The notes beneath the pieces are model-generated. The model was not told where the DNA came from. It made no database searches and was given only the letters and a program-made list of their open reading frames with translations. From a virus (Duplodnaviria; Heunggongvirae; Uroviricota; Caudoviricetes), in the IMG/VR virus record IMGVR_UViG_3300027513_000011, positions 1-64,000 of that record: a stretch of DNA of 64,000 nt, one strand, 5' to 3'. Made by a program: the position numbers and the translations under genes. Shown here piece by piece: positions 1-64,000 of this stretch. Numbering within the stretch: the first letter of the stretch is position 1; the number at the start of each line of letters is the position of its first letter.

Positions 1-254
1 TGACCCGCCCATGACTCTACGGTGGTGTTAACGATCTCCGCCACGAGTCCGCTGGCCGATTCCCGCACCGCGTCCCGCCCCTGGTCCGCCACCGTCGCGA
101 ACTCTAGGCGTCGCTCATTGTTCACAATGCCGGCACCGTAGAGCGCGAGCCCGAGCTCTGCCAGGTTATCTATGGCCACTATCGCCGCATCCCGCACAGT
201 GTCGGCAACGAGATCCGCCGTTTCGCTGGCACTAGTTAGATCAACTGTCCGCAT
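1..254 (-). CDS. hypothetical protein, partial (runs off window start)
   Basis: minus-strand ATG near 254 preceded by AAGGAGGG RBS; open frame to window edge; missing from ORF track because no stop lies in window. Confidence 0.4.
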   Translation of the reverse strand, partial: MRTVDLTSASETADLVADTVRDAAIVAIDNLAELGLALYGAGIVNNERRLEFATVADQGRDAVRESASGLVAEIVNTTVESWAG

Positions 255-336
255 TGCCCGCCCTCCTTCGTAACGTACAGTTTCCATTGTACCATAGAAT
301 CCGGCCGGCGCCTAGGGGAACCTCCCGCACAGTGAG

Positions 337-384
337 CCCTAGCGCGGGAACGTCCCGCGGGTACCTTGCTCCCCGCGGGACGTT
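337..384 (-). terminator. GC-rich hairpin (14-bp stem GGGAACGTCCCGCGGG / CCCGCGGGACGTTC), putative terminator ending leftward operon
   Basis: perfect inverted repeat directly downstream of stop of minus gene 417..626; a TACAAT -10-like box follows on minus strand before the next gene. Confidence 0.4.
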
Positions 385-416
385 CGGCCGGCGCCGTTGT
401 CAAGTAATAGCGGGCA

Positions 417-626
417 TCAGTGCCGCCACGCCGAGTAGTACCAGCGGGCACGAAGGTGGGTGCGGAGGTTGCGTAGGGTGAATCGGCACTCGTCGGGCCA
501 GTGTGGACCGATCCACTTCGCCTGCCAGCAACCACCAGGGCAGGGCCAGGTGATCTCGGGCAGTCGTGCTGATTGCTCCGTCTCCCGGATCGCCCTTGCG
601 ATTTCTTCGTAGTGCTTCCTGCTCAT
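417..626 (-). CDS. hypothetical protein (70 aa)
   Basis: internal ATG with GGAGGA RBS; abuts upstream gene stop at 629. Confidence 0.4.
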   Translation of the reverse strand: MSRKHYEEIARAIRETEQSARLPEITWPCPGGCWQAKWIGPHWPDECRFTLRNLRTHLRARWYYSAWRH

Positions 627-628
627 TG

Positions 629-841
629 TCACGCGATCCTCCTCACCGCCAAGTAGCCTTGGCGCCTGATCGTAGCCTTCAGCCCTGCCATGAGCTCTAC
701 CGCGTCTCCCGGTAGCACGTCTCCGATGGGTTCGCCGGCATCCTGCCAGTCTGCCCACGGGTCGCTCGCCGTGTCGAATACCTTGTCGCGGTTCCTCCTC
801 TGTACCCTCAGGTCTAGGTCAGTCTGCCGATTGTCGAGCAT
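629..841 (-). CDS. hypothetical protein (70 aa)
   Basis: ORF track; end-to-end packing in leftward operon. Confidence 0.4.
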   Translation of the reverse strand: MLDNRQTDLDLRVQRRNRDKVFDTASDPWADWQDAGEPIGDVLPGDAVELMAGLKATIRRQGYLAVRRIA

Positions 842-1161
842 TACTCCATCCTCTCTGTGATGTATTCCCTAGCCGCCGTTACCATCTCTGCGATGGTCGA
901 CCAGTAGCTATCTTCGTAGGCGTCTGCGAGCTCTTCCCTCTCTAGGTCAATCCCTAGCTGGGACGAGATCTCGGGGATACTCTCCCCCGCCCATTCTCCC
1001 GACAACGGGTCGCGGAGATCCGTTGTGTCGATCTCGGCAACCTCCGATGTGGTCAGGTAGGCGAGCTCGCCGGCAGCCTTGTCCCTACCTGCCTCTTGTG
1101 CGATGCTCTTGTGCGTCCGTGCCATTCTCTCCTCCTCCTCTGTCCAGTGCCTAGGTGACAC
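841..1161 (-). CDS. hypothetical acidic protein (106 aa)
   Basis: ORF track; protein-like composition; 1-nt overlap with downstream gene. Confidence 0.45.
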   Translation of the reverse strand: MSPRHWTEEEERMARTHKSIAQEAGRDKAAGELAYLTTSEVAEIDTTDLRDPLSGEWAGESIPEISSQLGIDLEREELADAYEDSYWSTIAEMVTAAREYITERME

Positions 1162-1207
1162 TGTGGACGGTACCTACCCTGTGAGCTGGTACCGTCCCCA
1201 CTATCGC

Positions 1208-1432
1208 CTAGAAGTCAATGTCAATACATGCCCGACCGATGCCGGTGACCTTGACCCATTGACCCCCGTAGTGGTCACAGTCGGCCTCGTTGATGCCCAA
1301 CATCACCACCGTATCCCCTGCTGAAGCCTCGAAGCCTTGGCCCTCCCGGGTGATGATGAGGTTACCGTCACACCCCGTTAGTGTGGCGGCCAGTAGTGCG
1401 GCTGCGATCGTTGCCTTGAGCGTGCGCCTCAT
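1208..1432 (-). CDS. putative lipoprotein (signal peptide MRRTLKATIAAALLAATLTGC, lipobox LTGC)
   Basis: internal ATG preceded by AAAGGGG; classic lipoprotein signal with positive n-region, hydrophobic core and L-T-G-C lipobox. Confidence 0.5.
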   Translation of the reverse strand: MRRTLKATIAAALLAATLTGCDGNLIITREGQGFEASAGDTVVMLGINEADCDHYGGQWVKVTGIGRACIDIDF

Positions 1433-1559
1433 GTTGGCCCCTTTGCTAGGTAGCGTCTTGAGTGAGGGGAGCGGTTCTAGTCCGTCTGTGCCCTCGGTGC
1501 TGTTCTCCATGCCGCCAACCTATCACCCTATCCTCATTCTGTCAAGCTTTATCTTTGCA

Positions 1560-1890
1560 TGGCGGGGGATATGGGTCGCCCGACCTATGGGCCACACTTA
1601 GGGACGATGTTTAACGATACCTAACGTTAGGTGTGGTGTGGTACCGGGTGATGGTGGGAGAGTGACACCTAACCTCTACCTGGCGAGCTCGCCTACTCTC
1701 TCCCCTTACCCGTGGCCTACCCTTACCCTCAACAGCTAGGGCCGGCGTGAGGCGACACCCCTACCCTTCCCTACCCTTGGCGAAATCGGGCGTGATGGGC
1801 CGATAGCTTCAACGACTACGCGGTGGGGCGTGGGGAGACATGGGCTTAGCCCCACACTACGTCTCTACTACCGATTGAGGGTGTACTACA
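1560..1890. promoter_or_regulatory. 330-bp noncoding region with 14-bp perfect palindrome ACCTAACGTTAGGT (~1619..1632), ACCTAAC half-site (~1668), three copies of CCTACCCTT (~1716, 1760, 1770) and palindrome GGGCTTAGCCC
   Basis: no plausible ORF; repeats and palindromes read directly; lies between two minus-strand genes. Confidence 0.35.
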
Positions 1891-2158
1891 CTTGCTCATC
1901 ATCTTCGAGGCTGTGAGTCGCCGTTCCTGGCGTGCTTGGCCAGATTCCTTGCATCATGCGCTGGGATGAGTCGACCTCACTGGGAAACTCGAAATCAGGC
2001 GTGAGGGTGCCCTCCACTACCAGTAGCGTGTCGGAGATGGTGGTGCCGATGATCGAGTCCAAATCCCACCCACCGGGCATGTTCTCCCACTTGGCAAGCA
2101 GGGCGGCATGGAGGCGTGTTATCTCTGCCCAAGTCAGGCCGGCAGTTCCGTCACTCAT
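1886..2158 (-). CDS. hypothetical protein (90 aa)
   Basis: internal ATG (MSDGTAGL..) 5 nt before stop of upstream gene; coupled. Confidence 0.4.
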   Translation of the reverse strand: MSDGTAGLTWAEITRLHAALLAKWENMPGGWDLDSIIGTTISDTLLVVEGTLTPDFEFPSEVDSSQRMMQGIWPSTPGTATHSLEDDEQV

Positions 2159-2384
2159 CCAACTCACCCAACCCTGCAAGTCGTTCCGATTCGGCAAGCA
2201 GCGTATCACCAACGTCGCACCTGTGACCTTGCGAGGAGCACGGTTCGTCGCAATAGGAGCAATGCCAACCGATGCAATCACCGAACGTCCCGTCAGTGCG
2301 GAAAAACCGACGAGTGCAGATCATGGACGTGCAGCCACGCTTGCCCTGGTAGGCGAGGGGGCCAATCACGGTAAACTCATCCAT
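2151..2384 (-). CDS. hypothetical Cys-rich protein (77 aa)
   Basis: ORF track; start shares 1 nt with stop of upstream gene. Confidence 0.35.
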   Translation of the reverse strand: MDEFTVIGPLAYQGKRGCTSMICTRRFFRTDGTFGDCIGWHCSYCDEPCSSQGHRCDVGDTLLAESERLAGLGELDE

Positions 2385-2608
2385 CAGCGAGGTTTTGCGC
2401 TGGCCTGCCGCCTACGATCAAGCTCAGCGACCAACTCATCTTCCGTCATGTGCTCATACCTGTGCTTGTAGCACTTGCAGTCGGCGCACAACGCACCGAA
2501 CCCGCACGACTCGCAGCGACCTTTTGACAACATAAACCCTCCGGGACAGACGTCCATGTGGCCTGGGCCTTCAAGACGGTCCAAACATTCGCGGCATGTG
2601 AAGGCCAT
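2384..2608 (-). CDS. zinc-ribbon-like Cys-rich protein (74 aa; CxxC..CxxC..CxxC)
   Basis: paired CxxC motifs; coupled to neighbours. Confidence 0.4.
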   Translation of the reverse strand: MAFTCRECLDRLEGPGHMDVCPGGFMLSKGRCESCGFGALCADCKCYKHRYEHMTEDELVAELDRRRQASAKPR

Positions 2609-2943
2609 CAGGCCCCATCCTCCAATTCCCTTCTTCGCACCCAGTCAGGGACATCTCCATCAGCGAAGGCCGGCGACGAGCTGCGGTCCTCTATTGGAAC
2701 GATGCGGATATCAAATCGGTAACCGAGGCCCCAAGCAAGGTCAGATAGATCCCTGAGCGTGAGACTCCGCCGACCTGAGAGAAGAAGGCTGACGTGACTG
2801 GCGGTGTCACCGATGCGCTTGGCGAGTTCCTTGTGGGTAATGCCCGTGCTCGCCAAAATCCCCTCGATGTCCGTGGTGACCTGGCTTACGATTAACTCGC
2901 GCTCTAGCTCTCTGTTGTAGTACATCATGGGGATCCCTGTCAC
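2608..2943 (-). CDS. helix-turn-helix DNA-binding protein (XRE-like)
   Basis: HTH-like segment ITHKELAKRIGDTASHVSLLLSGRRSLTLRDL. Confidence 0.5.
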   Translation of the reverse strand: MTGIPMMYYNRELERELIVSQVTTDIEGILASTGITHKELAKRIGDTASHVSLLLSGRRSLTLRDLSDLAWGLGYRFDIRIVPIEDRSSSPAFADGDVPDWVRRRELEDGA

Positions 2944-3117
2944 CTTACCATGTCGCCCGGTGCTGGATATGGCGAACCAACGCGGCTTGGCGGCGCTTCA
3001 GGGTCCAGCGGTACATGGCGGGATCCTCTCGCCAGCGGTAAAGGTATTCGTGGTGGCGGGCGACCGATGACTGCTCGATGCGGGCTCGGAGCTGGATCTG
3101 GCGCAGGGTGCCGGCCT

Positions 3118-3486
3118 TCACGGTTTCACGCCCACCCAGTCCGGCGCGTCAGCCTCGATCTTGACCTCCCGAGGCCCCTTGCTCCACCCAGAGGAGTCGT
3201 CTGGGAATGGGGTGAGAACGGTGCGTGTCTCTGGGGGCGGAAGGCTCTTCTCGGCCTCGTACCTTGCTAGTGACGCGGCCTCCATCTCCAGTTCCAATTC
3301 GCGGAGGCGAGCCCACTCTCCGCAATGAACGAAGGATCCGTCGCTGAACTGGACACCGACCGGGCTGCCCCATCCGTTCTCGCTCATGCTCAAGGCGGTG
3401 CGGGCAGCCTCGTACTCATCATCGCAGAGCTCGAAAATGATGCTGTAATAGTGGTAGTACCAGACGGCGCAGGTGGGTTCAGTCAT
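3118..3486 (-). CDS. hypothetical protein (122 aa)
   Basis: internal ATG (MTEPTCAVWYYHYY) giving ATGA overlap with upstream gene. Confidence 0.4.
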   Translation of the reverse strand: MTEPTCAVWYYHYYSIIFELCDDEYEAARTALSMSENGWGSPVGVQFSDGSFVHCGEWARLRELELEMEAASLARYEAEKSLPPPETRTVLTPFPDDSSGWSKGPREVKIEADAPDWVGVKP

Positions 3487-3719
3487 CACTCCTCCTCGTC
3501 TACGATCTCGACAGGCTCCCCAATCTGGGAGGACATGAATTCGGGCATGGAGCATTCTTCTGGCGTGTAGTCTGGGCCATGATCGCACCTTGCCTCCAGG
3601 GCCTCCCACTGGTTCTCGACCAACTCTGCGACGAACTCGCGGGCCTCCTCAGCGGTGGCGAACGGACCCATCGCCCAGGACACCGAGATGTCCCAATACC
3701 TCTCATTCATGCCCGTCAT
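3486..3719 (-). CDS. hypothetical acidic protein (~77 aa)
   Basis: ORF track start is TTG at 3746; first ATG at 3719 chosen; start uncertain. Confidence 0.4.
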   Translation of the reverse strand: MTGMNERYWDISVSWAMGPFATAEEAREFVAELVENQWEALEARCDHGPDYTPEECSMPEFMSSQIGEPVEIVDEEE

Positions 3720-3738
3720 CGTACTACAGTTCAACCCC

Positions 3739-3771
3739 TTGCACAAGTGTATTACGCCTGCTATACTGGCC
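3739..3771 (+). promoter_or_regulatory. sigma-70-like promoter TTGCAC-N17-TATACT
   Basis: hexamers read directly upstream of AAAGGAA RBS and ATG ~3791. Confidence 0.3.
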
Positions 3772-3790
3772 TCCGACAGAAAGGAACCTC

Positions 3791-3901
3791 ATGGAAGCCA
3801 TCATTGTGTCCGCCCTCGTGGGTGCTGCCGTGTTCGCCGCCGCTGTGGCGGGATATGTGGTAGCTGAAAAGGAATGTCAGAACCGGACGGAGGCAGGATG
3901 A
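3791..3901 (+). CDS. small membrane peptide (36 aa, one TM helix)
   Basis: ATG with AAAGGAA RBS; hydrophobic helix; stop overlaps ATG of next gene (ATGA); below 60-aa ORF-track cutoff. Confidence 0.3.
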   Translation: MEAIIVSALVGAAVFAAAVAGYVVAEKECQNRTEAG

Positions 3902-4215
3902 ACTCGATTCGCCGTTTTCTCAACAAGAGCCCTGACGGGCAGTTTGGGACGGCTACTGCGGCCGTTTACGTTTCCCACGACGATGATGACGGGACCGTCG
4001 ATATTGTTGAACTGGCCATCACTAACAATGGCGAGAAGGTCAGCTTCAGTCTCTGGAAGGGCTACTCCAACGGTGTTGCGTATATCGCCAAGGAGGGCGG
4101 TTCCATTGACGACTCCCCTCTTAGCGAGGCTCAAGTCGATGCGATGGAGATGATTACCAATCTGCGCGGGATCCTACAGGCGTTTGAGATCGCGGTGGGG
4201 GAACTGACCCCCTAG
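3898..4215 (+). CDS. hypothetical protein (105 aa)
   Basis: ORF track 3874..4215; internal ATG at 3898 coupled to upstream small ORF; plus-strand islet inside leftward operon. Confidence 0.45.
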   Translation: MNSIRRFLNKSPDGQFGTATAAVYVSHDDDDGTVDIVELAITNNGEKVSFSLWKGYSNGVAYIAKEGGSIDDSPLSEAQVDAMEMITNLRGILQAFEIAVGELTP

Positions 4216-5495
4216 CGGGACCAGGAAAGGTGCTTAACCGGCCCTTGGGGGTCGAACTGTGCCCCTATTTCCCCCACATACAGGGCTGCGGTCCTTCTGG
4301 ACCCCCTACCTGCGACCAAACTGGGTGTTCTGCGGTGCTGAACCAGGCTGGGGATCGGGTACCATGTCAGGATCTTCTTAGACTGGAAGTAGCGCGATAT
4401 CCGTAGGTCGTAGTTGTCCTCACGGCGCTTGTCCCCGAACGCGACCATCTCCTCGATGTGGGCGGTGGGGACGACAATGCCGACACCCCAGTTCACCCCC
4501 GGCATCGTGAACCAGGAAGGCAGTGCGCCCCCCCTCAACTTCCGCGACAGGGCACGGCCGGCGTAGAGGCACAATGGGGAGTCGGGGGGCGGGATCTGGA
4601 TGGCCTCTTTGACGAGCTCGATGAAGTTGGGCGGGATAACGGCGTCGTCCTGGAGAACGAGATGGTGGGTGGAGAACTCGTCGTAGGCGAGCATGGAGCG
4701 CCGGCCCGTATCCCAGCGGTTGTTGATCTGATCCCACACGATCGGGCCAACGATGTCCTGGCGGGCCAGCTCATCCACCAGATCTGACACCATCTCCTCG
4801 CGCTTTGGGTGCGCCATGATGCTGATGGATAGAGTCGCCGGCTTCGCCACCGAGTAGCACCATGTATCGGTCTTGCCGAACCTGCCCCGGAGCTCGTAAC
4901 CGTAGGGGGCGAGGAAGTCGTCTACGCGGGTACGGGCCTCGGCGGTGGACGCCTCGATGTAGAGCAGCGGTTGGTACATCTCCAGAATCCGCCGCGCCCC
5001 GGTGAGGACAGGGATCTCGCCGCCCTCAACGTCGATCTTGACGAGAGTGATAGGTTCCCGATAGTCGATCAGGTCATCTATGGCGTACTGGCTGATGTCG
5101 CCTCCTGGCTCGCAGTACGCCATCCCCGAGTTGGTGGGGTTGGGTGAGATCACCTTGACGCTACCGGGTCCGGCCCCCGCCGCGTATGGGAGCGGTATCA
5201 CCCGCGTAGCTAGTTTCACGTTGAACCCAAGGTTCATGTTCAACTGCTTGAAGGATTCCTCACTCGGTTCGAGGGCAACCACCTTGTAGCCCAGCGCCGC
5301 CAGCCAGAGGGTGTGGTTGCCGATGTGCGCTCCCACATCAATCGCCGTCCCCACCACGCCCCGCTTCTCAATATCGGACAGCAGGTCGAACTCGTACCAG
5401 TTGCGATTCTTGATGATGACCCGAGAGATGTGGTCTTGCGGGTTGCTCAGGTTGAAAGTGACCAGACCCGAGGGTGAGTTGAGGGCAACCTTCAC
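4212..5495 (-). CDS. FkbM-family SAM methyltransferase fused to a GT-A-like glycosyltransferase-like domain
   Basis: N-terminal IDVGAHIGNHTLWLAALGY...LVKIDVEGGE resembles FkbM (Methyltransf_21); C-terminal half has LVLQDD DxD-like motif; GTGA-coupled GTG start at ~5495. Confidence 0.55.
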   Translation of the reverse strand: MKVALNSPSGLVTFNLSNPQDHISRVIIKNRNWYEFDLLSDIEKRGVVGTAIDVGAHIGNHTLWLAALGYKVVALEPSEESFKQLNMNLGFNVKLATRVIPLPYAAGAGPGSVKVISPNPTNSGMAYCEPGGDISQYAIDDLIDYREPITLVKIDVEGGEIPVLTGARRILEMYQPLLYIEASTAEARTRVDDFLAPYGYELRGRFGKTDTWCYSVAKPATLSISIMAHPKREEMVSDLVDELARQDIVGPIVWDQINNRWDTGRRSMLAYDEFSTHHLVLQDDAVIPPNFIELVKEAIQIPPPDSPLCLYAGRALSRKLRGGALPSWFTMPGVNWGVGIVVPTAHIEEMVAFGDKRREDNYDLRISRYFQSKKILTWYPIPSLVQHRRTPSLVAGRGSRRTAALYVGEIGAQFDPQGPVKHLSWSR

Positions 5496-5713
5496 TTGTC
5501 GTCCTCGGGGGAGTAGAAGGCCACCCAATCGCTGAACTCTGGAGGAATAACCTTCGGGGCATCCTCCAGACCCTTCTCGATGTTCTTGCGCATCTGTCTC
5601 CTGCCGAATCGCGAACCGACCCAGAACCAGAAGATGGTGAAAATGAGGTCGTGGACGACATGTGACCACGGCCCCATCGTGTTGAAGTCAAACAAGCCGT
5701 TCATTTCGTTCAT
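5492..5713 (-). CDS. small membrane protein (73 aa)
   Basis: hydrophobic helix LIFTIFWFWVG; coupled to neighbours. Confidence 0.4.
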   Translation of the reverse strand: MNEMNGLFDFNTMGPWSHVVHDLIFTIFWFWVGSRFGRRQMRKNIEKGLEDAPKVIPPEFSDWVAFYSPEDDK

Positions 5714-6306
5714 GGGTCAAGATAGAATACTGCTAGGCGATCTGCAAGCACTCCGTACGGTAGCCCGCTCTGTGCAGAGAACTTGTCAACGACCCGCCGT
5801 ACCCCAGGGTTACGCGGGGTGTCGAAGTCGTCAAAAGCTACCACCCCCGTATCCGCCATGTGGGGGAGCCAAGCATCAAGATCAGCTTGGACCGACTGCT
5901 GGGAGTGGTCACCGTCAATGAACAGCATCCCCACAGGATACCCGTACATGTCGGGCCAGCGTTTACCGACCTCAGCTCCGAACCCCTGAATCGCCGTGAT
6001 CTGGAACCTGACCCCCGCCATGTTGATCTGCCTGTAGAACGCCTGCTTCACCTTCGGGTCGGTGAACCCGTGCTTGCCGGACACATTGCCTGGTGCATCC
6101 CAAGGCTCCACGGCGAACACATGGGCGCCTAGCCCGTACTTGGCCCCGTTGGCGAGGTAGCTGGTGGACTTACCCTTGTACGACCCGATCTCAACGATAG
6201 GGGTGGTTGGGGGGATCGTGGCGGCGAGGCGCGCCAGTTCCCGGCCCTCGTCCTCGGGGATTAGGCCGGAGAGGCCGGCTAGGAGGATCCAGTCAGGCTC
6301 GGTCAT
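5710..6306 (-). CDS. class I SAM-dependent O-methyltransferase (TylF/CmcI/macrocin O-MT-like)
   Basis: IVEIGSYKGKSTSYLA SAM-binding and LFIDGDH motifs typical of TylF/CmcI family. Confidence 0.65.
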   Translation of the reverse strand: MTEPDWILLAGLSGLIPEDEGRELARLAATIPPTTPIVEIGSYKGKSTSYLANGAKYGLGAHVFAVEPWDAPGNVSGKHGFTDPKVKQAFYRQINMAGVRFQITAIQGFGAEVGKRWPDMYGYPVGMLFIDGDHSQQSVQADLDAWLPHMADTGVVAFDDFDTPRNPGVRRVVDKFSAQSGLPYGVLADRLAVFYLDP

Positions 6307-6607
6307 TGGGGTTCGTGTCAGAGAAATTGGAAGCCTCTACAATCCCGGTGCCCAATCCGTAGCACCAGCCGCCACCATCTGCAAAGTCGCAGATCAGGTA
6401 ACGGGAAACCGGATTCCAGCCCCATCTGGCCGAAGCGATCAGGAACCAACTGGGAGTACGACCATAGTTGTGAACCCGACCCCATTTACCTACAACGGAT
6501 TCGGCGTCCTCAATGGTTAGCCCATCGGCTTGCTTCACCTGTAGGCGCGGGTGTGATCCAGATAGATATTGATATACGCCCTTCCATAGATTAATCAGTG
6601 CCTCCAT
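6293..6607 (-). CDS. hypothetical protein (104 aa)
   Basis: ORF track; operon packing. Confidence 0.4.
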   Translation of the reverse strand: MEALINLWKGVYQYLSGSHPRLQVKQADGLTIEDAESVVGKWGRVHNYGRTPSWFLIASARWGWNPVSRYLICDFADGGGWCYGLGTGIVEASNFSDTNPNDRA

Positions 6608-6610
6608 GGC

Positions 6611-6817
6611 TCAGTCACCTATCACTTCAATTGTCGGCTCGAAGTTCCACTCCCAAACCAAGTCGCGGACCCCGACACTTTCAAGAAGCTCCTGCACTTC
6701 CTTAACGGTAAGGGACTCGGGATCCCTCGGCGTGGGGAACCAACCAGCGACCTCCCGTGCGGGAAATGACTCCTCAAAGATGAGTGAGATGAGGAATGAA
6801 TCAGCCATCAACGGCAC
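6611..6817 (-). CDS. hypothetical protein (68 aa)
   Basis: ORF track. Confidence 0.35.
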   Translation of the reverse strand: MPLMADSFLISLIFEESFPAREVAGWFPTPRDPESLTVKEVQELLESVGVRDLVWEWNFEPTIEVIGD

Positions 6818-7058
6818 CCCTTACTCCTAGATACACGGCTATTTCCTTTGGCGTCCATAGCTTCTCTCCTCGGAAGTACCAGCCGCACCCGCGCCAGATG
6901 TGGCCGTAATCCCAGTGAACGTGAACGGGGTCAGCCGTTGGATCCTCCTTCGGGCTGCAAGGGTGGATAGGCCATACCTTCCCGTCACCATCTTCCATTC
7001 CGGGGTGGTGACATTCCCATGACGCGAATGCTTCCCTTTTCTCTGGGTATTCATCCAC
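6801..7058 (-). CDS. hypothetical His/Trp-rich protein (85 aa)
   Basis: ORF track. Confidence 0.35.
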   Translation of the reverse strand: MDEYPEKREAFASWECHHPGMEDGDGKVWPIHPCSPKEDPTADPVHVHWDYGHIWRGCGWYFRGEKLWTPKEIAVYLGVRGAVDG

Positions 7059-7239
7059 GGCGGTTCTTCCTTTCGATCCAAGGGGGGTGCAACACGTAGT
7101 AGGGCCAAATAAGAACGCTGATAATGGTACTCCTCACGTCGGTCGCCACCCACGCGGCGACGACCCCGCCCATGACAAGATAGGCCCACAGGCCCCAGAT
7201 GACCGATCCCATCATTTCCGTTTCCTCCTGTTGTTCCAT
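7051..7239 (-). CDS. small membrane protein (62 aa)
   Basis: hydrophobic helices WGLWAYLVMGGVVAAWV. Confidence 0.35.
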   Translation of the reverse strand: MEQQEETEMMGSVIWGLWAYLVMGGVVAAWVATDVRSTIISVLIWPYYVLHPPWIERKNRRG

Positions 7240-7829
7240 AGATGCACGGCGTATGCGTTCGGGTGCTTGTCGCCTTCCCGCTCCAGCTCATTCCACAGGT
7301 ACGGGAAGAAGTACTGCTTGGGCCACAGCATGAACCTATCGGCACCCAACAGGAACGGTGTTATGTACTGTGGACCGGACTTCACGGTGTTCGAGCCCGG
7401 CATCATCGACCTCTCCCCCAGACCCATGATGATGTCCCGCATCACGCCGTAACCTAGCCGGGAGGCGAGGATGGCATTGCTAGCCCACTTCCCCGGTACC
7501 TCCCACGCCGCCCAGCCGTCCGCGTCGACCATCAACGGGTCGATCGGCTTCTGAGGCTTGAAATCCATGTCCACCCACACGCCGCCGTACTGGTGCAGGA
7601 TCTCGTAGCGGGCGATGTCAGAGCGGTATTGATGGGGTTCCTTGGGGTTGATCTCCTCGGCGTTCGCCCAAAGGTGCCAGTTGTTGAGCCCCATGCGCTC
7701 AATGCTTCGCTCGTCCCACCACATGTACTCCCAGTTCGGGTGCAGGGTTTTCCACGCCGCCCGGTAGCCGAGGTATTCGATAGGGATTTCCGACCCTATC
7801 CACATCTGATGGATGATCTTGGGTATCAC
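7212..7829 (-). CDS. glycosyltransferase, GT32-like (Och1-type DXD sugar-binding region)
   Basis: PKIIHQMWIG N-terminal motif and RSDIARYEILHQYGGVWVDMD DXD region characteristic of Gly_transf_sug/GT32. Confidence 0.65.
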   Translation of the reverse strand: MIPKIIHQMWIGSEIPIEYLGYRAAWKTLHPNWEYMWWDERSIERMGLNNWHLWANAEEINPKEPHQYRSDIARYEILHQYGGVWVDMDFKPQKPIDPLMVDADGWAAWEVPGKWASNAILASRLGYGVMRDIIMGLGERSMMPGSNTVKSGPQYITPFLLGADRFMLWPKQYFFPYLWNELEREGDKHPNAYAVHLWNNRRKRK

Positions 7830-8191
7830 GGCAACTGCTCCGGGAATCCTTGCAACGCTGACACAGCGTTGAACTTCCTAGCCACGGCCAACGCCAAGTC
7901 GATGCCGTAATACGTCGCCAGAAGGTCTAGGTAGCAGAGAGTGTCAGCTATCTCGTTGGCGAGGTCGTCCAGCAGCTTCGTTCTGTCGGGGTCGAGGGGA
8001 CCGACCAGGTTCACGTCGGCGCGTCGGATCTTCTTGACCACGTTGCAGGTTTCCCCGGCTTCGCCGGCCATCGCGTTCGACCAGTCGGCACCGGACCAGC
8101 CGGACGGACCGGGTTCGGGGAACCCAGGGTGCCATCGCTCGCATCGGGAGCGATTCACTTCGGAGAAGTGAGCGAATGTGAGATCGGTCAT
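7826..8191 (-). CDS. MazG-like nucleoside triphosphate pyrophosphohydrolase
   Basis: EVNRSRCERW...AMAGEAGETCNVVKK matches MazG EExxE/AGExGE pattern; internal ATG gives ATGA overlap with upstream gene. Confidence 0.5.
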   Translation of the reverse strand: MTDLTFAHFSEVNRSRCERWHPGFPEPGPSGWSGADWSNAMAGEAGETCNVVKKIRRADVNLVGPLDPDRTKLLDDLANEIADTLCYLDLLATYYGIDLALAVARKFNAVSALQGFPEQLP

Positions 8192-8415
8192 CGGTGTGCC
8201 TTCCATGCAGCCAGTGATTTCGAGAGATTGACCAACGATCTGTCCAAGTCCCATGACAGCTTCCATCTGGCTTCGGAACACGGGTTCTTTTCCGGCTCGC
8301 ACAACCTCGGAGCGCCGCGGACGCCGTGGTTAGGGCAAGTCCATAGATAGGCGGGAGATTCGCTGTCGAGCCATTCACGGGCCTCAGCGGTGGTGACTTG
8401 GTTGGGGTGGGACAT
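8188..8415 (-). CDS. hypothetical protein (75 aa)
   Basis: ORF track; coupled. Confidence 0.35.
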   Translation of the reverse strand: MSHPNQVTTAEAREWLDSESPAYLWTCPNHGVRGAPRLCEPEKNPCSEARWKLSWDLDRSLVNLSKSLAAWKAHR

Positions 8416-8621
8416 TATGGGCAGACCACCGTAAGGTTCTCCGAGTAGCCGGTGCGAATGGTATGGAGACGTGCCCCATGATCCTCACAGACGATGACGA
8501 TGGGGGGCGGGGTGTCGTGGGGTTCCTCTGTGACCCCCATCCAATATCCGAACGAGAACACGGCGATGGCTATGACGAGACGGACAACGAAGATAAAAAG
8601 GCCGTTCAATGTGTCGCTCAT
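8415..8621 (-). CDS. small membrane protein (68 aa)
   Basis: TM helix LFIFVVRLVIAIAVFSFGYW. Confidence 0.35.
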   Translation of the reverse strand: MSDTLNGLFIFVVRLVIAIAVFSFGYWMGVTEEPHDTPPPIVIVCEDHGARLHTIRTGYSENLTVVCP

Positions 8622-8848
8622 AGTTCCTCCACTATCTGCGTGTGTCCGGCATGGAACTCCTCAGCGACCTCCTGCATCCACGATCCGCTCTGCGTCCACT
8701 TGGATCCACAGGAGCAGAACACAACCGACTCGTCACCCCTGGTGGCATCAACCGCATCCTGCTCCTCGGCGCGAACCTCTAGGTAGTGCGCGTAGCAGAG
8801 GCCACGGTTGAGAACGGGTTTGTCGCAACTCTCTGCGGTGCAGCTCAT
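8618..8848 (-). CDS. hypothetical Cys-rich protein (76 aa)
   Basis: internal ATG (MSCTAESCDKP) with ATGA overlap to SPFH gene stop. Confidence 0.35.
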   Translation of the reverse strand: MSCTAESCDKPVLNRGLCYAHYLEVRAEEQDAVDATRGDESVVFCSCGSKWTQSGSWMQEVAEEFHAGHTQIVEEL

Positions 8849-9906
8849 CCCTGCCCATCCTCCTCTGACCCTATGCTGTAGGGATCGCTGTCCGGTTCTT
8901 CCTCGGGCATCACGGGTGGGTTCTCGTCCGGCAACTGCACGATCACGTCTAGCGGCTCCCCGTCGCCCAGCAGCGTAGAGGGCAGCCTGCCGTCCCACTG
9001 GGTCAACCGCATGTAAGTCAGAATGTCGATGGTCAGCGACTCCTGAATCAACCTGTTCGCTTCGGCCACACCTTGGCCCTCCAGGATCGCAGCCTGCCGT
9101 AGACCCTCAGCCTCTTTGATGGCCTGCTCGGCCTCGAACTGAGCCTGCTCGACCCGCCTCTTGGCCTCGGCCACGTTCTGCTCAGCGATAACCTTGTCCC
9201 TGACCGACTGCATGAACTCCTTGTCGAACACGGCGTCAGCGACGTTGGCGTAGTCCACGATGATGCCGTACTCGGCCAACTGGCCTGCCACCGCCTCAAC
9301 AATGGACACGGCGAGCTCGTCCCTGTTCTGCGGGAAGTCCTCGGCTGTCACCTGCCCGATCGCAGCCTTGGCGTGCTGGTCGATGGCGGGCTTGATGACC
9401 GTATCGCCGTAGTTCATGCCGACCTCTTGGTAGATCTCGGCTGCGCGCTTGGGGTCGATGTGGACGTTCACCGCGATGGGAACCACGATCTCCTGGAGGT
9501 CACTGCTTTGGGCGTAGAACTTGTCGTAGGTGTAGACCTGTGTGCGCACGTTTACGGGGGTGACGTGCTGGAGCCACGGGATAACGATGGACAGACCTTC
9601 GGGGCGCTCGTCGGGGGATACGCCACCGCTGAGGCTGTACACGACGCCGCGGTGACCCGCAGGGACGAAGGCGAGGGCCGGGGAGACGAGGAGCATGAAG
9701 GCGAGGGCGTAGAGGGCGATACGGAAAGACTGAGCGCCACTAGCCGGCCTCATGTACTCTGTCAGGGGCCGTTGTTCCCCATCCTCGATGACTGGCAGTG
9801 GCTTGTTGAACGCCCTGCGCCGCCTCATCCCCTGCAGGGTGAAAACGAGCGTGATGGCAAGCGGTACTAGCCAGATCGCAGGCCCCACTATGGTTTGGTA
9901 ATTCAT
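8845..9906 (-). CDS. SPFH/band-7 (prohibitin/HflK/C-like) membrane protein
   Basis: two N-terminal TM helices, SPFH-like core then long EA-rich coiled coil (AEQNVAEAKRRVEQAQFEAEQAIKEAE), acidic C-tail. Confidence 0.65.
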   Translation of the reverse strand: MNYQTIVGPAIWLVPLAITLVFTLQGMRRRRAFNKPLPVIEDGEQRPLTEYMRPASGAQSFRIALYALAFMLLVSPALAFVPAGHRGVVYSLSGGVSPDERPEGLSIVIPWLQHVTPVNVRTQVYTYDKFYAQSSDLQEIVVPIAVNVHIDPKRAAEIYQEVGMNYGDTVIKPAIDQHAKAAIGQVTAEDFPQNRDELAVSIVEAVAGQLAEYGIIVDYANVADAVFDKEFMQSVRDKVIAEQNVAEAKRRVEQAQFEAEQAIKEAEGLRQAAILEGQGVAEANRLIQESLTIDILTYMRLTQWDGRLPSTLLGDGEPLDVIVQLPDENPPVMPEEEPDSDPYSIGSEEDGQG

Positions 9907-9955
9907 CGTTCCTCGGTTTCCTTATTGTCGTAGAATTGGCTCGTGATCGGTGCAG

Positions 9956-10330
9956 TCACGGCGCCACGTTCCAGTCTTCCAACGGATCAGAGAAGCAGCG
10001 CCGACACGGGGCGAGCCCACCCCGGATTGCCTCACCAGCGGTGAGCGTGGAGTCTGCGTATCGCCCGCACCTTGTGACCTTGTGCGACCACCGGACGCCC
10101 TGATGGAACACACGCCCTTTACCCACACGGACAACACCAATATCCTCGTCTTCGTAGGTCATGGCAATGGACGGGAACACCGGCAATACTCCCAAACACT
10201 GGGAGTCCGGCGAGTGACCCAGGCGTGGCCAAACATCAAGCACATCGGACGCTTCAACCACGGCATCATGGAGTTCTTTCTCATCGTTCCTGCTCTCCGT
10301 CCTCTCGCTCGATCGTATCTCTCTCCCCAA
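9956..10330 (-). CDS. hypothetical protein (start uncertain)
   Basis: ORF track; overlaps next gene by 50 nt, real start may be internal ATG near 10162. Confidence 0.3.
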   Translation of the reverse strand: MGREIRSSERTESRNDEKELHDAVVEASDVLDVWPRLGHSPDSQCLGVLPVFPSIAMTYEDEDIGVVRVGKGRVFHQGVRWSHKVTRCGRYADSTLTAGEAIRGGLAPCRRCFSDPLEDWNVAP

Positions 10331-10784
10331 CTCTATCGTCAGGCGGCTGTCGGGTCAATGACTTGTCGCCAGGGTAAGGAAAAGTCTCGTTCCAGTCTGT
10401 CGTGAACCCGCCGTCGTACAGCGGCCAGATCTTGTTGTTCGCCACGATGCTGCGGCACTCCTCCACCGTCATTCCCATCCCCTCGCTGATGGCGGCGCAG
10501 AACCCGGTGATAGCGGATTCGATATCAAGCTCGGGGTCATGGGAGGCTGCGTTCTCAGCCCGACACGATGCTGCCATGCCGGGGTTGCGGGTGCGTTGGC
10601 CGGTCGAGGTCACCACCACCCCGGCGCAGTAGCCCTCAAGGTCGGATTCGGCTAGTCGCCAGCGATTGGCGTCGAAAGGCGGAATGTGGCCCTGGGGTTG
10701 GAACAGGTAGGCGAAGGCGGCGAGCACCGCGAGGCCGGAGATGATGACGAAGAAGTGGGTTCGGTAGCGCCTAAACCACTTCAT
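10281..10784 (-). CDS. membrane-anchored hypothetical protein (167 aa, N-terminal TM)
   Basis: TM helix FFVIISGLAVLAAFAYLF; acidic C-terminus. Confidence 0.45.
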   Translation of the reverse strand: MKWFRRYRTHFFVIISGLAVLAAFAYLFQPQGHIPPFDANRWRLAESDLEGYCAGVVVTSTGQRTRNPGMAASCRAENAASHDPELDIESAITGFCAAISEGMGMTVEECRSIVANNKIWPLYDGGFTTDWNETFPYPGDKSLTRQPPDDRVGERDTIEREDGEQER

Positions 10785-11007
10785 CGAAGATCACCTTATC
10801 TGGTCTGTAGCCCCTTACTCTGTCTATCAAGACCCACCTACATTGAACGGGAATACGATGAGTTGGCCCATCTGAGTAAACATCTATCGACAGTAACACC
10901 TTGTCTGGGTGGGGATTGAGGCTGGTACAAGGTTCACCGATGCCGGGAACATTGTAGTACCAAAAGTATTTCTTCTGTCGGGCGCACACCCATTCATACT
11001 CGGTCAT
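10771..11007 (-). CDS. hypothetical protein (78 aa)
   Basis: ORF track; coupled to FtsH-like gene. Confidence 0.35.
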   Translation of the reverse strand: MTEYEWVCARQKKYFWYYNVPGIGEPCTSLNPHPDKVLLSIDVYSDGPTHRIPVQCRWVLIDRVRGYRPDKVIFDEVV

Positions 11008-13028
11008 GCGCTCAGCACTCCATCCATCTCGTCAAGCAGCTCGTGGATCTCCGTGCCCCTGACCTCGCCCTTGTCCGCGATGAGCCTAGCCACTGCCTCG
11101 ACCTGTGGCACCTTGCTCGTCAACAGAAGCCCCACCTTTTCCAACGCCTCCTCAAGTATCGCCTCGGTCGCCAGCCCTAGCGCAACCTCGTCCTTGTCGT
11201 AACTACCGATCTGTCCACCATGACCGAGGGTGACCATGTGCATTGCCCTCTTTGTTGCTGCCGGGCCGTCTCCGCCGTGACCGTTGGACGCCTGGCCCAG
11301 AATCAACTTCTCGGCCACGCGGGAAGCCAACGAGATCTGCACGTCAGCCAACAGATCCTCCCTGGTCAGCAGCCAGTCATCCCATTTCGAGGTCGGGGCC
11401 ACGAAACCACCCTTGCTCCCTCGTGGCAGAATACTCGCCGTCCAGATGTCCTGGCGGTGTCTGTTCAGGTAGTGGAAGGCAACGGCGTGTCCGGCCTCAT
11501 GCACGGACACGCCCCACACGGCCTCCTGGCGTTCCCACATGTCGCCCGGCTCCCCGAACTTGATGATTGACATGGCCTTGGTCACATCGTCAAAGGTCAC
11601 CACACCCGGCGTGTCCCGACCATCCCTGAACGTCAGCAGCACGGCCTCGTTCACCACGTCCTTGATGGAGGCGCCGGAACCCTGATGGTCGTGGCGAGCG
11701 ATCCAGGCGATGTTGTCCTCGGTGAGTGTGTGGCTGGCGATCTTCCCCAGATACCCCTCATAGGTCCGCTGCCGGCCGTCAGCCCTCGGGTAGTCCACCT
11801 GCACCTTGCGTCCGAACCGCCCAGCCCTGAGCAGCGCCGGGTCCAGCACTTCCAGCCTGTTCGTGGCGCCCAGCATCATGTAGCGGTAATGCGGTGGCGG
11901 GATCGGCTTGAACCCGAGCATCTTCAGCATCTTGTTCAGGAAGCCGCGAGGTTCCTCCATGCCGTCCATCGCGGCAAGGAAGGTGGTGAGCGCCTGGGAG
12001 GACTGGTTGGAGATGAAGATGGGGGCGGGCTCGTCGGGGTCGTAGGGGACACAGCCCTCATAAACCGGAGTTGAGGTAGCGGAGCCGTTGATAAAGCGTT
12101 GGTACGATTCCTTTACCGCCGAGAAGTTCATGCCCAACCTGTCCAGCGTCTCCCCTATCACCCCGCCGCGGCTCCCCATGACATCAATCTCGTCGTAGAA
12201 CACGATGACGCCACCATGTCTACGAGCTTGTTTACGGATCTCCCTGAACAGCATGAAGATCTTGAGCTCGGCTATCCCCATGAAGGTCGAGGCTGTGGCT
12301 CCCGGTGGGTACAGGATCAGAGGCTTGGAGCTCGCGTTGGCCGCAGCCTTAGCTAGATAGGTCTTACCGACTCCGGGCGGGCCATACAGAATGACACCCT
12401 TCGGTAGATACCCACCAGCCTCCTCTACCGCTGTGGCATCGTTAAGTATCCTTACCTGCTCCATGATCGCCTCACGGGCCTTGTCTTGCCCCCACACATC
12501 GTCAAATGTCGTCTGGATGGTGCCGGGCTGGATCACCTTGTACGTTCCCATCCTCACCATCGAGTAGAAGAAGAACACCATGTTGAGCATCGAGAACATG
12601 ACGCTGATGGCGATGGCGATGAAGGTGGGGACGTTCTCGTAGGCGATGGGGATGGTGCGGATCACGCAACTGACAGCTCCCTCGCACTTGTCGGTCAGTG
12701 TGGAGAGGATCGACCCGTAGATGTAGAGGAACACGAACCATGTGAAGAGGCGCTGGAGCCGGATCCAAGCCTCGGGGGGCACGCGCTTCTTGTACCTGCC
12801 CAGGTACTCGGCTGCCCCCTCGTGCCACTTCGCCACGGTGCTGCTGGTGACCAGCAGTGTCTCGTAGACGGACCTCGCCACGAAGAAGGCGAAGGTGAGG
12901 ACAAGGAAGCGTGCCAAGAGGGAGGTCTGGGCCGGCATCGGGTCGGCCCACTCGTTCGCCACCAGCCATAGGGCGATGACCGCCGGTACCTTCAGCTTCT
13001 CGACCAGCGGTTTCTCAACCCGCTTCAC
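11004..13028 (-). CDS. FtsH-like ATP-dependent zinc metalloprotease (AAA+ plus M41 peptidase, 2 TM)
   Basis: Walker A GPPGVGKT, Walker B VIVFYDEID, SRH ATNRLEVLDPALLRAGRFGR, zinc site HEAGHAV, two N-terminal TM helices; start set to GTG ~13028 with GGAAGGG RBS (ORF track extends to 13229). Confidence 0.75.
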   Translation of the reverse strand: MKRVEKPLVEKLKVPAVIALWLVANEWADPMPAQTSLLARFLVLTFAFFVARSVYETLLVTSSTVAKWHEGAAEYLGRYKKRVPPEAWIRLQRLFTWFVFLYIYGSILSTLTDKCEGAVSCVIRTIPIAYENVPTFIAIAISVMFSMLNMVFFFYSMVRMGTYKVIQPGTIQTTFDDVWGQDKAREAIMEQVRILNDATAVEEAGGYLPKGVILYGPPGVGKTYLAKAAANASSKPLILYPPGATASTFMGIAELKIFMLFREIRKQARRHGGVIVFYDEIDVMGSRGGVIGETLDRLGMNFSAVKESYQRFINGSATSTPVYEGCVPYDPDEPAPIFISNQSSQALTTFLAAMDGMEEPRGFLNKMLKMLGFKPIPPPHYRYMMLGATNRLEVLDPALLRAGRFGRKVQVDYPRADGRQRTYEGYLGKIASHTLTEDNIAWIARHDHQGSGASIKDVVNEAVLLTFRDGRDTPGVVTFDDVTKAMSIIKFGEPGDMWERQEAVWGVSVHEAGHAVAFHYLNRHRQDIWTASILPRGSKGGFVAPTSKWDDWLLTREDLLADVQISLASRVAEKLILGQASNGHGGDGPAATKRAMHMVTLGHGGQIGSYDKDEVALGLATEAILEEALEKVGLLLTSKVPQVEAVARLIADKGEVRGTEIHELLDEMDGVLSA

Positions 13029-13082
13029 GATAGTTGTCGCCCTTCCTGTCGTACCCTCCACTGTAACACACCCTAGAGGGTC

Positions 13083-13112
13083 TTGACAACCCACCATTCC
13101 GTGCTGTAAGTT
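13083..13112 (+). promoter_or_regulatory. sigma-70-like promoter TTGACA-N18-TAAGTT; start codon at predicted TSS (leaderless)
   Basis: hexamers read directly; GTG of 13119 gene ~7 nt after -10; divergent intergenic region. Confidence 0.4.
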
Positions 13113-13118
13113 GGATGG

Positions 13119-13409
13119 GTGCAGGAGAACGCGAAAGCCGCCCTTCCTACCCCCGCTGACCTTCTCAGGGCTATCCACGCGGACGGGAACAGGAAGGAGT
13201 GCGCGTTCGTCGCTTGGGCGCGCGATCACGATGACGAGTACCTAGCCCCACTGCGCGAAATCATCTTCGGTGACTCGGTGTCATGGATGAGGGCTGCCGA
13301 ACTGATACAATCACTGGGCATTGACCGCAGCCACACCACCATCGGCAACCATCGGCGCCGGAAGTGTAAGCAGTGCAATGAGTTCTTCCAGCTAGAGGCA
13401 GGCACATGA
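13119..13409 (+). CDS. hypothetical protein, possible HTH DNA-binding (96 aa)
   Basis: first gene of rightward operon; ATGA-coupled to next. Confidence 0.45.
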   Translation: MQENAKAALPTPADLLRAIHADGNRKECAFVAWARDHDDEYLAPLREIIFGDSVSWMRAAELIQSLGIDRSHTTIGNHRRRKCKQCNEFFQLEAGT

Positions 13410-13843
13410 CAACTTTCAGTGATCCGGCCTACACTGTCTTGGACGAGAACGATACCTCAGGGATTGAGGCCCTGCTGCTGGGTCGGCGTATCGTCGCTGC
13501 CGAGAAAGGTGAGTACGCTCGACCTGACACCACTTGGGGTTGTGATGCCACCGGCCGACTGACCCTAGACAATGGAACTCATGTCCTTGTTGCCCCCAAC
13601 CAGGGCGACTGTGCCTGTTCCGCTGGCGACTACTACCTGACCGAACTTGCAGGGGTGGACAACATCATCACGTCGGTCAGGGTGGTCACTGACGAGAGTC
13701 AAGGGGAGTGGCAGTCTGCGACTGTCTATCGGATCTATGTTGTGGCCGATAGCGTCGAGATCAATGCCATGACGATCGAAGGCGACGATGGGAATGGGTA
13801 CTACGGCACCGGATACGAGTTGATAGTGCTGCCCCCAGCATGA
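13406..13843 (+). CDS. hypothetical protein (145 aa)
   Basis: ORF track; ATGA coupling both sides. Confidence 0.45.
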   Translation: MTTFSDPAYTVLDENDTSGIEALLLGRRIVAAEKGEYARPDTTWGCDATGRLTLDNGTHVLVAPNQGDCACSAGDYYLTELAGVDNIITSVRVVTDESQGEWQSATVYRIYVVADSVEINAMTIEGDDGNGYYGTGYELIVLPPA

Positions 13844-15063
13844 CCAAGCCCACGCCCGACCAGCTCCGTGCCAACCTCGATGAAGCTGCCGACAACAAGG
13901 GCCTCCCCGCCGCCCCCACTCGTGGCCGGCGCAAGCACCCGGAAGGCTGGGAGCCCGGCGTGGTGTGGAACGGGACCGAAGGCAACCTCACTGTCCGAAC
14001 CACCACCCGTGACCCCCAATGGGATGACCTTCTCAACGAGTGGGGGTTCCCTGCCGACAAGTTCGAGGTCATCGAGCCTGTCCAGTTCCGTACCTGGGAC
14101 ATGAATATGGGTGAAGCCGGGGTCGAGCGAGCTGTCTACTACAAGGCCGTCATACGTTCCCGTGCCGACAGTCGCCAAGATCTCGAAGTGCTCATTAACG
14201 ATATCAAACGATACAAGAAGCTCAAGAAGGAACCCCTTGCCGGTGACGCCTCCCTCATAGCCACCTGGGCTGACTGGCAGATGGGGGCCGACGACTACGG
14301 GGGACCGGAAGCCACCAAGACCCGGTTCCTCGACTCGATCGGCAAGGTTCAGGACAGGTACCGCGATCTCCGTAAATCTGGCGTGCCCCTCGGTCAACTC
14401 ATAGTTCCTAGCCTGGGGGACTTGGGCGAGGGGTGCGCCGGTTTCTATCCCCAGCAGACCTATAGGGTAACGTTAAACAACAGGGAACAACGTCGCCTGG
14501 TCCGCTCGATGGCCCTCACCGCCCTCCGCGAGTGGTCGAACCTCGCTCCCCGCATCATCGTGCCTGTGGTCGGCGGCAACCACGGCGAGGAGCGCAACGA
14601 AACCAACAACTCCTTCACCGACTTCTCGGACAACAAGGACGTGGCGATGATCGAGGATGCCGCCCTCGTCCTGGCCGAGAATCCTGACCGCTTCGGTCAC
14701 ATCTCGTTCATCCTCCCCAACCACGAGCTCGAAGTAACCATCGACGCCCACGGCCAGATCCTCGGGTTCGTCCACGGGCACCAGATCCAGAAGGCCACCG
14801 GGGCCAGTGTCCACATGAAGGCTGAGAACTGGTGGAAGGATCAGATGAAGGCCCGTAGACCCATCGGGGAGGCCGATATCCTTTTCGGGGGCCACTTCCA
14901 CCAGTTCTTCATGCGGTCGGTGGGGCCGCGCACCTACGTCGGCTCGCCGGCCCTGCACGGCGGATCCCAGTGGTGGGAGTCTGTGAAAGGTGGTGGCGAT
15001 GCTCCTGGTCAACTCACTCTGGTTGTTGACTCCGAGGGCTGGTCTAACCTCACAGTCCTGTGA
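13840..15063 (+). CDS. calcineurin-like metallophosphoesterase (Mre11/SbcD-like motifs)
   Basis: GDLGEG, GGNHGE, GFVHGH, GGHFHQ motifs in canonical order. Confidence 0.55.
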   Translation: MTKPTPDQLRANLDEAADNKGLPAAPTRGRRKHPEGWEPGVVWNGTEGNLTVRTTTRDPQWDDLLNEWGFPADKFEVIEPVQFRTWDMNMGEAGVERAVYYKAVIRSRADSRQDLEVLINDIKRYKKLKKEPLAGDASLIATWADWQMGADDYGGPEATKTRFLDSIGKVQDRYRDLRKSGVPLGQLIVPSLGDLGEGCAGFYPQQTYRVTLNNREQRRLVRSMALTALREWSNLAPRIIVPVVGGNHGEERNETNNSFTDFSDNKDVAMIEDAALVLAENPDRFGHISFILPNHELEVTIDAHGQILGFVHGHQIQKATGASVHMKAENWWKDQMKARRPIGEADILFGGHFHQFFMRSVGPRTYVGSPALHGGSQWWESVKGGGDAPGQLTLVVDSEGWSNLTVL

Positions 15064-15332
15064 CTGCCCCCTACGAACCCGACGCTGATATCGGGGAAAC
15101 GCTTGCCCTCCTCCATCTCAACGAGAACGGCAAAACCAAGCACGCGTTCTGGCGGGTGCTGGAGCGCCCCAAGAATCTCCGGTGGCGCGGCCTGTTCAAG
15201 TCTGGTACAATAGTCACCACGAGATCAGATACCTTCGAGTACGACGAGGCAGGCAACTTCGACCACGAGGGCCTAGCGGAGTATCTGGACGCTGATAGAG
15301 CACTGTTCGTGATCGAGGGAGGGAGAGAGTGA
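15060..15332 (+). CDS. hypothetical protein (90 aa)
   Basis: ORF track; coupled. Confidence 0.4.
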   Translation: MTAPYEPDADIGETLALLHLNENGKTKHAFWRVLERPKNLRWRGLFKSGTIVTTRSDTFEYDEAGNFDHEGLAEYLDADRALFVIEGGRE

Positions 15333-15541
15333 TGGATAGAGACGAGCTAATGGACGGGATCACTGTCCATGTTCTGCCAGACGACGAGTTCATTGGTGAT
15401 GCTCCGCTATTGGTGTTGGTAGCCGACACGAACGGGATCACACTTGCTCGGGGGACAAATGCCCGCTGGTCTGTGAAGATGACCAACGATGCCAATGGAC
15501 CCATGCTCGTCATCAACATCGAAGCTGAGGCGACCCTGTGA
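15329..15541 (+). CDS. hypothetical protein (70 aa)
   Basis: ORF track; coupled. Confidence 0.4.
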   Translation: MMDRDELMDGITVHVLPDDEFIGDAPLLVLVADTNGITLARGTNARWSVKMTNDANGPMLVINIEAEATL

Positions 15542-15993
15542 AGTACGACAGCAAACCAGAGACAGAGGCCCACGCTTGGCGGGTGTTCGATCTGATGGCC
15601 GTAATACTCGAAGAGCTTGGCGAGCGGGCGCGATGGCACGACATGTCCAAGACCGAGCCTCCCGAGTTGGCGATCTTTGACGAGTTCACCCCGAAGCTCA
15701 AGGGCACCACCTACGGCTCCGACGAGTACAAGAGTTACCTGGCGGCGATGGGTGAAGGGCTCGCCCACCACTACGCCCACAACCGCCACCACCCCGAGCA
15801 CTTCCCCAATGGGATCAACGACATGACCCTGATGGACTTGGTAGAGATGTTGGCCGATTGGAAAGCGGCTACCGAACGTCACGAGGATGGGTCATTGCTT
15901 CGCAGTCTCGATATCCAGGCAGAACGGTTCGGCATTAGTCAACAACTGGCTGGCATCCTGCACAACACCGCTATTCACTTAGAATGGATCTGA
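15538..15993 (+). CDS. putative HD-domain phosphohydrolase-like protein
   Basis: RWHDMSK (H-D) and HHYAHNRHHPEH His cluster; weak assignment. Confidence 0.4.
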   Translation: MKYDSKPETEAHAWRVFDLMAVILEELGERARWHDMSKTEPPELAIFDEFTPKLKGTTYGSDEYKSYLAAMGEGLAHHYAHNRHHPEHFPNGINDMTLMDLVEMLADWKAATERHEDGSLLRSLDIQAERFGISQQLAGILHNTAIHLEWI

Positions 15994-15996
15994 TCT

Positions 15997-16503
15997 GTGA
16001 AGTTCCGATCCAGCCACGAAGTCGTCCTCACTGCCTTCAACGAGCTCAACGCTTCCTTCCGTGCCTGGATCGAGGGTCCGATCCACGCCTTCCAGGACGA
16101 GATCTCCGAGGCCCACGGCTCCCCCCTCCTGGTCACCGACGTTCGCCAGTACGAGGACGGGCTGGACACCATTCGCATCATCGGGACACCTGACGATCCC
16201 GGCGACGACAAGGCTTGGCGGCTCGGCCACAAGCTCGACTCCCCGGTCATGGCGGATTACAAGATCTGGGTGCCGAACAAGGGGAACCGCGTGGGCCGAA
16301 CCTTGGAACGCAAGATGTCGGGTTTGTACTGGCGGGTGCCGGTGATCCCAGGAATGCCGGAACGCTGGGTTGACCCTGTTGAGATGAAGATGTACCGACC
16401 CACCTACCAGGAGGGTGAGGACGAGGTTGTGGCCGTGTGGGGAGATGGAGTGGTAGGCATGATCGTGAACGAGGTTTACTGGGATGCCGAGGAGGATGAA
16501 TGA
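15997..16503 (+). CDS. hypothetical protein (168 aa)
   Basis: ORF track. Confidence 0.45.
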   Translation: MKFRSSHEVVLTAFNELNASFRAWIEGPIHAFQDEISEAHGSPLLVTDVRQYEDGLDTIRIIGTPDDPGDDKAWRLGHKLDSPVMADYKIWVPNKGNRVGRTLERKMSGLYWRVPVIPGMPERWVDPVEMKMYRPTYQEGEDEVVAVWGDGVVGMIVNEVYWDAEEDE

Positions 16504-16799
16504 AAAACGTTATACCTGATGATGGCTACGACTGGGAATGGGGCACGTTGGAGTTCCCGATCCTGCGAGCCATCGGGGTACGAGATGAGGGCGTGTCGGC
16601 TACCCTTGCTGCTGTCCGGGCTGTGCCGGCAGCCTCTACCTATGTCATTTACCGGAGTATTCGTCGCCTCATTGATGCCGGATACATTGATGGTGACTAC
16701 TTCCCAGACACCAAGTACGGTGACGAAAATCCATCGTACATGTTTGGCATCATCCGTGACTTGACCACCTTGGGCTTGCAGGTGGCGAAGATCTGGTGA
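16500..16799 (+). CDS. hypothetical protein, possible winged-helix (99 aa)
   Basis: ORF track; ATGA coupling. Confidence 0.4.
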   Translation: MKNVIPDDGYDWEWGTLEFPILRAIGVRDEGVSATLAAVRAVPAASTYVIYRSIRRLIDAGYIDGDYFPDTKYGDENPSYMFGIIRDLTTLGLQVAKIW

Positions 16800-17074
16800 A
16801 TCCCTTTGACCTTCTCGTGAAACGTGGCACCCGCGGCTGGATCATCCTCGCCGCCTACGTTGTGGTCTGGGACAACCTCGCCCACGCCCGCAAAGGCCAA
16901 ACCCTGTCCGACGCCTTTTGGTGTGGACTCACGTCGGTCAAGCTCTGGCGCCGGCTCCTCGTGTTCGGGTGCTGGGCCGTGGTGACCTCGCATCTGCTGT
17001 TCAGGACGCCGCTGCCTGTGATCCTGCCGCGCATGTTCCCCGAGCTGAAGGAACTGGTCAATGAGGGTGCGTGA
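16796..17074 (+). CDS. membrane protein (92 aa, 2 TM)
   Basis: hydrophobic segments WIILAAYVVVW and LLVFGCWAVVTSHLLF. Confidence 0.4.
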   Translation: MNPFDLLVKRGTRGWIILAAYVVVWDNLAHARKGQTLSDAFWCGLTSVKLWRRLLVFGCWAVVTSHLLFRTPLPVILPRMFPELKELVNEGA

Positions 17075-17101
17075 CGGTTACGACCTTGTTTATATCTGGT
17101 C

Positions 17102-17437
17102 TTGTTGTATGGCGAGTTACGAGATCGCTTGCCTTCCGCATGCTCCCCATCGTTTCAACCACTTCAAGGGCGAACTGGCTACCTGTTATTGGCGGTTGCG
17201 CCAGACAGCGTGGGACGAAAATTGAGCACTCCCGACTACCACTTCGATCTCAAGTACCTCGACTACGGGTTCAAGTGGGGGCCAGCCGAGATCACCCGCA
17301 TGATCTCCCATCCCCGTCATGGAGTGCTCATCGGGCTTGAAACCGACTCCCACCAAGTTCAGATCTCCGTGTCACCAGGAGGTCGGTCTATTCGCTTCTG
17401 GGTCGATGGGGTGCCTTACGTCAAGCTGGGAACATGA
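17102..17437 (+). CDS. hypothetical protein (start uncertain; possible TTG ~17224)
   Basis: ORF track; 12-nt identity TGAGCACTCCCG shared with start of next gene at 17434. Confidence 0.3.
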   Translation: MLYGELRDRLPSACSPSFQPLQGRTGYLLLAVAPDSVGRKLSTPDYHFDLKYLDYGFKWGPAEITRMISHPRHGVLIGLETDSHQVQISVSPGGRSIRFWVDGVPYVKLGT

Positions 17438-18216
17438 GCACTCCCGCCCCTCGTTTCTACCATGACATAGATCCCGGCCCTGTGGACATGGGGAGGTTTC
17501 TCTCCCAACCTCGACCCTACGCCAATGGGCCGGTCCTGGCGGGCCACGTCGATCGCAATGCCGCCCTTATTGCCGACGTGGCCCGTCTCTACATTCCTGT
17601 CGGCGCCAAGGTGCTCGACATGACGTTCGGCAAGGGGCGCTTCTGGTCCGATATTGAGTCAGTCATGTGGAACGACTGGTTCACCCTGTATGACAACGAT
17701 AACGACCTGAAGCTCGACACTTCATTCCAAGACGACTTCCGTCACACCCATTTTCAGCCGGAAACCTTCGACATCGTTGTGCTCGATCCGCCATACAAGT
17801 CAGGTGGCGCTCATTCCCCCGGCCCGATGGTGAATGACTACGGGCTCGACGCCATCAAGTCCACCACGCCCTCGGGCCACGGGAACGCCAAGGTGGTGTG
17901 GGAGCTCTACGAATCCGGTTTCCACGAGGCTTACCGGATCCTGAAGCCCAACGGTCTGCTCTGGTTCAAGTGCCAGGACTTTGTTGAGTCAGGCAAGCAA
18001 CACTGGTTCCACATTGAGTTGTTCAAGCTGGCCCAGATGTTCGGGTTCTTCCCCAAGGATCTGTTCGCCTTGGTGGGGACCAAGAAGCCGATGATGCGGC
18101 ACAAGACCCAGCACCATGCGCGCAAGAACCTGTCGTACCTGTGGGTGATGCAGAAGTCAGATCGGGGCTGGGAGACTAAAGGCGAGCTGGAGAAGCTGGC
18201 TCAAGTCCAGTCGTAG
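17434..18216 (+). CDS. DNA methyltransferase (N6-adenine/N4-cytosine type, DPPY motif)
   Basis: motif I-like TFGKGRFW then motif IV VVLDPPY. Confidence 0.6.
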   Translation: MSTPAPRFYHDIDPGPVDMGRFLSQPRPYANGPVLAGHVDRNAALIADVARLYIPVGAKVLDMTFGKGRFWSDIESVMWNDWFTLYDNDNDLKLDTSFQDDFRHTHFQPETFDIVVLDPPYKSGGAHSPGPMVNDYGLDAIKSTTPSGHGNAKVVWELYESGFHEAYRILKPNGLLWFKCQDFVESGKQHWFHIELFKLAQMFGFFPKDLFALVGTKKPMMRHKTQHHARKNLSYLWVMQKSDRGWETKGELEKLAQVQS

Positions 18217-18737
18217 ACGTAGAGATCTGACGGTGACCACGGACCAGCCTGGAAGAACACCCTCTCCCACCGCTTCGGCACTTCCTTCGACCAGTTACGG
18301 TGCCTGACGTGCGGGGCGTAGTCCTCGGGGTCAGAGTCGAAGTCAGATGAGTAGATGATGACTCGCCTATTGGCCGAGAACAGCAACCTCATGTGCTCGT
18401 AGAAGTCGTGGTCGTCAACAAGGTGGTAGATCACGTCGATGGACATGTGGGTGGCGCGAGGCTTGATCGAATCTCCGTCACGGAGAACCGCGAACTCCCA
18501 GTTGGGCCGGTCGATGAGATCCGCTGCTGCCATGATGGCTGAAGCTGAAGGGTCAATTCCCTTGTAGTCCCGGATCCCGTACAGGTTCGCCTGCTCGCCG
18601 TCACCGCAGCCGATGTCCAGCGTGTCGTAGAGCGCCCAGGTGTTGACCCGCTTCGCCTTCCACTCCGCTGCCTCGCCCTGCGAGCCCAGGCCGGAGTTGC
18701 CCCCCTTGCGATAGCGTTCCTCCCAGTACTGCGTCAA
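18201..18737 (-). CDS. class I SAM-dependent methyltransferase
   Basis: DIGCGDG SAM-binding motif; convergent with DNA MTase gene. Confidence 0.5.
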   Translation of the reverse strand: MTQYWEERYRKGGNSGLGSQGEAAEWKAKRVNTWALYDTLDIGCGDGEQANLYGIRDYKGIDPSASAIMAAADLIDRPNWEFAVLRDGDSIKPRATHMSIDVIYHLVDDHDFYEHMRLLFSANRRVIIYSSDFDSDPEDYAPHVRHRNWSKEVPKRWERVFFQAGPWSPSDLYVYDWT

Positions 18738-18922
18738 TGGTTATGCCTTCGCAGGTTGTCCAGGTGGCCCTTCAGGACATAACCAAGATTTCCCTCAATC
18801 CGTTCCAGGACTCCTTGGTATGCGCTCAAAACTCGTGAAAGGTTGGCATTAGCCTCCTCGTATGAGTTGCCCTCTGCGAATATGCCAGTGGCCATGTGTG
18901 TGATGGTTACCTCTACGGCCAT
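18734..18922 (-). CDS. hypothetical protein (62 aa)
   Basis: ORF track; ATGA-coupled upstream of MTase. Confidence 0.3.
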   Translation of the reverse strand: MAVEVTITHMATGIFAEGNSYEEANANLSRVLSAYQGVLERIEGNLGYVLKGHLDNLRRHNH

Positions 18923-19090
18923 GTTGCCCCTCTCTCTCGGCCTGATCGTACTGTACCGGAAATCCCCGTGTTCCGCAACCAGTGGAACAGCCCCTTTACC
19001 GGGAGCACCTACGACTCTCCCGAATCAAACAAGTCGTAGGTATTCCCGCGCAACGCCCCAAACCGCTCATTTGTGTTAGCCTTCCCCCAT

Positions 19091-19780
19091 ATGCCTCAAG
19101 TATCGAACACTGACGACATCGCCGCCGCTTTGAGCGTTGTCGAAGAAGGTGGCCTGGTCCCTGCTGACGAGATCCCTGGTGCCCCCGACCCGGTTGTCCG
19201 CAAGCTCGCCTATCTGGACGAGATGGATACCGAAACTCTCCAGCGTCTCAGGGAGGCCCGCATCGGGTCGAACCTGCACGCCATGTACATTGCCTGGCGG
19301 CGACGGTCGGCTATCTCCCTCTCCTCCCAGGGCTTCAAGATCAAAGAGATTGCCGCCCTCCTCGACGTGGCCCCAGGCACCATATCTCAGGACTTGCGGC
19401 GGGTCCGCGAGGAGTACGAGGGCCTGACCACCCGTGAATGGGCTGTCATTGTCGAGGAACGCATCATGGAGCTCGACCAGGACATCTTCACCCTGCGTCG
19501 GCAGTTGGACACCATGCCTCACCGCTACATCGAGAGGCCGGCAGATGACGGCGAGGTTGAACTACTGGACATCGGTCCCGACATCGACCAGCAGCTCAGG
19601 ATCCGCGACCGCATCATGGCCCTCAACGACCGGAGGGACAAGCTGCTCGGGGTGGACAAGGCTGCCGCTGCGCGCCACGTCGAGACTAAGAAGCTGGAAG
19701 TGGTGCTCTCGTTCGACCAGACCTCACAGGTGCGGGAGATCGAACCCACCATGATCGAGGCCGAGATAGTCGATGGCTAG
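19091..19780 (+). CDS. terminase small subunit (HTH)
   Basis: HTH IKEIAALLDVAPGTISQDL; immediately upstream of and overlapping large terminase; first ATG at 19091 (ORF track GTG 19073). Confidence 0.55.
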   Translation: MPQVSNTDDIAAALSVVEEGGLVPADEIPGAPDPVVRKLAYLDEMDTETLQRLREARIGSNLHAMYIAWRRRSAISLSSQGFKIKEIAALLDVAPGTISQDLRRVREEYEGLTTREWAVIVEERIMELDQDIFTLRRQLDTMPHRYIERPADDGEVELLDIGPDIDQQLRIRDRIMALNDRRDKLLGVDKAAAARHVETKKLEVVLSFDQTSQVREIEPTMIEAEIVDG

Positions 19781-21221
19781 CCTCGAAATCAAGCTGCCGG
19801 GCTTCCACTCCAAGCAGCAGCACATCTACGACAACATGCGTCGGTTCACCATCATGCGCGTGGGCCGACAGTTCGGCAAGTCCCTGATGGCTGCTGTGGT
19901 GGCGATCATTCGCGCCCAGATGAAGCCCAATCAGGTCATCATCGTGGTGGCGCCGACCTACAAGCAGACTCAGGCCATCTATGGGCGCATCCGTACCCTC
20001 TTGAAGCCGTTGTTCCGGCAGGACATGGGTGACGGGACACTGTTCGTCACCGAATACAAGGCCGACCTGCGCTTCGATTTCCACAACGGGTCGTCAATCA
20101 TGGCTGCCTCGGCCGACAATCCCGACAAGCTGCGTGGCTACTCGATCAACCTCATCATCATTGACGAGGCGGCGTCGATGGACAAAGGCGAGGAGTTGTG
20201 GTTCGAGGTCGTGCGCCCTGCCCTTGCCGTCACCCACGGGGACGCCATGTTCCTCTCCACCCCGAAAGGTAAGGACAACTGGTTCTACCACCTGTGGAAG
20301 CAGTCTGAGTACGACATCGCGGAGAAGGGTGACAACTCCGAGTGGGCCTTGTTCCACTTCAAGTCCACCGACTCGCCGTACTTCTCCGAGGCCGAATCCG
20401 AGGCCATCCGTGCTGTGGGAGAGAACTACTGGCGACAAGAGATCCTTGCCGAGTTCACCGCTCATGCCGGCACCATCATTGGCCCCGAGGCGTTCAAGTA
20501 CTACACCACCGTCATCCAGGAAAGTAACCTCTACTTCCTGCACGGGGCTGAGATGACGCCCGAGGCGAGCTGCTATCGAGCCATGACGGTTGACCTCGCT
20601 CTCACCAAGGGCACTTCTTCTGACTACACCGCCTTCGCTCTAGGGGACATGACGAGGTACGGCACCTGCTTCGTTCGTGACGTGTACCGTGACAAGATCC
20701 TCGGTCCCGACCTTGCCAATAAAATCATCGGGTATGCAAAACGCAATGCAGTCCAGGCCATCCACATCGAGTCCACCGCCTTCCAGCTTACTGTGGTGCA
20801 GGAACTTGAACGACGCGGGGTTACAGTCGCCAAGTTGCCAGCCAAGGGTGACAAGATTGCCCGTGCCTCCCTTATGGGGATCCGCATGAATGCCAGTCAG
20901 TTTCTCTACCAGCGCGAAGCCCCGTGGTTCTCGATGGTGATTGACGAAGTGACCACCTTTCCTGACGACGGCGCCCATGACGACATGGTTGACGCCCTCG
21001 CCTACCTGTCCCACGTTTCTGCCCAGTACGCCGTAGACGCCTCGCCGGCTGTGTTCGGTGGGGTGTCGCTCGATCAGGTTGCCCAAGCGGCTCGCCACAA
21101 TCCGAACGAAGATCGTGAGGTACTTCATGCTACTCTGCGGGTAGAGAAGATGGAAAGGGACCGTCAACGTGCAATGGAACGCGGCGAGATGGCCCTTAAG
21201 AGGATGAGAGGACCGATGTGA
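19773..21221 (+). CDS. terminase large subunit
   Basis: Walker A VGRQFGKS, IIIDEA Walker B-like, C-terminal nuclease-like acidic residues; position before portal. Confidence 0.8.
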   Translation: MASLEIKLPGFHSKQQHIYDNMRRFTIMRVGRQFGKSLMAAVVAIIRAQMKPNQVIIVVAPTYKQTQAIYGRIRTLLKPLFRQDMGDGTLFVTEYKADLRFDFHNGSSIMAASADNPDKLRGYSINLIIIDEAASMDKGEELWFEVVRPALAVTHGDAMFLSTPKGKDNWFYHLWKQSEYDIAEKGDNSEWALFHFKSTDSPYFSEAESEAIRAVGENYWRQEILAEFTAHAGTIIGPEAFKYYTTVIQESNLYFLHGAEMTPEASCYRAMTVDLALTKGTSSDYTAFALGDMTRYGTCFVRDVYRDKILGPDLANKIIGYAKRNAVQAIHIESTAFQLTVVQELERRGVTVAKLPAKGDKIARASLMGIRMNASQFLYQREAPWFSMVIDEVTTFPDDGAHDDMVDALAYLSHVSAQYAVDASPAVFGGVSLDQVAQAARHNPNEDREVLHATLRVEKMERDRQRAMERGEMALKRMRGPM

Positions 21222-21538
21222 CAGGATTCGACAGGTTCCCGTTTGACTTCTCAGCCCTCCAAGGGGGCGGAAGTCGCAGGTTCTACCGGACCAGATACAC
21301 CCGCGCTCTGTGGGATGGAAGAAGGCTCAAGATCTACGCCGAGGCCAAGGGACGCGTCTCTCTCGTCTACGACAAGGAAGTGACCGCCTTCACCGCCTCA
21401 GACCCGCAGCGTGTCCGTTGGGTGGACCCTGACGCCGGCAAAGAGTTCTCCCTCGTCAAGTCCTCGGGCTGTGGTTGCAAGTACCGGGAGCTCAGCATCA
21501 ATCCGAACAAGACCCCCGACCCCGCGGTGCTCGTATGA
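21218..21538 (+). CDS. hypothetical protein (106 aa)
   Basis: GTG start overlapping terminase stop (ATGTGA). Confidence 0.4.
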   Translation: MTGFDRFPFDFSALQGGGSRRFYRTRYTRALWDGRRLKIYAEAKGRVSLVYDKEVTAFTASDPQRVRWVDPDAGKEFSLVKSSGCGCKYRELSINPNKTPDPAVLV

Positions 21539-21960
21539 GCAATATCCTGATTCTGGTGCTGGCGATGATGGCCACCTATCGCCTCGCCGCCCTCGTCTCC
21601 ACAGACCTGATAGCGGAGCCCTTGCGCGAGTTCTGGCAGCGGCGGTGGCCTACGACAGACTTCTTCTACCCGGCCTCGAAGGTGGAAACAACTGACGCCA
21701 CCATGCTCGTCGGTCTGGCCCGCGCCTGGCCGTTCAAGCGTGAAGTGGCCTACATTGACGGGTTCTGGCGCAACACCAAGGAGTACCGCCTGGGCACCCT
21801 CATCGAATGCTTCTACTGCGTATCGGTGTGGGTTGCTTTCGGCATAACCCTTGCAACATATGAGTCTCTTAGCCTTCCCTACGACTGGCTGTTCGTCCTC
21901 AACTTCTTGGGGATCGCGGGCGGGGCTGAAATCATCAATAACGTGTTCTCGCGGGAGTAG
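21535..21960 (+). CDS. membrane protein (141 aa, multi-TM)
   Basis: internal ATG MSNILILVLAMMATY with ATGA overlap; several hydrophobic helices. Confidence 0.45.
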   Translation: MSNILILVLAMMATYRLAALVSTDLIAEPLREFWQRRWPTTDFFYPASKVETTDATMLVGLARAWPFKREVAYIDGFWRNTKEYRLGTLIECFYCVSVWVAFGITLATYESLSLPYDWLFVLNFLGIAGGAEIINNVFSRE

Positions 21961-21969
21961 CCTTACTCA

Positions 21970-23529
21970 ATGCCCAAGGTTTCTGAAGCCCTTACCGCTG
22001 CGAACATGCCCTCCGCGCGGTCGGGGGTCGCTGCCCTATCAACGGGTTCTCGCAGCAACATGTTCGCTGCCCACGGGATCCAGACTGCCACCCAACAGGA
22101 GATCTCCGAGAAGCAGCGGTTGGTCTGGGATGCTTACGACAACATCCCCGAAGTCCATTTCCTCGGTAACGGGGTCATCGGCGCCTCGGTCGAAACCCTG
22201 TCCTTCTACCCGGCTATGGACGATGTTTCCTCAGCGTTCAACTACGCCCAACCGATCGAGGAATCCGATGAGTACGAACAGGGCGACCTCGATCTGATCC
22301 ACAGCCTCGTCGCCGGCATCAAACCCCCGTGGGGTCAGCAGTCAGACTTCATGCGGGCGCTCGCCATCAACCTGTTCTTCCCCGCCGAGGTCTACCACGC
22401 CGCGACATACGAGCGTGGCAAGGACGTGTACACGCATCAGCTCGTCCCGAAGCAGAACATCATTCTTCCGAAGAAGGCGGCGAACAACAAAGTCATTGAG
22501 TCGTACAAGGATCCCATTTCGGGTCAGAACGTGAAGGTTGGCGATTCGGGAACCCTTCAGCGCATTTGGCGTCCACACCCGGCTAACCCTAACAACGCCG
22601 ACTCCCCGATGTTCGCTGTCCTCGAAGTTTTGGATGAGATGAAGTGGATTCAGCGTCTCATTTCGTCCATGCTGAAGAAGCGCGTTTATGTCTCGAAAAT
22701 GCTGATAATGACTAACAGCATTCTGGGACCGGACTTCGATCCCCAGAGTCAGACCTCATTGGCCGGAGCTGTCAACAAGGTCGAGAAGTCCCTCATCGAC
22801 CAGATGAATCGCAATATCCAGAGCGATTCCGACTCCGCAGTTTTGCCGATGCTCGGGTTCGTGCCCTTTGAGCATGTCAAGGACGGGTTCAACCTGATTG
22901 ACGTGGCCGGCGACCTCCCTGAGATGCTTCTCCAAGTGCTGGAAGCGGCTCAGCGTCGGTTGGCCAACGGTGTCGACGTGCCGGCCGAGTTCCTGCTCGG
23001 AATGGGTGGATCGTCACATTGGAGTGCCTATCTGATCCGCGACCTCCTCTGGCAGCAGCACATCTTCCCGCTGGCCGGACTCATCGCCTCGTCCCTCACC
23101 AGCGTCTTTCTCCGGCCGGCTCTCCGGCGTGCTCAGGATGGTGGCAGATTCAAGGGCGACCCTGAGAAGGTCAAGCTGTGGTTCCGATCCAACCAGCTCC
23201 AAACCCACCCAGAGATCTTCACCTACCTCGTCACCGCCTACGACAAGGGCATCATCGGGAAGGGTCCGATCCTCGCAGCCCTCGGCATTCCGCCAGAGGC
23301 CGCGATCACCGACGCCGAGCTGAAGCTGTGGATCCAGTTGAAGCTGGCCGGTATGGGCACCACCGACGAGGTTGGCGAAGGATCCTCCATTGATGTTGAG
23401 AACGGGACAGTGGTGCTGCCCAACGGCGTGTTCCCGTCTCCCTCGCGGACCCGTAGTGGCGGAACAGTGAGTGGTGATGGCCCGGCCGATAGGAGCCGAG
23501 CCGGCGAGGATGGCCCGTCCCAACGTTGA
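21970..23529 (+). CDS. portal protein
   Basis: 519-aa protein between terminase and prohead protease; synteny-based plus size/composition. Confidence 0.6.
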   Translation: MPKVSEALTAANMPSARSGVAALSTGSRSNMFAAHGIQTATQQEISEKQRLVWDAYDNIPEVHFLGNGVIGASVETLSFYPAMDDVSSAFNYAQPIEESDEYEQGDLDLIHSLVAGIKPPWGQQSDFMRALAINLFFPAEVYHAATYERGKDVYTHQLVPKQNIILPKKAANNKVIESYKDPISGQNVKVGDSGTLQRIWRPHPANPNNADSPMFAVLEVLDEMKWIQRLISSMLKKRVYVSKMLIMTNSILGPDFDPQSQTSLAGAVNKVEKSLIDQMNRNIQSDSDSAVLPMLGFVPFEHVKDGFNLIDVAGDLPEMLLQVLEAAQRRLANGVDVPAEFLLGMGGSSHWSAYLIRDLLWQQHIFPLAGLIASSLTSVFLRPALRRAQDGGRFKGDPEKVKLWFRSNQLQTHPEIFTYLVTAYDKGIIGKGPILAALGIPPEAAITDAELKLWIQLKLAGMGTTDEVGEGSSIDVENGTVVLPNGVFPSPSRTRSGGTVSGDGPADRSRAGEDGPSQR

Positions 23530-23561
23530 GTTGGGCGACGGCGGAAAGGTAAGTTGAGGAC

Positions 23562-24974
23562 ATGGCTGAAGTAGAAACCGTGACCATCCCCGTTCGCATC
23601 GAATGGGTTGGCGGGCTCACCCCTGATAGCTGGACTGCCACCAATGCTTTTGATTACGTCACGTCCGAGTCCTCCCGGCCCTCAACCAAGTCCCAGTTCT
23701 TGCAGCTCACCCCGAAGAAGGGTCGCAAGTTCCGCGCCCTGCTCGTGTCCGAAGGCAAACGGTCCACCGACGGGCGCATGATTACCTACGGTGCCCTATA
23801 CACCCGCGAGCCGCCCCTCCCCCTCATGTGGCTCAACCGGAACACCCAAGCCCATGAGGAAGCCATTTTCGTAGGCAACATTCTCAGCGTGGAGCGAGTC
23901 GGTGCCCAGGTCTGGGCTTACGGCGAGTTCGACACCAGCCCCGATGCTCTGGAAGCGACACGCCTGGTCGATGACAAGAAGCTCCGCGGCATCTCGATGG
24001 ACACCGCAGTTCTCGACTACGAACTCATCGAGGAGGGCGAGAAGGTTCTGTTCGATGTGAAGCGGGCCGAGTTGATGGGGGCCACCATTGTTCCCTTCCC
24101 GGCCTTCGATGACACCTACATCGAACTGCTCGATGAGGATGACGAGAGCGAGATGCTTGTCGCCGCCCTTGACGCCATCTACGACTTCGCTGACCCGGCT
24201 GCCTTCAAGATCCCTGAGCCCGAAGTCCCGACCCCCTGGACCGTGACCGAGGATGGCCGCGTGTTCGGGCATCTCGCCCTGTGGGGTGAATGTCACCAGG
24301 GGATCACGGATACCTGCGCCCTGGCGCCACGCTCCAAGTCTGGCTATGCCCACTTTATGATCGGTCGTATCGGCGATCAGCATCTAGGCACCGTGACCAT
24401 GAACACTGTCCATGTGGGCGGTGGCATGACACGCAATCAGGTGGCCCGCCACTACGCCGATACCGGGACCGTCGCCGCCTATGTCAGTATCGTGGACGGC
24501 AAGTTCGGGCCGTGGGTGTCCGGTGTTATGGAACCCTCTCTGTCGGAGATCGATCAGCGCAGGCTCGCCGCGTGTGGTATCTCAGGTGACTGGCGCGGCA
24601 ACGAGCTCATCGGGATCCTCGCCGTGCCCAAGCCCGGCTTCACGGTTCCGCGCTACGCCGATCCTGATGCCCTGGTTGCCTCCGCTATCGGATCCTTTGA
24701 GTGTGTCGGTTGCGAGGAATCCAAGATCGCTGCGGCCGATGTTGCCGGGCTACTGGTCGAAGCAGAACTTGAGGCCCCCATCGAGGTCGAGTCTGAAACT
24801 ACAGTTTACGTTGAGGATGAACTTGAGGACGACCTCGAACCCACTCCCGAGGAGATCGAGGCAGTGGACGATGAGCTGGCCGGCGACATCGACACCATCC
24901 TCGCTGACGTGCTTCGGGAGATGGAAGAAGCCGAGGCCGCGGCCGCTTTGGAGCGCATTCTCCTAGACGAATAA
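23562..24974 (+). CDS. capsid maturation protease / scaffolding protein
   Basis: position between portal and major capsid; acidic coiled-coil C-terminus (EEIEAVDDELAGD...EEAEAAAALERILLDE). Confidence 0.5.
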   Translation: MAEVETVTIPVRIEWVGGLTPDSWTATNAFDYVTSESSRPSTKSQFLQLTPKKGRKFRALLVSEGKRSTDGRMITYGALYTREPPLPLMWLNRNTQAHEEAIFVGNILSVERVGAQVWAYGEFDTSPDALEATRLVDDKKLRGISMDTAVLDYELIEEGEKVLFDVKRAELMGATIVPFPAFDDTYIELLDEDDESEMLVAALDAIYDFADPAAFKIPEPEVPTPWTVTEDGRVFGHLALWGECHQGITDTCALAPRSKSGYAHFMIGRIGDQHLGTVTMNTVHVGGGMTRNQVARHYADTGTVAAYVSIVDGKFGPWVSGVMEPSLSEIDQRRLAACGISGDWRGNELIGILAVPKPGFTVPRYADPDALVASAIGSFECVGCEESKIAAADVAGLLVEAELEAPIEVESETTVYVEDELEDDLEPTPEEIEAVDDELAGDIDTILADVLREMEEAEAAAALERILLDE

Positions 24975-25039
24975 CGTTCTCGTTCGTTGCTCAACAATCG
25001 GTTCGCGTTGGGGCCGTCTATATGATTCCCGCCGTATAG

Positions 25040-26845
25040 ATGTTTCCTACTCAGGAGATTGGAAGAATGAACGACAAGGAGCTTGCTGAGCTTCTGGAGC
25101 GGTTCGGTTGCACCGATGGGTGTGACGACATGGAACTCGCTGACCTTGACAAGCTCCACACCGAGCTCGCAAGCCGGCGTTCTGCTTTGGAGGATTCCGC
25201 GGACAAGGACAACCTGACCAAGATCGGTCAGTACACCGCCCTTATCGCCAAGGTGGAGAGCAACATTGCGCATCTGCGCGCCGAGTTTGCCGCCGAGGTC
25301 GAGAAGGTCAAGTCTCAGGCTCTTGGCACCTTCAACGCCGAGACTGAGGAAGTGGCCGAAGTGGCCGAGGTTGAGGCTGTTGTGGAAGCGGATGACGCTG
25401 CCATTGATGACAGTCTTGCCAAGTTCACCGCCGCCCGTCCCTCCACCAACGTCGAGGACGAAGGCCCCGGTAAGGCGTTCAGGGGAAAGGTTGTGTACGC
25501 CCCCAACTCGGACGCCGAGGGCAATCCCATCGGTGGCGAGAGGCTGAACACGTCGGTCGATCTGGCACGGGCCATCTCGAACTCCATCGACCAGCTTGGC
25601 AACTTCGCCGGCCGCATGAACGTGATCCACGGCATGTACGAGAACGACGCCGCAATGGTGCAGCTCTCGGCTCCGATGGATCCCGAGCGGACCACTGTGG
25701 AACTGGCCCAGGCTGTCGAGCTCTACAACCAGCGCCAGGAAGAGCACCTGACGGCTGACGGTTCGTTCTGCGCACCGATCACCCCGTTCTACTCCTTCTG
25801 CGATCTGGCGAACGAGGACATTTCGACCACGCAGCAGAGCCTCCCGACCGTGCGTACCATCCGTGGCCGCGTGCAGTACATGGAGACTCCCACGCAGGAT
25901 CAGTTCTTCGATCAGTGGGACGGCATTGACGACGATCTTTTCCAGGGTGTCGGCACCCGGTTTACGGAGGTTGATTCGCAGGCTGTCTCGGCTGCCGATG
26001 AGTCCACCTGGAAGCAGTGCGTCGAGGTCGACTGCCCGGAGCAACAGCCCCCGGCTGAGCTTGAGGCGCATTACACCTGCGTTACCTACAAGCACTTCAC
26101 CTGGAAGGCTTACCCGGAGTACATCGACCTGTACACCCGCAAGGCCCTGCTCGCCCACGACATCAAGGAGAGCCTGAGCCTGCTCCGGCAGATCCAGGGT
26201 GTCGCCCAGACCGGGCTCACCTTCGAGGCGTTCCCCGGCTCGATCGGCGGGTTCTTCCTGGCACTGGACACGCACGCAACTGCCTACCGCGAAGCCTACT
26301 GGCTGCCTCGGACGCAGGTTCTCGACATCGTTCTCCCCGAGTGGGTGCTGAACATGCTGAGGGCTGCCTACGTCCGGCGTGCCGAGGGCACTGAGGAAGC
26401 TGAGGCCCTGCGCGCTTCGGACTCGTTCTACACGAGCCTGTTCGCAAGCGTCAACCTGCGGCCCAACTTCATCACCGGCTGGCAGCGTCTGGCGACGAGC
26501 ACTGATGGGGCCGGCACCTTGCTGGACCCGATTGCGGCTCGCCCCGATGGTGTCGCCGTGTCGAACACCTGGCCCAACTCGTTCCTCGCCCTCCTGTGGG
26601 TGCCCGGCTCTGTGGTTCTCCTGGAGGATCCGAGCTGGAACATCGCACTGGAGCGGCTGCGGGACACCACGCTCCAGCGGCAGAACAAGTACAGCCTGTT
26701 CGTAGAAACCTTCTACGGGCTCGCCTACCCCTGCCCCTACGCCGTTCAGGAAATCCTGTTCAACTTCTGCCCCACCGGGCACGCTGCTGGCAGGGAAACG
26801 CTGAACTGCGCCAACCTGACGAGCGAGAACTCCCCCTCCTCGTAG
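25040..26845 (+). CDS. major capsid protein (HK97-like) with N-terminal coiled-coil delta/scaffold-like domain
   Basis: 601 aa following protease; N-terminal coiled coil then large globular domain; followed by hairpin terminator. Confidence 0.65.
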   Translation: MFPTQEIGRMNDKELAELLERFGCTDGCDDMELADLDKLHTELASRRSALEDSADKDNLTKIGQYTALIAKVESNIAHLRAEFAAEVEKVKSQALGTFNAETEEVAEVAEVEAVVEADDAAIDDSLAKFTAARPSTNVEDEGPGKAFRGKVVYAPNSDAEGNPIGGERLNTSVDLARAISNSIDQLGNFAGRMNVIHGMYENDAAMVQLSAPMDPERTTVELAQAVELYNQRQEEHLTADGSFCAPITPFYSFCDLANEDISTTQQSLPTVRTIRGRVQYMETPTQDQFFDQWDGIDDDLFQGVGTRFTEVDSQAVSAADESTWKQCVEVDCPEQQPPAELEAHYTCVTYKHFTWKAYPEYIDLYTRKALLAHDIKESLSLLRQIQGVAQTGLTFEAFPGSIGGFFLALDTHATAYREAYWLPRTQVLDIVLPEWVLNMLRAAYVRRAEGTEEAEALRASDSFYTSLFASVNLRPNFITGWQRLATSTDGAGTLLDPIAARPDGVAVSNTWPNSFLALLWVPGSVVLLEDPSWNIALERLRDTTLQRQNKYSLFVETFYGLAYPCPYAVQEILFNFCPTGHAAGRETLNCANLTSENSPSS

Positions 26846-26858
26846 TAGCAACAGCCTT

Positions 26859-26892
26859 GAGGGCCACCGGGACTTCGGTTCTGGTGGCCCTC
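26859..26892 (+). terminator. hairpin GAGGGCCACC-loop-GGTGGCCCTC after capsid gene
   Basis: 10-bp perfect stem read directly, 14 nt after capsid stop. Confidence 0.4.
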
Positions 26893-26905
26893 TCGCGTCT
26901 GCCCC

Positions 26906-26935
26906 TTGACACGGGTGTACGACGCGGGGTAGGAT
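26906..26935 (+). promoter_or_regulatory. promoter TTGACA-N18-TAGGAT, leaderless GTG start at 26942
   Basis: hexamers read directly; start codon ~7 nt after -10. Confidence 0.35.
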
Positions 26936-26941
26936 GATTCA

Positions 26942-27604
26942 GTGTTCCGACGCAAGGATCCCAGTATCCCCCACGAGGACATTCAGGGGGAACAGCACGG
27001 GTGGCGCACCTGGCGGATAGGTAAGTGGGCTCCCGACCAGCGCCCCATCCTGATCGGTCAGTACGCAACTTCGTGGCTGTTCCCCACCCTCAAGGCTGTC
27101 CATGTAGGGAGGGGTGAACCACCCCACGACCCTACCGAGGCCCCGTCTAAGGACTGTGCCTGTGGCATATGGGTACAGAAATTGGAAGTGGATTCGACTC
27201 GCTGGCTGGGTTCCTGCATCAATGCTTCCGGCTACGTCAAGATCTGGGGGCGCTACTTTGAGGGCGACCGCGGATGGAGGGTTCAGAACGCCACCATCAC
27301 CGGGCCGCTCACCATCGAAATGCACTGCGCTATGTGGAGCGCGCCCGAGATGCACAGCGGTATGCTCGGGGCCTTCAAGTGCAGCGATGATGTGGTTCGC
27401 ATCCATGACAACGGCAACGGATACACCTGTTTCTGCGCCCGTCACATTCCCTCCACCTACCCTCTCGTTACTCCCTACTATGATGGGCGCGCAGATACAA
27501 CCGTCGTCTACAACGTAAGCGAGTTCGCATCAATGGTGGTGCCGGTCTTGACCAAGCGGTACGGCTGCGATGTGTGGCTTTGGAACGATCTACTGGAGGA
27601 CTAA
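26942..27604 (+). CDS. hypothetical Cys/Trp-rich protein (220 aa)
   Basis: ORF track. Confidence 0.45.
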   Translation: MFRRKDPSIPHEDIQGEQHGWRTWRIGKWAPDQRPILIGQYATSWLFPTLKAVHVGRGEPPHDPTEAPSKDCACGIWVQKLEVDSTRWLGSCINASGYVKIWGRYFEGDRGWRVQNATITGPLTIEMHCAMWSAPEMHSGMLGAFKCSDDVVRIHDNGNGYTCFCARHIPSTYPLVTPYYDGRADTTVVYNVSEFASMVVPVLTKRYGCDVWLWNDLLED

Positions 27605-27796
27605 TGGGTGATATTGGGAAACCACTGCGGGAAGGCGAGATCTTCCCGGTCGAGATACCGAAAGAGGCGCCACCTGTTGAAATGCCGGCGCCAGTGCCCG
27701 CGACACCTGAGCCTGAGCGCGAACTAGTCCCAGCCTGACTTTTATGCATGAGGGATAGATGGTTATTATCCTTCACAATGTAGGAAAGTATCGCGC

Positions 27797-28564
27797 ATGG
27801 ACGTAGCCTATGTGGTGCGCCCTGGTGAGGCCAACCAGGAGCTGCGCTACTCGTTGAGATCACTCATCAACGTCCCCCATGACAGGGTGTTCATCGGTGG
27901 CTACGTCCCGAAGTGGACACGCAATGTGGTGCCGGTACCTCGCCGGCAGACCTCGATGCGGTTCGTCAACTCGTCGCTGAACCTGTACGCCATCTGTCAG
28001 TCGGACATCTCTGAGCAGTTCATCTTCTTCAACGACGACTTCTTCGTGATGAGGAAGCTCACCGAGATAAAGCCCTTGAACCGCGGGCCTCTGGATGAGG
28101 TCATGGAGAGGCACAGGGTCAAGTTTGGTAGGAACTCCTATTACCACGGGATGGCGACCACGCGGGACTGGCTACTGCATCGCTACAAGATCACTGAACC
28201 TCTCTCTTACGGGCTCCATATCCCTATGGTGGTGGACCGAGACTTGATGTGGCGTCTGTTAGAGGAAACCCGGATCGACAAGCCCCAAGGGAGGCCGCAG
28301 TATCACATGCGGACCATATACGGAAACGTGGCAGAGGTCGGCGGCGATGCTGTTGGGGACGTGAAACTGGCGGGGACCAGGAAGGGCGTCGAGAGGTACC
28401 GTTTCCTTTCAACCAGTGAGAAGTCGTTTGCCAGCGGAAACTCGGGCCGGCTGATCCGGGCCACCTTCACCGACCCCTCCCCCTATGAGGCCGCTGTGGT
28501 GCGCCCTACGCCCAAGCAGCGGGTGGACCGCAGGATGGTGAAGCGGCCCGTCATCAACCGCTAA
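27797..28564 (+). CDS. Stealth-family protein (CR1/CR2; putative hexose-1-phosphoryl transferase)
   Basis: N-terminal DVAYVVRPGEANQELRYSLRSL resembles Stealth CR1 (ELRYSLRS); FIFFNDDFFVMRKL resembles CR2. Confidence 0.55.
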   Translation: MDVAYVVRPGEANQELRYSLRSLINVPHDRVFIGGYVPKWTRNVVPVPRRQTSMRFVNSSLNLYAICQSDISEQFIFFNDDFFVMRKLTEIKPLNRGPLDEVMERHRVKFGRNSYYHGMATTRDWLLHRYKITEPLSYGLHIPMVVDRDLMWRLLEETRIDKPQGRPQYHMRTIYGNVAEVGGDAVGDVKLAGTRKGVERYRFLSTSEKSFASGNSGRLIRATFTDPSPYEAAVVRPTPKQRVDRRMVKRPVINR

Positions 28565-28603
28565 CAATCAGGCTGTGTGGGCCGTGGGGGTATTCTGCTC
28601 GCC

Positions 28604-29734
28604 ATGACCGCATGTACCTTCTTTGAGGTAGACCCTCCCTCGCGTACGCCATCGCCCGATAACCTGATCGCAACCTTGGAGCGAGCTGGGCTGGTCACGC
28701 CGGACACCACGAATGGGCACTGGATCGGCGGTATCCAGTTCCGTCCCCGTTCCTGTGGTGGTGGCGGCATCCATGTGGACAACTGCTTCTTCAGCTCCGA
28801 GTCCCCCGACTCGCCAGGCGAGGAGGAGAACTGCTCGCTCAAGGTGTTCAACACCTTCCACGATTCGGTGGCCTGGAAGTCCATGCTCATCTTCTCCTCA
28901 GTCCATTGCTCCACGTTCTCCGACAGTGCCGACGTGAAGGCCGAGGCAGTTTCGCAGTTCGATATCTCCCGCGACGCCATCGCTGCCTTCGAGCTCTACT
29001 ACGGGCAGGCGAACCGGCTGGAAGTGTCCGGCGAAACCTGCGACGACGGTGACCCGGTGCCGGCTAACCCCTTCATCGCTGACGCCCTCGCCAACTCGTT
29101 CCCCACCGCTGTCACGCCGGGCGACTGGACGACCGCGACGACCTTGGATCCTGTCGCCGGCATGGCCCTGATCCTTGACGAGATTGCGGCCACGGCTGCG
29201 GGTGCCCAGGCCGTCATCCACATTCCGCCCGGCCTCGCTGCGGTGTGGCTGGCACTGGAGCTCATCGACCGGGTAGATGGCGTGTTCCGTACCTCCGTTG
29301 GTGGACATCTCGTGATCGCCGCCCCCGGCTACTACGGATCTACCCCTCTCGATGACACCGATCCGGCCAACTTCGACGGCCACTCTCCGGGCTTCGTCAT
29401 TGACGGCGGCTTCTGGGTCTACGTTACGGGCGGCATGGGTGTGTACCTAGATACGGTGGACACCAGCAACACCTTGGAGCACAGACGCAACAACTACTTC
29501 ACGGTGGTCGAGCAGTTCGTTCTCCCCTACTTCGATCCCACCTGCCCTCGGTTCGCCCTACCGATCGGTCGGGATTGCTCCAGCCTCGACCTTGACTGGT
29601 CTGTTACGGGAACTCCCGTTGAGCAGATCTTCAACGACCAGTACATCACCTGCGTTGACCCTGATGGTGGCAACGAGGGCGTACCTATGGACCCCGCCAT
29701 CTTCGTAGGCGTGAACTACCCATCTTCTAGCTAA
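28604..29734 (+). CDS. hypothetical structural protein (376 aa)
   Basis: ORF track 28577..29734; first ATG at 28604; sits in structural block. Confidence 0.45.
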   Translation: MTACTFFEVDPPSRTPSPDNLIATLERAGLVTPDTTNGHWIGGIQFRPRSCGGGGIHVDNCFFSSESPDSPGEEENCSLKVFNTFHDSVAWKSMLIFSSVHCSTFSDSADVKAEAVSQFDISRDAIAAFELYYGQANRLEVSGETCDDGDPVPANPFIADALANSFPTAVTPGDWTTATTLDPVAGMALILDEIAATAAGAQAVIHIPPGLAAVWLALELIDRVDGVFRTSVGGHLVIAAPGYYGSTPLDDTDPANFDGHSPGFVIDGGFWVYVTGGMGVYLDTVDTSNTLEHRRNNYFTVVEQFVLPYFDPTCPRFALPIGRDCSSLDLDWSVTGTPVEQIFNDQYITCVDPDGGNEGVPMDPAIFVGVNYPSSS

Positions 29735-30573
29735 TGCCACCTTCTCTATACCCCCCCGCCGAATGGATCAACGACGGGGACTCGGGTGGAAGCTGGACTG
29801 GTGCTCCGTGGCGAGTGGTTCTACACACCACTGAGACTGAGACAATCCCTGGCTACCTGAACGGAGAGGTTGCCCCTCATCTCACCTATGACCCCGCCAA
29901 TGACCGTTGGGTGCAGCACAACTCGTTCGTAATCGCCGGCCGAGCCCTTTTCAATGGGCCAGGTGGAGGAGAGACAAATCGCCAGAACGCCCTCCAGGTG
30001 GAGATCGTCTGCTACTCGGACAAGGGTATCGCAGACAAGGTGGATGGCATATGGGTGGGGGATCTTGAGATCGACCATATCGCTGCCATCCGCGCCTTCA
30101 TTGACTGGTGTGTGGACAACTACGACGTGAAGTTGAAGTGGCCGGGCAAACAAGCTTTGTCATACGGCGGGGCCAACGCCCCTGGGTTTCGTATGACGAT
30201 GAGTGCATGGGAGGCATTCGACGGGGTGTGCGGGCACCAGCACATACCCGAGAATTACCATTGGGATCCCGGTGCGCTAGATTGGGCTACCCTCATGGCC
30301 GAGGAGGAAGAAGAAGTAGTGACTCCTGAAGATATCTCCAAGATTGCCAGCGCCTCCGCTACGGCTACCTTGAACAAACTGACGAAGCCCGTTGGGGATG
30401 CCCCAGTTGGTCAGGGGGTGTGGCAATACGGCGGGGTCTTTGACAACGATGACCCAACCGACAACGCTCAGAGAACTCTCCAGCGTGTCCTCATTGCGGT
30501 AAACGACCTTGTTGCTCGTGTGGATGAGTTGGATGGTAAGATTAACGACCTACTGGAAACGGAGCCTGAATGA
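29734..30573 (+). CDS. endolysin, N-acetylmuramoyl-L-alanine amidase (Amidase_2/PGRP fold)
   Basis: VVLHTTETE and CGHQHIPENYHWDPG zinc-amidase motifs; ATGA-coupled to holin. Confidence 0.75.
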   Translation: MPPSLYPPAEWINDGDSGGSWTGAPWRVVLHTTETETIPGYLNGEVAPHLTYDPANDRWVQHNSFVIAGRALFNGPGGGETNRQNALQVEIVCYSDKGIADKVDGIWVGDLEIDHIAAIRAFIDWCVDNYDVKLKWPGKQALSYGGANAPGFRMTMSAWEAFDGVCGHQHIPENYHWDPGALDWATLMAEEEEEVVTPEDISKIASASATATLNKLTKPVGDAPVGQGVWQYGGVFDNDDPTDNAQRTLQRVLIAVNDLVARVDELDGKINDLLETEPE

Positions 30574-30821
30574 GTGACCGACTAATCGCATCTATCCGAA
30601 CCCTTGTGGCTGCTGCTGTGGCTGCTGCCGTTCTGTACCTGACCGACAACTTCGGCCTGGAGCTTGACGGTGCTGCCATCGAGATTGCGGCACTCGGCAT
30701 CGTGACTGGTGTGTATAACTGGCTGGTGAACAAGGCAGCCGAAGCCTGGCCGTATTTCGGATATCTGCTCGGGATCCCCAAGACTCCGACATATACGAGT
30801 ACACCGACGATGACACCGTAG
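30570..30821 (+). CDS. holin (83 aa, 2 TM)
   Basis: two hydrophobic helices; overlaps endolysin stop. Confidence 0.55.
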   Translation: MSDRLIASIRTLVAAAVAAAVLYLTDNFGLELDGAAIEIAALGIVTGVYNWLVNKAAEAWPYFGYLLGIPKTPTYTSTPTMTP

Positions 30822-31094
30822 TACTCACCCACTACGGCGCAGCCCCCCAGCGACCTAGATCTGCTGGGGGGTTTTCGCGTTATGATCCCTAAGTGTCTAA
30901 ACCTCGCCCTCGCAATGATGTCGCAATCACCCTTTTCGCCCTCGCCGCAGCCACATACGAGATAATCCTCGGAGGCGGTCGGTTCACTGTGTTTGCGTTC
31001 CTCTCAACCCTACTCGGGGTGCCTGTTATAGCCAGTCTTGAGTCGGCGCGCCGTGAGAGGCGAAACGCGAGGAGCAACTAAGTACCATTGCCTG

Positions 31095-31742
31095 ATGGCT
31101 GACTGCACATGCGCTTGCCCTGGTCCCACCTGCATCACGGGCGACGACACTATCGACGCCACAGATGCCGGAGGTTGCACCACTCTCGACCTGGTGATAT
31201 CGGACTCGAACACCGTTGACCTGACAACTGTAAACAACCGGCTAGAGGCCACGATGATCGTGGACCCGGCCAACAACGTCATACAGGAACCGGGCAATGG
31301 GCTCCATGTACCTCAGTTCGCGGTCGGCGCGTCGAGCAAGGAACAGTCGTGGACTGAAACAAGTATCGGGGAGAATGTGCGTCACACCACCGACCTATTG
31401 GTCCCTACTGGTGACTGGTTTATCGCCGTGTTCTGGAATGCTTGGATGCGGAAAGTGAATCGCAACGTATCTGAGCAGGGAGCCGAAACCTTCTGGTTGC
31501 TGAGTGTGGATGAGTTCAGGGGTCGGCGTAAGCGTCACCGCTGGGGGGCCACTGCTGGGCTGCTTGGTCATGCTCAAACCCAAGTTGCTGTAGGCGACAG
31601 TTACGCGAAACGGATAACTCTTGAGGAAACCACTCTCATCGAGTGCAGCGTGCTAACCGGGATCACGTCGAGTCGCAATGAGGACAACGAGGTTGACTAC
31701 CACTCATCCATCCTGTCCGTTCAGGCGATAAGGGATTTCTGA
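31095..31742 (+). CDS. paralog family protein A (N-terminal CxCxC motif, FWNAW and GLLGH motifs)
   Basis: ORF track 31038; first ATG 31095 puts Cys motif at N-terminus as in paralogs B and C. Confidence 0.45.
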   Translation: MADCTCACPGPTCITGDDTIDATDAGGCTTLDLVISDSNTVDLTTVNNRLEATMIVDPANNVIQEPGNGLHVPQFAVGASSKEQSWTETSIGENVRHTTDLLVPTGDWFIAVFWNAWMRKVNRNVSEQGAETFWLLSVDEFRGRRKRHRWGATAGLLGHAQTQVAVGDSYAKRITLEETTLIECSVLTGITSSRNEDNEVDYHSSILSVQAIRDF

Positions 31743-31743
31743 G

Positions 31744-32400
31744 ATGTCTAATTGCCAGTGCGTTTGCTCCCAGGCAGTGTGCCTAGAAGTTGACCCGCCC
31801 CTGACCTCGGCGTTCACCTGCGGATGCGTTGAGATTGGGGTCGAGACAGCGGATACTGACACTGTGAACCTGGGCCTCGACAGTCAGGGATCCCTGACAG
31901 GGGATGCGATTGTGTCCCCGTCAGATGGCAACCAACTCACCCCGAAGGCCAACGGCCTGTTCGTGCAACAGCCCTGCTACGGGGCCACAAGCACCACCGG
32001 CTCGTGGACGGAGAGCTCCCGCGTGTATGTGGTCCGGCAGTCGGTTTCCCTCACCTTGGATGCCGGACAATGGCTCATCTATGGGTTCTGGAATGCGTGG
32101 ATCACCAAGACCAATGCCACCGCCTCTGAGGAGTTGGCACGGTTCGGTGCAAAGGTTGACATCGACGGCGAGGAAGGCCCGCCGTCCTACTGGCAATGGG
32201 GCGACACCGAGGGCGTATTGGGTCACTTGAACGCTGAAGCGTCATTTGGTGCCCACAACACGAGGCTTATCAACGCTGGCAACGGGGGAACCTTCGACAT
32301 TGATGTGCAAGCCTTCCGCGAACCGGATGGGGCCTCCAACAATGTTGATGTGTCGGCGTCAAGGGTATCAGCCATTGCCATCAAGAGGACGTGGGACTGA
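31744..32400 (+). CDS. paralog family protein B
   Basis: shares CxCxC, W[FL]IYGFWNAW, GVLGH with A and C. Confidence 0.5.
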   Translation: MSNCQCVCSQAVCLEVDPPLTSAFTCGCVEIGVETADTDTVNLGLDSQGSLTGDAIVSPSDGNQLTPKANGLFVQQPCYGATSTTGSWTESSRVYVVRQSVSLTLDAGQWLIYGFWNAWITKTNATASEELARFGAKVDIDGEEGPPSYWQWGDTEGVLGHLNAEASFGAHNTRLINAGNGGTFDIDVQAFREPDGASNNVDVSASRVSAIAIKRTWD

Positions 32401-33041
32401 TGCCCATATGCAACTGCGAACATGACCTGGATCAATGCGTGGCCGGGGTCGCGCCGATTCGTCACGTCCTCGACGGCGGTGGTTGCGTGCAGGTGGGGCT
32501 CGACGCCACCGACTCGAACACTCTGGACTTCGAGACAGCGGGAGGCTTGACCGCCACCGCCATCATCGACCCTGACGCGGCCAACGTCTTTGAGGCCACG
32601 GCATCGGGTCTACGCGTCCTGCGTCAAATCATTCCCAACGCCTCCGGCTACACCAATTTCATCACGAACACGGCTGCATTTGCCATCAAGCAGTCCACTT
32701 CCATCGCCTTGCCATCGGGTGGCAACTGGTTCGTTCAGGCATGGTGGTCGGCGTGGGCCGAGAAGGACACCGATGAGACATCTGCCACCGCTTCGCGCCT
32801 GGAGTGGCGTATCGAGATCGCCGGAACCGATGGCCCCATACGACGGTGGAACTGGGGCGAGCGCGAAGGTTTGCTGGGTCACGCCAACTCCCGCATCGGG
32901 CTACAGGATTACTTCGGCATGGTGGTCGCGGGTAACCAGACCTTCAATGTGAACATTCGGACAGCTCGCAACAACGCGGGTGTTGACAACAATGTGCAGA
33001 TCTCGGCCAGTCGGATCATAGCTATCGCCTACAAGCTGTAG
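32400..33041 (+). CDS. paralog family protein C
   Basis: ATG at 32400 overlapping stop (TGATG); motifs shared with A and B. Confidence 0.5.
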   Translation: MPICNCEHDLDQCVAGVAPIRHVLDGGGCVQVGLDATDSNTLDFETAGGLTATAIIDPDAANVFEATASGLRVLRQIIPNASGYTNFITNTAAFAIKQSTSIALPSGGNWFVQAWWSAWAEKDTDETSATASRLEWRIEIAGTDGPIRRWNWGEREGLLGHANSRIGLQDYFGMVVAGNQTFNVNIRTARNNAGVDNNVQISASRIIAIAYKL

Positions 33042-33114
33042 CAACCAACAATCATCCGCGCCGGACCCCCCTGCCATAATCCCGTGGTAGCAAGTCGCAT
33101 ACGAGAGGTTTATT

Positions 33115-33852
33115 GTGGCGAATGAGACATCTGGACTGACCGGACTCGGCGTAGCCGCATTCCGCGTCAAGCGCCTCAACTGTGACGGCACTCCGGTCGA
33201 TACTGGGGACGACAACTGTGATGTCGCCGGTTACGCCGGATGCAAGATCACTCAGATTACCCGTACCGCTATCGTGGTTGAGGGCGAAACCTTCACCCAG
33301 GCCAACGCTGCGGGGCTTCCCTGCGTGAACGTCACCCTGGAGGACACCACCACCGGGTATACCTACACGTTCCAACAGTGTGATGTGGACTACGAGCTCA
33401 AGGAGATCCTTGGGGTCGTGCCGTCGCTACTCGTGGACGCCGAAGGCGACACAATTGGTGCTCAGCTCGACGGTGGCACACAGTCCTGTGGCTGTTCGGT
33501 TGGTGACGCCGCCTGTCGCGACATCGCCCTGGAGTACTGGCTCAAGGCTTGGCGCTGTAGCGAACAGGTTGGGTTCTTCCGCCATGTCGTTCCTCGCATC
33601 AAGTTCACTTCCGGTACCGAGACTTCCACGTTCGGCAATGAGATCCTGCTCGAAACTTTCACGGGCGACTCGAAGCCGAACTCGAACATGCCGGTCACCG
33701 GACCCTGGGGCGACATTCCTGCCGCCACAGTTGTCGACGGTGGCTCGCCTTCGGAGTTCTTCGAAGCCACTCTGCCTGGAGCCGTTGAAGATGCGGTTCT
33801 GCTCGGCACCTACATTCCGTGCGACTTCACGGGTACGTCACCATCTTCGTAA
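33115..33852 (+). CDS. putative major tail protein (245 aa)
   Basis: Thr/Gly-rich beta-type composition and position; assignment tentative. Confidence 0.4.
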   Translation: MANETSGLTGLGVAAFRVKRLNCDGTPVDTGDDNCDVAGYAGCKITQITRTAIVVEGETFTQANAAGLPCVNVTLEDTTTGYTYTFQQCDVDYELKEILGVVPSLLVDAEGDTIGAQLDGGTQSCGCSVGDAACRDIALEYWLKAWRCSEQVGFFRHVVPRIKFTSGTETSTFGNEILLETFTGDSKPNSNMPVTGPWGDIPAATVVDGGSPSEFFEATLPGAVEDAVLLGTYIPCDFTGTSPSS

Positions 33853-33929
33853 GGTTCGCAATTTGACGGCCCGCCCGCTCAACCCCTCGGGGTTGGGTCG
33901 GCGGGCTGTCCCGGCTTGAGGAAGCTACA

Positions 33930-35009
33930 ATGGGAAATCCGCTGAGGAACAAGAGGGTACAGGGATGGCTTGCCGGTCTAATCAGTGTCGGTGCGCTGGC
34001 CGTGGTGCCGGCGATGGCTCAGGAAGATGTTGCCGAACCACAGGCAGCGGTAGCGGGCGTGTGCTCGTTCGTGGATGCTGTGGGGACGATTTCGACGTGG
34101 CCGTGCGATACGAACACGGATTCGACTGTTCCTCCGACCACGACGGAACCTCCGACGACTACGGAGCCCCCGACGACTACGACGATTCCGCCGACTACGA
34201 CGACGACCGAGCCTCCGACCACCACAACCACAGAGGATCCTGACCCGCCGATTGGCCCCGACCCGACTCCTGTTGGGTCTGGCCCGGATGCGTCATACGA
34301 TATCTACATCATCGGTCGCCTCGGCTCGCCCGACGCGGTGATGATGTGGCGGGCACCGTACTTCCACGCACTGTCCTCGGGTGCCGGATGGGACGACGGC
34401 GACCGCAGCGCGTACCGTTACGCCTACGGGTTCCTCCACCACAACCCGGCCGGCCCGGAGCCGGATGCCCAGGTGTTCCGGTTCTCGTTCGCCGGTGGCT
34501 ACGGCGGCACCATTGCTGTCCAGGTCGGTGACGAGCGGATGAACGAGGCCGAGAGGTTCTACGACTGCACCCGCTACGACGTGGGTTCCAATGGTGCGAA
34601 TGACGCGCATGGTTGTGGGATCGTTGGCGGGCCGGCTGTCTCCGAGCTCCGCGACTCGCCGCGGCCGGCGTGGATTGGTCCCACGGCGCAGCCACCGGAT
34701 CGGCGTCCTGTCCTTAGGGTTGTTCACACCGCAACGGGCCAGGTGGTTGAGGTCAGGTCGTACCTGAACCCGGTGAGTTTGGATCCGGGCACCACGTTCA
34801 GCCCCATCCAGCATCTCACTTCACCGATTCAGGTGTCAGGTGATGCCGTGAACCCGAACAAGCCGGACGCTTACGACTCCGGGCCACACACCGTGTACGA
34901 GCGGTTCGTGGTTGGGGCCTGGCTCGATGGTGACAACGCTGTCGCGGTCTATTACGACATCTTGGATCCCGACTACCATCTCGACATCTCTTACCCGCTA
35001 GAGGACTAA
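33930..35009 (+). CDS. Sec-secreted protein with Thr/Pro-rich linker; C-terminal domain paralogous to N-terminal domain of tail protein 60516..62471
   Basis: signal peptide MGNPLRNKRVQGWLAGLISVGALAVVPAMA-QE; (TTEPPTTT)n linker; shared motifs VxEVRxY, PHTVYxR, YYDI[LI][DH]PDYH. Confidence 0.55.
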   Translation: MGNPLRNKRVQGWLAGLISVGALAVVPAMAQEDVAEPQAAVAGVCSFVDAVGTISTWPCDTNTDSTVPPTTTEPPTTTEPPTTTTIPPTTTTTEPPTTTTTEDPDPPIGPDPTPVGSGPDASYDIYIIGRLGSPDAVMMWRAPYFHALSSGAGWDDGDRSAYRYAYGFLHHNPAGPEPDAQVFRFSFAGGYGGTIAVQVGDERMNEAERFYDCTRYDVGSNGANDAHGCGIVGGPAVSELRDSPRPAWIGPTAQPPDRRPVLRVVHTATGQVVEVRSYLNPVSLDPGTTFSPIQHLTSPIQVSGDAVNPNKPDAYDSGPHTVYERFVVGAWLDGDNAVAVYYDILDPDYHLDISYPLED

Positions 35010-35013
35010 CGAC

Positions 35014-35265
35014 GTGACGCTTCTAGCCAACCGTCCACTTATCTTGGTGCTGGCGTTCCTCCTGCTGGTCATCTTCGCCGCGGGCATGATGGTGATATTG
35101 GACGACTCCAAGGCCGAGGCTCATTCGCCTCCCTGTAAGACCGCTTACCCGTGGATGCGGTACAAAATCACGGTCTATGTCCTCCCTGACTTGTACTGGG
35201 CATGGTTCTACAACGCATCGACGGGGGCAACACACAAGCACGCCTGCTACGCCTGGCAGTTGTAA
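35014..35265 (+). CDS. small membrane protein (83 aa)
   Basis: TM helix LILVLAFLLLVIFAAGMMVIL. Confidence 0.4.
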   Translation: MTLLANRPLILVLAFLLLVIFAAGMMVILDDSKAEAHSPPCKTAYPWMRYKITVYVLPDLYWAWFYNASTGATHKHACYAWQL

Positions 35266-35855
35266 TGGGTGGCGAAACTGGTGAGGTCGAATCTGGTTGG
35301 ACTGTCGACACGCTGCGCCTCCACGCGCAGCAACAGGTCAACGACCTACGGGCCAGCACCGAACGCCAGATTGCCGACATGCGGGCGATGCTCAACGAAC
35401 GGTACGAGACACAGACCCGTGCCGTTGACGCCGCATTCATAGCGCAGTCAACGGCGATGGCCACCGCCCTGACCGCAGCGGAACGTGCCGTGGCCACGGC
35501 CCTGCTGTCAGCGGAGAAAGCGGTGGCTAAAGCGGAGGCCGCCGCGGACAAGAGGTTCGAGTCGGTTAACGAGTTCAGGGGCCAGTTGGCGGATCAGGCG
35601 GCGTCGATGATTACCCGTGCTGAGGCTGAGTCGCGGTTCGCTGCGATCATCGACAAGTTCGACTCGGAGGCGGCCCGCACGGCGCAACGCCTCAACGAGA
35701 TCAACGACCGAATGAATGTCTCCCAGGGTCGTGTCGCGGGTACGGACGCGTCGGTTGCCGCGACACGACTCAACGTGGGGCAACTGATCGCTATCGGTGG
35801 CGTGGTGGTTGCGTTCTTTGGTGTCGTCGCCATCGTCCTCATCGCTGTCCTCTAG
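35265..35855 (+). CDS. coiled-coil protein with C-terminal TM anchor (196 aa)
   Basis: internal ATG overlapping upstream stop (TAATG); Ala-rich coiled coil; C-terminal LIAIGGVVVAFFGVVAIVLIAVL. Confidence 0.5.
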   Translation: MGGETGEVESGWTVDTLRLHAQQQVNDLRASTERQIADMRAMLNERYETQTRAVDAAFIAQSTAMATALTAAERAVATALLSAEKAVAKAEAAADKRFESVNEFRGQLADQAASMITRAEAESRFAAIIDKFDSEAARTAQRLNEINDRMNVSQGRVAGTDASVAATRLNVGQLIAIGGVVVAFFGVVAIVLIAVL

Positions 35856-35914
35856 CCCGGCTAGGCGATAGGGTGACCCTCTACACGGGTGCAGGCGGCG
35901 GATAGGATATCTCC

Positions 35915-36736
35915 ATGCCTACCGCCCCCTGCACCCCGTATATCACACATGCCGAGTTGCTGGAATGCTGCAACCTCGGATCTGACGCTTCCCCAGAGGA
36001 TGAGGACAGTTCCTTCATCTCCCGCGAGGTCGCATCCTCCTACCTGTTTTACGCCACAGGTCAGCAGTTCCCTGGCATCTGCGATGTGTTCGTGCGTCCC
36101 CAGTTCGAGTGTACGCCCTGTCAAAATGGGGCGCTGTGGGAGCCGCGACTTATCGAGGGCCGTTGGCTGAACCTGCGCTGTGGCCAGGAGTGCATCTGCT
36201 CTGATACCCGGTGCGGCATCTCGCTTAGGAACTGGGACGTGCAATCAGTGGTGGACGTGTACATTGACGGCTTCCCTGTCGATCACGGCCAGTGGTTCTT
36301 CAACAACGGCAAGGTGTACCTGCGCGAAGGTTGCTGGCCCGATTGCAACCGCTGGGACAAGCCAGCCTTCCCCGGTTACGACTCGGAGATCTCCACTGTG
36401 GGCGAGGAGAGCGAGTTCGAGGGCACCTTCGGTATCCACATCATGGCTGGGGTGGACACTCCAGCGCTGGTCAAGCAGGCCACCAAGGAACTCGCCTGCC
36501 ACTACCAGAACATGTGCGAATCCGGGTGCAACCATTGTGATGTCGCTATCGGGCTGTCCGACAAGGGCACCATCGACTACGCCTTGAACGAGGTCATCCC
36601 CTGGATCTACACCGGCATCTTCTCGGTGGACGCTGCGGCGCGCATGTACAACCCTCATGGTTCAGTCAAGGTGCAGGCCCGCTTCTGGTCCCCCGAGGCC
36701 GACAGGGCCATAGTCGAGTACCCGGACGGCTTCTAA
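35915..36736 (+). CDS. hypothetical Cys-rich protein (273 aa)
   Basis: ORF track. Confidence 0.45.
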   Translation: MPTAPCTPYITHAELLECCNLGSDASPEDEDSSFISREVASSYLFYATGQQFPGICDVFVRPQFECTPCQNGALWEPRLIEGRWLNLRCGQECICSDTRCGISLRNWDVQSVVDVYIDGFPVDHGQWFFNNGKVYLREGCWPDCNRWDKPAFPGYDSEISTVGEESEFEGTFGIHIMAGVDTPALVKQATKELACHYQNMCESGCNHCDVAIGLSDKGTIDYALNEVIPWIYTGIFSVDAAARMYNPHGSVKVQARFWSPEADRAIVEYPDGF

Positions 36737-37467
36737 TGGCCCTGCGATTCGGATGGCAGGACTTGGACTCCATCATGGAGGGCCTGAAGGGAGCGGCGGT
36801 AGCGTCGGCGGTTGCTGGGGTGTCTGAGATCTACGCTGACGCCAAGGACGAGCTGCGCCAGAACGCTCCGGTGGGTGAGGTCAAGCGGACAGTGCATTTC
36901 GCCAACCCGTCGATAGCTGGCGGGACGGTGAGGCCAGGGGGAAGGACGCGCAGGACCGTCAACTTCGCCTATCCCGATGTGGATATCGTGGGGGCCGGAG
37001 ATGTAGCTCATGTCACCTTCACCGCCGAGGCCCTGATGGCGCCTCAGGGTATTTACCAGAACGACGCCGGCAAGACGAAAACAGTGCGAGCTCGCCCCCC
37101 GTTGAAAAAGCTGGGCTGGATGAACGGTAACGAGGGGGTGTGGCGCTCGTCGTCCACATCGGTAGTCGGAGGCAAGCACCGCGGCTGGATCGAGAGGTCT
37201 ATGTCTAAGCAGTTCAATGCCGGCGCCAGGATGGGCCGGGCCTTCGCCCAGCAGTTCACTGGAGGGGGCCAGATCCGACCTCAGCCGGCGCTGATTCTGA
37301 CCTCCGGGTTCAGGGACATGTCAGGTAAGGGCGACTGGTTCGGATCCCACCAGAAGCGCGCCAAGGTGAAGGATCTGGCGCTGAGGAGCAGGTGGGAGGC
37401 GGCTAGCAGGAGGGCGCTGGGCCAGTGGATCAGGGTTGCGCGACGGGCTGCTACGAGGTTCGGCTAA
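36736..37467 (+). CDS. hypothetical basic protein (243 aa), possible head-tail joining/neck protein
   Basis: ORF track; last gene before terminator. Confidence 0.4.
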   Translation: MALRFGWQDLDSIMEGLKGAAVASAVAGVSEIYADAKDELRQNAPVGEVKRTVHFANPSIAGGTVRPGGRTRRTVNFAYPDVDIVGAGDVAHVTFTAEALMAPQGIYQNDAGKTKTVRARPPLKKLGWMNGNEGVWRSSSTSVVGGKHRGWIERSMSKQFNAGARMGRAFAQQFTGGGQIRPQPALILTSGFRDMSGKGDWFGSHQKRAKVKDLALRSRWEAASRRALGQWIRVARRAATRFG

Positions 37468-37498
37468 GCTGGGTGTGCTTGCGATACCGATGCAACAC

Positions 37499-37545
37499 GA
37501 AGGCCCCCGGACCAGTTTACGGGGGCCTTCGTGGATTTTATGCCG
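37499..37545 (+). terminator. rho-independent terminator GAAGGCCCCCG-loop-CGGGGGCCTTC followed by GTGGATTTTAT
   Basis: 11-bp stem plus T-rich tail read directly. Confidence 0.5.
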
Positions 37546-37629
37546 GGGTCGGAAATCCGGTGGTGAGCAGCTACCTCACGACGTTGATCGGACCCCGGCC
37601 CTTCCAGTATACCACAGGTGGATCTGAAG

Positions 37630-38112
37630 TCAAACGTGCGTCCATGTCCTCCGAGCCACGATTTGACCCACATTGGTTCGGTCTACCCCGTAAAGCCTAC
37701 CAAGGGTTGCTTTCCTTACGCCCATCGAGGCCAATGTTCTTATCCTCATCACATCTTCTCGGGCGAGCTTGCTGCTCCAGATCCGCTCTCCCCTAGCCTT
37801 CGCTCTCACATACCCCTCATCATTGAAGGGCAGTCTGCCCTTGGCGTAGGCATCCTTCATGTTGTCGCTGCGAGTGCCTTGGAACAAGTGCGCCGGGTTA
37901 CAGCAGGGAGGATTGTCGCAGTGATGACAGATCATTAAGTCGCTATCCAACCCACCGATGGCAAGATCGTATGCGATTCTATGGGCCATCTCTGCCTTGC
38001 CGGCAATCTTGAAGCGTCCGTACCCTGTCGGGTCGGCAGCAGCCATCCAAGGCCAACATTCGTCGTCGCCTCGACTGTCTACCTTTGACCAGAACCTATG
38101 TTCGTAGTCCAT
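37630..38112 (-). CDS. HNH homing endonuclease
   Basis: HHCDNPPCCNPAHL...GTRSDNMKD HNH_3-type motif. Confidence 0.65.
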   Translation of the reverse strand: MDYEHRFWSKVDSRGDDECWPWMAAADPTGYGRFKIAGKAEMAHRIAYDLAIGGLDSDLMICHHCDNPPCCNPAHLFQGTRSDNMKDAYAKGRLPFNDEGYVRAKARGERIWSSKLAREDVMRIRTLASMGVRKATLGRLYGVDRTNVGQIVARRTWTHV

Positions 38113-38208
38113 CTATCCATTCTACCACAGGTGGAGCAGTGGGAAATCGAATCCCAGTCCCGAGCCGAGCCTTCCGGTTTACGGTCGGTCGAACGCCATC
38201 CGCTGCCC

Positions 38209-38484
38209 CTAGCGCACCCGCTCCAGTGTACCGCCGTGGTCGTCCTGTAGCCAGATGTCGCCGGAAGTGTAAATAATGTAGGTCCGGTTGGTTCCTACCC
38301 ATCCCGACCCGCGGGGAATGAACTCAACCCAACGATACGGCCCCTTATCCTCCACGTTCCACTCTTCATCCCATTCTTCAACAGTGTTCAGATCATCCCA
38401 TGTCCCATACTCTGGGAAGGTGCCAGGCTCAACCTCGCACAGCTTCGACACCTTGCGATCACTACTGACTAGCTTCACGTTCAT
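38209..38484 (-). CDS. hypothetical protein (~91 aa)
   Basis: ORF track 38209..38556; internal ATG MNVKLVSS. Confidence 0.35.
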   Translation of the reverse strand: MNVKLVSSDRKVSKLCEVEPGTFPEYGTWDDLNTVEEWDEEWNVEDKGPYRWVEFIPRGSGWVGTNRTYIIYTSGDIWLQDDHGGTLERVR

Positions 38485-38493
38485 CGCTCTTCC

Positions 38494-39018
38494 TTGCTGT
38501 TGCCTATCGTTAGGTACTATAGTGGCGGAATGCCCGCATCCACCATCCACACCCATGCCGCCACCCTAGCAGCCGCCATCTGTGAGTGCATCGGACTGCT
38601 CGACCTGGAGGACTGCGACACCTGCTTCACGCGGGAAACCCTGTGTACCGGCAACTGTCCCCCCAGCCTGGGATGGTGCGGTGGGCCGGAATCTGAATGC
38701 ACCGGCATCTTCGTCAACTTCGTGGGCACTGACATTGACCTTGAGAATCGGTGCAATGTGGGCAAGCTCGCCAAGTACGAGGTTGGGTTGGTGATGTGCC
38801 CCCCAGCTCTACGCAGTGTCACCAATCCTGAGTTCGCCGCCCACCAGGAGTTCGCTGAGTGCATCATGTTTCTGGCCGAGAGCGTGTGGGGCTGCCTGGC
38901 GAATGTCATGTGCGACTGTGCCGAGTCGCTTACTGTCGGTGGCCTCGACATCATCGAGGTCGGTGGAATCCAATGCCAAGACGATCGGTTCGTCATCTCC
39001 GTTTCTGTTAGGGTGTAA
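38494..39018 (+). CDS. hypothetical Cys-rich protein (174 aa)
   Basis: more protein-like than overlapping minus ORF 38517..39146. Confidence 0.35.
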   Translation: MLLPIVRYYSGGMPASTIHTHAATLAAAICECIGLLDLEDCDTCFTRETLCTGNCPPSLGWCGGPESECTGIFVNFVGTDIDLENRCNVGKLAKYEVGLVMCPPALRSVTNPEFAAHQEFAECIMFLAESVWGCLANVMCDCAESLTVGGLDIIEVGGIQCQDDRFVISVSVRV

Positions 39019-39163
39019 CACATGAGATACCGATTCAACCTTTCTGTCTCCCCGTGGCGCCAAGGCCAGGTGGTGACAGCGAAAGAACTTGGTGATAGGC
39101 TGGGCGGGCTATTGATCCGCAACTTCATCACCGAGATCGAGGACAAGCAACGAGCGAGGAAGA

Positions 39164-39652
39164 ATGAGACTGAACAAGGACGGGACAGCCACCCTGCTAG
39201 TCAAGGGAGCCGAAGTGTCGCTCCCCGTGCCGACGTGGGGGCAGGTAAAGGGAAGGAAGGAAGCGTTCGAGAAGATGATCGAGTCACTGGCTCTGATCTT
39301 CACGACCGTCTTGGACACGATGACGGAGGACGAGAAGAGGATCTACGACAGGATCCTCCAGGAGAAGTCAAGGCGCACCGCCGCGTCCACGAAGGAGGGT
39401 CTGACGGCTGACGAGGAGTACAACCTGCTCCCCGAAGATGGACAGGAGAGGGTTCTCTCACTGTTCAAGGCCGTTCAGAACCAGATCAACACCGGAAAGG
39501 AACTCGCTGCCCACTGGTGGGTTGACACCGTGAAACTCCTCACTGAAGTAGAGGTCGCATCCGACGACCTGCCCAGCTCCCTCGCCTCAACAGACTCGGT
39601 TTCCACTTACCTCAACCACGTTCAGACCGTCCCTTTCCAATCTGGCCCCTAA
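39164..39652 (+). CDS. hypothetical protein (162 aa)
   Basis: ORF track. Confidence 0.35.
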   Translation: MRLNKDGTATLLVKGAEVSLPVPTWGQVKGRKEAFEKMIESLALIFTTVLDTMTEDEKRIYDRILQEKSRRTAASTKEGLTADEEYNLLPEDGQERVLSLFKAVQNQINTGKELAAHWWVDTVKLLTEVEVASDDLPSSLASTDSVSTYLNHVQTVPFQSGP

Positions 39653-39717
39653 GCGATGAGGGCGACAGCGACCCGCTAGCCCTCGACCTTTCACCACTGG
39701 GACGAGGGGCCGAGGAG

Positions 39718-40014
39718 TTGGCGTTGGAGAGGATCTTTGCCCATCGCTTCAACTGGTCGAGGGATCAGGTGAACGACATGCCTTTGCACTACATCGGTGC
39801 CTTCATGCACGACTTCGAGGCTGACGGAGCTCGGGCCGAGGCACAACGCGAGGGCTACACCCCCGACCCCAACCAGAGGGTCATCTACGACCCGCGGGTG
39901 CCTCTGCGCTGGCGGTCGAGGAACCCGGTGGCGGTGGACGCCAAGATCAGGCAGTGGAACAAGGCGCATCCCGATGAGCCGCCGATTCCGCCCCCCGACA
40001 TCAGGCCAGTCTGA
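39718..40014 (+). CDS. hypothetical protein (98 aa)
   Basis: ORF track; followed by long-loop hairpin ~40050..40090. Confidence 0.35.
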   Translation: MALERIFAHRFNWSRDQVNDMPLHYIGAFMHDFEADGARAEAQREGYTPDPNQRVIYDPRVPLRWRSRNPVAVDAKIRQWNKAHPDEPPIPPPDIRPV

Positions 40015-40141
40015 TGTGGTATACTGGTACCGTCAACGCAGGGGCCTAGGCTCCGAGCAGCGACAGGGGAAGTGGCCCCCCTCACCTTTACGAGCGTTAC
40101 CTCCTTCCGCCCGTACTGGTGAGGGGGGCTTCTGCGTCCGG

Positions 40142-40501
40142 CTACACCTTATCGATAGTCTTGCCGTTGTCGCCCATGATGTACATTTCGCGATCGTTGG
40201 AAGCCACCACCGCGCGCATGTGGCCTGTTTCCTCGTCCCGCCACATGGCGTACTTGAAAACCCACCAAGGCTCCGAGGGGCAAGGCTCCGCGAGGCTACC
40301 GTTAGGGACGCAATCGTAGAATCCGTCAGGGTCGCCGGCCTCGTCAAAGAGGCAGGTGAGATATCCCACACCGCCAACAGGGGTGTCCTGCACGACCTCG
40401 TTTAGCGGGCGATCCGTAACGAAGCGACCATACTTGAGGTCTGCCGACTTGGGAGGGATGAACAGGTCGATAGGGCCATCGGCCATAACCTTCACATACA
40501 T
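40142..40501 (-). CDS. hypothetical protein (119 aa)
   Basis: ORF track. Confidence 0.4.
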   Translation of the reverse strand: MYVKVMADGPIDLFIPPKSADLKYGRFVTDRPLNEVVQDTPVGGVGYLTCLFDEAGDPDGFYDCVPNGSLAEPCPSEPWWVFKYAMWRDEETGHMRAVVASNDREMYIMGDNGKTIDKV

Positions 40502-40689
40502 AGCATTCTTCTTTCGTCTTGTCCCGCGGTGTGCGGGCCTACTGACTGCAAGGGTAGCAGCAAACTACCCGAAACTGGTCCCATGTCACCGGCTAGGCCC
40601 TCACCAAGCAGCGGACAGGGGAAGCAACGGCTACGCTTGCGCTACGCCTAAGACCGTTCCGCTCGCCAGAGGCTCGCTTCACTCTACGG

Positions 40690-40718
40690 TTGACGGGGCG
40701 CTGACAATGTGATAGGAT
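40690..40718 (+). promoter_or_regulatory. promoter TTGACG-N17-TAGGAT
   Basis: hexamers read directly; first of three similar plus-strand promoters within 900 bp. Confidence 0.4.
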
Positions 40719-40724
40719 GGATCT

Positions 40725-40884
40725 GTCCTGCCCCGATGGGGGTGAGGGTGGTGTACACCCCTGAAGCTGGGACACCAGCGAAGGCTTGCGATGGCCGGAG
40801 GACGGAAAGAATCGTCGGTGCCACAACCGGGACACTGTGGACACGAGCCCTCCTAGAAATAGGGGGGTTCGTCGCGTCAGGGTC
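40725..40884 (+). ncRNA. candidate short transcript (could instead encode a 50-aa ORF 40736..40888)
   Basis: downstream of promoter; GGGGTG..CACCCC and CCCTCCTA..TAGGGGGG hairpins; no ORF of 60 aa or more. Confidence 0.25.
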
Positions 40885-40913
40885 TTGACGGAGCTGTTGG
40901 CCTGTAGTACAAT
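40885..40913 (+). promoter_or_regulatory. promoter TTGACG-N17-TACAAT (strongest match to consensus)
   Basis: hexamers read directly. Confidence 0.45.
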
Positions 40914-40919
40914 GGTTGT

Positions 40920-41105
40920 AGCGGGAGACTGCTGCTTGGTGTAAGGGCATACTCCCTAAAGGCGCAGGCGAACGGCAAGCTTTCTGAGCGGGGAAACCCG
41001 TGGAGGACCGTAGCTTGGCGGTAGTTTAAGAACGAGGCGTCGCTACACGCCTACTCCCGCTAGCCGGCGATGTGGCCCCCTCTGTGACGATGGAGGGGGC
41101 CACTC
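40920..41105 (+). ncRNA. candidate ~185-nt noncoding RNA
   Basis: strong promoter, no ORF, multiple local stems (GGGAG..CTCCC, CGGGGAAACCCG, GGCGTCGCTACACGCC), terminal 11-bp hairpin. Confidence 0.35.
41072..41103. terminator. hairpin GTGGCCCCCTC-tgtgacgat-GGAGGGGGCCAC
   Basis: perfect 11 to 12-bp stem; no U-tract (common in actinobacteria); lies between candidate ncRNA end and minus-strand HNH gene end. Confidence 0.4.
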
Positions 41106-41139
41106 AGCGCACTTCTATAGCGCAAACGATATAGTTGTG

Positions 41140-41487
41140 CTAACGCCGTTCGAGCAGTTTGCCGGCCACCCCAAACTCTGCCTGCCAGCCCACCCACTCG
41201 ACCAGGCCCCAGCCCTCTTCGACGCGCCGGTTCAGGATCCTGGTGAGCGCCTGATGAGCCTCCAAACACACGGGGCGCAGGTTGGCGTGGGCATTGCCGC
41301 CACCGAGGGACCGCGGGATGATGTGGTCGATGTTGGCCGAACCGTATGAGCCCTGGTGTGGCAGGTGCTTCAACTCAGGGATGCCGCCACACCAGCCGCG
41401 GGTGGCTAGCTCTCGGAGCAGAACGTGGGTCGGCTGAGTCTCCCCCTGCATTCTCTTAGGTAGCCGGTAGTGGAGCTCGTCAACCAC
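41140..41487 (-). CDS. HNH endonuclease
   Basis: HIIPRSLGGGNAHANLRPVCLEAH HNH motif. Confidence 0.55.
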   Translation of the reverse strand: MVDELHYRLPKRMQGETQPTHVLLRELATRGWCGGIPELKHLPHQGSYGSANIDHIIPRSLGGGNAHANLRPVCLEAHQALTRILNRRVEEGWGLVEWVGWQAEFGVAGKLLERR

Positions 41488-41573
41488 GCGGCCAATCCTA
41501 CCCTTTGTGTGCGAGCGCAGCGAGCCTAGCCGAAGGCTTCTTCCCCTGTCGCTGGTTGGTGATGGGCCTGGCG

Positions 41574-41602
41574 TTGACGACGGGGTGCGCTACTGATATC
41601 AT
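41574..41602 (+). promoter_or_regulatory. promoter TTGACG-N17-TATCAT with ATG at predicted TSS (leaderless)
   Basis: hexamers read directly; ATG 41609 ~7 nt after -10. Confidence 0.35.
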
Positions 41603-41608
41603 GCAGGC

Positions 41609-41905
41609 ATGGAACGTGGAAACGAGATACGTAAGGTCGTCACAGTTGGCCTAGCAGGAAAGACCGCTCTTCTTGCCTTCCAGTGGGAACGACCGCAGAA
41701 TCGCTGGACGTGGCGTATGTGGACGTACAGCACTGGGCCTTGCAGCGTGATACCGGAGCGAGATTACCTGACGCGGATCGGGCCGTGGCTGAACGGTCGA
41801 GCGGTGTCCAAACTCCACGGGGAGAACCTGCTGGTAGAATTACCTACAGAGCTTCTGCACCCGAGCCTGGCCTACAGGAAGAAATCTGACCTTGCTGCTG
41901 CCTAG
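41609..41905 (+). CDS. hypothetical Trp-rich protein (98 aa)
   Basis: ORF track; dedicated leaderless promoter. Confidence 0.35.
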   Translation: MERGNEIRKVVTVGLAGKTALLAFQWERPQNRWTWRMWTYSTGPCSVIPERDYLTRIGPWLNGRAVSKLHGENLLVELPTELLHPSLAYRKKSDLAAA

Positions 41906-42204
41906 CAGCCCAGCGCGTCATCATCCTCAGTAGCGAAGTAGCCTCTGGCCCTCTGCGCCTCTCGCGCCCCTACAATCATGTCGCGGATGCGCTGACTCAC
42001 CATCCACCTGTCGGCCATAGCGGCGTAGGGGCCGTCGCCAGCCCGCAGGTCGGTCACCAGCACCCCGCCCTGGCTCATCCAGCCGGAAGGTACCTCGATG
42101 CGCGGTGGATCGAGGTTGACGGCTGGCCTACTGACCAGCACGCCATCCGCCCATGTTCTTCGTCGGCCGCTCGTGGTAGGGGCATTTGGACGCCGGCCCC
42201 TCAA
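41902..42204 (-). CDS. hypothetical protein (start uncertain)
   Basis: ORF track; competing overlapping frame 42128..42397. Confidence 0.3.
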   Translation of the reverse strand: MRGRRPNAPTTSGRRRTWADGVLVSRPAVNLDPPRIEVPSGWMSQGGVLVTDLRAGDGPYAAMADRWMVSQRIRDMIVGAREAQRARGYFATEDDDALGC

Positions 42205-42242
42205 CCCACCGCTTGCCGCGTGGGTGGCGGTAGCACATGTGC

Positions 42243-42458
42243 CTAATCATCTCGAACCGTGCTTCGGATGACGCCAGCACGGCGATAGTGTGCCTGGGCC
42301 TGGAGCACCAACCCGTTCGACATGGCGGCGTTCCCGAGTCGTTCCTCGTTGCGGGCACGCTCTTCGCGGGGGTCAGCCTCGGTCCAGTATTTGTCATCAG
42401 AGATGTCTGGCAGATCGCCAGCTCCTCCGTAATGATGGGTGCGAACTCTCTCAGTCAT
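42243..42458 (-). CDS. hypothetical protein (71 aa)
   Basis: ORF track. Confidence 0.35.
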   Translation of the reverse strand: MTERVRTHHYGGAGDLPDISDDKYWTEADPREERARNEERLGNAAMSNGLVLQAQAHYRRAGVIRSTVRDD

Positions 42459-42729
42459 CGTGCCTTCCCCCTAGTTGGACCCGTATTCTCGGGTGTTCGT
42501 CATCGGATGGGTAGATAGTCAATGAAGATGTCTCCCCAACGGCCAGCACGTCCTCACCGTTGCTGACCCTGTACCTGTGTCCAGTCACATGATCGTCGGG
42601 GCGCCACGTCATAGCCCCATATTTTACCGGCTGGCCCTCATGGATGATCGTCCATGTCTCAAGATTGAGATGTTCGCCATATCCGAATACGTCGATGTCC
42701 TTGTAAAGAGACCTGGCATAGGTGGTCAT
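42451..42729 (-). CDS. hypothetical protein (92 aa)
   Basis: ORF track; coupled to ERCC4 gene. Confidence 0.4.
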   Translation of the reverse strand: MTTYARSLYKDIDVFGYGEHLNLETWTIIHEGQPVKYGAMTWRPDDHVTGHRYRVSNGEDVLAVGETSSLTIYPSDDEHPRIRVQLGGRHDD

Positions 42730-43439
42730 GTTCCTTCGGTTCCTCCGAATGCTCTCAGGATCGCGTCAGCTATCTTAGGCCCAACCCCCGGTATGGCCAG
42801 CAGTTCGGCCCGAGTGCCCTCCCACTTTATCGGTAGCGTGCCCCCTAAGGCCCCCAGGATCGCCGTAGAGCGTTTCTGGTTTACTCCGGGTACACTTTGT
42901 AGCAGAAAGGCAGAGAAGGCGGGAGAACCCACGTCACCGTACCTGCGGTCAACCCTGGCGGTGAGGCCAGAGGGTTCGCCACGCTGGGTGTACTCGTGCA
43001 GTGTCCTCACCACCCGTGCCGTGTCGTTCTGGCTCTGGGACCACTTCACGGCTATCCCGTGGTTCAGCCACAGCGAGAACTCCAGGTTGGTCAACGCCTG
43101 GAGGTTCATGGATCCGTAGTCGTACATCAGCTCGCCAGTCTCGGTGAAGTATGCCTGACCCTCCAGCACCAGATACCGGATGGCGAGCTCCTGCATCTGG
43201 TCGATCTCTTTACCCAACCTCCCGTCGCGGAGGGAGGCTAGGAGGTCAGCTGGGAAAGCCTTGCGCTGGACCCCGACGAGGCCCATGGGTGACCCCCACA
43301 TGAAGTCAGCACCGTACTCTTCGGGGAGGTTGGTGGATTCGCCCAAGGCGCGGAGGGCGGGGTCACGCTCGGCGCCGGAAACGAAGATGGTCACCGGGTT
43401 TCTCGCCAGATCACAACCAGAGTGCCGAACAGGAAGCAC
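42726..43439 (-). CDS. ERCC4-type (XPF/Mus81/Hef-like) nuclease with C-terminal helix-hairpin-helix
   Basis: nuclease-like N-terminal region and IPGVGPKIADAIL HhH motif. Confidence 0.5.
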   Translation of the reverse strand: MLPVRHSGCDLARNPVTIFVSGAERDPALRALGESTNLPEEYGADFMWGSPMGLVGVQRKAFPADLLASLRDGRLGKEIDQMQELAIRYLVLEGQAYFTETGELMYDYGSMNLQALTNLEFSLWLNHGIAVKWSQSQNDTARVVRTLHEYTQRGEPSGLTARVDRRYGDVGSPAFSAFLLQSVPGVNQKRSTAILGALGGTLPIKWEGTRAELLAIPGVGPKIADAILRAFGGTEGT

Positions 43440-43479
43440 AGCGACCCGGCTGCGTAGAACCAGTAGGGAAGCAACCTCA

Positions 43480-44337
43480 TTAGTCAGCCACCACCGACCA
43501 GTTGCCTCGATCCGCCGCCAGTAGGTAGCTCATACCGAACCCTCCCCCATCCTTGCTCTCACCCACCAACAACTGCGAGGTTGACCGTTCCCCCCGGTCC
43601 TTGATGTAGCTAACCACATGACCCACCCCTGTCCTACGGATCAGCATGATGGTGTGAACCTTGTGATCCAGCGACTTGTGACCATCGGGCCTCAGTCCAA
43701 TCTGCCCGTAGTCCAGCCATGCCGAGTTGTCCGGCTTCGGCTTGCCCTTCGGGTTCTCGTAGTGCTCGAAGATCTGCTTCGGCTCAGCGGTGGCGAACAG
43801 GTGGGCGCCCATCTCGACCGACAGTTTGAGCACAATGTCATGCTCCCACAGCCCGAGGAAGGCGTTGCGAATCATGATCCAGTCGTCGGGCTCGATCAAT
43901 GGACCTTTGCGATCCTTGTAGGCATCAGAGAAAGCCCTCTCGAACTCAAGCTCGTCCCTGGTCATGCCGTACTTCTTGTCGAAGAACATGCGTTGGGCCT
44001 GCTCGTAGCCCGTGGATGCGGTGTCGCACACAACCCAGTCTCCGGGCTTGATGACCTCGCGCAGCCCCCGAGCCCACATCTTATAGAGGCGGAAGTCGGT
44101 GGTCTGGGTGACATGCACGTTCTCAAGGTGACCGTAGGCCGACATGGACCGCTTTACGGCCTGGTCAGTATCCGCGACATAGAACTGCTCGCCGGACCCG
44201 AGCTTCTGAACGAGGTCAGCGATGTCGAGCCAGCACTGGGTCTTGCCGCCACCTGCGGGACCGAAGATGAGGAACCGTTCAGGGTCGTAGCCGACATTGA
44301 CGCCGGCCAAGATGAGGTCGGGTGGTTTCAATGCCAT
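43480..44337 (-). CDS. RecA-fold P-loop ATPase (Sak4-like recombination ATPase)
   Basis: Walker A FGPAGGGKT near N-terminus, ~285 aa, Walker B-like VVCDTAS. Confidence 0.55.
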   Translation of the reverse strand: MALKPPDLILAGVNVGYDPERFLIFGPAGGGKTQCWLDIADLVQKLGSGEQFYVADTDQAVKRSMSAYGHLENVHVTQTTDFRLYKMWARGLREVIKPGDWVVCDTASTGYEQAQRMFFDKKYGMTRDELEFERAFSDAYKDRKGPLIEPDDWIMIRNAFLGLWEHDIVLKLSVEMGAHLFATAEPKQIFEHYENPKGKPKPDNSAWLDYGQIGLRPDGHKSLDHKVHTIMLIRRTGVGHVVSYIKDRGERSTSQLLVGESKDGGGFGMSYLLAADRGNWSVVAD

Positions 44338-44339
44338 AT

Positions 44340-44546
44340 CTATCGGCCCTTGTCTAGTTCGTAGGCGCCTTTGTCGGTCATCACTACAAGAACATCGCCG
44401 TTCCTACTCCCCTGAACGTAAAGCCAGTCGGCTAGGTCGAATGTGATAGGAGAGAATCGCACCCGCGCTTGGTGAATAGCAGCGTTGGCGTAGTCCGTGT
44501 GGTAGAAGTGGGTGAATGCCCAGTAGACGGGATTGTTGTCTGCCAT
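44340..44546 (-). CDS. hypothetical protein (68 aa)
   Basis: ORF track. Confidence 0.35.
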   Translation of the reverse strand: MADNNPVYWAFTHFYHTDYANAAIHQARVRFSPITFDLADWLYVQGSRNGDVLVVMTDKGAYELDKGR

Positions 44547-44692
44547 CAGCGTCCCCCTAGTGCTTTCTCGATCAGGTACTTCACAATGGCCGTGAACTTC
44601 CTGGTCCCCAGATTCCTCTCGCCCCAGTCAGCCAGAGCCGAGTGTGTGTTGTCCGAGATCCTGATGGATCGGACGCGAGTACCTTTACTCAT
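44546..44692 (-). CDS. ribbon-helix-helix (CopG/Arc-like) DNA-binding protein (48 aa)
   Basis: internal ATG with ATGA overlap; RVRSIRISDNTHSALADWGE beta-strand then two helices. Confidence 0.4.
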   Translation of the reverse strand: MSKGTRVRSIRISDNTHSALADWGERNLGTRKFTAIVKYLIEKALGGR

Positions 44693-44883
44693 ACGAGCAC
44701 CTTGTTCTTCCTTGCCCAACGATCCCATTGCTTCAGGGTTCGTTCCTCCCCATCCATATCCCACTCTGGGTGAATCTGGGCTGTACCTGCTACAACTTCA
44801 GCGGCTCGGTACACCCCTAGGCCCCTATCCCATAGTGAGAAGATCAGGTAACGACGGAGCGTAAGCCTAGATGCCTTACTCAT
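44689..44883 (-). CDS. hypothetical protein (64 aa)
   Basis: ATGA overlaps on both sides. Confidence 0.35.
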   Translation of the reverse strand: MSKASRLTLRRYLIFSLWDRGLGVYRAAEVVAGTAQIHPEWDMDGEERTLKQWDRWARKNKVLV

Positions 44884-45890
44884 GCGTATCCTTTCGGCCC
44901 CTTCACGTTCAGCCTCCGGCCCTTGGTCTTGAAGTCCTCAAATCCGACACCGTGATCCTTGAGGAACGCGGCCAGCTTCTCTCGATCCTCTTTGTCATAG
45001 GGTGTAATACTAGCAGTGAATCCCGTCAAGGTCTGCACTTTCCCGGCACCCACCCTGGCCTTGATCTTCTCAGACAGCTCAGCCTTCTGCTTCTTGATGC
45101 GGCCCTCATCATCGAGGAGGCTCCGGTACACCATGAGCCAGCCGTCGAGCTCGTCGTCGTCAACCTCCTCGACACCATCCAGCCCTGGCAGGATGGCGAG
45201 ACAGGAGAGGACATCGCGGTGGCTGCACTGCCACTTGTTCGCATCCGGGTCACAGTACGAATTGTCGTAGAGCACGGTGCGGTCGGCGGCGTACCCACCC
45301 ACGATGCGTGCCACTTGCCCCAACCGATCATGAATAGCCGTTCTGCCATACGGGGCCTCCTTGAGAATGGTGATCGACAGCTCCCCGGTGTTCCGGTTCT
45401 TCACCGTGTACAGGACCGGCAGGCCGTGGCATGACATGTAGTGGGAGATCTGCCAGGCGTGGCCGGGATGCTTCGAGAAGGTGGGTACCCCATTGACCAC
45501 CGACTGCATCCACAGCTTGAACTGCGCTTCGGACTTCGACTTGCACTCCCACCCGAACATCGCATCATTTCCCAAGGCCCAGATGCCCTCGTAGTGGCCC
45601 GTAATACGAAACCTCATGTCGCCCACCTTGTAGTCCTGCTCGCAGGTGCCCTGTGGATTGACGAGATGGAAGCCCGGATACTCCTGTTCGATCTTACGGG
45701 CCACGGCCGGCTCGTGTAGGTGACCTTCCTCGGCCGAGATCATCAGAGCTTCGGAAGCTGGTGGAGCCTTGTGGCCGAGAATGAGGGCGGCAATGGAGCG
45801 CGGGCAGTCGCCTAGGGTCGAGGCGCGTAGGTAGATGATGCCGCTCTGAATCTGGACGGGAGGACGGTCGTTGGACTGGTCGAGGGTCAT
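44880..45890 (-). CDS. PD-(D/E)XK exonuclease (YqaJ/lambda-Exo-like) with C-terminal extension
   Basis: DMRFRITGHYEG ... FGWECKSKS (D...ExK) core; internal ATG with ATGA overlap. Confidence 0.5.
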   Translation of the reverse strand: MTLDQSNDRPPVQIQSGIIYLRASTLGDCPRSIAALILGHKAPPASEALMISAEEGHLHEPAVARKIEQEYPGFHLVNPQGTCEQDYKVGDMRFRITGHYEGIWALGNDAMFGWECKSKSEAQFKLWMQSVVNGVPTFSKHPGHAWQISHYMSCHGLPVLYTVKNRNTGELSITILKEAPYGRTAIHDRLGQVARIVGGYAADRTVLYDNSYCDPDANKWQCSHRDVLSCLAILPGLDGVEEVDDDELDGWLMVYRSLLDDEGRIKKQKAELSEKIKARVGAGKVQTLTGFTASITPYDKEDREKLAAFLKDHGVGFEDFKTKGRRLNVKGPKGYA

Positions 45891-46279
45891 CGGATCTTCC
45901 TCAAGGTCACTGTCGCATGAGAGTTCAGGATCATGTGGTTGCTCAGCACGCCTCCGACCTTGGCCGGGTCTGGACCGTACATGCGTACTCCGCAGGTGTC
46001 GCAGGCAACCTCCCAATCGGCGGTGGAGCGCTTTACTGGGGGCTCGTCAACAAGGCTGGGGTAGCGGACGGGTAGGAGATCCCAGTCAACGAATCTGTCG
46101 ACAATCGACTCGACAAACGCCTGGCACTCCGATGTGCTCCATCCGTCAGGGAGCATCAGTTCGTTGTGGAACCAGAAGTTGTAGTCGGCTTCTCGGGAGG
46201 ACTCTCCGTTCTCGTAACCTGTCTCATAGCAGGCCATACATGGCTTGGGAGGGTTAGTGCAGGTGTGTTCGGGCCTCAT
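45887..46279 (-). CDS. hypothetical Cys-rich protein (130 aa)
   Basis: ORF track. Confidence 0.4.
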   Translation of the reverse strand: MRPEHTCTNPPKPCMACYETGYENGESSREADYNFWFHNELMLPDGWSTSECQAFVESIVDRFVDWDLLPVRYPSLVDEPPVKRSTADWEVACDTCGVRMYGPDPAKVGGVLSNHMILNSHATVTLRKIR

Positions 46280-46734
46280 CAGAAGTCTCCCGAGTATCTA
46301 GCTGGTTGTCTGCTGTTGGTTCGTTCGCGATGGCAGTTGGAGCACACCACTTCACACTTCTCAATCTCTAACAGGATCTTGCTAAACGCCATCTTCCGAC
46401 GACGCATGGTAGATATCGGGTACAACTTTTTGCCTTTCTCGGGTATGTGGTCAAACTCCATGACGTATGGTGGGTACTGAATGCCGCAATCTGAGCAGGG
46501 AACGCCCTTGCGCGAGTTGATGAGATTGTCTAGCCCCCTGCCCCGCTTCCTCGCCAGCTTGAAATACCTTTCCTTGTTCCGTCGATAGTTCTCTCTACCT
46601 ATTTCATTATTGCACGGACGGCAATACCCAGCCCGATGAGCGTATACGGGAGCATCCTCACACCTAGGACATATTCTCTCCACTAAAATGCGCCGTCCGC
46701 GACCTGCAAACACGTCAAGCCCAGCCTGCGCCAC
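46279..46734 (-). CDS. HNH endonuclease with zinc ribbon
   Basis: CPRC..CRPC zinc finger plus EFDHIPEKG...VVCSNCH HNH motif; GTG start. Confidence 0.55.
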   Translation of the reverse strand: MAQAGLDVFAGRGRRILVERICPRCEDAPVYAHRAGYCRPCNNEIGRENYRRNKERYFKLARKRGRGLDNLINSRKGVPCSDCGIQYPPYVMEFDHIPEKGKKLYPISTMRRRKMAFSKILLEIEKCEVVCSNCHRERTNSRQPARYSGDF

Positions 46735-47612
46735 ATGGCTACTACCCTGTCCCTGTCATCAAGCACCCATAGCACGTTGTATCGGTCCCTGATGTGGGTG
46801 TTGAAGATCTCCAGCTTCACCTGATCGTCGGGGCGCTTGTCGTCGGCACGACGCATGAACAAAGCGTCGTAACGTATGCCTTGATTCTTGAGCCATTGCT
46901 CAGTGTCCTCGCGGCATGAATCAGGTCGTCCCGACACGAGCAAGGTGCGAAGGCTTCTTTTCCCCATGCTGCATTCGTTGAAATGAAGATCCAGATAGAT
47001 GATTAGGTCATCTATTGGGGTGTTGAGACTGTCAGTGGAGACAAGGCTGTAGTCATAGGGACTACGGTTGTGTAGCGCCAAGGTACCATCAAGGTCAACG
47101 ATGATGGCCTTGCGTAGTTCCTCGTTGTGGACAACAGGTTCAGGTGTCAGTACCGGGTCAGCCGTCAGGTCAGGTGCAGCCGGCAGTACCCCCGCAGCCT
47201 TGATCCCATACCTTGCCGCCGTGTCCCTGATGAACTTCTCGCCCACGGTAGGGACTCGGCCGATATCTCGGCCCACCAAAACATCAAGGGGCTGCTCGAA
47301 GTCCTCAACCCTCACCGTGGCCCCGTACTTGTGGCCCAGCTTCGCCCACTCGCGAACGTACTTGGACTTCAGGTTCATGGCGTCGGCCACCACTGACCGA
47401 CCCGACTTCAGGGCAGCCTCAGCCATCGCCTTCTCGGCCACGGTGATCGACTTCTCAGCCTCGTAGGTGTAGAAGGGCCGACCATGTAGCGACATGCGGA
47501 GGTCGTCACGGTTGACGCGGATCCTGTGCTCCGGGTCGTCGGCAGCCCAGGACCGTGCCCAGGTGGACTTGCCGGAGGCGGGGAGGCCGCGGGTGATGAT
47601 GAGCTCAAGCAT
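46683..47612 (-). CDS. pnkP: polynucleotide kinase-phosphatase (P-loop kinase plus HAD 3'-phosphatase)
   Basis: P-loop GLPASGKSTWA N-terminal; HAD motif IVDLDGT in C-terminal half. Confidence 0.65.
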   Translation of the reverse strand: MLELIITRGLPASGKSTWARSWAADDPEHRIRVNRDDLRMSLHGRPFYTYEAEKSITVAEKAMAEAALKSGRSVVADAMNLKSKYVREWAKLGHKYGATVRVEDFEQPLDVLVGRDIGRVPTVGEKFIRDTAARYGIKAAGVLPAAPDLTADPVLTPEPVVHNEELRKAIIVDLDGTLALHNRSPYDYSLVSTDSLNTPIDDLIIYLDLHFNECSMGKRSLRTLLVSGRPDSCREDTEQWLKNQGIRYDALFMRRADDKRPDDQVKLEIFNTHIRDRYNVLWVLDDRDRVVAMWRRLGLTCLQVADGAF

Positions 47613-48663
47613 CGGCGCCCCATTTCGGTTTCGCATCTCCGCGCGGTTTCAGATCCTTCAGCGCCAGCATGTAGATGTCGGACAGGCTGGCCCCGTCGTA
47701 GAGCTTGAACAGCAGGTGGCGGCGGGGATGATCCTGCGCGCCGATGGCGAAGGACTTGCGATCAGTGGACATGTACTTGATGCCCTCAAACGCTATCTCG
47801 GCATCAGATACCTGCCTCGACGCCTCAGTATCCAGTTCCAGGGCCACTTGCGTAGCCCATCCGTACAGTTCGTCAGGTAGTTCAGCGGCCTTGGCGTCGA
47901 AGGTGTTGCGATCAGGGTCCATTAGCCACTCCCACACCACCCGCTCGTTGAGCCCGAAGATGATCTTGTGGCGGGCCAGGTAGTCGGCCTGCTTCACCTT
48001 CCACATGTGTTGAGGAGGGCCGCATTCGTAGATGACGTAGCCTTCGGCGTTGGTGCGATCGGGTAGGGCTAAGGCGTCACGCGCCTTCATGTGGATAGGA
48101 TAACTGGGAGATATCCACCCAGTATCTAGGCTCACGCCGGCCAGCAGTTTCAACTCCTCAGTGTCCCCGTAGTCGAGCACGATGCGGTTTTCCGGGTAGA
48201 TGATCTCGAACAGGTAGGTGAGGGCGGGCCGCATGTCCATAGCGGCTCTACCCCAGTGTTCCTTGAAGATCTGCCCCCCTCGCACTGCCTGCTCCGACGT
48301 GAACGATCCCCGTGACGCCATGTGCCACTGGTCCCGGTACCAGAACGCTATCCCGAGGCTCCCGTCGTGCTTGTCGGTCACCCACACGTCCTGATCGGGG
48401 TCGAGCTCAGGCGCGCCGGGTTCGCCCACGTTGAAGAACTTGCGGAAGGGGCGGGCCACAACCTCGCCAGTGTCACGATCAGCTACGAGGCCGCGGCAAG
48501 TCATCGTGGTTTCGTTCCAGTGCCGGGCGTAAACACACTGCTCGGTGTAGTTACAGATGTAGAGGGGTAGGGTTGGATGCTTGGCACATCTAACATTGCC
48601 GGCCTGTACCTCAGCGTCTAGGTCTGGTGCGATATCGAGGACAAACACCATCAGGACTGCCAA
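47605..48663 (-). CDS. RNA ligase (ATP-dependent, nucleotidyltransferase fold)
   Basis: motif I KHDGS, motif IV AEGYVIY, motif V WKVKQ; directly upstream of and overlapping pnkP. Confidence 0.65.
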   Translation of the reverse strand: MAVLMVFVLDIAPDLDAEVQAGNVRCAKHPTLPLYICNYTEQCVYARHWNETTMTCRGLVADRDTGEVVARPFRKFFNVGEPGAPELDPDQDVWVTDKHDGSLGIAFWYRDQWHMASRGSFTSEQAVRGGQIFKEHWGRAAMDMRPALTYLFEIIYPENRIVLDYGDTEELKLLAGVSLDTGWISPSYPIHMKARDALALPDRTNAEGYVIYECGPPQHMWKVKQADYLARHKIIFGLNERVVWEWLMDPDRNTFDAKAAELPDELYGWATQVALELDTEASRQVSDAEIAFEGIKYMSTDRKSFAIGAQDHPRRHLLFKLYDGASLSDIYMLALKDLKPRGDAKPKWGADA

Positions 48664-48826
48664 TCCTTAGCAGCTTCTCGGAGAACGGCAGCCAACATGA
48701 TCGCTGTCACGATGCCAAGGCTGGTACCACCCACGTATAGGTTCTCACCTTCAATGATGTCAGTGATGAAACCGGCCAGTGAGAACCCCCACATACCTCC
48801 GAATATGATTCTCCAGATCAGTCCGC

Positions 48827-49519
48827 TCATCCCATCTCCTCCCTCGTGTCGAACCTTCCGTACTCCTCAGCCTTCTCCACCGACGAGAACACGAACAGCA
48901 CCATCGCGTGCCAGGCCACATGCGAGACATGAGGCAGGCCGCTATCCGGGTCCAGATCCTCGCCTTGAAGGAACGCCGACAGGTGCCGCATCAGGGCCGC
49001 GTAGGACAGCGACCAGTCGTAGCCTCTTCGCCAGTTGTTGTCACCGTAGATGCCGGCGCCGAACCCGCAAACCTCGGCCAGTGCCCATAGGAACCGCTGG
49101 TCGATGAGGTCGAAGCGAGCTGACTTGGTGCCCTTTTTACCCCCGGTGTCGGAGGTAACGATGTCGCGCTTGGCCTTTTCGTAAGCCTCGCGGTACTCGG
49201 GGTTATCGAGGCGTTGATTTAGATACCTCTCTGCCCCTGTTTCCTCACAGGCTTCACCGTATCCACATTCACATTTCCATGTTGCTTCGACCTCGATTGG
49301 GGATACGGGTTCACAGTTGGGTGGATCTGCTAGGCACCCGATTGCCTCACCGGTCCAACTGGTGTGCAGCATCTCCTGAGGCACCATTTCAGTTTCCCCA
49401 TCCAGCGTGTTGATGAACTTGCGGCGAGTCTCGTTACGGGGCTTGCAGTACTGGCACCGACAGTCCATGTTGAAATTGTGTTCCCCCATGACGTGGTGCC
49501 ACCATGCCTCCTCGGTCAC
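48827..49519 (-). CDS. hypothetical protein with conserved phage C-terminal domain (230 aa)
   Basis: N-terminal Cys-rich region; C-terminal RFDLIDQRFLWALAEVCGFGAGIYGDNNWRRG domain. Confidence 0.45.
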   Translation of the reverse strand: MTEEAWWHHVMGEHNFNMDCRCQYCKPRNETRRKFINTLDGETEMVPQEMLHTSWTGEAIGCLADPPNCEPVSPIEVEATWKCECGYGEACEETGAERYLNQRLDNPEYREAYEKAKRDIVTSDTGGKKGTKSARFDLIDQRFLWALAEVCGFGAGIYGDNNWRRGYDWSLSYAALMRHLSAFLQGEDLDPDSGLPHVSHVAWHAMVLFVFSSVEKAEEYGRFDTREEMG

Positions 49520-50097
49520 GGTGCCACCAGCTCAACGAACTCGTCCCATCCGCGCACCACCTGATACCTCTCGTCCCTCTCCATGATCTCGAACGCTCCC
49601 CAGTTATGCGCCTGGCCGAACAGCACCCCGTTTCTATGCTCCCTCACGTTGTCGGGCCTGTCGTCAAGCAACCACAGCCCATCAGTGTTCTTCTTGTCGC
49701 CCTTGCCCTGGAACCAGATCGAGTGGTACGGGATCTTCCATTCCTCCAACCAGGCCGACGTGTTGGCGATGATCTGGGCGTGGAACATGGGCCAGCCCAA
49801 TCGCTGGGTCACGATCCTGATGCGGTAGCCGGCCTCATCGAGCCTGCCCATACCCTCCACGGATCCGTCGATTGGGAACCCTTCGCGGAAGATGTACTCA
49901 GCCGCCAGTCCTTTCTGCACCCAGCCATTGAACTCGGCATCCGACATGTTCCAGTCCACAGTCGGGAAGTTCCAAGTGGTGGCCTGACGCGGGTACCTCT
50001 TGAACGAGTCGTGAAAGATGAAGTCGGACACGACCTCGGAGAACACGGGGTACACCACGCCGTCAAGGTCGATGTCGATAGTGGGTCGGTCAGTCAC
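49516..50097 (-). CDS. HAD-family 5'(3')-deoxyribonucleotidase
   Basis: DIDLDGVV HAD motif I at N-terminus and overall NT5C-like layout; GTG start overlapping upstream stop. Confidence 0.6.
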   Translation of the reverse strand: MTDRPTIDIDLDGVVYPVFSEVVSDFIFHDSFKRYPRQATTWNFPTVDWNMSDAEFNGWVQKGLAAEYIFREGFPIDGSVEGMGRLDEAGYRIRIVTQRLGWPMFHAQIIANTSAWLEEWKIPYHSIWFQGKGDKKNTDGLWLLDDRPDNVREHRNGVLFGQAHNWGAFEIMERDERYQVVRGWDEFVELVAP

Positions 50098-50269
50098 GGA
50101 GCTCCTTCTTGACCTCTACAGAAGCCCACCATGCGCCGGTAGCAGTGTAAACCCTGATATCACCTACAGTCTCCCACCCGAACCACGCGCCACCTAAACT
50201 GTTCCGAAGCCTTCGGATAGCCTCATCCTTTGTGCCGGCGCTGGATTCTGCATTTGCTGTAACCTTCAT
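50090..50269 (-). CDS. small hypothetical protein (59 aa), first gene of leftward island operon
   Basis: ATG with AGGAGAAGGG RBS 6 nt upstream; stop overlaps GTG start of next gene (GTGACTGA); below ORF-track cutoff. Confidence 0.4.
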   Translation of the reverse strand: MKVTANAESSAGTKDEAIRRLRNSLGGAWFGWETVGDIRVYTATGAWWASVEVKKELRD

Positions 50270-50295
50270 GCCCTTCTCCTGTCGCTCGTCACAAC

Positions 50296-50324
50296 AGCGT
50301 ACTACACCGTGGCGGGAGTGTCAA
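50296..50324 (-). promoter_or_regulatory. promoter TTGACA-N17-TACGCT for leftward island operon
   Basis: hexamers read on minus strand ~20 nt upstream of RBS. Confidence 0.4.
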
Positions 50325-50533
50325 GAACGCGACTCACCCCCCGCGCAGATCAAACGGGGGGTGAGTGCGGTGCGGCCGTCTTGCGAGGGCTGCGATATAG
50401 CGGCTCAAGGAGGCGACTGGTCGTTACATGCCTCTGCTAGCGAGGCCCCCAGCCGTCTGAACTTGTTGACCGCTAAGACCACTTTATCACAACCGCTTGC
50501 ATTCTGTCAAGAGGACATGTAACGTTACCTGTC

Positions 50534-51031
50534 GTGATTGAAACTGATACAACAATGCCGGTCAATGTCCAAGACTATTCAACGATAGATACTGATTGCA
50601 CCGGCATCCACGAGGAGCCGGTTACCATCACCCCAGGGTGGCGGAACCGAGCTATCTGCTCTGAGGAAACCTACGACCAGTTCTCGTGGTGTGGGGAGAG
50701 GGCCAAGTCCAGGCCCTACGAGAAGGCTATCTGCTGGGAGGAGTGCCCTGTCCGTAAGGAATGTCTCACCGAGGCGATAGTCCAGATGGAGAAGCACTGC
50801 ATCTACGGGGGTTACAACTTCGGACAGCGGAGACTCATCTGGCGTAGGTGGAAGGATGCCGGCACTCTCCCTGACGTGGAGCGCACCTATGTGAACGCCG
50901 AAGAGATGTGGCGTTTGGCTACCGAGTCCTCGACCTCGCGTTATGCCGAAACAGTCAAGCCCGCCCTTGATTACGAATACGACGAGCCCAGCGAGCGACA
51001 ACTCCGGGCCATAGAGGACGAATCCTCATAA
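50534..51031 (+). CDS. whiB: WhiB-family Fe-S transcription regulator
   Basis: four Cys including CWEECPVRKECL (CxxCxxxxxC) as in WhiB/Wbl. Confidence 0.55.
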   Translation: MIETDTTMPVNVQDYSTIDTDCTGIHEEPVTITPGWRNRAICSEETYDQFSWCGERAKSRPYEKAICWEECPVRKECLTEAIVQMEKHCIYGGYNFGQRRLIWRRWKDAGTLPDVERTYVNAEEMWRLATESSTSRYAETVKPALDYEYDEPSERQLRAIEDESS

Positions 51032-51060
51032 CCGCGGCGCCCACCAACTAGCATCCGATT

Positions 51061-54000
51061 ATGGCGAATCAGAACTTCCGCGTCGGGGTGTCCGCCGACG
51101 TTACTGCTGCGCGCACTGCCCTCCGTCGCCTTGAAGCAGATTTCAAGGACATCAAGATCGACTTCAACTCGGGCACCGTCGCCGTCGAGTTGCAGAAGGT
51201 AGAGCGGGCCATCAATGGGGTGGACAAGTCCTTCGGCACCCTGAACTCGAAGCTCACCAACCTCGCTGAGCGTTTCCGCACCTTGGACCGTGCCGCCGAT
51301 CCGGTTAACACCAAGCTGCGTGATATCAAATCAGTTATCAATGACTTCGATACCGACGCTGACCGTGCCGCCGACAACATGCAGCAGTTGGCTCGTGCCA
51401 TTGTCGCCGTTGACCGTGCCCTCAACAAACTAGAGCCGCAACGCAGGGAGGAGCAGTTCGAGTCATTTGCCCGCGGGGTGGAGCGCCTGCGCCGGGCCTT
51501 CGCTACCACTGACGACGATGCTGCCAAGTTGTCCCGCGAGATCCGCGACCTGGCCGACGCTGCCCGTACCGCTGACCGCGCTACCGACAACCTCGGACGC
51601 TCGGTTCGCCGTGTCCGAACCACCGCTATCGGGCCGGCCGGACTCGCTTCTCGCTCTGGTGGTTCCCCGTTTGGGTTCATCGGTGCCTCCGGTCCCCTCG
51701 GGTTCCTCGGCATCGGTGGTGTGGGTGCTGGCGCTGCCATCGGGGCCGGCGTCATCGCAGGTATCTCGGCCCTCGCCTTCGGGATAGCGACGGCAACAGG
51801 GGCCACGGTTAGGTTCGTCGCTGCTACCTCTCAACTCTCCGCGGAGTTCGACCGCCTGATCCGTACCGCCAACGTGCTCGCGGGTGGTGACGCTCTCGGG
51901 GTGTTCTCCGAGGCGGCTCTCCGCGAAGGTGCCCGTACCATCTTCACCGCCTCTGAGGCTGCCGAAGCCCTCGGTGAACTGGCCCGAGCCGGCTTCGATG
52001 TCGAGGAAGCCATCGGTGCCCTGCCCGGTGTCCTCGACCTGGCGGCTATCGAACAGACAGACCTCGCGGCCACATCTCTCATCGTGGCACGGACTCTCCG
52101 TGCCTTCCAACTTGACGCCTCGGCTGCCGGTGTGGTCGCTGACGTGCTCGCGGAAACCTCCGCCGCGTCCGCTACCTCAGTCACCGAGCTCTCCAACGGA
52201 CTCAAGTTCGTGGCCCCGATCGCCTCTCAGCTCAATATCCCTCTGCAGGAGGTCGCCGCCGCTATGGGTGTCCTCGGGGACAACGGCATTGTCGCCACCA
52301 TCGCGGGTACCAACCTGCGCTTCGCTCTCAACTCTCTCCTGGCGCCCACCGCTCCCGCCGCTGCCGCTATGGAGGAGCTGGCCCTGGTCACCACTGACGC
52401 GGCGGGCAACTTCGTCGGCCTCGAAGCCATCATCAACCAGCTTGCTGATGCCCAAGAGCGGATCGGGAACACCGCCCGCTTCAACGCCCTGATAGTCGAG
52501 GCGTTCGGTACCCGTGCCGCTGGCGCCATCCTCACTCTGGTCGAGAACTCGGAACTTCTGAACACCCGCATCGGTGAGAACTTCCGGGCCTTCGGGCGCG
52601 CCGCAGAGATTGCTCAGGAGCAGTTGGCGGGCCTCGAAGGTGCCTTGGAGAGGTTGCGCGGTGAGTTCGAGGCGCAGCAGATCACATCGTTCCGGCTCAC
52701 CGGGCTACAGGATTCGCTCACCGCTGCCGTGGCTGCCGCCGAGGATGCGTTGCCCGCCCTGTTCGAGTCCATCGTGGATCCCATATTCAACGAGATCGCC
52801 ATTGGGGTGAGCCTGCTGCGAACCGAAGTGTTCCCCAGCATCCTCGACGCGGCCCCCGAGTTCGGCGAGATCTTCGGGGACACGATTGCCTCAGTGTTCA
52901 ACTTCATCACCACCAACGACGACTTCGTTATCGAGTCCCTTCTCGCTGTGGCTAACGCGGCGCAGGGGATCGTGGACATTTTCATTGGCATCGGGGTAGT
53001 GGCCGAAACGGTGCTCAACCCACTCATCACCCTGTTCAACAACCTCAACGACACTATCCAGGGTGCCGTGGTGGGCGGTGGACTGGGTGCCGGCATCGGT
53101 ACCTTCATCGGTGGGGTCATCGGGCTGGCCGGTGGGCCGATCGGTGCAGGCATTGGAGCGGCCATCGGCGGGAGTGCCGGTGCTCTTCTGGGTAGCCTCG
53201 GTGCTGCCCTCGGTGAGTCCAGTGTTCAGCGCGAGGCCGCTGAGTTCGGTGTGGAGCTCGGTACCAGCATCAATACGGGAATCGCTGACGGGCTCGACAT
53301 TGGTGAAGCCATCGAGCAGGCCCTCCAGACCGTCGAGTTCGGTGTCGATGTCGAAGGGTTTGCCGATGTAGTCAATCTGCAAGCCGACCTTCAGGAGCGT
53401 ATGGATGAGCTTCGTGAGGTCACTTCGGCGGCGACCACATCTATAGGTACCGGCGACCTAGAAACCGCCAAGCGCCTGTTCGACAGCATCGGCATCTCGC
53501 TTGATACGGTGGCTACAAGGTCGGGGGCGATACCGGGGATCACTGACGCCTTCCGCGAAGTGAACACCGAGATGACTCGACTGGCTACCGACGCGGAGGC
53601 CAACGCTGCTCGTATCGCCGCGGTGTTGACTGACCCTGCTGTTGCCAACATCGTTGACCAGGAGATCGCCCGCGCCAACGAGATCGTCGCCAACTTCCAG
53701 TCTCAGGGTGTCAACAACTTCCTGGTTGACTCCGACCGCGCCGCCATCCTTGAGCGCATCATCGAAGGCCATCCGCTCGCCGGGCTGGTCGAAGCCAGGG
53801 GTAGATTTGAGGAGTTTGGTGAAGTGTCGGCCGAGGATGCTGACAGGATCCTGCGCGACTACGCCGATAGTGTCATCAAGTCGGCAGGTAGCCAGGCACA
53901 GCGCATCGCATCGGAGATTGGTCCCCAGATCCTTCAGACCGTGGAGACTCTAGAAGGGTTCGGTGCCGCCATCGCCAAGGTTCTCGCGTCTCTTGGCACC

Positions 54001-55404
54001 ACGTTCATCCCGTCCACCTTCGCCATCCCTGATCCTCTGGAGTTCCTGTCTGGGGACTTCACTGATGTGTTCACACCGCCGTCAGCCGCGGCCGCAGAGC
54101 AGTTGGCCGAGGAGGCGGCTACCGAGGCCGAGCAGTTCATCGAACCCACCATCAGGTCGGCACGGTCGGCCCTTATCGCCAAGCTGGCTGAACTCCCCGA
54201 GGGTATCCGCGAGCGCGCCACTAACCAGATCAGGCGTATCTTCGAGCAGGATGGGGTTTCCCTGTTCGAGCAGTCCATTGCCGGCGCCTTCGTGGTTGAC
54301 CAGGCCACCCTGGAGGAACAGGCCCGTATCGCTGCCGACCAACTGACCACCATCTTCGATCGCATCCAAGAGTTGACATCAGAGGCCGGGGTCAGCGACA
54401 GGCTGGAGGGACTTGTCCCGGCGCTCCCTGACGAGGACGCTCAGGGACTTCAAGACTTCCTCGCCGGGCAGGAAAGTCGCACCCAGGCTCTTCGCGATCA
54501 GGCTGCCGTTCTTGCCGAGCTCGCCGCGTCCGGTCAGACAGTGCTAGGCAACGTGCTAGCAACAAACGATAGCGTCCTCACCGGGATCACTAACTCCCTG
54601 ACCCGCGTGGATGACATTCGCGCCGAGATTCAGGCTGTTGCCGATGAGACAGATGTTGAAATCGGGATCCTCCTGTCGGACCAGTCTGTGATCGACGCCC
54701 AGAACGCCATGACCGAGCTCGGGACCACGCTGGCTACCGATGGGGCCACGGTGGGTGGCGAGGCCGGGGCGGCTATCAGTGGTGGGCTGGAGGAGGCGGT
54801 GGCGGGGATCCCTGAGATTATCTCTGCTCCCTTCTCCACTGCCATTACCTCAGTTCGAGAAGTCCTTGTCGCGAAATCACCTTCCGAAGTTTTCAAGGGC
54901 ATCGGCGGTGATATGGCTGAGGGCCTACAGATCGGGTGGGACTCCGGGTTCGGCGCCTTCCGCCTCAGCGTGCTCACCGACTTCTCCCAGCTTCTCGTCA
55001 CCCTTCGCTCTATGGCTGCCAGCTTCGTGATCCCGCCCATTGGTGGCAGTGGTATGGGGGTGCCGGACAACGTGCTCCACGGTGGCGGATTCGTCGGTGG
55101 GGCCGGTGAGTCCATTGCCCGTGTCATGGCCGGCGAGTTCATGCTGCGCCGGTCGGCCGTGGCCTCACTCCAGACAATGGGCGTGTCCCTCGATCTGTTG
55201 AACCGTAACCCGCGGACCTACTTCCCGGCCCCGGTGACTCAGCACAGCGCCTCGTCCACCACTTACGACAACTCCCAGCATCCGGTCCAGAACGTGACCC
55301 ACAACTGGGAGGTCAACACCGGGGGCGCTATCCTCAACGAGAAGAAGTTGATGCGCGAGGCAGAGAAGCGGCTGGTCAGATCGGTGAGGGGCAGGATTCG
55401 ATGA
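51061..55404 (+). CDS. tail tape measure protein
   Basis: 1447 aa; N-terminal coiled coil, Gly/Ala-rich TM-like segments, TP901-type core (ATSVTELSNGLKFVAPIASQLNIPLQEVAAAMGVLGDNGI). Confidence 0.8.
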   Translation: MANQNFRVGVSADVTAARTALRRLEADFKDIKIDFNSGTVAVELQKVERAINGVDKSFGTLNSKLTNLAERFRTLDRAADPVNTKLRDIKSVINDFDTDADRAADNMQQLARAIVAVDRALNKLEPQRREEQFESFARGVERLRRAFATTDDDAAKLSREIRDLADAARTADRATDNLGRSVRRVRTTAIGPAGLASRSGGSPFGFIGASGPLGFLGIGGVGAGAAIGAGVIAGISALAFGIATATGATVRFVAATSQLSAEFDRLIRTANVLAGGDALGVFSEAALREGARTIFTASEAAEALGELARAGFDVEEAIGALPGVLDLAAIEQTDLAATSLIVARTLRAFQLDASAAGVVADVLAETSAASATSVTELSNGLKFVAPIASQLNIPLQEVAAAMGVLGDNGIVATIAGTNLRFALNSLLAPTAPAAAAMEELALVTTDAAGNFVGLEAIINQLADAQERIGNTARFNALIVEAFGTRAAGAILTLVENSELLNTRIGENFRAFGRAAEIAQEQLAGLEGALERLRGEFEAQQITSFRLTGLQDSLTAAVAAAEDALPALFESIVDPIFNEIAIGVSLLRTEVFPSILDAAPEFGEIFGDTIASVFNFITTNDDFVIESLLAVANAAQGIVDIFIGIGVVAETVLNPLITLFNNLNDTIQGAVVGGGLGAGIGTFIGGVIGLAGGPIGAGIGAAIGGSAGALLGSLGAALGESSVQREAAEFGVELGTSINTGIADGLDIGEAIEQALQTVEFGVDVEGFADVVNLQADLQERMDELREVTSAATTSIGTGDLETAKRLFDSIGISLDTVATRSGAIPGITDAFREVNTEMTRLATDAEANAARIAAVLTDPAVANIVDQEIARANEIVANFQSQGVNNFLVDSDRAAILERIIEGHPLAGLVEARGRFEEFGEVSAEDADRILRDYADSVIKSAGSQAQRIASEIGPQILQTVETLEGFGAAIAKVLASLGTTFIPSTFAIPDPLEFLSGDFTDVFTPPSAAAAEQLAEEAATEAEQFIEPTIRSARSALIAKLAELPEGIRERATNQIRRIFEQDGVSLFEQSIAGAFVVDQATLEEQARIAADQLTTIFDRIQELTSEAGVSDRLEGLVPALPDEDAQGLQDFLAGQESRTQALRDQAAVLAELAASGQTVLGNVLATNDSVLTGITNSLTRVDDIRAEIQAVADETDVEIGILLSDQSVIDAQNAMTELGTTLATDGATVGGEAGAAISGGLEEAVAGIPEIISAPFSTAITSVREVLVAKSPSEVFKGIGGDMAEGLQIGWDSGFGAFRLSVLTDFSQLLVTLRSMAASFVIPPIGGSGMGVPDNVLHGGGFVGGAGESIARVMAGEFMLRRSAVASLQTMGVSLDLLNRNPRTYFPAPVTQHSASSTTYDNSQHPVQNVTHNWEVNTGGAILNEKKLMREAEKRLVRSVRGRIR

Positions 55405-56492
55405 GTTGTCTACTGCGAGACGGGTTCGCCTGCTTCGATGGTACCGAGATATGGAACGTCTGCCGGACCTTCTACTACGTCGACACCCTCTACCCTTTGA
55501 CCGGATTCGACATAACTATTCAGAAGGACAGTGATGGGACATTCTGCTGCGGGTGTTGTCATAGCGTCTATGTCGATCCTGCCACCGATGAGGCCCCGTG
55601 GTACAGCCCGAACCATAGCCAGTCCGAGGACTTCTACGGGTTCTTCCCCACCGAGATCGTAGGACTCACCGCCAACCCGACCACACGGACGGTAGGGGGC
55701 ACGCGTAACGGGGCCAGGCTCTCAGCGCGCAACGATCCCGGCCGCAGCATAGAAGTGACCCTCCTTGCGGTGGGGGCCACCTGCGAGGCTGTCGAGTGGG
55801 GCTTGGCGTGGCTCAACCATGTCCTTGAGTCCACCGGAGGTCTGGCGTGGGAGAATTGCTGCACCGCGCCCGAGTCCCCGAGCGAGTCCCCCGACGGTTC
55901 GGAGATCTTCGCGCTGGGTCGCAACATTCCATGTGTCACCATGACGGAGGGAATCGAGGCCGAGTCCTTCCGGCCCGACGCGCTCGGCGGTACCGTCTGG
56001 GAGGTCACGTTCACGCTCACCGCAGAGCAGAGCTGGATCTACGACGCCCCGGTTACCTTGCTCAACGAGGTTGTCAGTGGCTCGTCCTGCGTCGATTACA
56101 CGCCGGACTGCATTGACGGCGCCGCCATCGAGATCTATGTGGGGCGCGCAACCAATACGCAACCCGGCGAGGTCACTGTCCGCTCCAACCCTGCCGCCCA
56201 TCTACCTGACGGCTTCGTGCTCGACAACTACAACGGGCGCTACGGTGTGGTCGTGGGCGTGCAGCGAGGCGAATCTGTTCTGGTGGATCCGCGGTGCCTC
56301 GGCGTCCAGGTGGTCGGCCCTACAGGTACCCCCCTCGGTGCTGCCCCCGATGCCAGCATGACGAACACCGCTCTCGGCCTCTATGCAACCCCTTCCTATG
56401 GACAGAAGTGGCGTACCTGTGTTAGCGTGCCTGACAACGGGGGAGGCAACGTAACGGCATGTATCCGGGCATGGCCCCGGAGGAGGATCTGA
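55401..56492 (+). CDS. minor tail protein (distal tail protein-like)
   Basis: ATGA-coupled to TMP; position. Confidence 0.5.
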   Translation: MSCLLRDGFACFDGTEIWNVCRTFYYVDTLYPLTGFDITIQKDSDGTFCCGCCHSVYVDPATDEAPWYSPNHSQSEDFYGFFPTEIVGLTANPTTRTVGGTRNGARLSARNDPGRSIEVTLLAVGATCEAVEWGLAWLNHVLESTGGLAWENCCTAPESPSESPDGSEIFALGRNIPCVTMTEGIEAESFRPDALGGTVWEVTFTLTAEQSWIYDAPVTLLNEVVSGSSCVDYTPDCIDGAAIEIYVGRATNTQPGEVTVRSNPAAHLPDGFVLDNYNGRYGVVVGVQRGESVLVDPRCLGVQVVGPTGTPLGAAPDASMTNTALGLYATPSYGQKWRTCVSVPDNGGGNVTACIRAWPRRRI

Positions 56493-56770
56493 TGGCAGGT
56501 ATGGACATCATTGTGGGGAAGTCCCGTTTCCGCATCTATGACGACGATGGTAAGTGGGCTATCAAGCTCCCTCCCAACGGGGACGGTACGCAGCGGGTCG
56601 TGGTTGTGGACAAGCAGACGGGTGCCATCGTCGGTGGACCCAGGCCATCCACCCCATACACCAAGCACCCTGCTCCCCGTGCTTTGACCAACAAGCAGTG
56701 GTTCAGTTTGGCCCCTTCGACAGCGCCTGATCTCCTCGCCGTGGTCGACGTGAAGGCCCCCGCCTTCTAA
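56492..56770 (+). CDS. hypothetical protein (92 aa)
   Basis: ATG overlapping upstream stop (TGATG). Confidence 0.4.
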   Translation: MAGMDIIVGKSRFRIYDDDGKWAIKLPPNGDGTQRVVVVDKQTGAIVGGPRPSTPYTKHPAPRALTNKQWFSLAPSTAPDLLAVVDVKAPAF

Positions 56771-56886
56771 CAAACGATTCAGCTAACTCCCCTTCGTACA
56801 ATCTCTCTCAGCTCATAAGAGAGGTTGTCATAGCTGACGTAGTTTTCAATATCGCCAAGGGGCGGGTCAACGAGCTCCACGATCGC

Positions 56887-57306
56887 GTGGACACCAACGA
56901 CCCGGCCAACTCGGCACTTATCCAGGTGCTTCTCCAGGTTACTGAGGCCGATGCCACTCTGATCGACCGTGACGACCTGGCAGCCGTTCTCGCTGGTGGC
57001 AACACAGAAGCCACCTTCACCAACTATGCCCGTAAGACCCTATCCGATGCCGCTGTCACCGCCACTGCTGTCGATGACACCAACAACCGGCGCACTGCTT
57101 CGATTGACGACTGGGTTATTGCCTCGGCTGGTGGCGCGACCAACAACACTCTGGTCAGGCTGCTCATCTGCTACGACTCTGACACCACGGGTGGCACAGA
57201 TGCCAACATTGTCCCACTGACTGCCCATGACCTGACTGAAACGACGAACGGTCAGCAGCTCACAGTTGCTCCAACCACCGTTCAGGAATACTTCAGGGCT
57301 AGCTAA
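56887..57306 (+). CDS. hypothetical Thr/Ala-rich protein (139 aa)
   Basis: ORF track. Confidence 0.4.
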   Translation: MDTNDPANSALIQVLLQVTEADATLIDRDDLAAVLAGGNTEATFTNYARKTLSDAAVTATAVDDTNNRRTASIDDWVIASAGGATNNTLVRLLICYDSDTTGGTDANIVPLTAHDLTETTNGQQLTVAPTTVQEYFRAS

Positions 57307-57372
57307 CCGCTACGACCCCGACTTTTAGGGGGTCGGCATGAGACAGACACATAGGGCTGGGGCGGTGTCCTG

Positions 57373-60300
57373 ATGGCACTCGGCTTCTCGCTGCTCGCCT
57401 CACACGCCGACACTGCCAACCAGCTCTCGTACTCTGACGTAGAATCTACGCAGCCGGCAGCCAACTCGGCGCTGCTGCTGTTCGTTCGTACCGGCAAGGC
57501 TGGCGGCGGTGTAGTCCCGGCGTCGGTCACGGGATATGGCGCCACCTGGACCCTAGAAGGCTCAGCTATTCAGGGAACTGGCGCCCGGCTGTGTGTCTAC
57601 TCAGCGTATGCCGGGGCATCACCGTCAGCATCCAACTTCAACGTCACCGCTCCGTCCGGTGGCTACACCGGATGCATCTTCGCTGTCATCCAGATCACCG
57701 GGGCCGACTCAACCGACTTCCTGATTCAGTCGGTGTTCGCCAACAACACTGGGCAGACAAGCTCCTCGGTGACCCTGGCCGCGTTCGGTGACGCCACCAA
57801 CAACGGTGCTGTCGGCGCGACGATCATCCATGTCAACTCGGCCATCACCGCTGACGCGACCGCCACCTGGACGAACCGTGTCGATATAGGGCACAACTCA
57901 CCGATCGCCCGAATGATGGTGCAGACCCGTACCGGCCAGGACACCACAGTTACGTCGTCGTGGACCGGCAACGAGGACTGGGTGGCGTGGGCTGGCGAGA
58001 TCAAGATGGCGTCCACCACTGTTCTCGATGAGTACGCCTTCGCTTCCGAAACCGACACCGCTCAGCCGTTCTTCGCGGATAGCGACAAGCTGGATGACTA
58101 CGGGTTCGCCAGCGAGACAGACACGGCGCAACCCTTCTTTGCTGATTCCAATGTCTTTGATGAGTATGCCTTTGCGACAGAGACAGACGCGGCGATGCCC
58201 TTCGACGCATCCTCCAACGTGCAGGATGACTACGGGTTCGCCAGTGAATCTGACTCTGCCATGCCATTCGACGCGTCCTCGAATGTTCTCGATGAGTTTG
58301 GCGCGGCTGACGAAGCCGACTCTGCCATGCCCTTCTCGGCCGACACCGATCTCACCGACGAGTACGGGTTTGCTTCCGAGACTGACGAGGCGATGCCTTT
58401 CAATGCTGACTCGGACGTACTGGACGAGTTCGGTGCTGCCGATGAGGCTGATACCGCCATGCCGTTCGACGCCTCCTCCGATGTGTTTGACGAGTACGGG
58501 CTGGCGTCGGAAACCGATGAGGCAATGCCCTTCGACACCAGTGTCGACCTTGCTGACGAATACGGCTTCGCTGAGGAAACCGACGCGGCGATGCCGTTCA
58601 CGGCGACCGTTCTGGTGCTCGATGAGTTTGGGCTGGCATCCGAAACCGACGAAGCGATGCCGTTCGCGGCCGACGCCGAGGTTGTAGACGAGTTCGACTT
58701 TGCCTCTGAAACCGATGCCGCTATGCCTTTCACGGCATCAGCAACCTCTACTGACATCGAGTGGGATGCGAGCTCCGAGGGGACGGCCACCACTGGCGCC
58801 CTGTCCTTCACCCACACTCCGGTAGGGGATCCGGCCGGCATCGAGGTCGATGTCGTGGTCAACGCGTCTATCGCTGACGAGATCACTGGGGTCACCTACG
58901 GTGGCGTGGCACTGGCGAAGAAGGCGGATGCCAACGAGGCGACAGGTGAGCCCGGCCGCGTGCAGGTGTGGTTCCTCGGTACAGGGATCCCGACCGGCCC
59001 GCAGACTGTTGTGGTTTCCCACACCGGCTCGGCCAATGCGAAGTGGGCTACCTGTAAGTCGTGGATTGCGCCCGAGGATCTGGTCATTGTCGGTGCTGGC
59101 AACATCTCCGACTACGGTGCCGCCGTCTCTGACGCCACTATCCCGATGTGGTCACTTGGCAATGCGGTACGTTCCGGTGCGTTGTTTACCGGCCTTCTAG
59201 ATGTATCGAACCCTGTCCCAATTGCCGGGATGACCGCCGACCAGAACCACGACTTCGGTTCCACGGTCGCCCAGTCCATCTATGAGACTGCCCAGTCCTC
59301 GGGCTCCACCGACTTCGGCTGGGGCGACATCGCGGACGAGGCTGCTGTCGCCGCCATCACCATCACCGTTGCCTCTGCTGTTCCAGTGGGGACGCTGGAC
59401 GTGGAAGCCATCTCGACCTACATGGGTCAGCCGCAGGGTGTTGCCGACATCATCTTCACGCACCCGTCACCAGGCACAGCGGGTGGTGTCCTTATCTTCA
59501 CCGCCAACCTCGTCTCCTCCGCGTGGATCACCGACATCGACTACGGCGGGGAGGCGGCGAGCTTCGTCGTCACCGCGGACGACACCGACACTGAGCTGTG
59601 GCGTGTCGATGAGTACAACCTGCTGGCCTCGGTGCCAACCGGGGATCAGATCGTCACGGTCAACACCGCCAACTCGCCGGCCAACGCGGCTGAGCAGTTC
59701 CGTACCGTTACGGTCATCACCTTCGCTACTCCGGTGGAGCGGATCACTGGAGCCATTGATGAGGAGAACCAGGCCAACCCGCAGGCTGCTCTCGACACTC
59801 TCTCGGCCCCTGCTCTGCGCTTCGGCCACATAGGTTCCGGTCATTCCGCTCCAACCGACCTCGCTGCGGTCAACCTGCCCGAGCGGATCATGGGCAACGA
59901 GGCTGGAGCTCAGACAGTTGTTACCGACTTCGACCCCACGCCTGCCTCCGGGTCTGTCACGGTCGGGTGGACAGCCACCACAGAGGACGTGGCTGCCATC
60001 TATGCCGCGTATGGCGAGCCGCAGGACATTCTGGATGAGTTTGACCTTGCCTCAGAAACCGATGAGGCAATGCCATTCGAGGCGGCGACAGACCAGACGG
60101 TGCTGTTCGGTCTTGCAGATGAAACCGATGAAGCGATGCCCTTCGACGCTGCTTCCGATGTGCTCGATGAGTATGGCCTCGCTGATGAAACAGACGAGGC
60201 GATGCCCTTTGAGACAGAGGTTGGGGCCACCCCCATTGAGGACTTGTTCGGGTTTGCGGAGGAAACCGACACGGCTATGCCCTTCTTCGCCTTCGCTGAG

Positions 60301-60516
60301 GAGGAGAGCCCTGGATCCCCGGAGAGTCCCGGTGACGACAGCCCAGATGTGGGTTCGCCCACGTCCCCGGAGGAATCTCCGGTGGATTCGCCTATCATCG
60401 ACTCACCCGATGTTGATTCACCTGATGAGCCGCCGTTCAGTCCACCTGACGAACCAGATGACACCTTCTGCCCGCCGCACTTCATGGCGCGCCGTGGCCG
60501 AGGGCGGTGCTGCTAA
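57373..60516 (+). CDS. minor tail protein with acidic tandem-repeat arrays and C-terminal Ser/Pro/Asp linker ending CPPHFMA
   Basis: 1047 aa; 11 x 22-aa repeats (consensus VLDEYGFASETDEAMPFDASSD) plus 4 more near C-terminus; three related beta-rich domains. Confidence 0.6.
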   Translation: MALGFSLLASHADTANQLSYSDVESTQPAANSALLLFVRTGKAGGGVVPASVTGYGATWTLEGSAIQGTGARLCVYSAYAGASPSASNFNVTAPSGGYTGCIFAVIQITGADSTDFLIQSVFANNTGQTSSSVTLAAFGDATNNGAVGATIIHVNSAITADATATWTNRVDIGHNSPIARMMVQTRTGQDTTVTSSWTGNEDWVAWAGEIKMASTTVLDEYAFASETDTAQPFFADSDKLDDYGFASETDTAQPFFADSNVFDEYAFATETDAAMPFDASSNVQDDYGFASESDSAMPFDASSNVLDEFGAADEADSAMPFSADTDLTDEYGFASETDEAMPFNADSDVLDEFGAADEADTAMPFDASSDVFDEYGLASETDEAMPFDTSVDLADEYGFAEETDAAMPFTATVLVLDEFGLASETDEAMPFAADAEVVDEFDFASETDAAMPFTASATSTDIEWDASSEGTATTGALSFTHTPVGDPAGIEVDVVVNASIADEITGVTYGGVALAKKADANEATGEPGRVQVWFLGTGIPTGPQTVVVSHTGSANAKWATCKSWIAPEDLVIVGAGNISDYGAAVSDATIPMWSLGNAVRSGALFTGLLDVSNPVPIAGMTADQNHDFGSTVAQSIYETAQSSGSTDFGWGDIADEAAVAAITITVASAVPVGTLDVEAISTYMGQPQGVADIIFTHPSPGTAGGVLIFTANLVSSAWITDIDYGGEAASFVVTADDTDTELWRVDEYNLLASVPTGDQIVTVNTANSPANAAEQFRTVTVITFATPVERITGAIDEENQANPQAALDTLSAPALRFGHIGSGHSAPTDLAAVNLPERIMGNEAGAQTVVTDFDPTPASGSVTVGWTATTEDVAAIYAAYGEPQDILDEFDLASETDEAMPFEAATDQTVLFGLADETDEAMPFDAASDVLDEYGLADETDEAMPFETEVGATPIEDLFGFAEETDTAMPFFAFAEEESPGSPESPGDDSPDVGSPTSPEESPVDSPIIDSPDVDSPDEPPFSPPDEPDDTFCPPHFMARRGRGRCC
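58021..58746 (+). repeat. 11 tandem 66-bp coding repeats
   Basis: repeats read from translation and DNA. Confidence 0.6.
60031..60300 (+). repeat. 4 further copies of the same repeat family
   Basis: ILDEFDLASETDEAMPFEAATD ... LFGFAEETDTAMPFFAF. Confidence 0.5.
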
Positions 60517-62471
60517 TGGCTGACCCTCCAGCCCCAACAGGAGAGTTCTGGACAACGATCCTCCGTTGCGACCCAGACCCGGACGTGCCCGGCGTCATCG
60601 GCATGTGGAATGCGGTGTACTTCCTTGAACTCAACTCGACCCCAACCACAGGCTGGGTGAGTGCAGACAGGGACGGGTATCGCGCGGCCTACATGTTCCT
60701 GGAGCACCCCACTGATGGGTTTATTGCGCGCATCACTTTCGTCGGTGGGTACTCCAGCGACCCTGCTATCTCGGTCGATACGGTGGTGTTCGACCAGGGA
60801 GGCAGTGACTTCACCCTGTTCCTCTACGACGGTACACCCTGGGATCCTCTCGCTGACGGGACTGAAGCCAACGACGCCCCGGCAGACTTCGACCTCCCGC
60901 CACACCCGCAGGAGCGAACCGACGAGCGGCCCGTTATCCGCATCGTGGAGACGGCCGGCGACAACGTTCTTGAGGTCCGCGACTACACCACCACTGTCGC
61001 TGACCCTGGGGTAGCGTTCAACCAGATCGAGCACATCACCACACCGTTCAGCGTTGTTGGCCGGCGTCCTGACTCGACCCCTCACACGGTCTATGACCGT
61101 ATCCATGTCCAGTCCTACTACGAGGGCAGGGTTGCGATCGGGGTCTACTACGACATCATCCACCCTGACTACCACCAGACCTCGACCCTGGCGGATGAAG
61201 GCTCACCATTCGTTCCCCCCGAGGAGTCGCCAGGAGATTCGCCCGTAGAGGAATCCCCCGAGGACGCTTCGCCGTCGCCACCAGACACGGGCAGTCCCAC
61301 CGATCCCGAGGATCCCCCAACCGATTCACCCATCTTCGACCCGCCAGATGTTGACTCACCTGACGAACCGCCCTTCGACTCCCCCGGAGCCGGCGATGAG
61401 TTCTGTCCGCCTACCTTCATGGCGTGGCCCAGTGACGAGCCTCTGGAGTGGACTGTCCACCATGCCGACCGCTTCGGCAACGAGCGCCGCATCATGGAGG
61501 GCTCTCCGCTGCGCCTGATCGACGGGGTATCGAGCCTGTCGGTGGACTTCGATGACGACCCCGAGCTTCTTCACGAGATCATCCCGTGGGCCAGCGAGCT
61601 CCAGCTTCGTCACGGTGGGGAGTTGGCTTGGGCGGGGCCGGTCACTGGGATCACCTATGACCACACGCCGAACAATGCCTCACCCATCTCCATCCAGGCG
61701 TCGGACCTGTTGCACTGGTTGTCGGTACGCATCCTGAAGCCCAACAACCCTATCCCGCCAGGCGAGGTAGCGACCCAGGTTTACGAGATCATTCGTCGCG
61801 CCATGCAGGGTGACGACATCGGCCTTGGCATCAATCCACAGTTCGTATCAGTGATTGGCGACGAGATACTGACCGAGATCACTGACGCTGGCACCGAGAT
61901 GGATTCCTTCGCCCCCCTCCTCGACTGGACGATGATGGGAAGGGAGTTGCTGATCGGTAAGGAGGAGGCCCCGTTCGCCACCGCTCCGAACCTGATCCTC
62001 CCCACTCATGCCAAGTCATTCACTGCCTCCTACCTCGGAGATGAGGTCGCTTCCCAGATCCTTGTCCGTGGGGGCGACAACCATACCCTTGAGAAGCGGA
62101 TCAATGCCGAGTACCCCACCAGTGCCGACCGTGTTGACCCAATCATCGGCAGGGTGCAACGCCTGTTCCGTAACGAGCGCATCAAGAATGACCAGCAGGC
62201 TTTCAAGATGGCGAAGTCGATCCATGCCTACGCCCAGCACCCGCTGTGGGCGCTCGACGTTGATCTCGACCTGGGCCGTTCCCCTTACACAATGAGCCAC
62301 CTGATTGCTGGCGCCCGCGTCAACGTCTACTATCCGCCCCTGCTGCGGGACCAGCAAGCGTACCGGATCAAGACCGTGGGGTTGAGCGTGGACAGTGATG
62401 GCGAGTCGGTGACCTTGGAATTGATACCTCTCGGGATCCTCAACAACCAGCTCGCCGCGGAGGTCATCTGA
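60516..62471 (+). CDS. minor tail protein (N-terminal domain paralogous to secreted protein 33930..35009; internal SP-rich linker with CPPTFMA)
   Basis: ATG at 60516 overlapping upstream stop (TAATG); motif sharing described in findings. Confidence 0.55.
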   Translation: MADPPAPTGEFWTTILRCDPDPDVPGVIGMWNAVYFLELNSTPTTGWVSADRDGYRAAYMFLEHPTDGFIARITFVGGYSSDPAISVDTVVFDQGGSDFTLFLYDGTPWDPLADGTEANDAPADFDLPPHPQERTDERPVIRIVETAGDNVLEVRDYTTTVADPGVAFNQIEHITTPFSVVGRRPDSTPHTVYDRIHVQSYYEGRVAIGVYYDIIHPDYHQTSTLADEGSPFVPPEESPGDSPVEESPEDASPSPPDTGSPTDPEDPPTDSPIFDPPDVDSPDEPPFDSPGAGDEFCPPTFMAWPSDEPLEWTVHHADRFGNERRIMEGSPLRLIDGVSSLSVDFDDDPELLHEIIPWASELQLRHGGELAWAGPVTGITYDHTPNNASPISIQASDLLHWLSVRILKPNNPIPPGEVATQVYEIIRRAMQGDDIGLGINPQFVSVIGDEILTEITDAGTEMDSFAPLLDWTMMGRELLIGKEEAPFATAPNLILPTHAKSFTASYLGDEVASQILVRGGDNHTLEKRINAEYPTSADRVDPIIGRVQRLFRNERIKNDQQAFKMAKSIHAYAQHPLWALDVDLDLGRSPYTMSHLIAGARVNVYYPPLLRDQQAYRIKTVGLSVDSDGESVTLELIPLGILNNQLAAEVI

Positions 62472-63754
62472 TGGGACACCGCGGCAAGGGCAACGACCCG
62501 GCCGACCTGTTCGGTAGGCTCCAGACTCAGATCGACGGACTACACCAACGCGCCACCGATCTCACCGACTTCGTTTGGGAGAACCTGCCCGTCGAGCTCC
62601 CCGAGGTAGTGCTGGGCGAGGACGCCGAGTTCCTTCCCTTGGTGGTCATCGCCGCTGTCAACGCTCCCGTCCCTTGGATCGACTACGCCACCGCTTCGCC
62701 TTACGGGTTCGTGTGCGACGGGATAGATGATGAGGTTCAGTTCCTAGAGGCCGAAGATGTCCTCTCTCAACTACTCGTTGTCAGTGACTCGATCATCTGG
62801 TTGTCGCCAGGTGACTTCACTTTCAACGCTGGGTTCAATGACCTTGCTGGAGAACCTTGGGGCATCCTCTCCAACAGGTACAAGGGTCACAACATTGGTG
62901 TGCTCGGTTTCGACTTCACCACAATCAATGTCACTACCGGGTGGGACATCATACCGGAACAGGATCCTGTCAACTTCCCCGGAGTCTTGACCAACCCTTT
63001 GCAGTTGGTTGGTGATTTCGAGGACATCACCATCAACCTCATTCCCAACGGTCTGACAGATGGTGACATACCTATCGCGGTCAGTGCAACGGGGAAGATC
63101 GCCAACGTGGTGTTCAACATCGGTTCAGTGTCCCCCGTTACCTTCCCGGTTGCGTGCGATGTTGCCCTCAGCCTGATCGGGGGCGAGAACTGCACCGCCA
63201 CCGTGTATCGCCAAGGCATCGTCCCATCCGATGCTTACTGCGCGCTGGATGATGTGATCGGTTTCACCCTGACCGGAGCATTTGATGCGGCCGTACCCGA
63301 TCCTCTCCCCCCACTCGTCAAGGTGAGAAACATGTGTCGAGACATCACGATCACCATGAACAACGACTATGCGTTCGCCTCGGGGGCAAGTGCCTTTCAG
63401 ATAGAAGGTGACTCCGAGTTGTCCAATGTCAGGATCTTCGGTAGCTTCGACTGGACAGGGGTTGACGGCATCGTGGTGATCGACCCCTCTTACATCAACA
63501 GCGACAACCCGATCATGGTCGATGTCTCCACCTTCCTTGTGGATTCACCCGACCACCCGGTTATCTTCTACCGCGACCCGACCTTCACCGACATTGTGAA
63601 TCTGGGATCTCGCGTTCTCTCTGGGCTGACAACTCAGCGACCCGACCCAACCATGTGTATCGGTACCCTCTACGTCAATATCGACAACCCGGCTGCTCCG
63701 GTGCTCGAATGGAGCGACGGAGTTCAGTGGTGGGCCAGCGCGGCGATGACCTAG
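62471..63754 (+). CDS. minor tail protein, possible beta-helix tailspike-like
   Basis: TGATG coupling; periodic hydrophobic short strands (ITIN, VRIFGSFD, VVID). Confidence 0.45.
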   Translation: MGHRGKGNDPADLFGRLQTQIDGLHQRATDLTDFVWENLPVELPEVVLGEDAEFLPLVVIAAVNAPVPWIDYATASPYGFVCDGIDDEVQFLEAEDVLSQLLVVSDSIIWLSPGDFTFNAGFNDLAGEPWGILSNRYKGHNIGVLGFDFTTINVTTGWDIIPEQDPVNFPGVLTNPLQLVGDFEDITINLIPNGLTDGDIPIAVSATGKIANVVFNIGSVSPVTFPVACDVALSLIGGENCTATVYRQGIVPSDAYCALDDVIGFTLTGAFDAAVPDPLPPLVKVRNMCRDITITMNNDYAFASGASAFQIEGDSELSNVRIFGSFDWTGVDGIVVIDPSYINSDNPIMVDVSTFLVDSPDHPVIFYRDPTFTDIVNLGSRVLSGLTTQRPDPTMCIGTLYVNIDNPAAPVLEWSDGVQWWASAAMT

Positions 63755-63858
63755 GGAATCCCCCTGCCGACTCGTTAGCATCGGTGCATGTTTTCTAAGT
63801 TCGATCGGTGCCGGTGCTGCAACCGCGGGGGTTCGGGCGCGTCCGAGGGGTCGTCGTA

Positions 63859-64000
63859 ATGGTTGACTACATACTCAAAGACCTACAAATCGGCACCCTA
63901 ACGTCGGGAATATCGTCAGGGTCCACCACGCTCGCGTCGGCCAGCTTCGCCGCCATCCCGGTCATCTCTGCTCCGGCTTTCATGTGGATGAGCCTTGACC
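63859..64000 (+). CDS. hypothetical protein, partial (runs off window end)
   Basis: ATG at 63859 open to window end. Confidence 0.3.
   Translation, partial: MVDYILKDLQIGTLTSGISSGSTTLASASFAAIPVISAPAFMWMSLD

Follow-up and report, generated by a model that had tools for sequence, protein, structure and literature searches.

A T4-type RNA ligase and polynucleotide kinase-phosphatase gene pair, a probable RNA repair cassette, in a divergent phage genome

Gene content of the locus

The window is the whole stretch of DNA that was analysed, 64,000 nt of a metagenomic phage contig. The two repair genes were found on the - strand at the positions given in a preliminary description of the sequence, within a leftward string of genes whose start/stop overlaps run from the ORF at 50090..50269 down to an HNH gene. 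The features are listed below in the direction of the string, followed by a separate RNA gene.

50510..50481 (-), second promoter consensus match, TTGACA-18-TAAAGT (consensus scan)
50296..50324 (-), promoter-like TTGACA-17-TACGCT, ~27 nt ahead of the first ORF (sequence reading, consensus scan)
50090..50269 (-), small ORF of 59 aa at the head of the leftward string (ORF list; called on public contigs)
49516..50097 (-), HAD-superfamily NT5C-type 5'(3')-deoxyribonucleotidase-like protein with a DLDGV motif (PF06941)
48827..49519 (-), 230-aa protein with a Cys-rich N-terminal half and a PF18909 (DUF5664-type) match (PF18909, phrog_801)
48651..48830 (-), hydrophobic 59-aa ORF directly upstream of the ligase, possible small membrane protein (ORF list; called on public contigs)
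47605..48663 (-), Rnl1-type (T4 RnlA-like) ATP-dependent RNA ligase (PF09511, phrog_562, T4 Rnl1 2c5u, alignment, fold)
47605..47612 (-), 8-nt ligase/Pnkp overlap ATGCTTGA (read directly from the sequence)
46683..47612 (-), T4-type polynucleotide 5'-kinase/3'-phosphatase (Pnkp), 309 aa (PF25109, PF13671, phrog_505, PDB 4xrp/1ltq, alignment)
46279..46734 (-), HNH endonuclease gene that immediately follows Pnkp and overlaps its 3' end (phrog_2255, E 9e-26)
38129..38209 (-), tmRNA tRNA-like-domain-only (TLD) RNA (ARAGORN tRNA-like call, Rfam)

Both promoter-like matches fall in the 264 nt that separate the string from whiB, a divergent intergenic region. Such matches are no more numerous in this region than in shuffled sequences, and so were taken as a weak lead only. 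The statement that the DNA holds no tRNA genes stood for canonical tRNAs, none of which reaches the Rfam gathering score in the window, and was amended for one overlooked gene: the single tRNA-like call made by ARAGORN was resolved by Rfam as the tmRNA tRNA-like domain at 38129..38209(-). TLD-only RNAs have been little studied, and DS6A is the one phage precedent.

Polynucleotide kinase-phosphatase

The product of 46683..47612(-) is a T4-type Pnkp, with an N-terminal P-loop kinase (RGLPASGKSTW) and a C-terminal DxDxT HAD phosphatase (VDLDGTLA), the layout that had been proposed for it. Profile searches matched it to PF25109 HAD_PNKP (E 1.2e-44) and AAA_33 (PF13671; E 5.7e-19) in Pfam and to phrog_505 (E 8.4e-92) in PHROG. 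Among PDB entries, the matches were Pnkp1 (4xrp, E 1.4e-37) and T4 Pnkp (1ltq, E 7e-30). The start at 47612 is supported because homologues begin there and because the ATG overlaps the ligase stop.

In the 309-aa numbering, the kinase carries the GLPASGKS P-loop, the general base D36, R39 and R119, and the phosphatase carries D173-L-D175-G-T. Residues listed as essential or catalytic in T4 Rnl1 and Pnkp (PMC2831316, PMC3592404) were compared with both window proteins, and all those checked are kept save two substitutions, one in each enzyme, that are common to relatives. In Pnkp, the equivalents of T4 K15, S16, D35, R38, E57, R126, D165, D167, S211, K258, D277 and D278 are kept. At the T4 D85 position stands Ala, and the residue just before it is Asp, as in relatives and in the solved Pnkp1. 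Judged from sequence, the 5'-kinase and the DxDxT aspartyl-phosphatase sites are both intact.

RNA ligase

The product of 47605..48663(-) is an Rnl1-type (T4 RnlA-like) ATP-dependent RNA ligase, on which profiles, T4 alignment, structure model and fold search concur. It is 352 aa long from TTG 48663, the start of the preliminary description, or 348 aa from ATG 48651, the start used in gene calls on public contigs. A nucleotidyltransferase domain is followed by an all-helical C-terminal domain. The previously claimed motifs I (TDKHDGSLG), IV (NAEGYVIY) and V (HMWKVKQ) were found and align with T4 Rnl1, including the motif I lysine; the residues are K98 in motif I, E153 in III, E207-G208 in IV and K222/K224 in V. 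The equivalents of T4 R54, K75, F77, K99, D101, G102, E159, E227, G228, K240 and K242 are kept in the alignment and residue map, and T4 K119 is Arg.

Searches of the kind proposed at the outset matched the ligase to PF09511 RNA_lig_T4_1 (E 5e-14, 53 bits; cut-off 28) and to phrog_562 (E 8e-61), and the PDB sequence match was T4 Rnl1 2c5u (E 1e-9). An AF2 model (pLDDT 93) gave T4 Rnl1 as the top Foldseek match over the full length (E 1e-16), with the fungal tRNA ligase Trl1 as the next PDB match. A DNA ligase identity, raised earlier as an alternative, was ruled out, as the fold match of DNA ligases is at E ~0.01. By sequence and fold, the lysine-adenylylation site is intact and the helical C-terminal domain of the family is present. 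Because the ligase is 26% identical to T4 Rnl1 and reaches 52 bits with the NCBIfam equivalog TIGR02308, short of the cut-off of 242, the substrate preference of the T4 enzyme cannot be assumed for it.

Linkage of the two genes

The overlapping arrangement described earlier was borne out: 8 nt are shared, and the Pnkp ATG falls within the last codons of the ligase gene, overlapping its stop codon as ATGCTTGA. A GGGG run resembling a Shine-Dalgarno sequence precedes this ATG by 5 nt. The position of the start codon within the ligase 3' end suggests translational coupling. Head-to-tail overlaps of the two genes are also annotated or called in Seahorse (gp81/gp82), Dactylosporangium roseum and a further contig (L214), and the nearest relative (71% identity) has ligase then HAD_PNKP. 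Of 80 related bacterial loci, 70 have Pnkp as the next gene after the ligase and 74 have it no more than 6 kb away; among related viral contigs, a Pnkp at up to 6 kb was found in 38/80. Ligase and Pnkp are a conserved two-gene cassette, and so close an association, in the window as in related loci, supports the view that the two enzymes heal and seal together.

Neighbouring genes

The remaining genes of the string are not kept with the pair. The product of 49516..50097 matched NT5C (PF06941; E 6.6e-13, 49 bits; cut-off 24.8), which upheld its call as a HAD 5'-deoxyribonucleotidase. What had been called a conserved phage protein at 48827..49519 could be specified further: residues 124-211 match PF18909, the dATP/dGTP diphosphohydrolase N-terminal domain (E 3e-30), and the product matches phrog_801 (E 1.9e-39). 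Only this N-terminal model was matched, no MazG-type domain was detected by Pfam search, and no informative match was found among PDB sequences. The ORF at 48651..48830 had no family match in Pfam or PHROG profile searches. Homologues of the NT5C and DUF5664 genes were found in none of 160 related ligase loci; they are neighbours of the cassette and not conserved partners. The MazG-like NTP pyrophosphohydrolase proposed at 7826..8191 fell below threshold in Pfam (MazG, 14.3 bits; cut-off 22), with a phrog_229 match at E 9.5e-6. On these results, the grouping of the pair with nucleotide-pool enzymes as one functional theme is not supported.

The HNH gene probably encodes a homing-type endonuclease outside the repair chemistry. 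Its homologues occur in only 2/160 related ligase loci; Streptomyces phages Comrade and SparkleGoddess likewise have annotated HNH genes next to the RNA ligase.

Comparison with known systems

The T4 pair, Pnkp (pseT) and Rnl1 (rnlA, gp63), has both enzyme families, the Pnkp domain order, the catalytic residues of both proteins and the ligase fold with its helical C-terminal domain in common with the window. The ligases are 26% and the Pnkp proteins 37% identical, and the two sets differ at Rnl1 K119 and Pnkp D85 as given above. In T4, alc and pseT.1-3 separate the two genes, whereas in the window they overlap.

The pair is real but ordinary: many phages of actinobacteria have it in their annotation already, and it has been read there as tRNA repair or counter-defence (PMC5511906); phage RNA repair has been surveyed (PMC7824862). 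Annotated examples are Arthrobacter phage Seahorse gp81/gp82, Arthrobacter cluster AQ phages, in which the two genes are adjacent (PMC5513430), Streptomyces phage Muntaha gp180/gp185 and mycobacteriophages of cluster E (e.g. CrystalP), all with wholly different flanking genes. Seahorse and the window have only the ligase and Pnkp in common, in the same order and overlapping. The closest phage relatives are 38-42% (ligase) and 42-50% (Pnkp) identical. The Pnkp enzymes of Omega and Cjw1 were reportedly characterised biochemically by Zhu, Yin and Shuman in 2004.

Pnkp1 of the Capnocytophaga gingivalis Pnkp1-Rnl-Hen1 RNA repair complex (PDB 4xrp/4xru; PMC4411300) is the best solved-structure match of the window Pnkp, aligns over the full length and carries the same 'D-A-x-N' variant at the T4 D85 position. 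Chains of 4xrp/4xru were absent from the PDB sequence matches of the ligase and from the 50 fold matches listed, and no Hen1 methyltransferase was found next to the pair. With an Rnl1-type ligase and no adjacent Hen1, 2'-O-methyl 'immunisation' of the repaired junction is not expected.

No nucleotide-level similarity of the window to any deposited phage was found, and its TerL is 26% identical to that of the nearest isolate; the contig is a new, very divergent genome carrying the cassette.

Proposed function

By analogy with T4, the pair is likely a 'heal and seal' RNA repair cassette that restores translation-apparatus RNA cut by a host nuclease, with the anticodon loops of tRNAs as the most likely substrate. 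Following T4 biochemistry, the Pnkp phosphatase domain would form an Asp-phosphate intermediate in removing the cyclic or 3' phosphate, and the kinase domain would phosphorylate the 5'-OH with NTP. The ligase would adenylylate itself on K98, transfer AMP to the 5'-phosphate and seal the break. During infection, the pair would mend RNA cut by a host abortive-infection or toxin nuclease, as T4 Pnkp and Rnl1 counter the PrrC anticodon nuclease by tRNA repair (PMC2610378). We infer that the in vivo target would be host tRNA cut by an anticodon nuclease. The NT5C-like, DUF5664 and HNH genes would share the transcription unit of the cassette, yet would not be its functional partners.

Chromosomal cassettes bear on this reading. 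The same families, order and stop/start overlap are found in Actinomycetota such as Dactylosporangium roseum (CP073721, beside rpmE-prfA), in a cellular context and apparently vertically conserved, whereas the copy in the window is in a phage. The pair stands next to rpmE (L31), prfA (RF1), prmC and tsaC in 44/80 cellular loci (Micromonosporaceae and some MAGs), a context that is translation-related and not prophage. No functional characterisation of these cassettes was found in the searched literature. Since many actinobacteria carry the cassette as a core locus of the chromosome, in many Micromonosporaceae beside rpmE-prfA, counter-defence by phages is not inherent in it, and it may serve primarily for general RNA maintenance and not for anti-defence. 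The cassette could then have been captured from a cellular housekeeping locus and act on any tRNA, rRNA or mRNA cut by toxin-antitoxin RNases, stress or phage nucleases. The window proteins are about as close to cellular copies (41-46% identity) as to phage ones (36-43%), in keeping with such an origin. Against it, the ligase is present in 1316 phage records from many unrelated lineages, which fits a conflict role, and the window's ligase conserves the distinctive helical C-terminal domain of Rnl1, a domain that in T4 is credited with guiding the enzyme to tRNA. General maintenance was considered rather unlikely as the main account, though it and reversal of anticodon-nuclease damage are not mutually exclusive.

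Compared with repair of cleaved tRNA, processing of DNA ends in phage replication, recombination or repair is improbable. T4 Pnkp is active on DNA ends too in vitro, and the leftward string goes on to HNH, a Cas4/RecE-like exonuclease (44880..46016) and an ERCC4/HhH nuclease (42726..43439), for which Pnkp might heal 5'-OH/3'-phosphate DNA breaks; however, these nuclease neighbours are not kept with the pair in related loci, and the conserved partner of Pnkp is an Rnl1-clade RNA ligase, DNA ligases being marginal by fold.

Maturation or recycling of a phage-encoded RNA, for example repair or circularisation of the one structured tRNA-like RNA of the window, is very improbable: that RNA lies 9 kb from the pair in a different gene block, and ligase/Pnkp homologues were found in 0/46 other viral loci around TLD-only RNAs (stretches examined). 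It is scarcely credible that the ligase serves mainly to attach tail fibres, as T4 gp63 does in its second activity. The product name 'RNA ligase and tail fiber protein attachment catalyst', carried by phrog_562 and by several RefSeq records, stems from T4, the gene is coupled to Pnkp in a non-structural leftward operon, and its close homologues are mostly in bacterial chromosomes without phage context.

Arrangement of the locus

The ligase and kinase-phosphatase (Pnkp) genes were placed in a tightly packed string of leftward ORFs running from about 50269 to 46279, with overlapping stops and starts. The surrounding DNA is phage-like, has a G+C content of about 60% and includes genes for TerL, WhiB and a 1447-aa tape-measure-like protein.

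ORFs of the leftward string
50090..50269, minus strand, 59-aa ORF
49516..50097, minus strand, NT5C-like HAD nucleotidase
48827..49519, minus strand, 230-aa protein with a PF18909 domain (DUF5664 protein)
48651..48830, minus strand, 59-aa hydrophobic ORF
47605..48663, minus strand, ligase
46683..47612, minus strand, Pnkp
46279..46734, minus strand, HNH endonuclease

Two independent metagenomic contigs (ENA ERZ27267613; Logan SRR5468956) hold this sequence as well; the longest contig in a precomputed record measures 81,989 bp. Public gene calls match this map, except that they open the ligase at ATG 48651 (348 aa) and not at TTG 48663. Alignment with homologues supports the Pnkp start at 47612. 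The overlap of the ligase stop and the Pnkp start reads ATGCTTGA, and 5 nt upstream of that start codon is a GGGG run. The locus (46200..50300) gave no nucleotide match to any deposited phage, and the nearest isolate by TerL (19773..21221, plus strand) was Thermus phage TSP4, at an identity of only about 26%. WhiB and the 60% G+C suggest an actinobacterial host.

Promoter-like hexamers are present in the divergent intergenic region shared by whiB and the leftward string (50270..50533), at a frequency not above chance. A 20-nt palindrome at 50514..50533, GACAGGTAACGTTACATGTC, adjoins a TTGACA hexamer, and a 9-bp G+C-rich hairpin, CACCCCCCG...CGGGGGGTG, lies at about 50330..50365, in the stretch that separates whiB from the leftward operon. 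Both may be operator or regulatory sites. Repeat and terminator scans of 46000..50700 returned nothing above chance except the short palindrome in the divergent intergenic region.

Identity of the ligase

The ligase matched Pfam PF09511 (5e-14; 53.1 bits against a cut-off of 28.3) and phrog_562 (8e-61), and the only meaningful match in a PDB sequence search was T4 Rnl1 (1e-9). It scored 52.3 bits against the NCBIfam equivalog TIGR02308, for which the cut-off is 242. These scores make it a family member, far below the NCBIfam equivalog standard for T4 RnlA, and at most a putative functional equivalent of that enzyme.

Motif I (K98-H-D100-G101) was aligned with T4 K99/D101/G102, motif III (E153) with T4 E159, motif IV (E207-G208-Y-V) with T4 E227/G228 and motif V (K222-V-K224) with T4 K240/K242; the positions of all four motifs were invariant in 43 homologues. 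R54, K75 and F77 of T4 Rnl1, upstream of motif I, and K119 are residues that we take, from T4 Rnl1 mutagenesis, to be essential and specific to Rnl1. The first three have conserved counterparts in R57, K75 and F77. K119 is replaced by R118, a conservative change also present in Arthrobacter phage Seahorse and Streptomyces phage Muntaha, both of which carry the pair.

An AlphaFold2 model of the ligase, built on the homologue alignment, had a pLDDT of 93, with helices over residues 226-337. A Foldseek search with this model returned T4 Rnl1 at the top (E 1e-16; 389 aligned columns), a match that runs the full length and takes in the helical C-terminal domain, followed by the fungal Trl1 ligase domain (1e-10), Rnl3 (4e-8), Rnl5 (2e-6) and Rnl2 (3e-5). 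The predicted fold, an adenylyltransferase domain followed by an all-helical C-terminal one, thus resembles Rnl1/Trl1 more than it does Rnl2, Rnl3, Rnl5 or the DNA ligases. Since the motifs align with T4 rnlA, the best fold match is T4 Rnl1 and DNA ligases reached only about 1e-2, the protein is not assigned to a DNA ligase family, and the motif I lysine and motifs IV and V expected of an RNA ligase are in place.

Identity of the kinase-phosphatase

Pnkp covered the entire PF25109 HAD_PNKP profile (1.2e-44) and matched AAA_33 (5.7e-19) and phrog_505 (8.4e-92). Among solved structures the best matches were Pnkp1 from the bacterial Pnkp1-Rnl-Hen1 complex (4xrp, 1.4e-37), aligned over its full length, and T4 Pnkp (1ltq, 7e-30). 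The N-terminal P-loop 5'-kinase of T4 Pnkp requires K15, S16, D35, R38, D85 and R126 (PMC2831316), and its C-terminal DxDxT acylphosphatase uses D165, D167, S211, K258, D277 and D278 (PMC3592404). Alignment with T4 pseT showed that all six phosphatase residues are kept in the window Pnkp, as are K15, S16, D35, R38, E57 and R126 of the kinase. The sole exception was D85, which is Ala in the window protein with an Asp one position earlier ('VADAMN'). In the solved Pnkp1 chain these residues are arranged likewise ('IIDATN'); Seahorse and Muntaha Pnkp, unlike the 'DA' of the window, have 'DD' at this site.

The active sites of both enzymes are intact, and by homology with the T4 enzymes the pair probably has kinase, phosphatase and sealing activities. 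Profiles and T4 alignments, with the fold search for the ligase, agree on an Rnl1-type ligase and a Pnkp at this locus; the preliminary description had read an RNA ligase and a Pnkp from the sequence.

Conservation of the pair and of its neighbours

Eighty viral and 80 cellular loci encoding ligase relatives were searched with the proteins of the window. In 70 of the 80 cellular loci the next gene downstream, on the ligase's own strand, was a Pnkp homologue, and 74 had one within 6 kb. Of the 80 viral contigs, 38 had one within 6 kb, nearly always on the ligase strand and in most cases downstream. After the nearest known ligase relative (71% identity) comes a HAD_PNKP gene. Within the phage collection searched, 1316 records contained a ligase homologue and 2372 a Pnkp homologue. 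In Seahorse the 'RNA ligase' gene (gp81) overlaps the 'polynucleotide kinase' gene (gp82) in the same order as in the window; only these two genes match in the region compared, with no wider synteny. A second, 2H/LigT-type 'RNA ligase' like Seahorse gp74 was searched for in the window and not found.

The conserved element is the two-gene ligase-Pnkp unit, and the two genes travel strongly together as an overlapping unit in otherwise unrelated flanks. The overlap in the window and the downstream position of Pnkp in most cellular loci bear out the pairing of the two genes. Healing and sealing enzymes are both encoded and are predicted to be co-expressed, given their overlap in one packed leftward string and a linkage kept in relatives.

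The NT5C-like, DUF5664, 59-aa, 130-aa and Cas4-like neighbours had no homologue at any of the 160 ligase loci. A larger module of RNA repair plus nucleotide-pool functions was dropped because, among the neighbours, which do not travel with the ligase, only the HNH gene accompanied it, in 2 of the 160 loci. The overall interpretation in the preliminary description was partly supported: solid in its enzyme identities and their pairing, and unsupported in grouping the pair with 'nucleotide-pool enzymes', as neither NT5C nor DUF5664 homologues occurred at any ligase locus.

The identification of 49516..50097 as an NT5C-type protein was itself supported (PF06941, 49.4 bits against a cut-off of 24.8, profile positions 2-164 of 180). 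DLDGV, the HAD motif I DxDGV, was read in its translation; NCBIfam gave no support and the PDB no meaningful sequence match. The DUF5664 protein joins a Cys-rich N-terminal half (CRCQYC... and CECGYGEAC) to the PF18909 domain, which is the named N-terminal domain of dATP/dGTP diphosphohydrolases. Only this N-terminal domain model was matched, no MazG-type domain was detected, and a PDB sequence search was without meaningful match. A MazG-like assignment proposed for 7826..8191, 40 kb from the pair, fell short of threshold (Pfam PF03819, 14.3 bits against a cut-off of 22); its sole other match was a partial one to phrog_229 (9.5e-6), with none in NCBIfam.

The bacterial Pnkp1-Rnl-Hen1 complex encodes a Hen1 2'-O-methyltransferase with its kinase-phosphatase and ligase; among the genes of the leftward string neither Hen1 nor any other methyltransferase domain was found. 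The sole methyltransferase among the window proteins scanned is a 485-aa protein with an FkbM-type domain (4212..5669, minus strand), far from the pair and not Hen1-like.

Proposed role of the pair

In T4, Pnk and Rnl1 undo the cut that PrrC makes in tRNA-Lys (PMC2610378). By analogy, the Pnkp phosphatase domain, working by way of an aspartyl-phosphate intermediate, would take off a 2',3'-cyclic or 3' phosphate, the kinase domain would phosphorylate the 5'-OH, and the ligase, adenylylated on K98, would seal the break. On the T4 model the pair would act during infection to restore tRNA, or another translation RNA, that a host nuclease has cut. A counter-defence role, as suggested in the preliminary description, is a putative one and a reasonable extension from T4.

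The main alternative is a broader role of the cassette in RNA maintenance. It is favoured by the cellular relatives. Many Actinomycetota carry an overlapping pair of Rnl1-type ligase and Pnkp genes on the chromosome (loci L087-L166 of the set, for example L006/L089, Dactylosporangium roseum, CP073721). In 44 of the 80 cellular loci, from Micromonosporaceae and some MAGs, the cassette stands beside rpmE (L31), prfA (RF1), prmC and tsaC, a position that is conserved, translation-related and not a prophage context. No description of this chromosomal cassette was found in the searchable literature. RNA maintenance is compatible with the heal-and-seal mechanism and only widens the possible substrates. 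The closest folds to the ligase are those of RNA ligases, and a role for the pair in DNA-end processing is unlikely, as is the 'tail fibre attachment' label of T4 for the ligase.

A further reading, which we consider improbable, is that the cassette is a laterally exchanged module with its home in the core translation-linked locus of Actinomycetota, the phage copy acting against an undescribed class of actinobacterial RNA-cleaving defence or toxin. Were this true, the cellular cassette would mark a housekeeping pathway, so far uncharacterised, that repairs translation RNA.

Literature and routine actinophage annotation already contain the enzymes, their pairing and the counter-defence reading, and the finding raises no new question. 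Mycobacteriophages Omega and Cjw1 have Pnkp enzymes that were characterised in 2004 (as cited in PMC5511906, among others), the pair has been read as tRNA repair and counter-defence in actinophages (PMC5511906), RNA ligase and Pnk genes are adjacent in Arthrobacter cluster AQ phages (PMC5513430), and a comparative survey counts Rnl1/Rnl2 ligases and PNK-HAD proteins among the standard means of RNA repair in phages (PMC7824862). No recent phage papers joining RNA repair with anti-defense came up in a literature search. What the finding adds, to the many phages with a T4-style heal-and-seal pair, is one more that is uncultured, very divergent and probably actinobacterial. Joint carriage of the pair supports the broader idea that phages are commonly under pressure from attacks on translation RNA. 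The chromosomal cassette near translation-factor genes in Micromonosporaceae and the RNA described in the last section are more useful than the finding itself.

Other genes of the window

Downstream in the same leftward block (42726..46016, minus strand) are a Cas4/RecE-like exonuclease (44880..46016), a P-loop protein without a family match (43480..44337) and an ERCC4/HhH nuclease (42726..43439), which together look like a recombination or repair module. The window also encodes a 741-aa FtsH-like protein with AAA ATPase and Peptidase_M41 domains (11004..13229, minus strand) and a 353-aa SPFH/Band-7 protein (8845..9906, minus strand). The FtsH and SPFH/Band-7 families cooperate at the bacterial membrane; both genes are uncommon as phage cargo.

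A tRNA-like-domain-only RNA

The window had been described as free of tRNA genes, which needs correcting in that a gene resembling the tRNA-like domain (TLD) of tmRNA was found at 38129..38209 (minus strand). ARAGORN called a 95-nt 'tRNA-Ser' at 38130..38224 (minus strand). Rfam at gathering thresholds returned nothing, and a sensitive local scan matched tmRNA RF00023 at 38129..38209 with 37.7 bits (E 2.8e-13 for that 1.2-kb search). The 316-nt mRNA-like and pseudoknot part of the RF00023 model is replaced by 21 nt. The result is a TLD-only RNA of about 81 nt, with a short hairpin in place of the mRNA-like part of about 300 nt. Its acceptor stem contains G3:U70, its other features are the tmRNA D-loop analogue (..GG..UUCGAC), a T arm and an ACC end, and it is placed between an ORF (38209..38556, minus strand) and an HNH endonuclease gene (37630..38112, minus strand).

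A pattern search for this architecture yielded 46 further IMG/VR contigs (L167-L212), with G+C contents from 30 to 70%. When these are aligned, covariation is seen in the closing stem and at the free positions of both the T stem and the acceptor stem. Of the 47 sequences, 44 form all three free acceptor pairs, using 16 distinct combinations. The stretches fetched around the 46 loci showed neither a ligase nor a Pnkp homologue, and the TLD-only RNA is unrelated to the repair cassette. Blastn with the RNA gave no match among deposited phages. The sole precedent found is mycobacteriophage DS6A, which is listed as 'TLD only' and for which inhibition of trans-translation by SmpB titration was suggested (PMC4131195).
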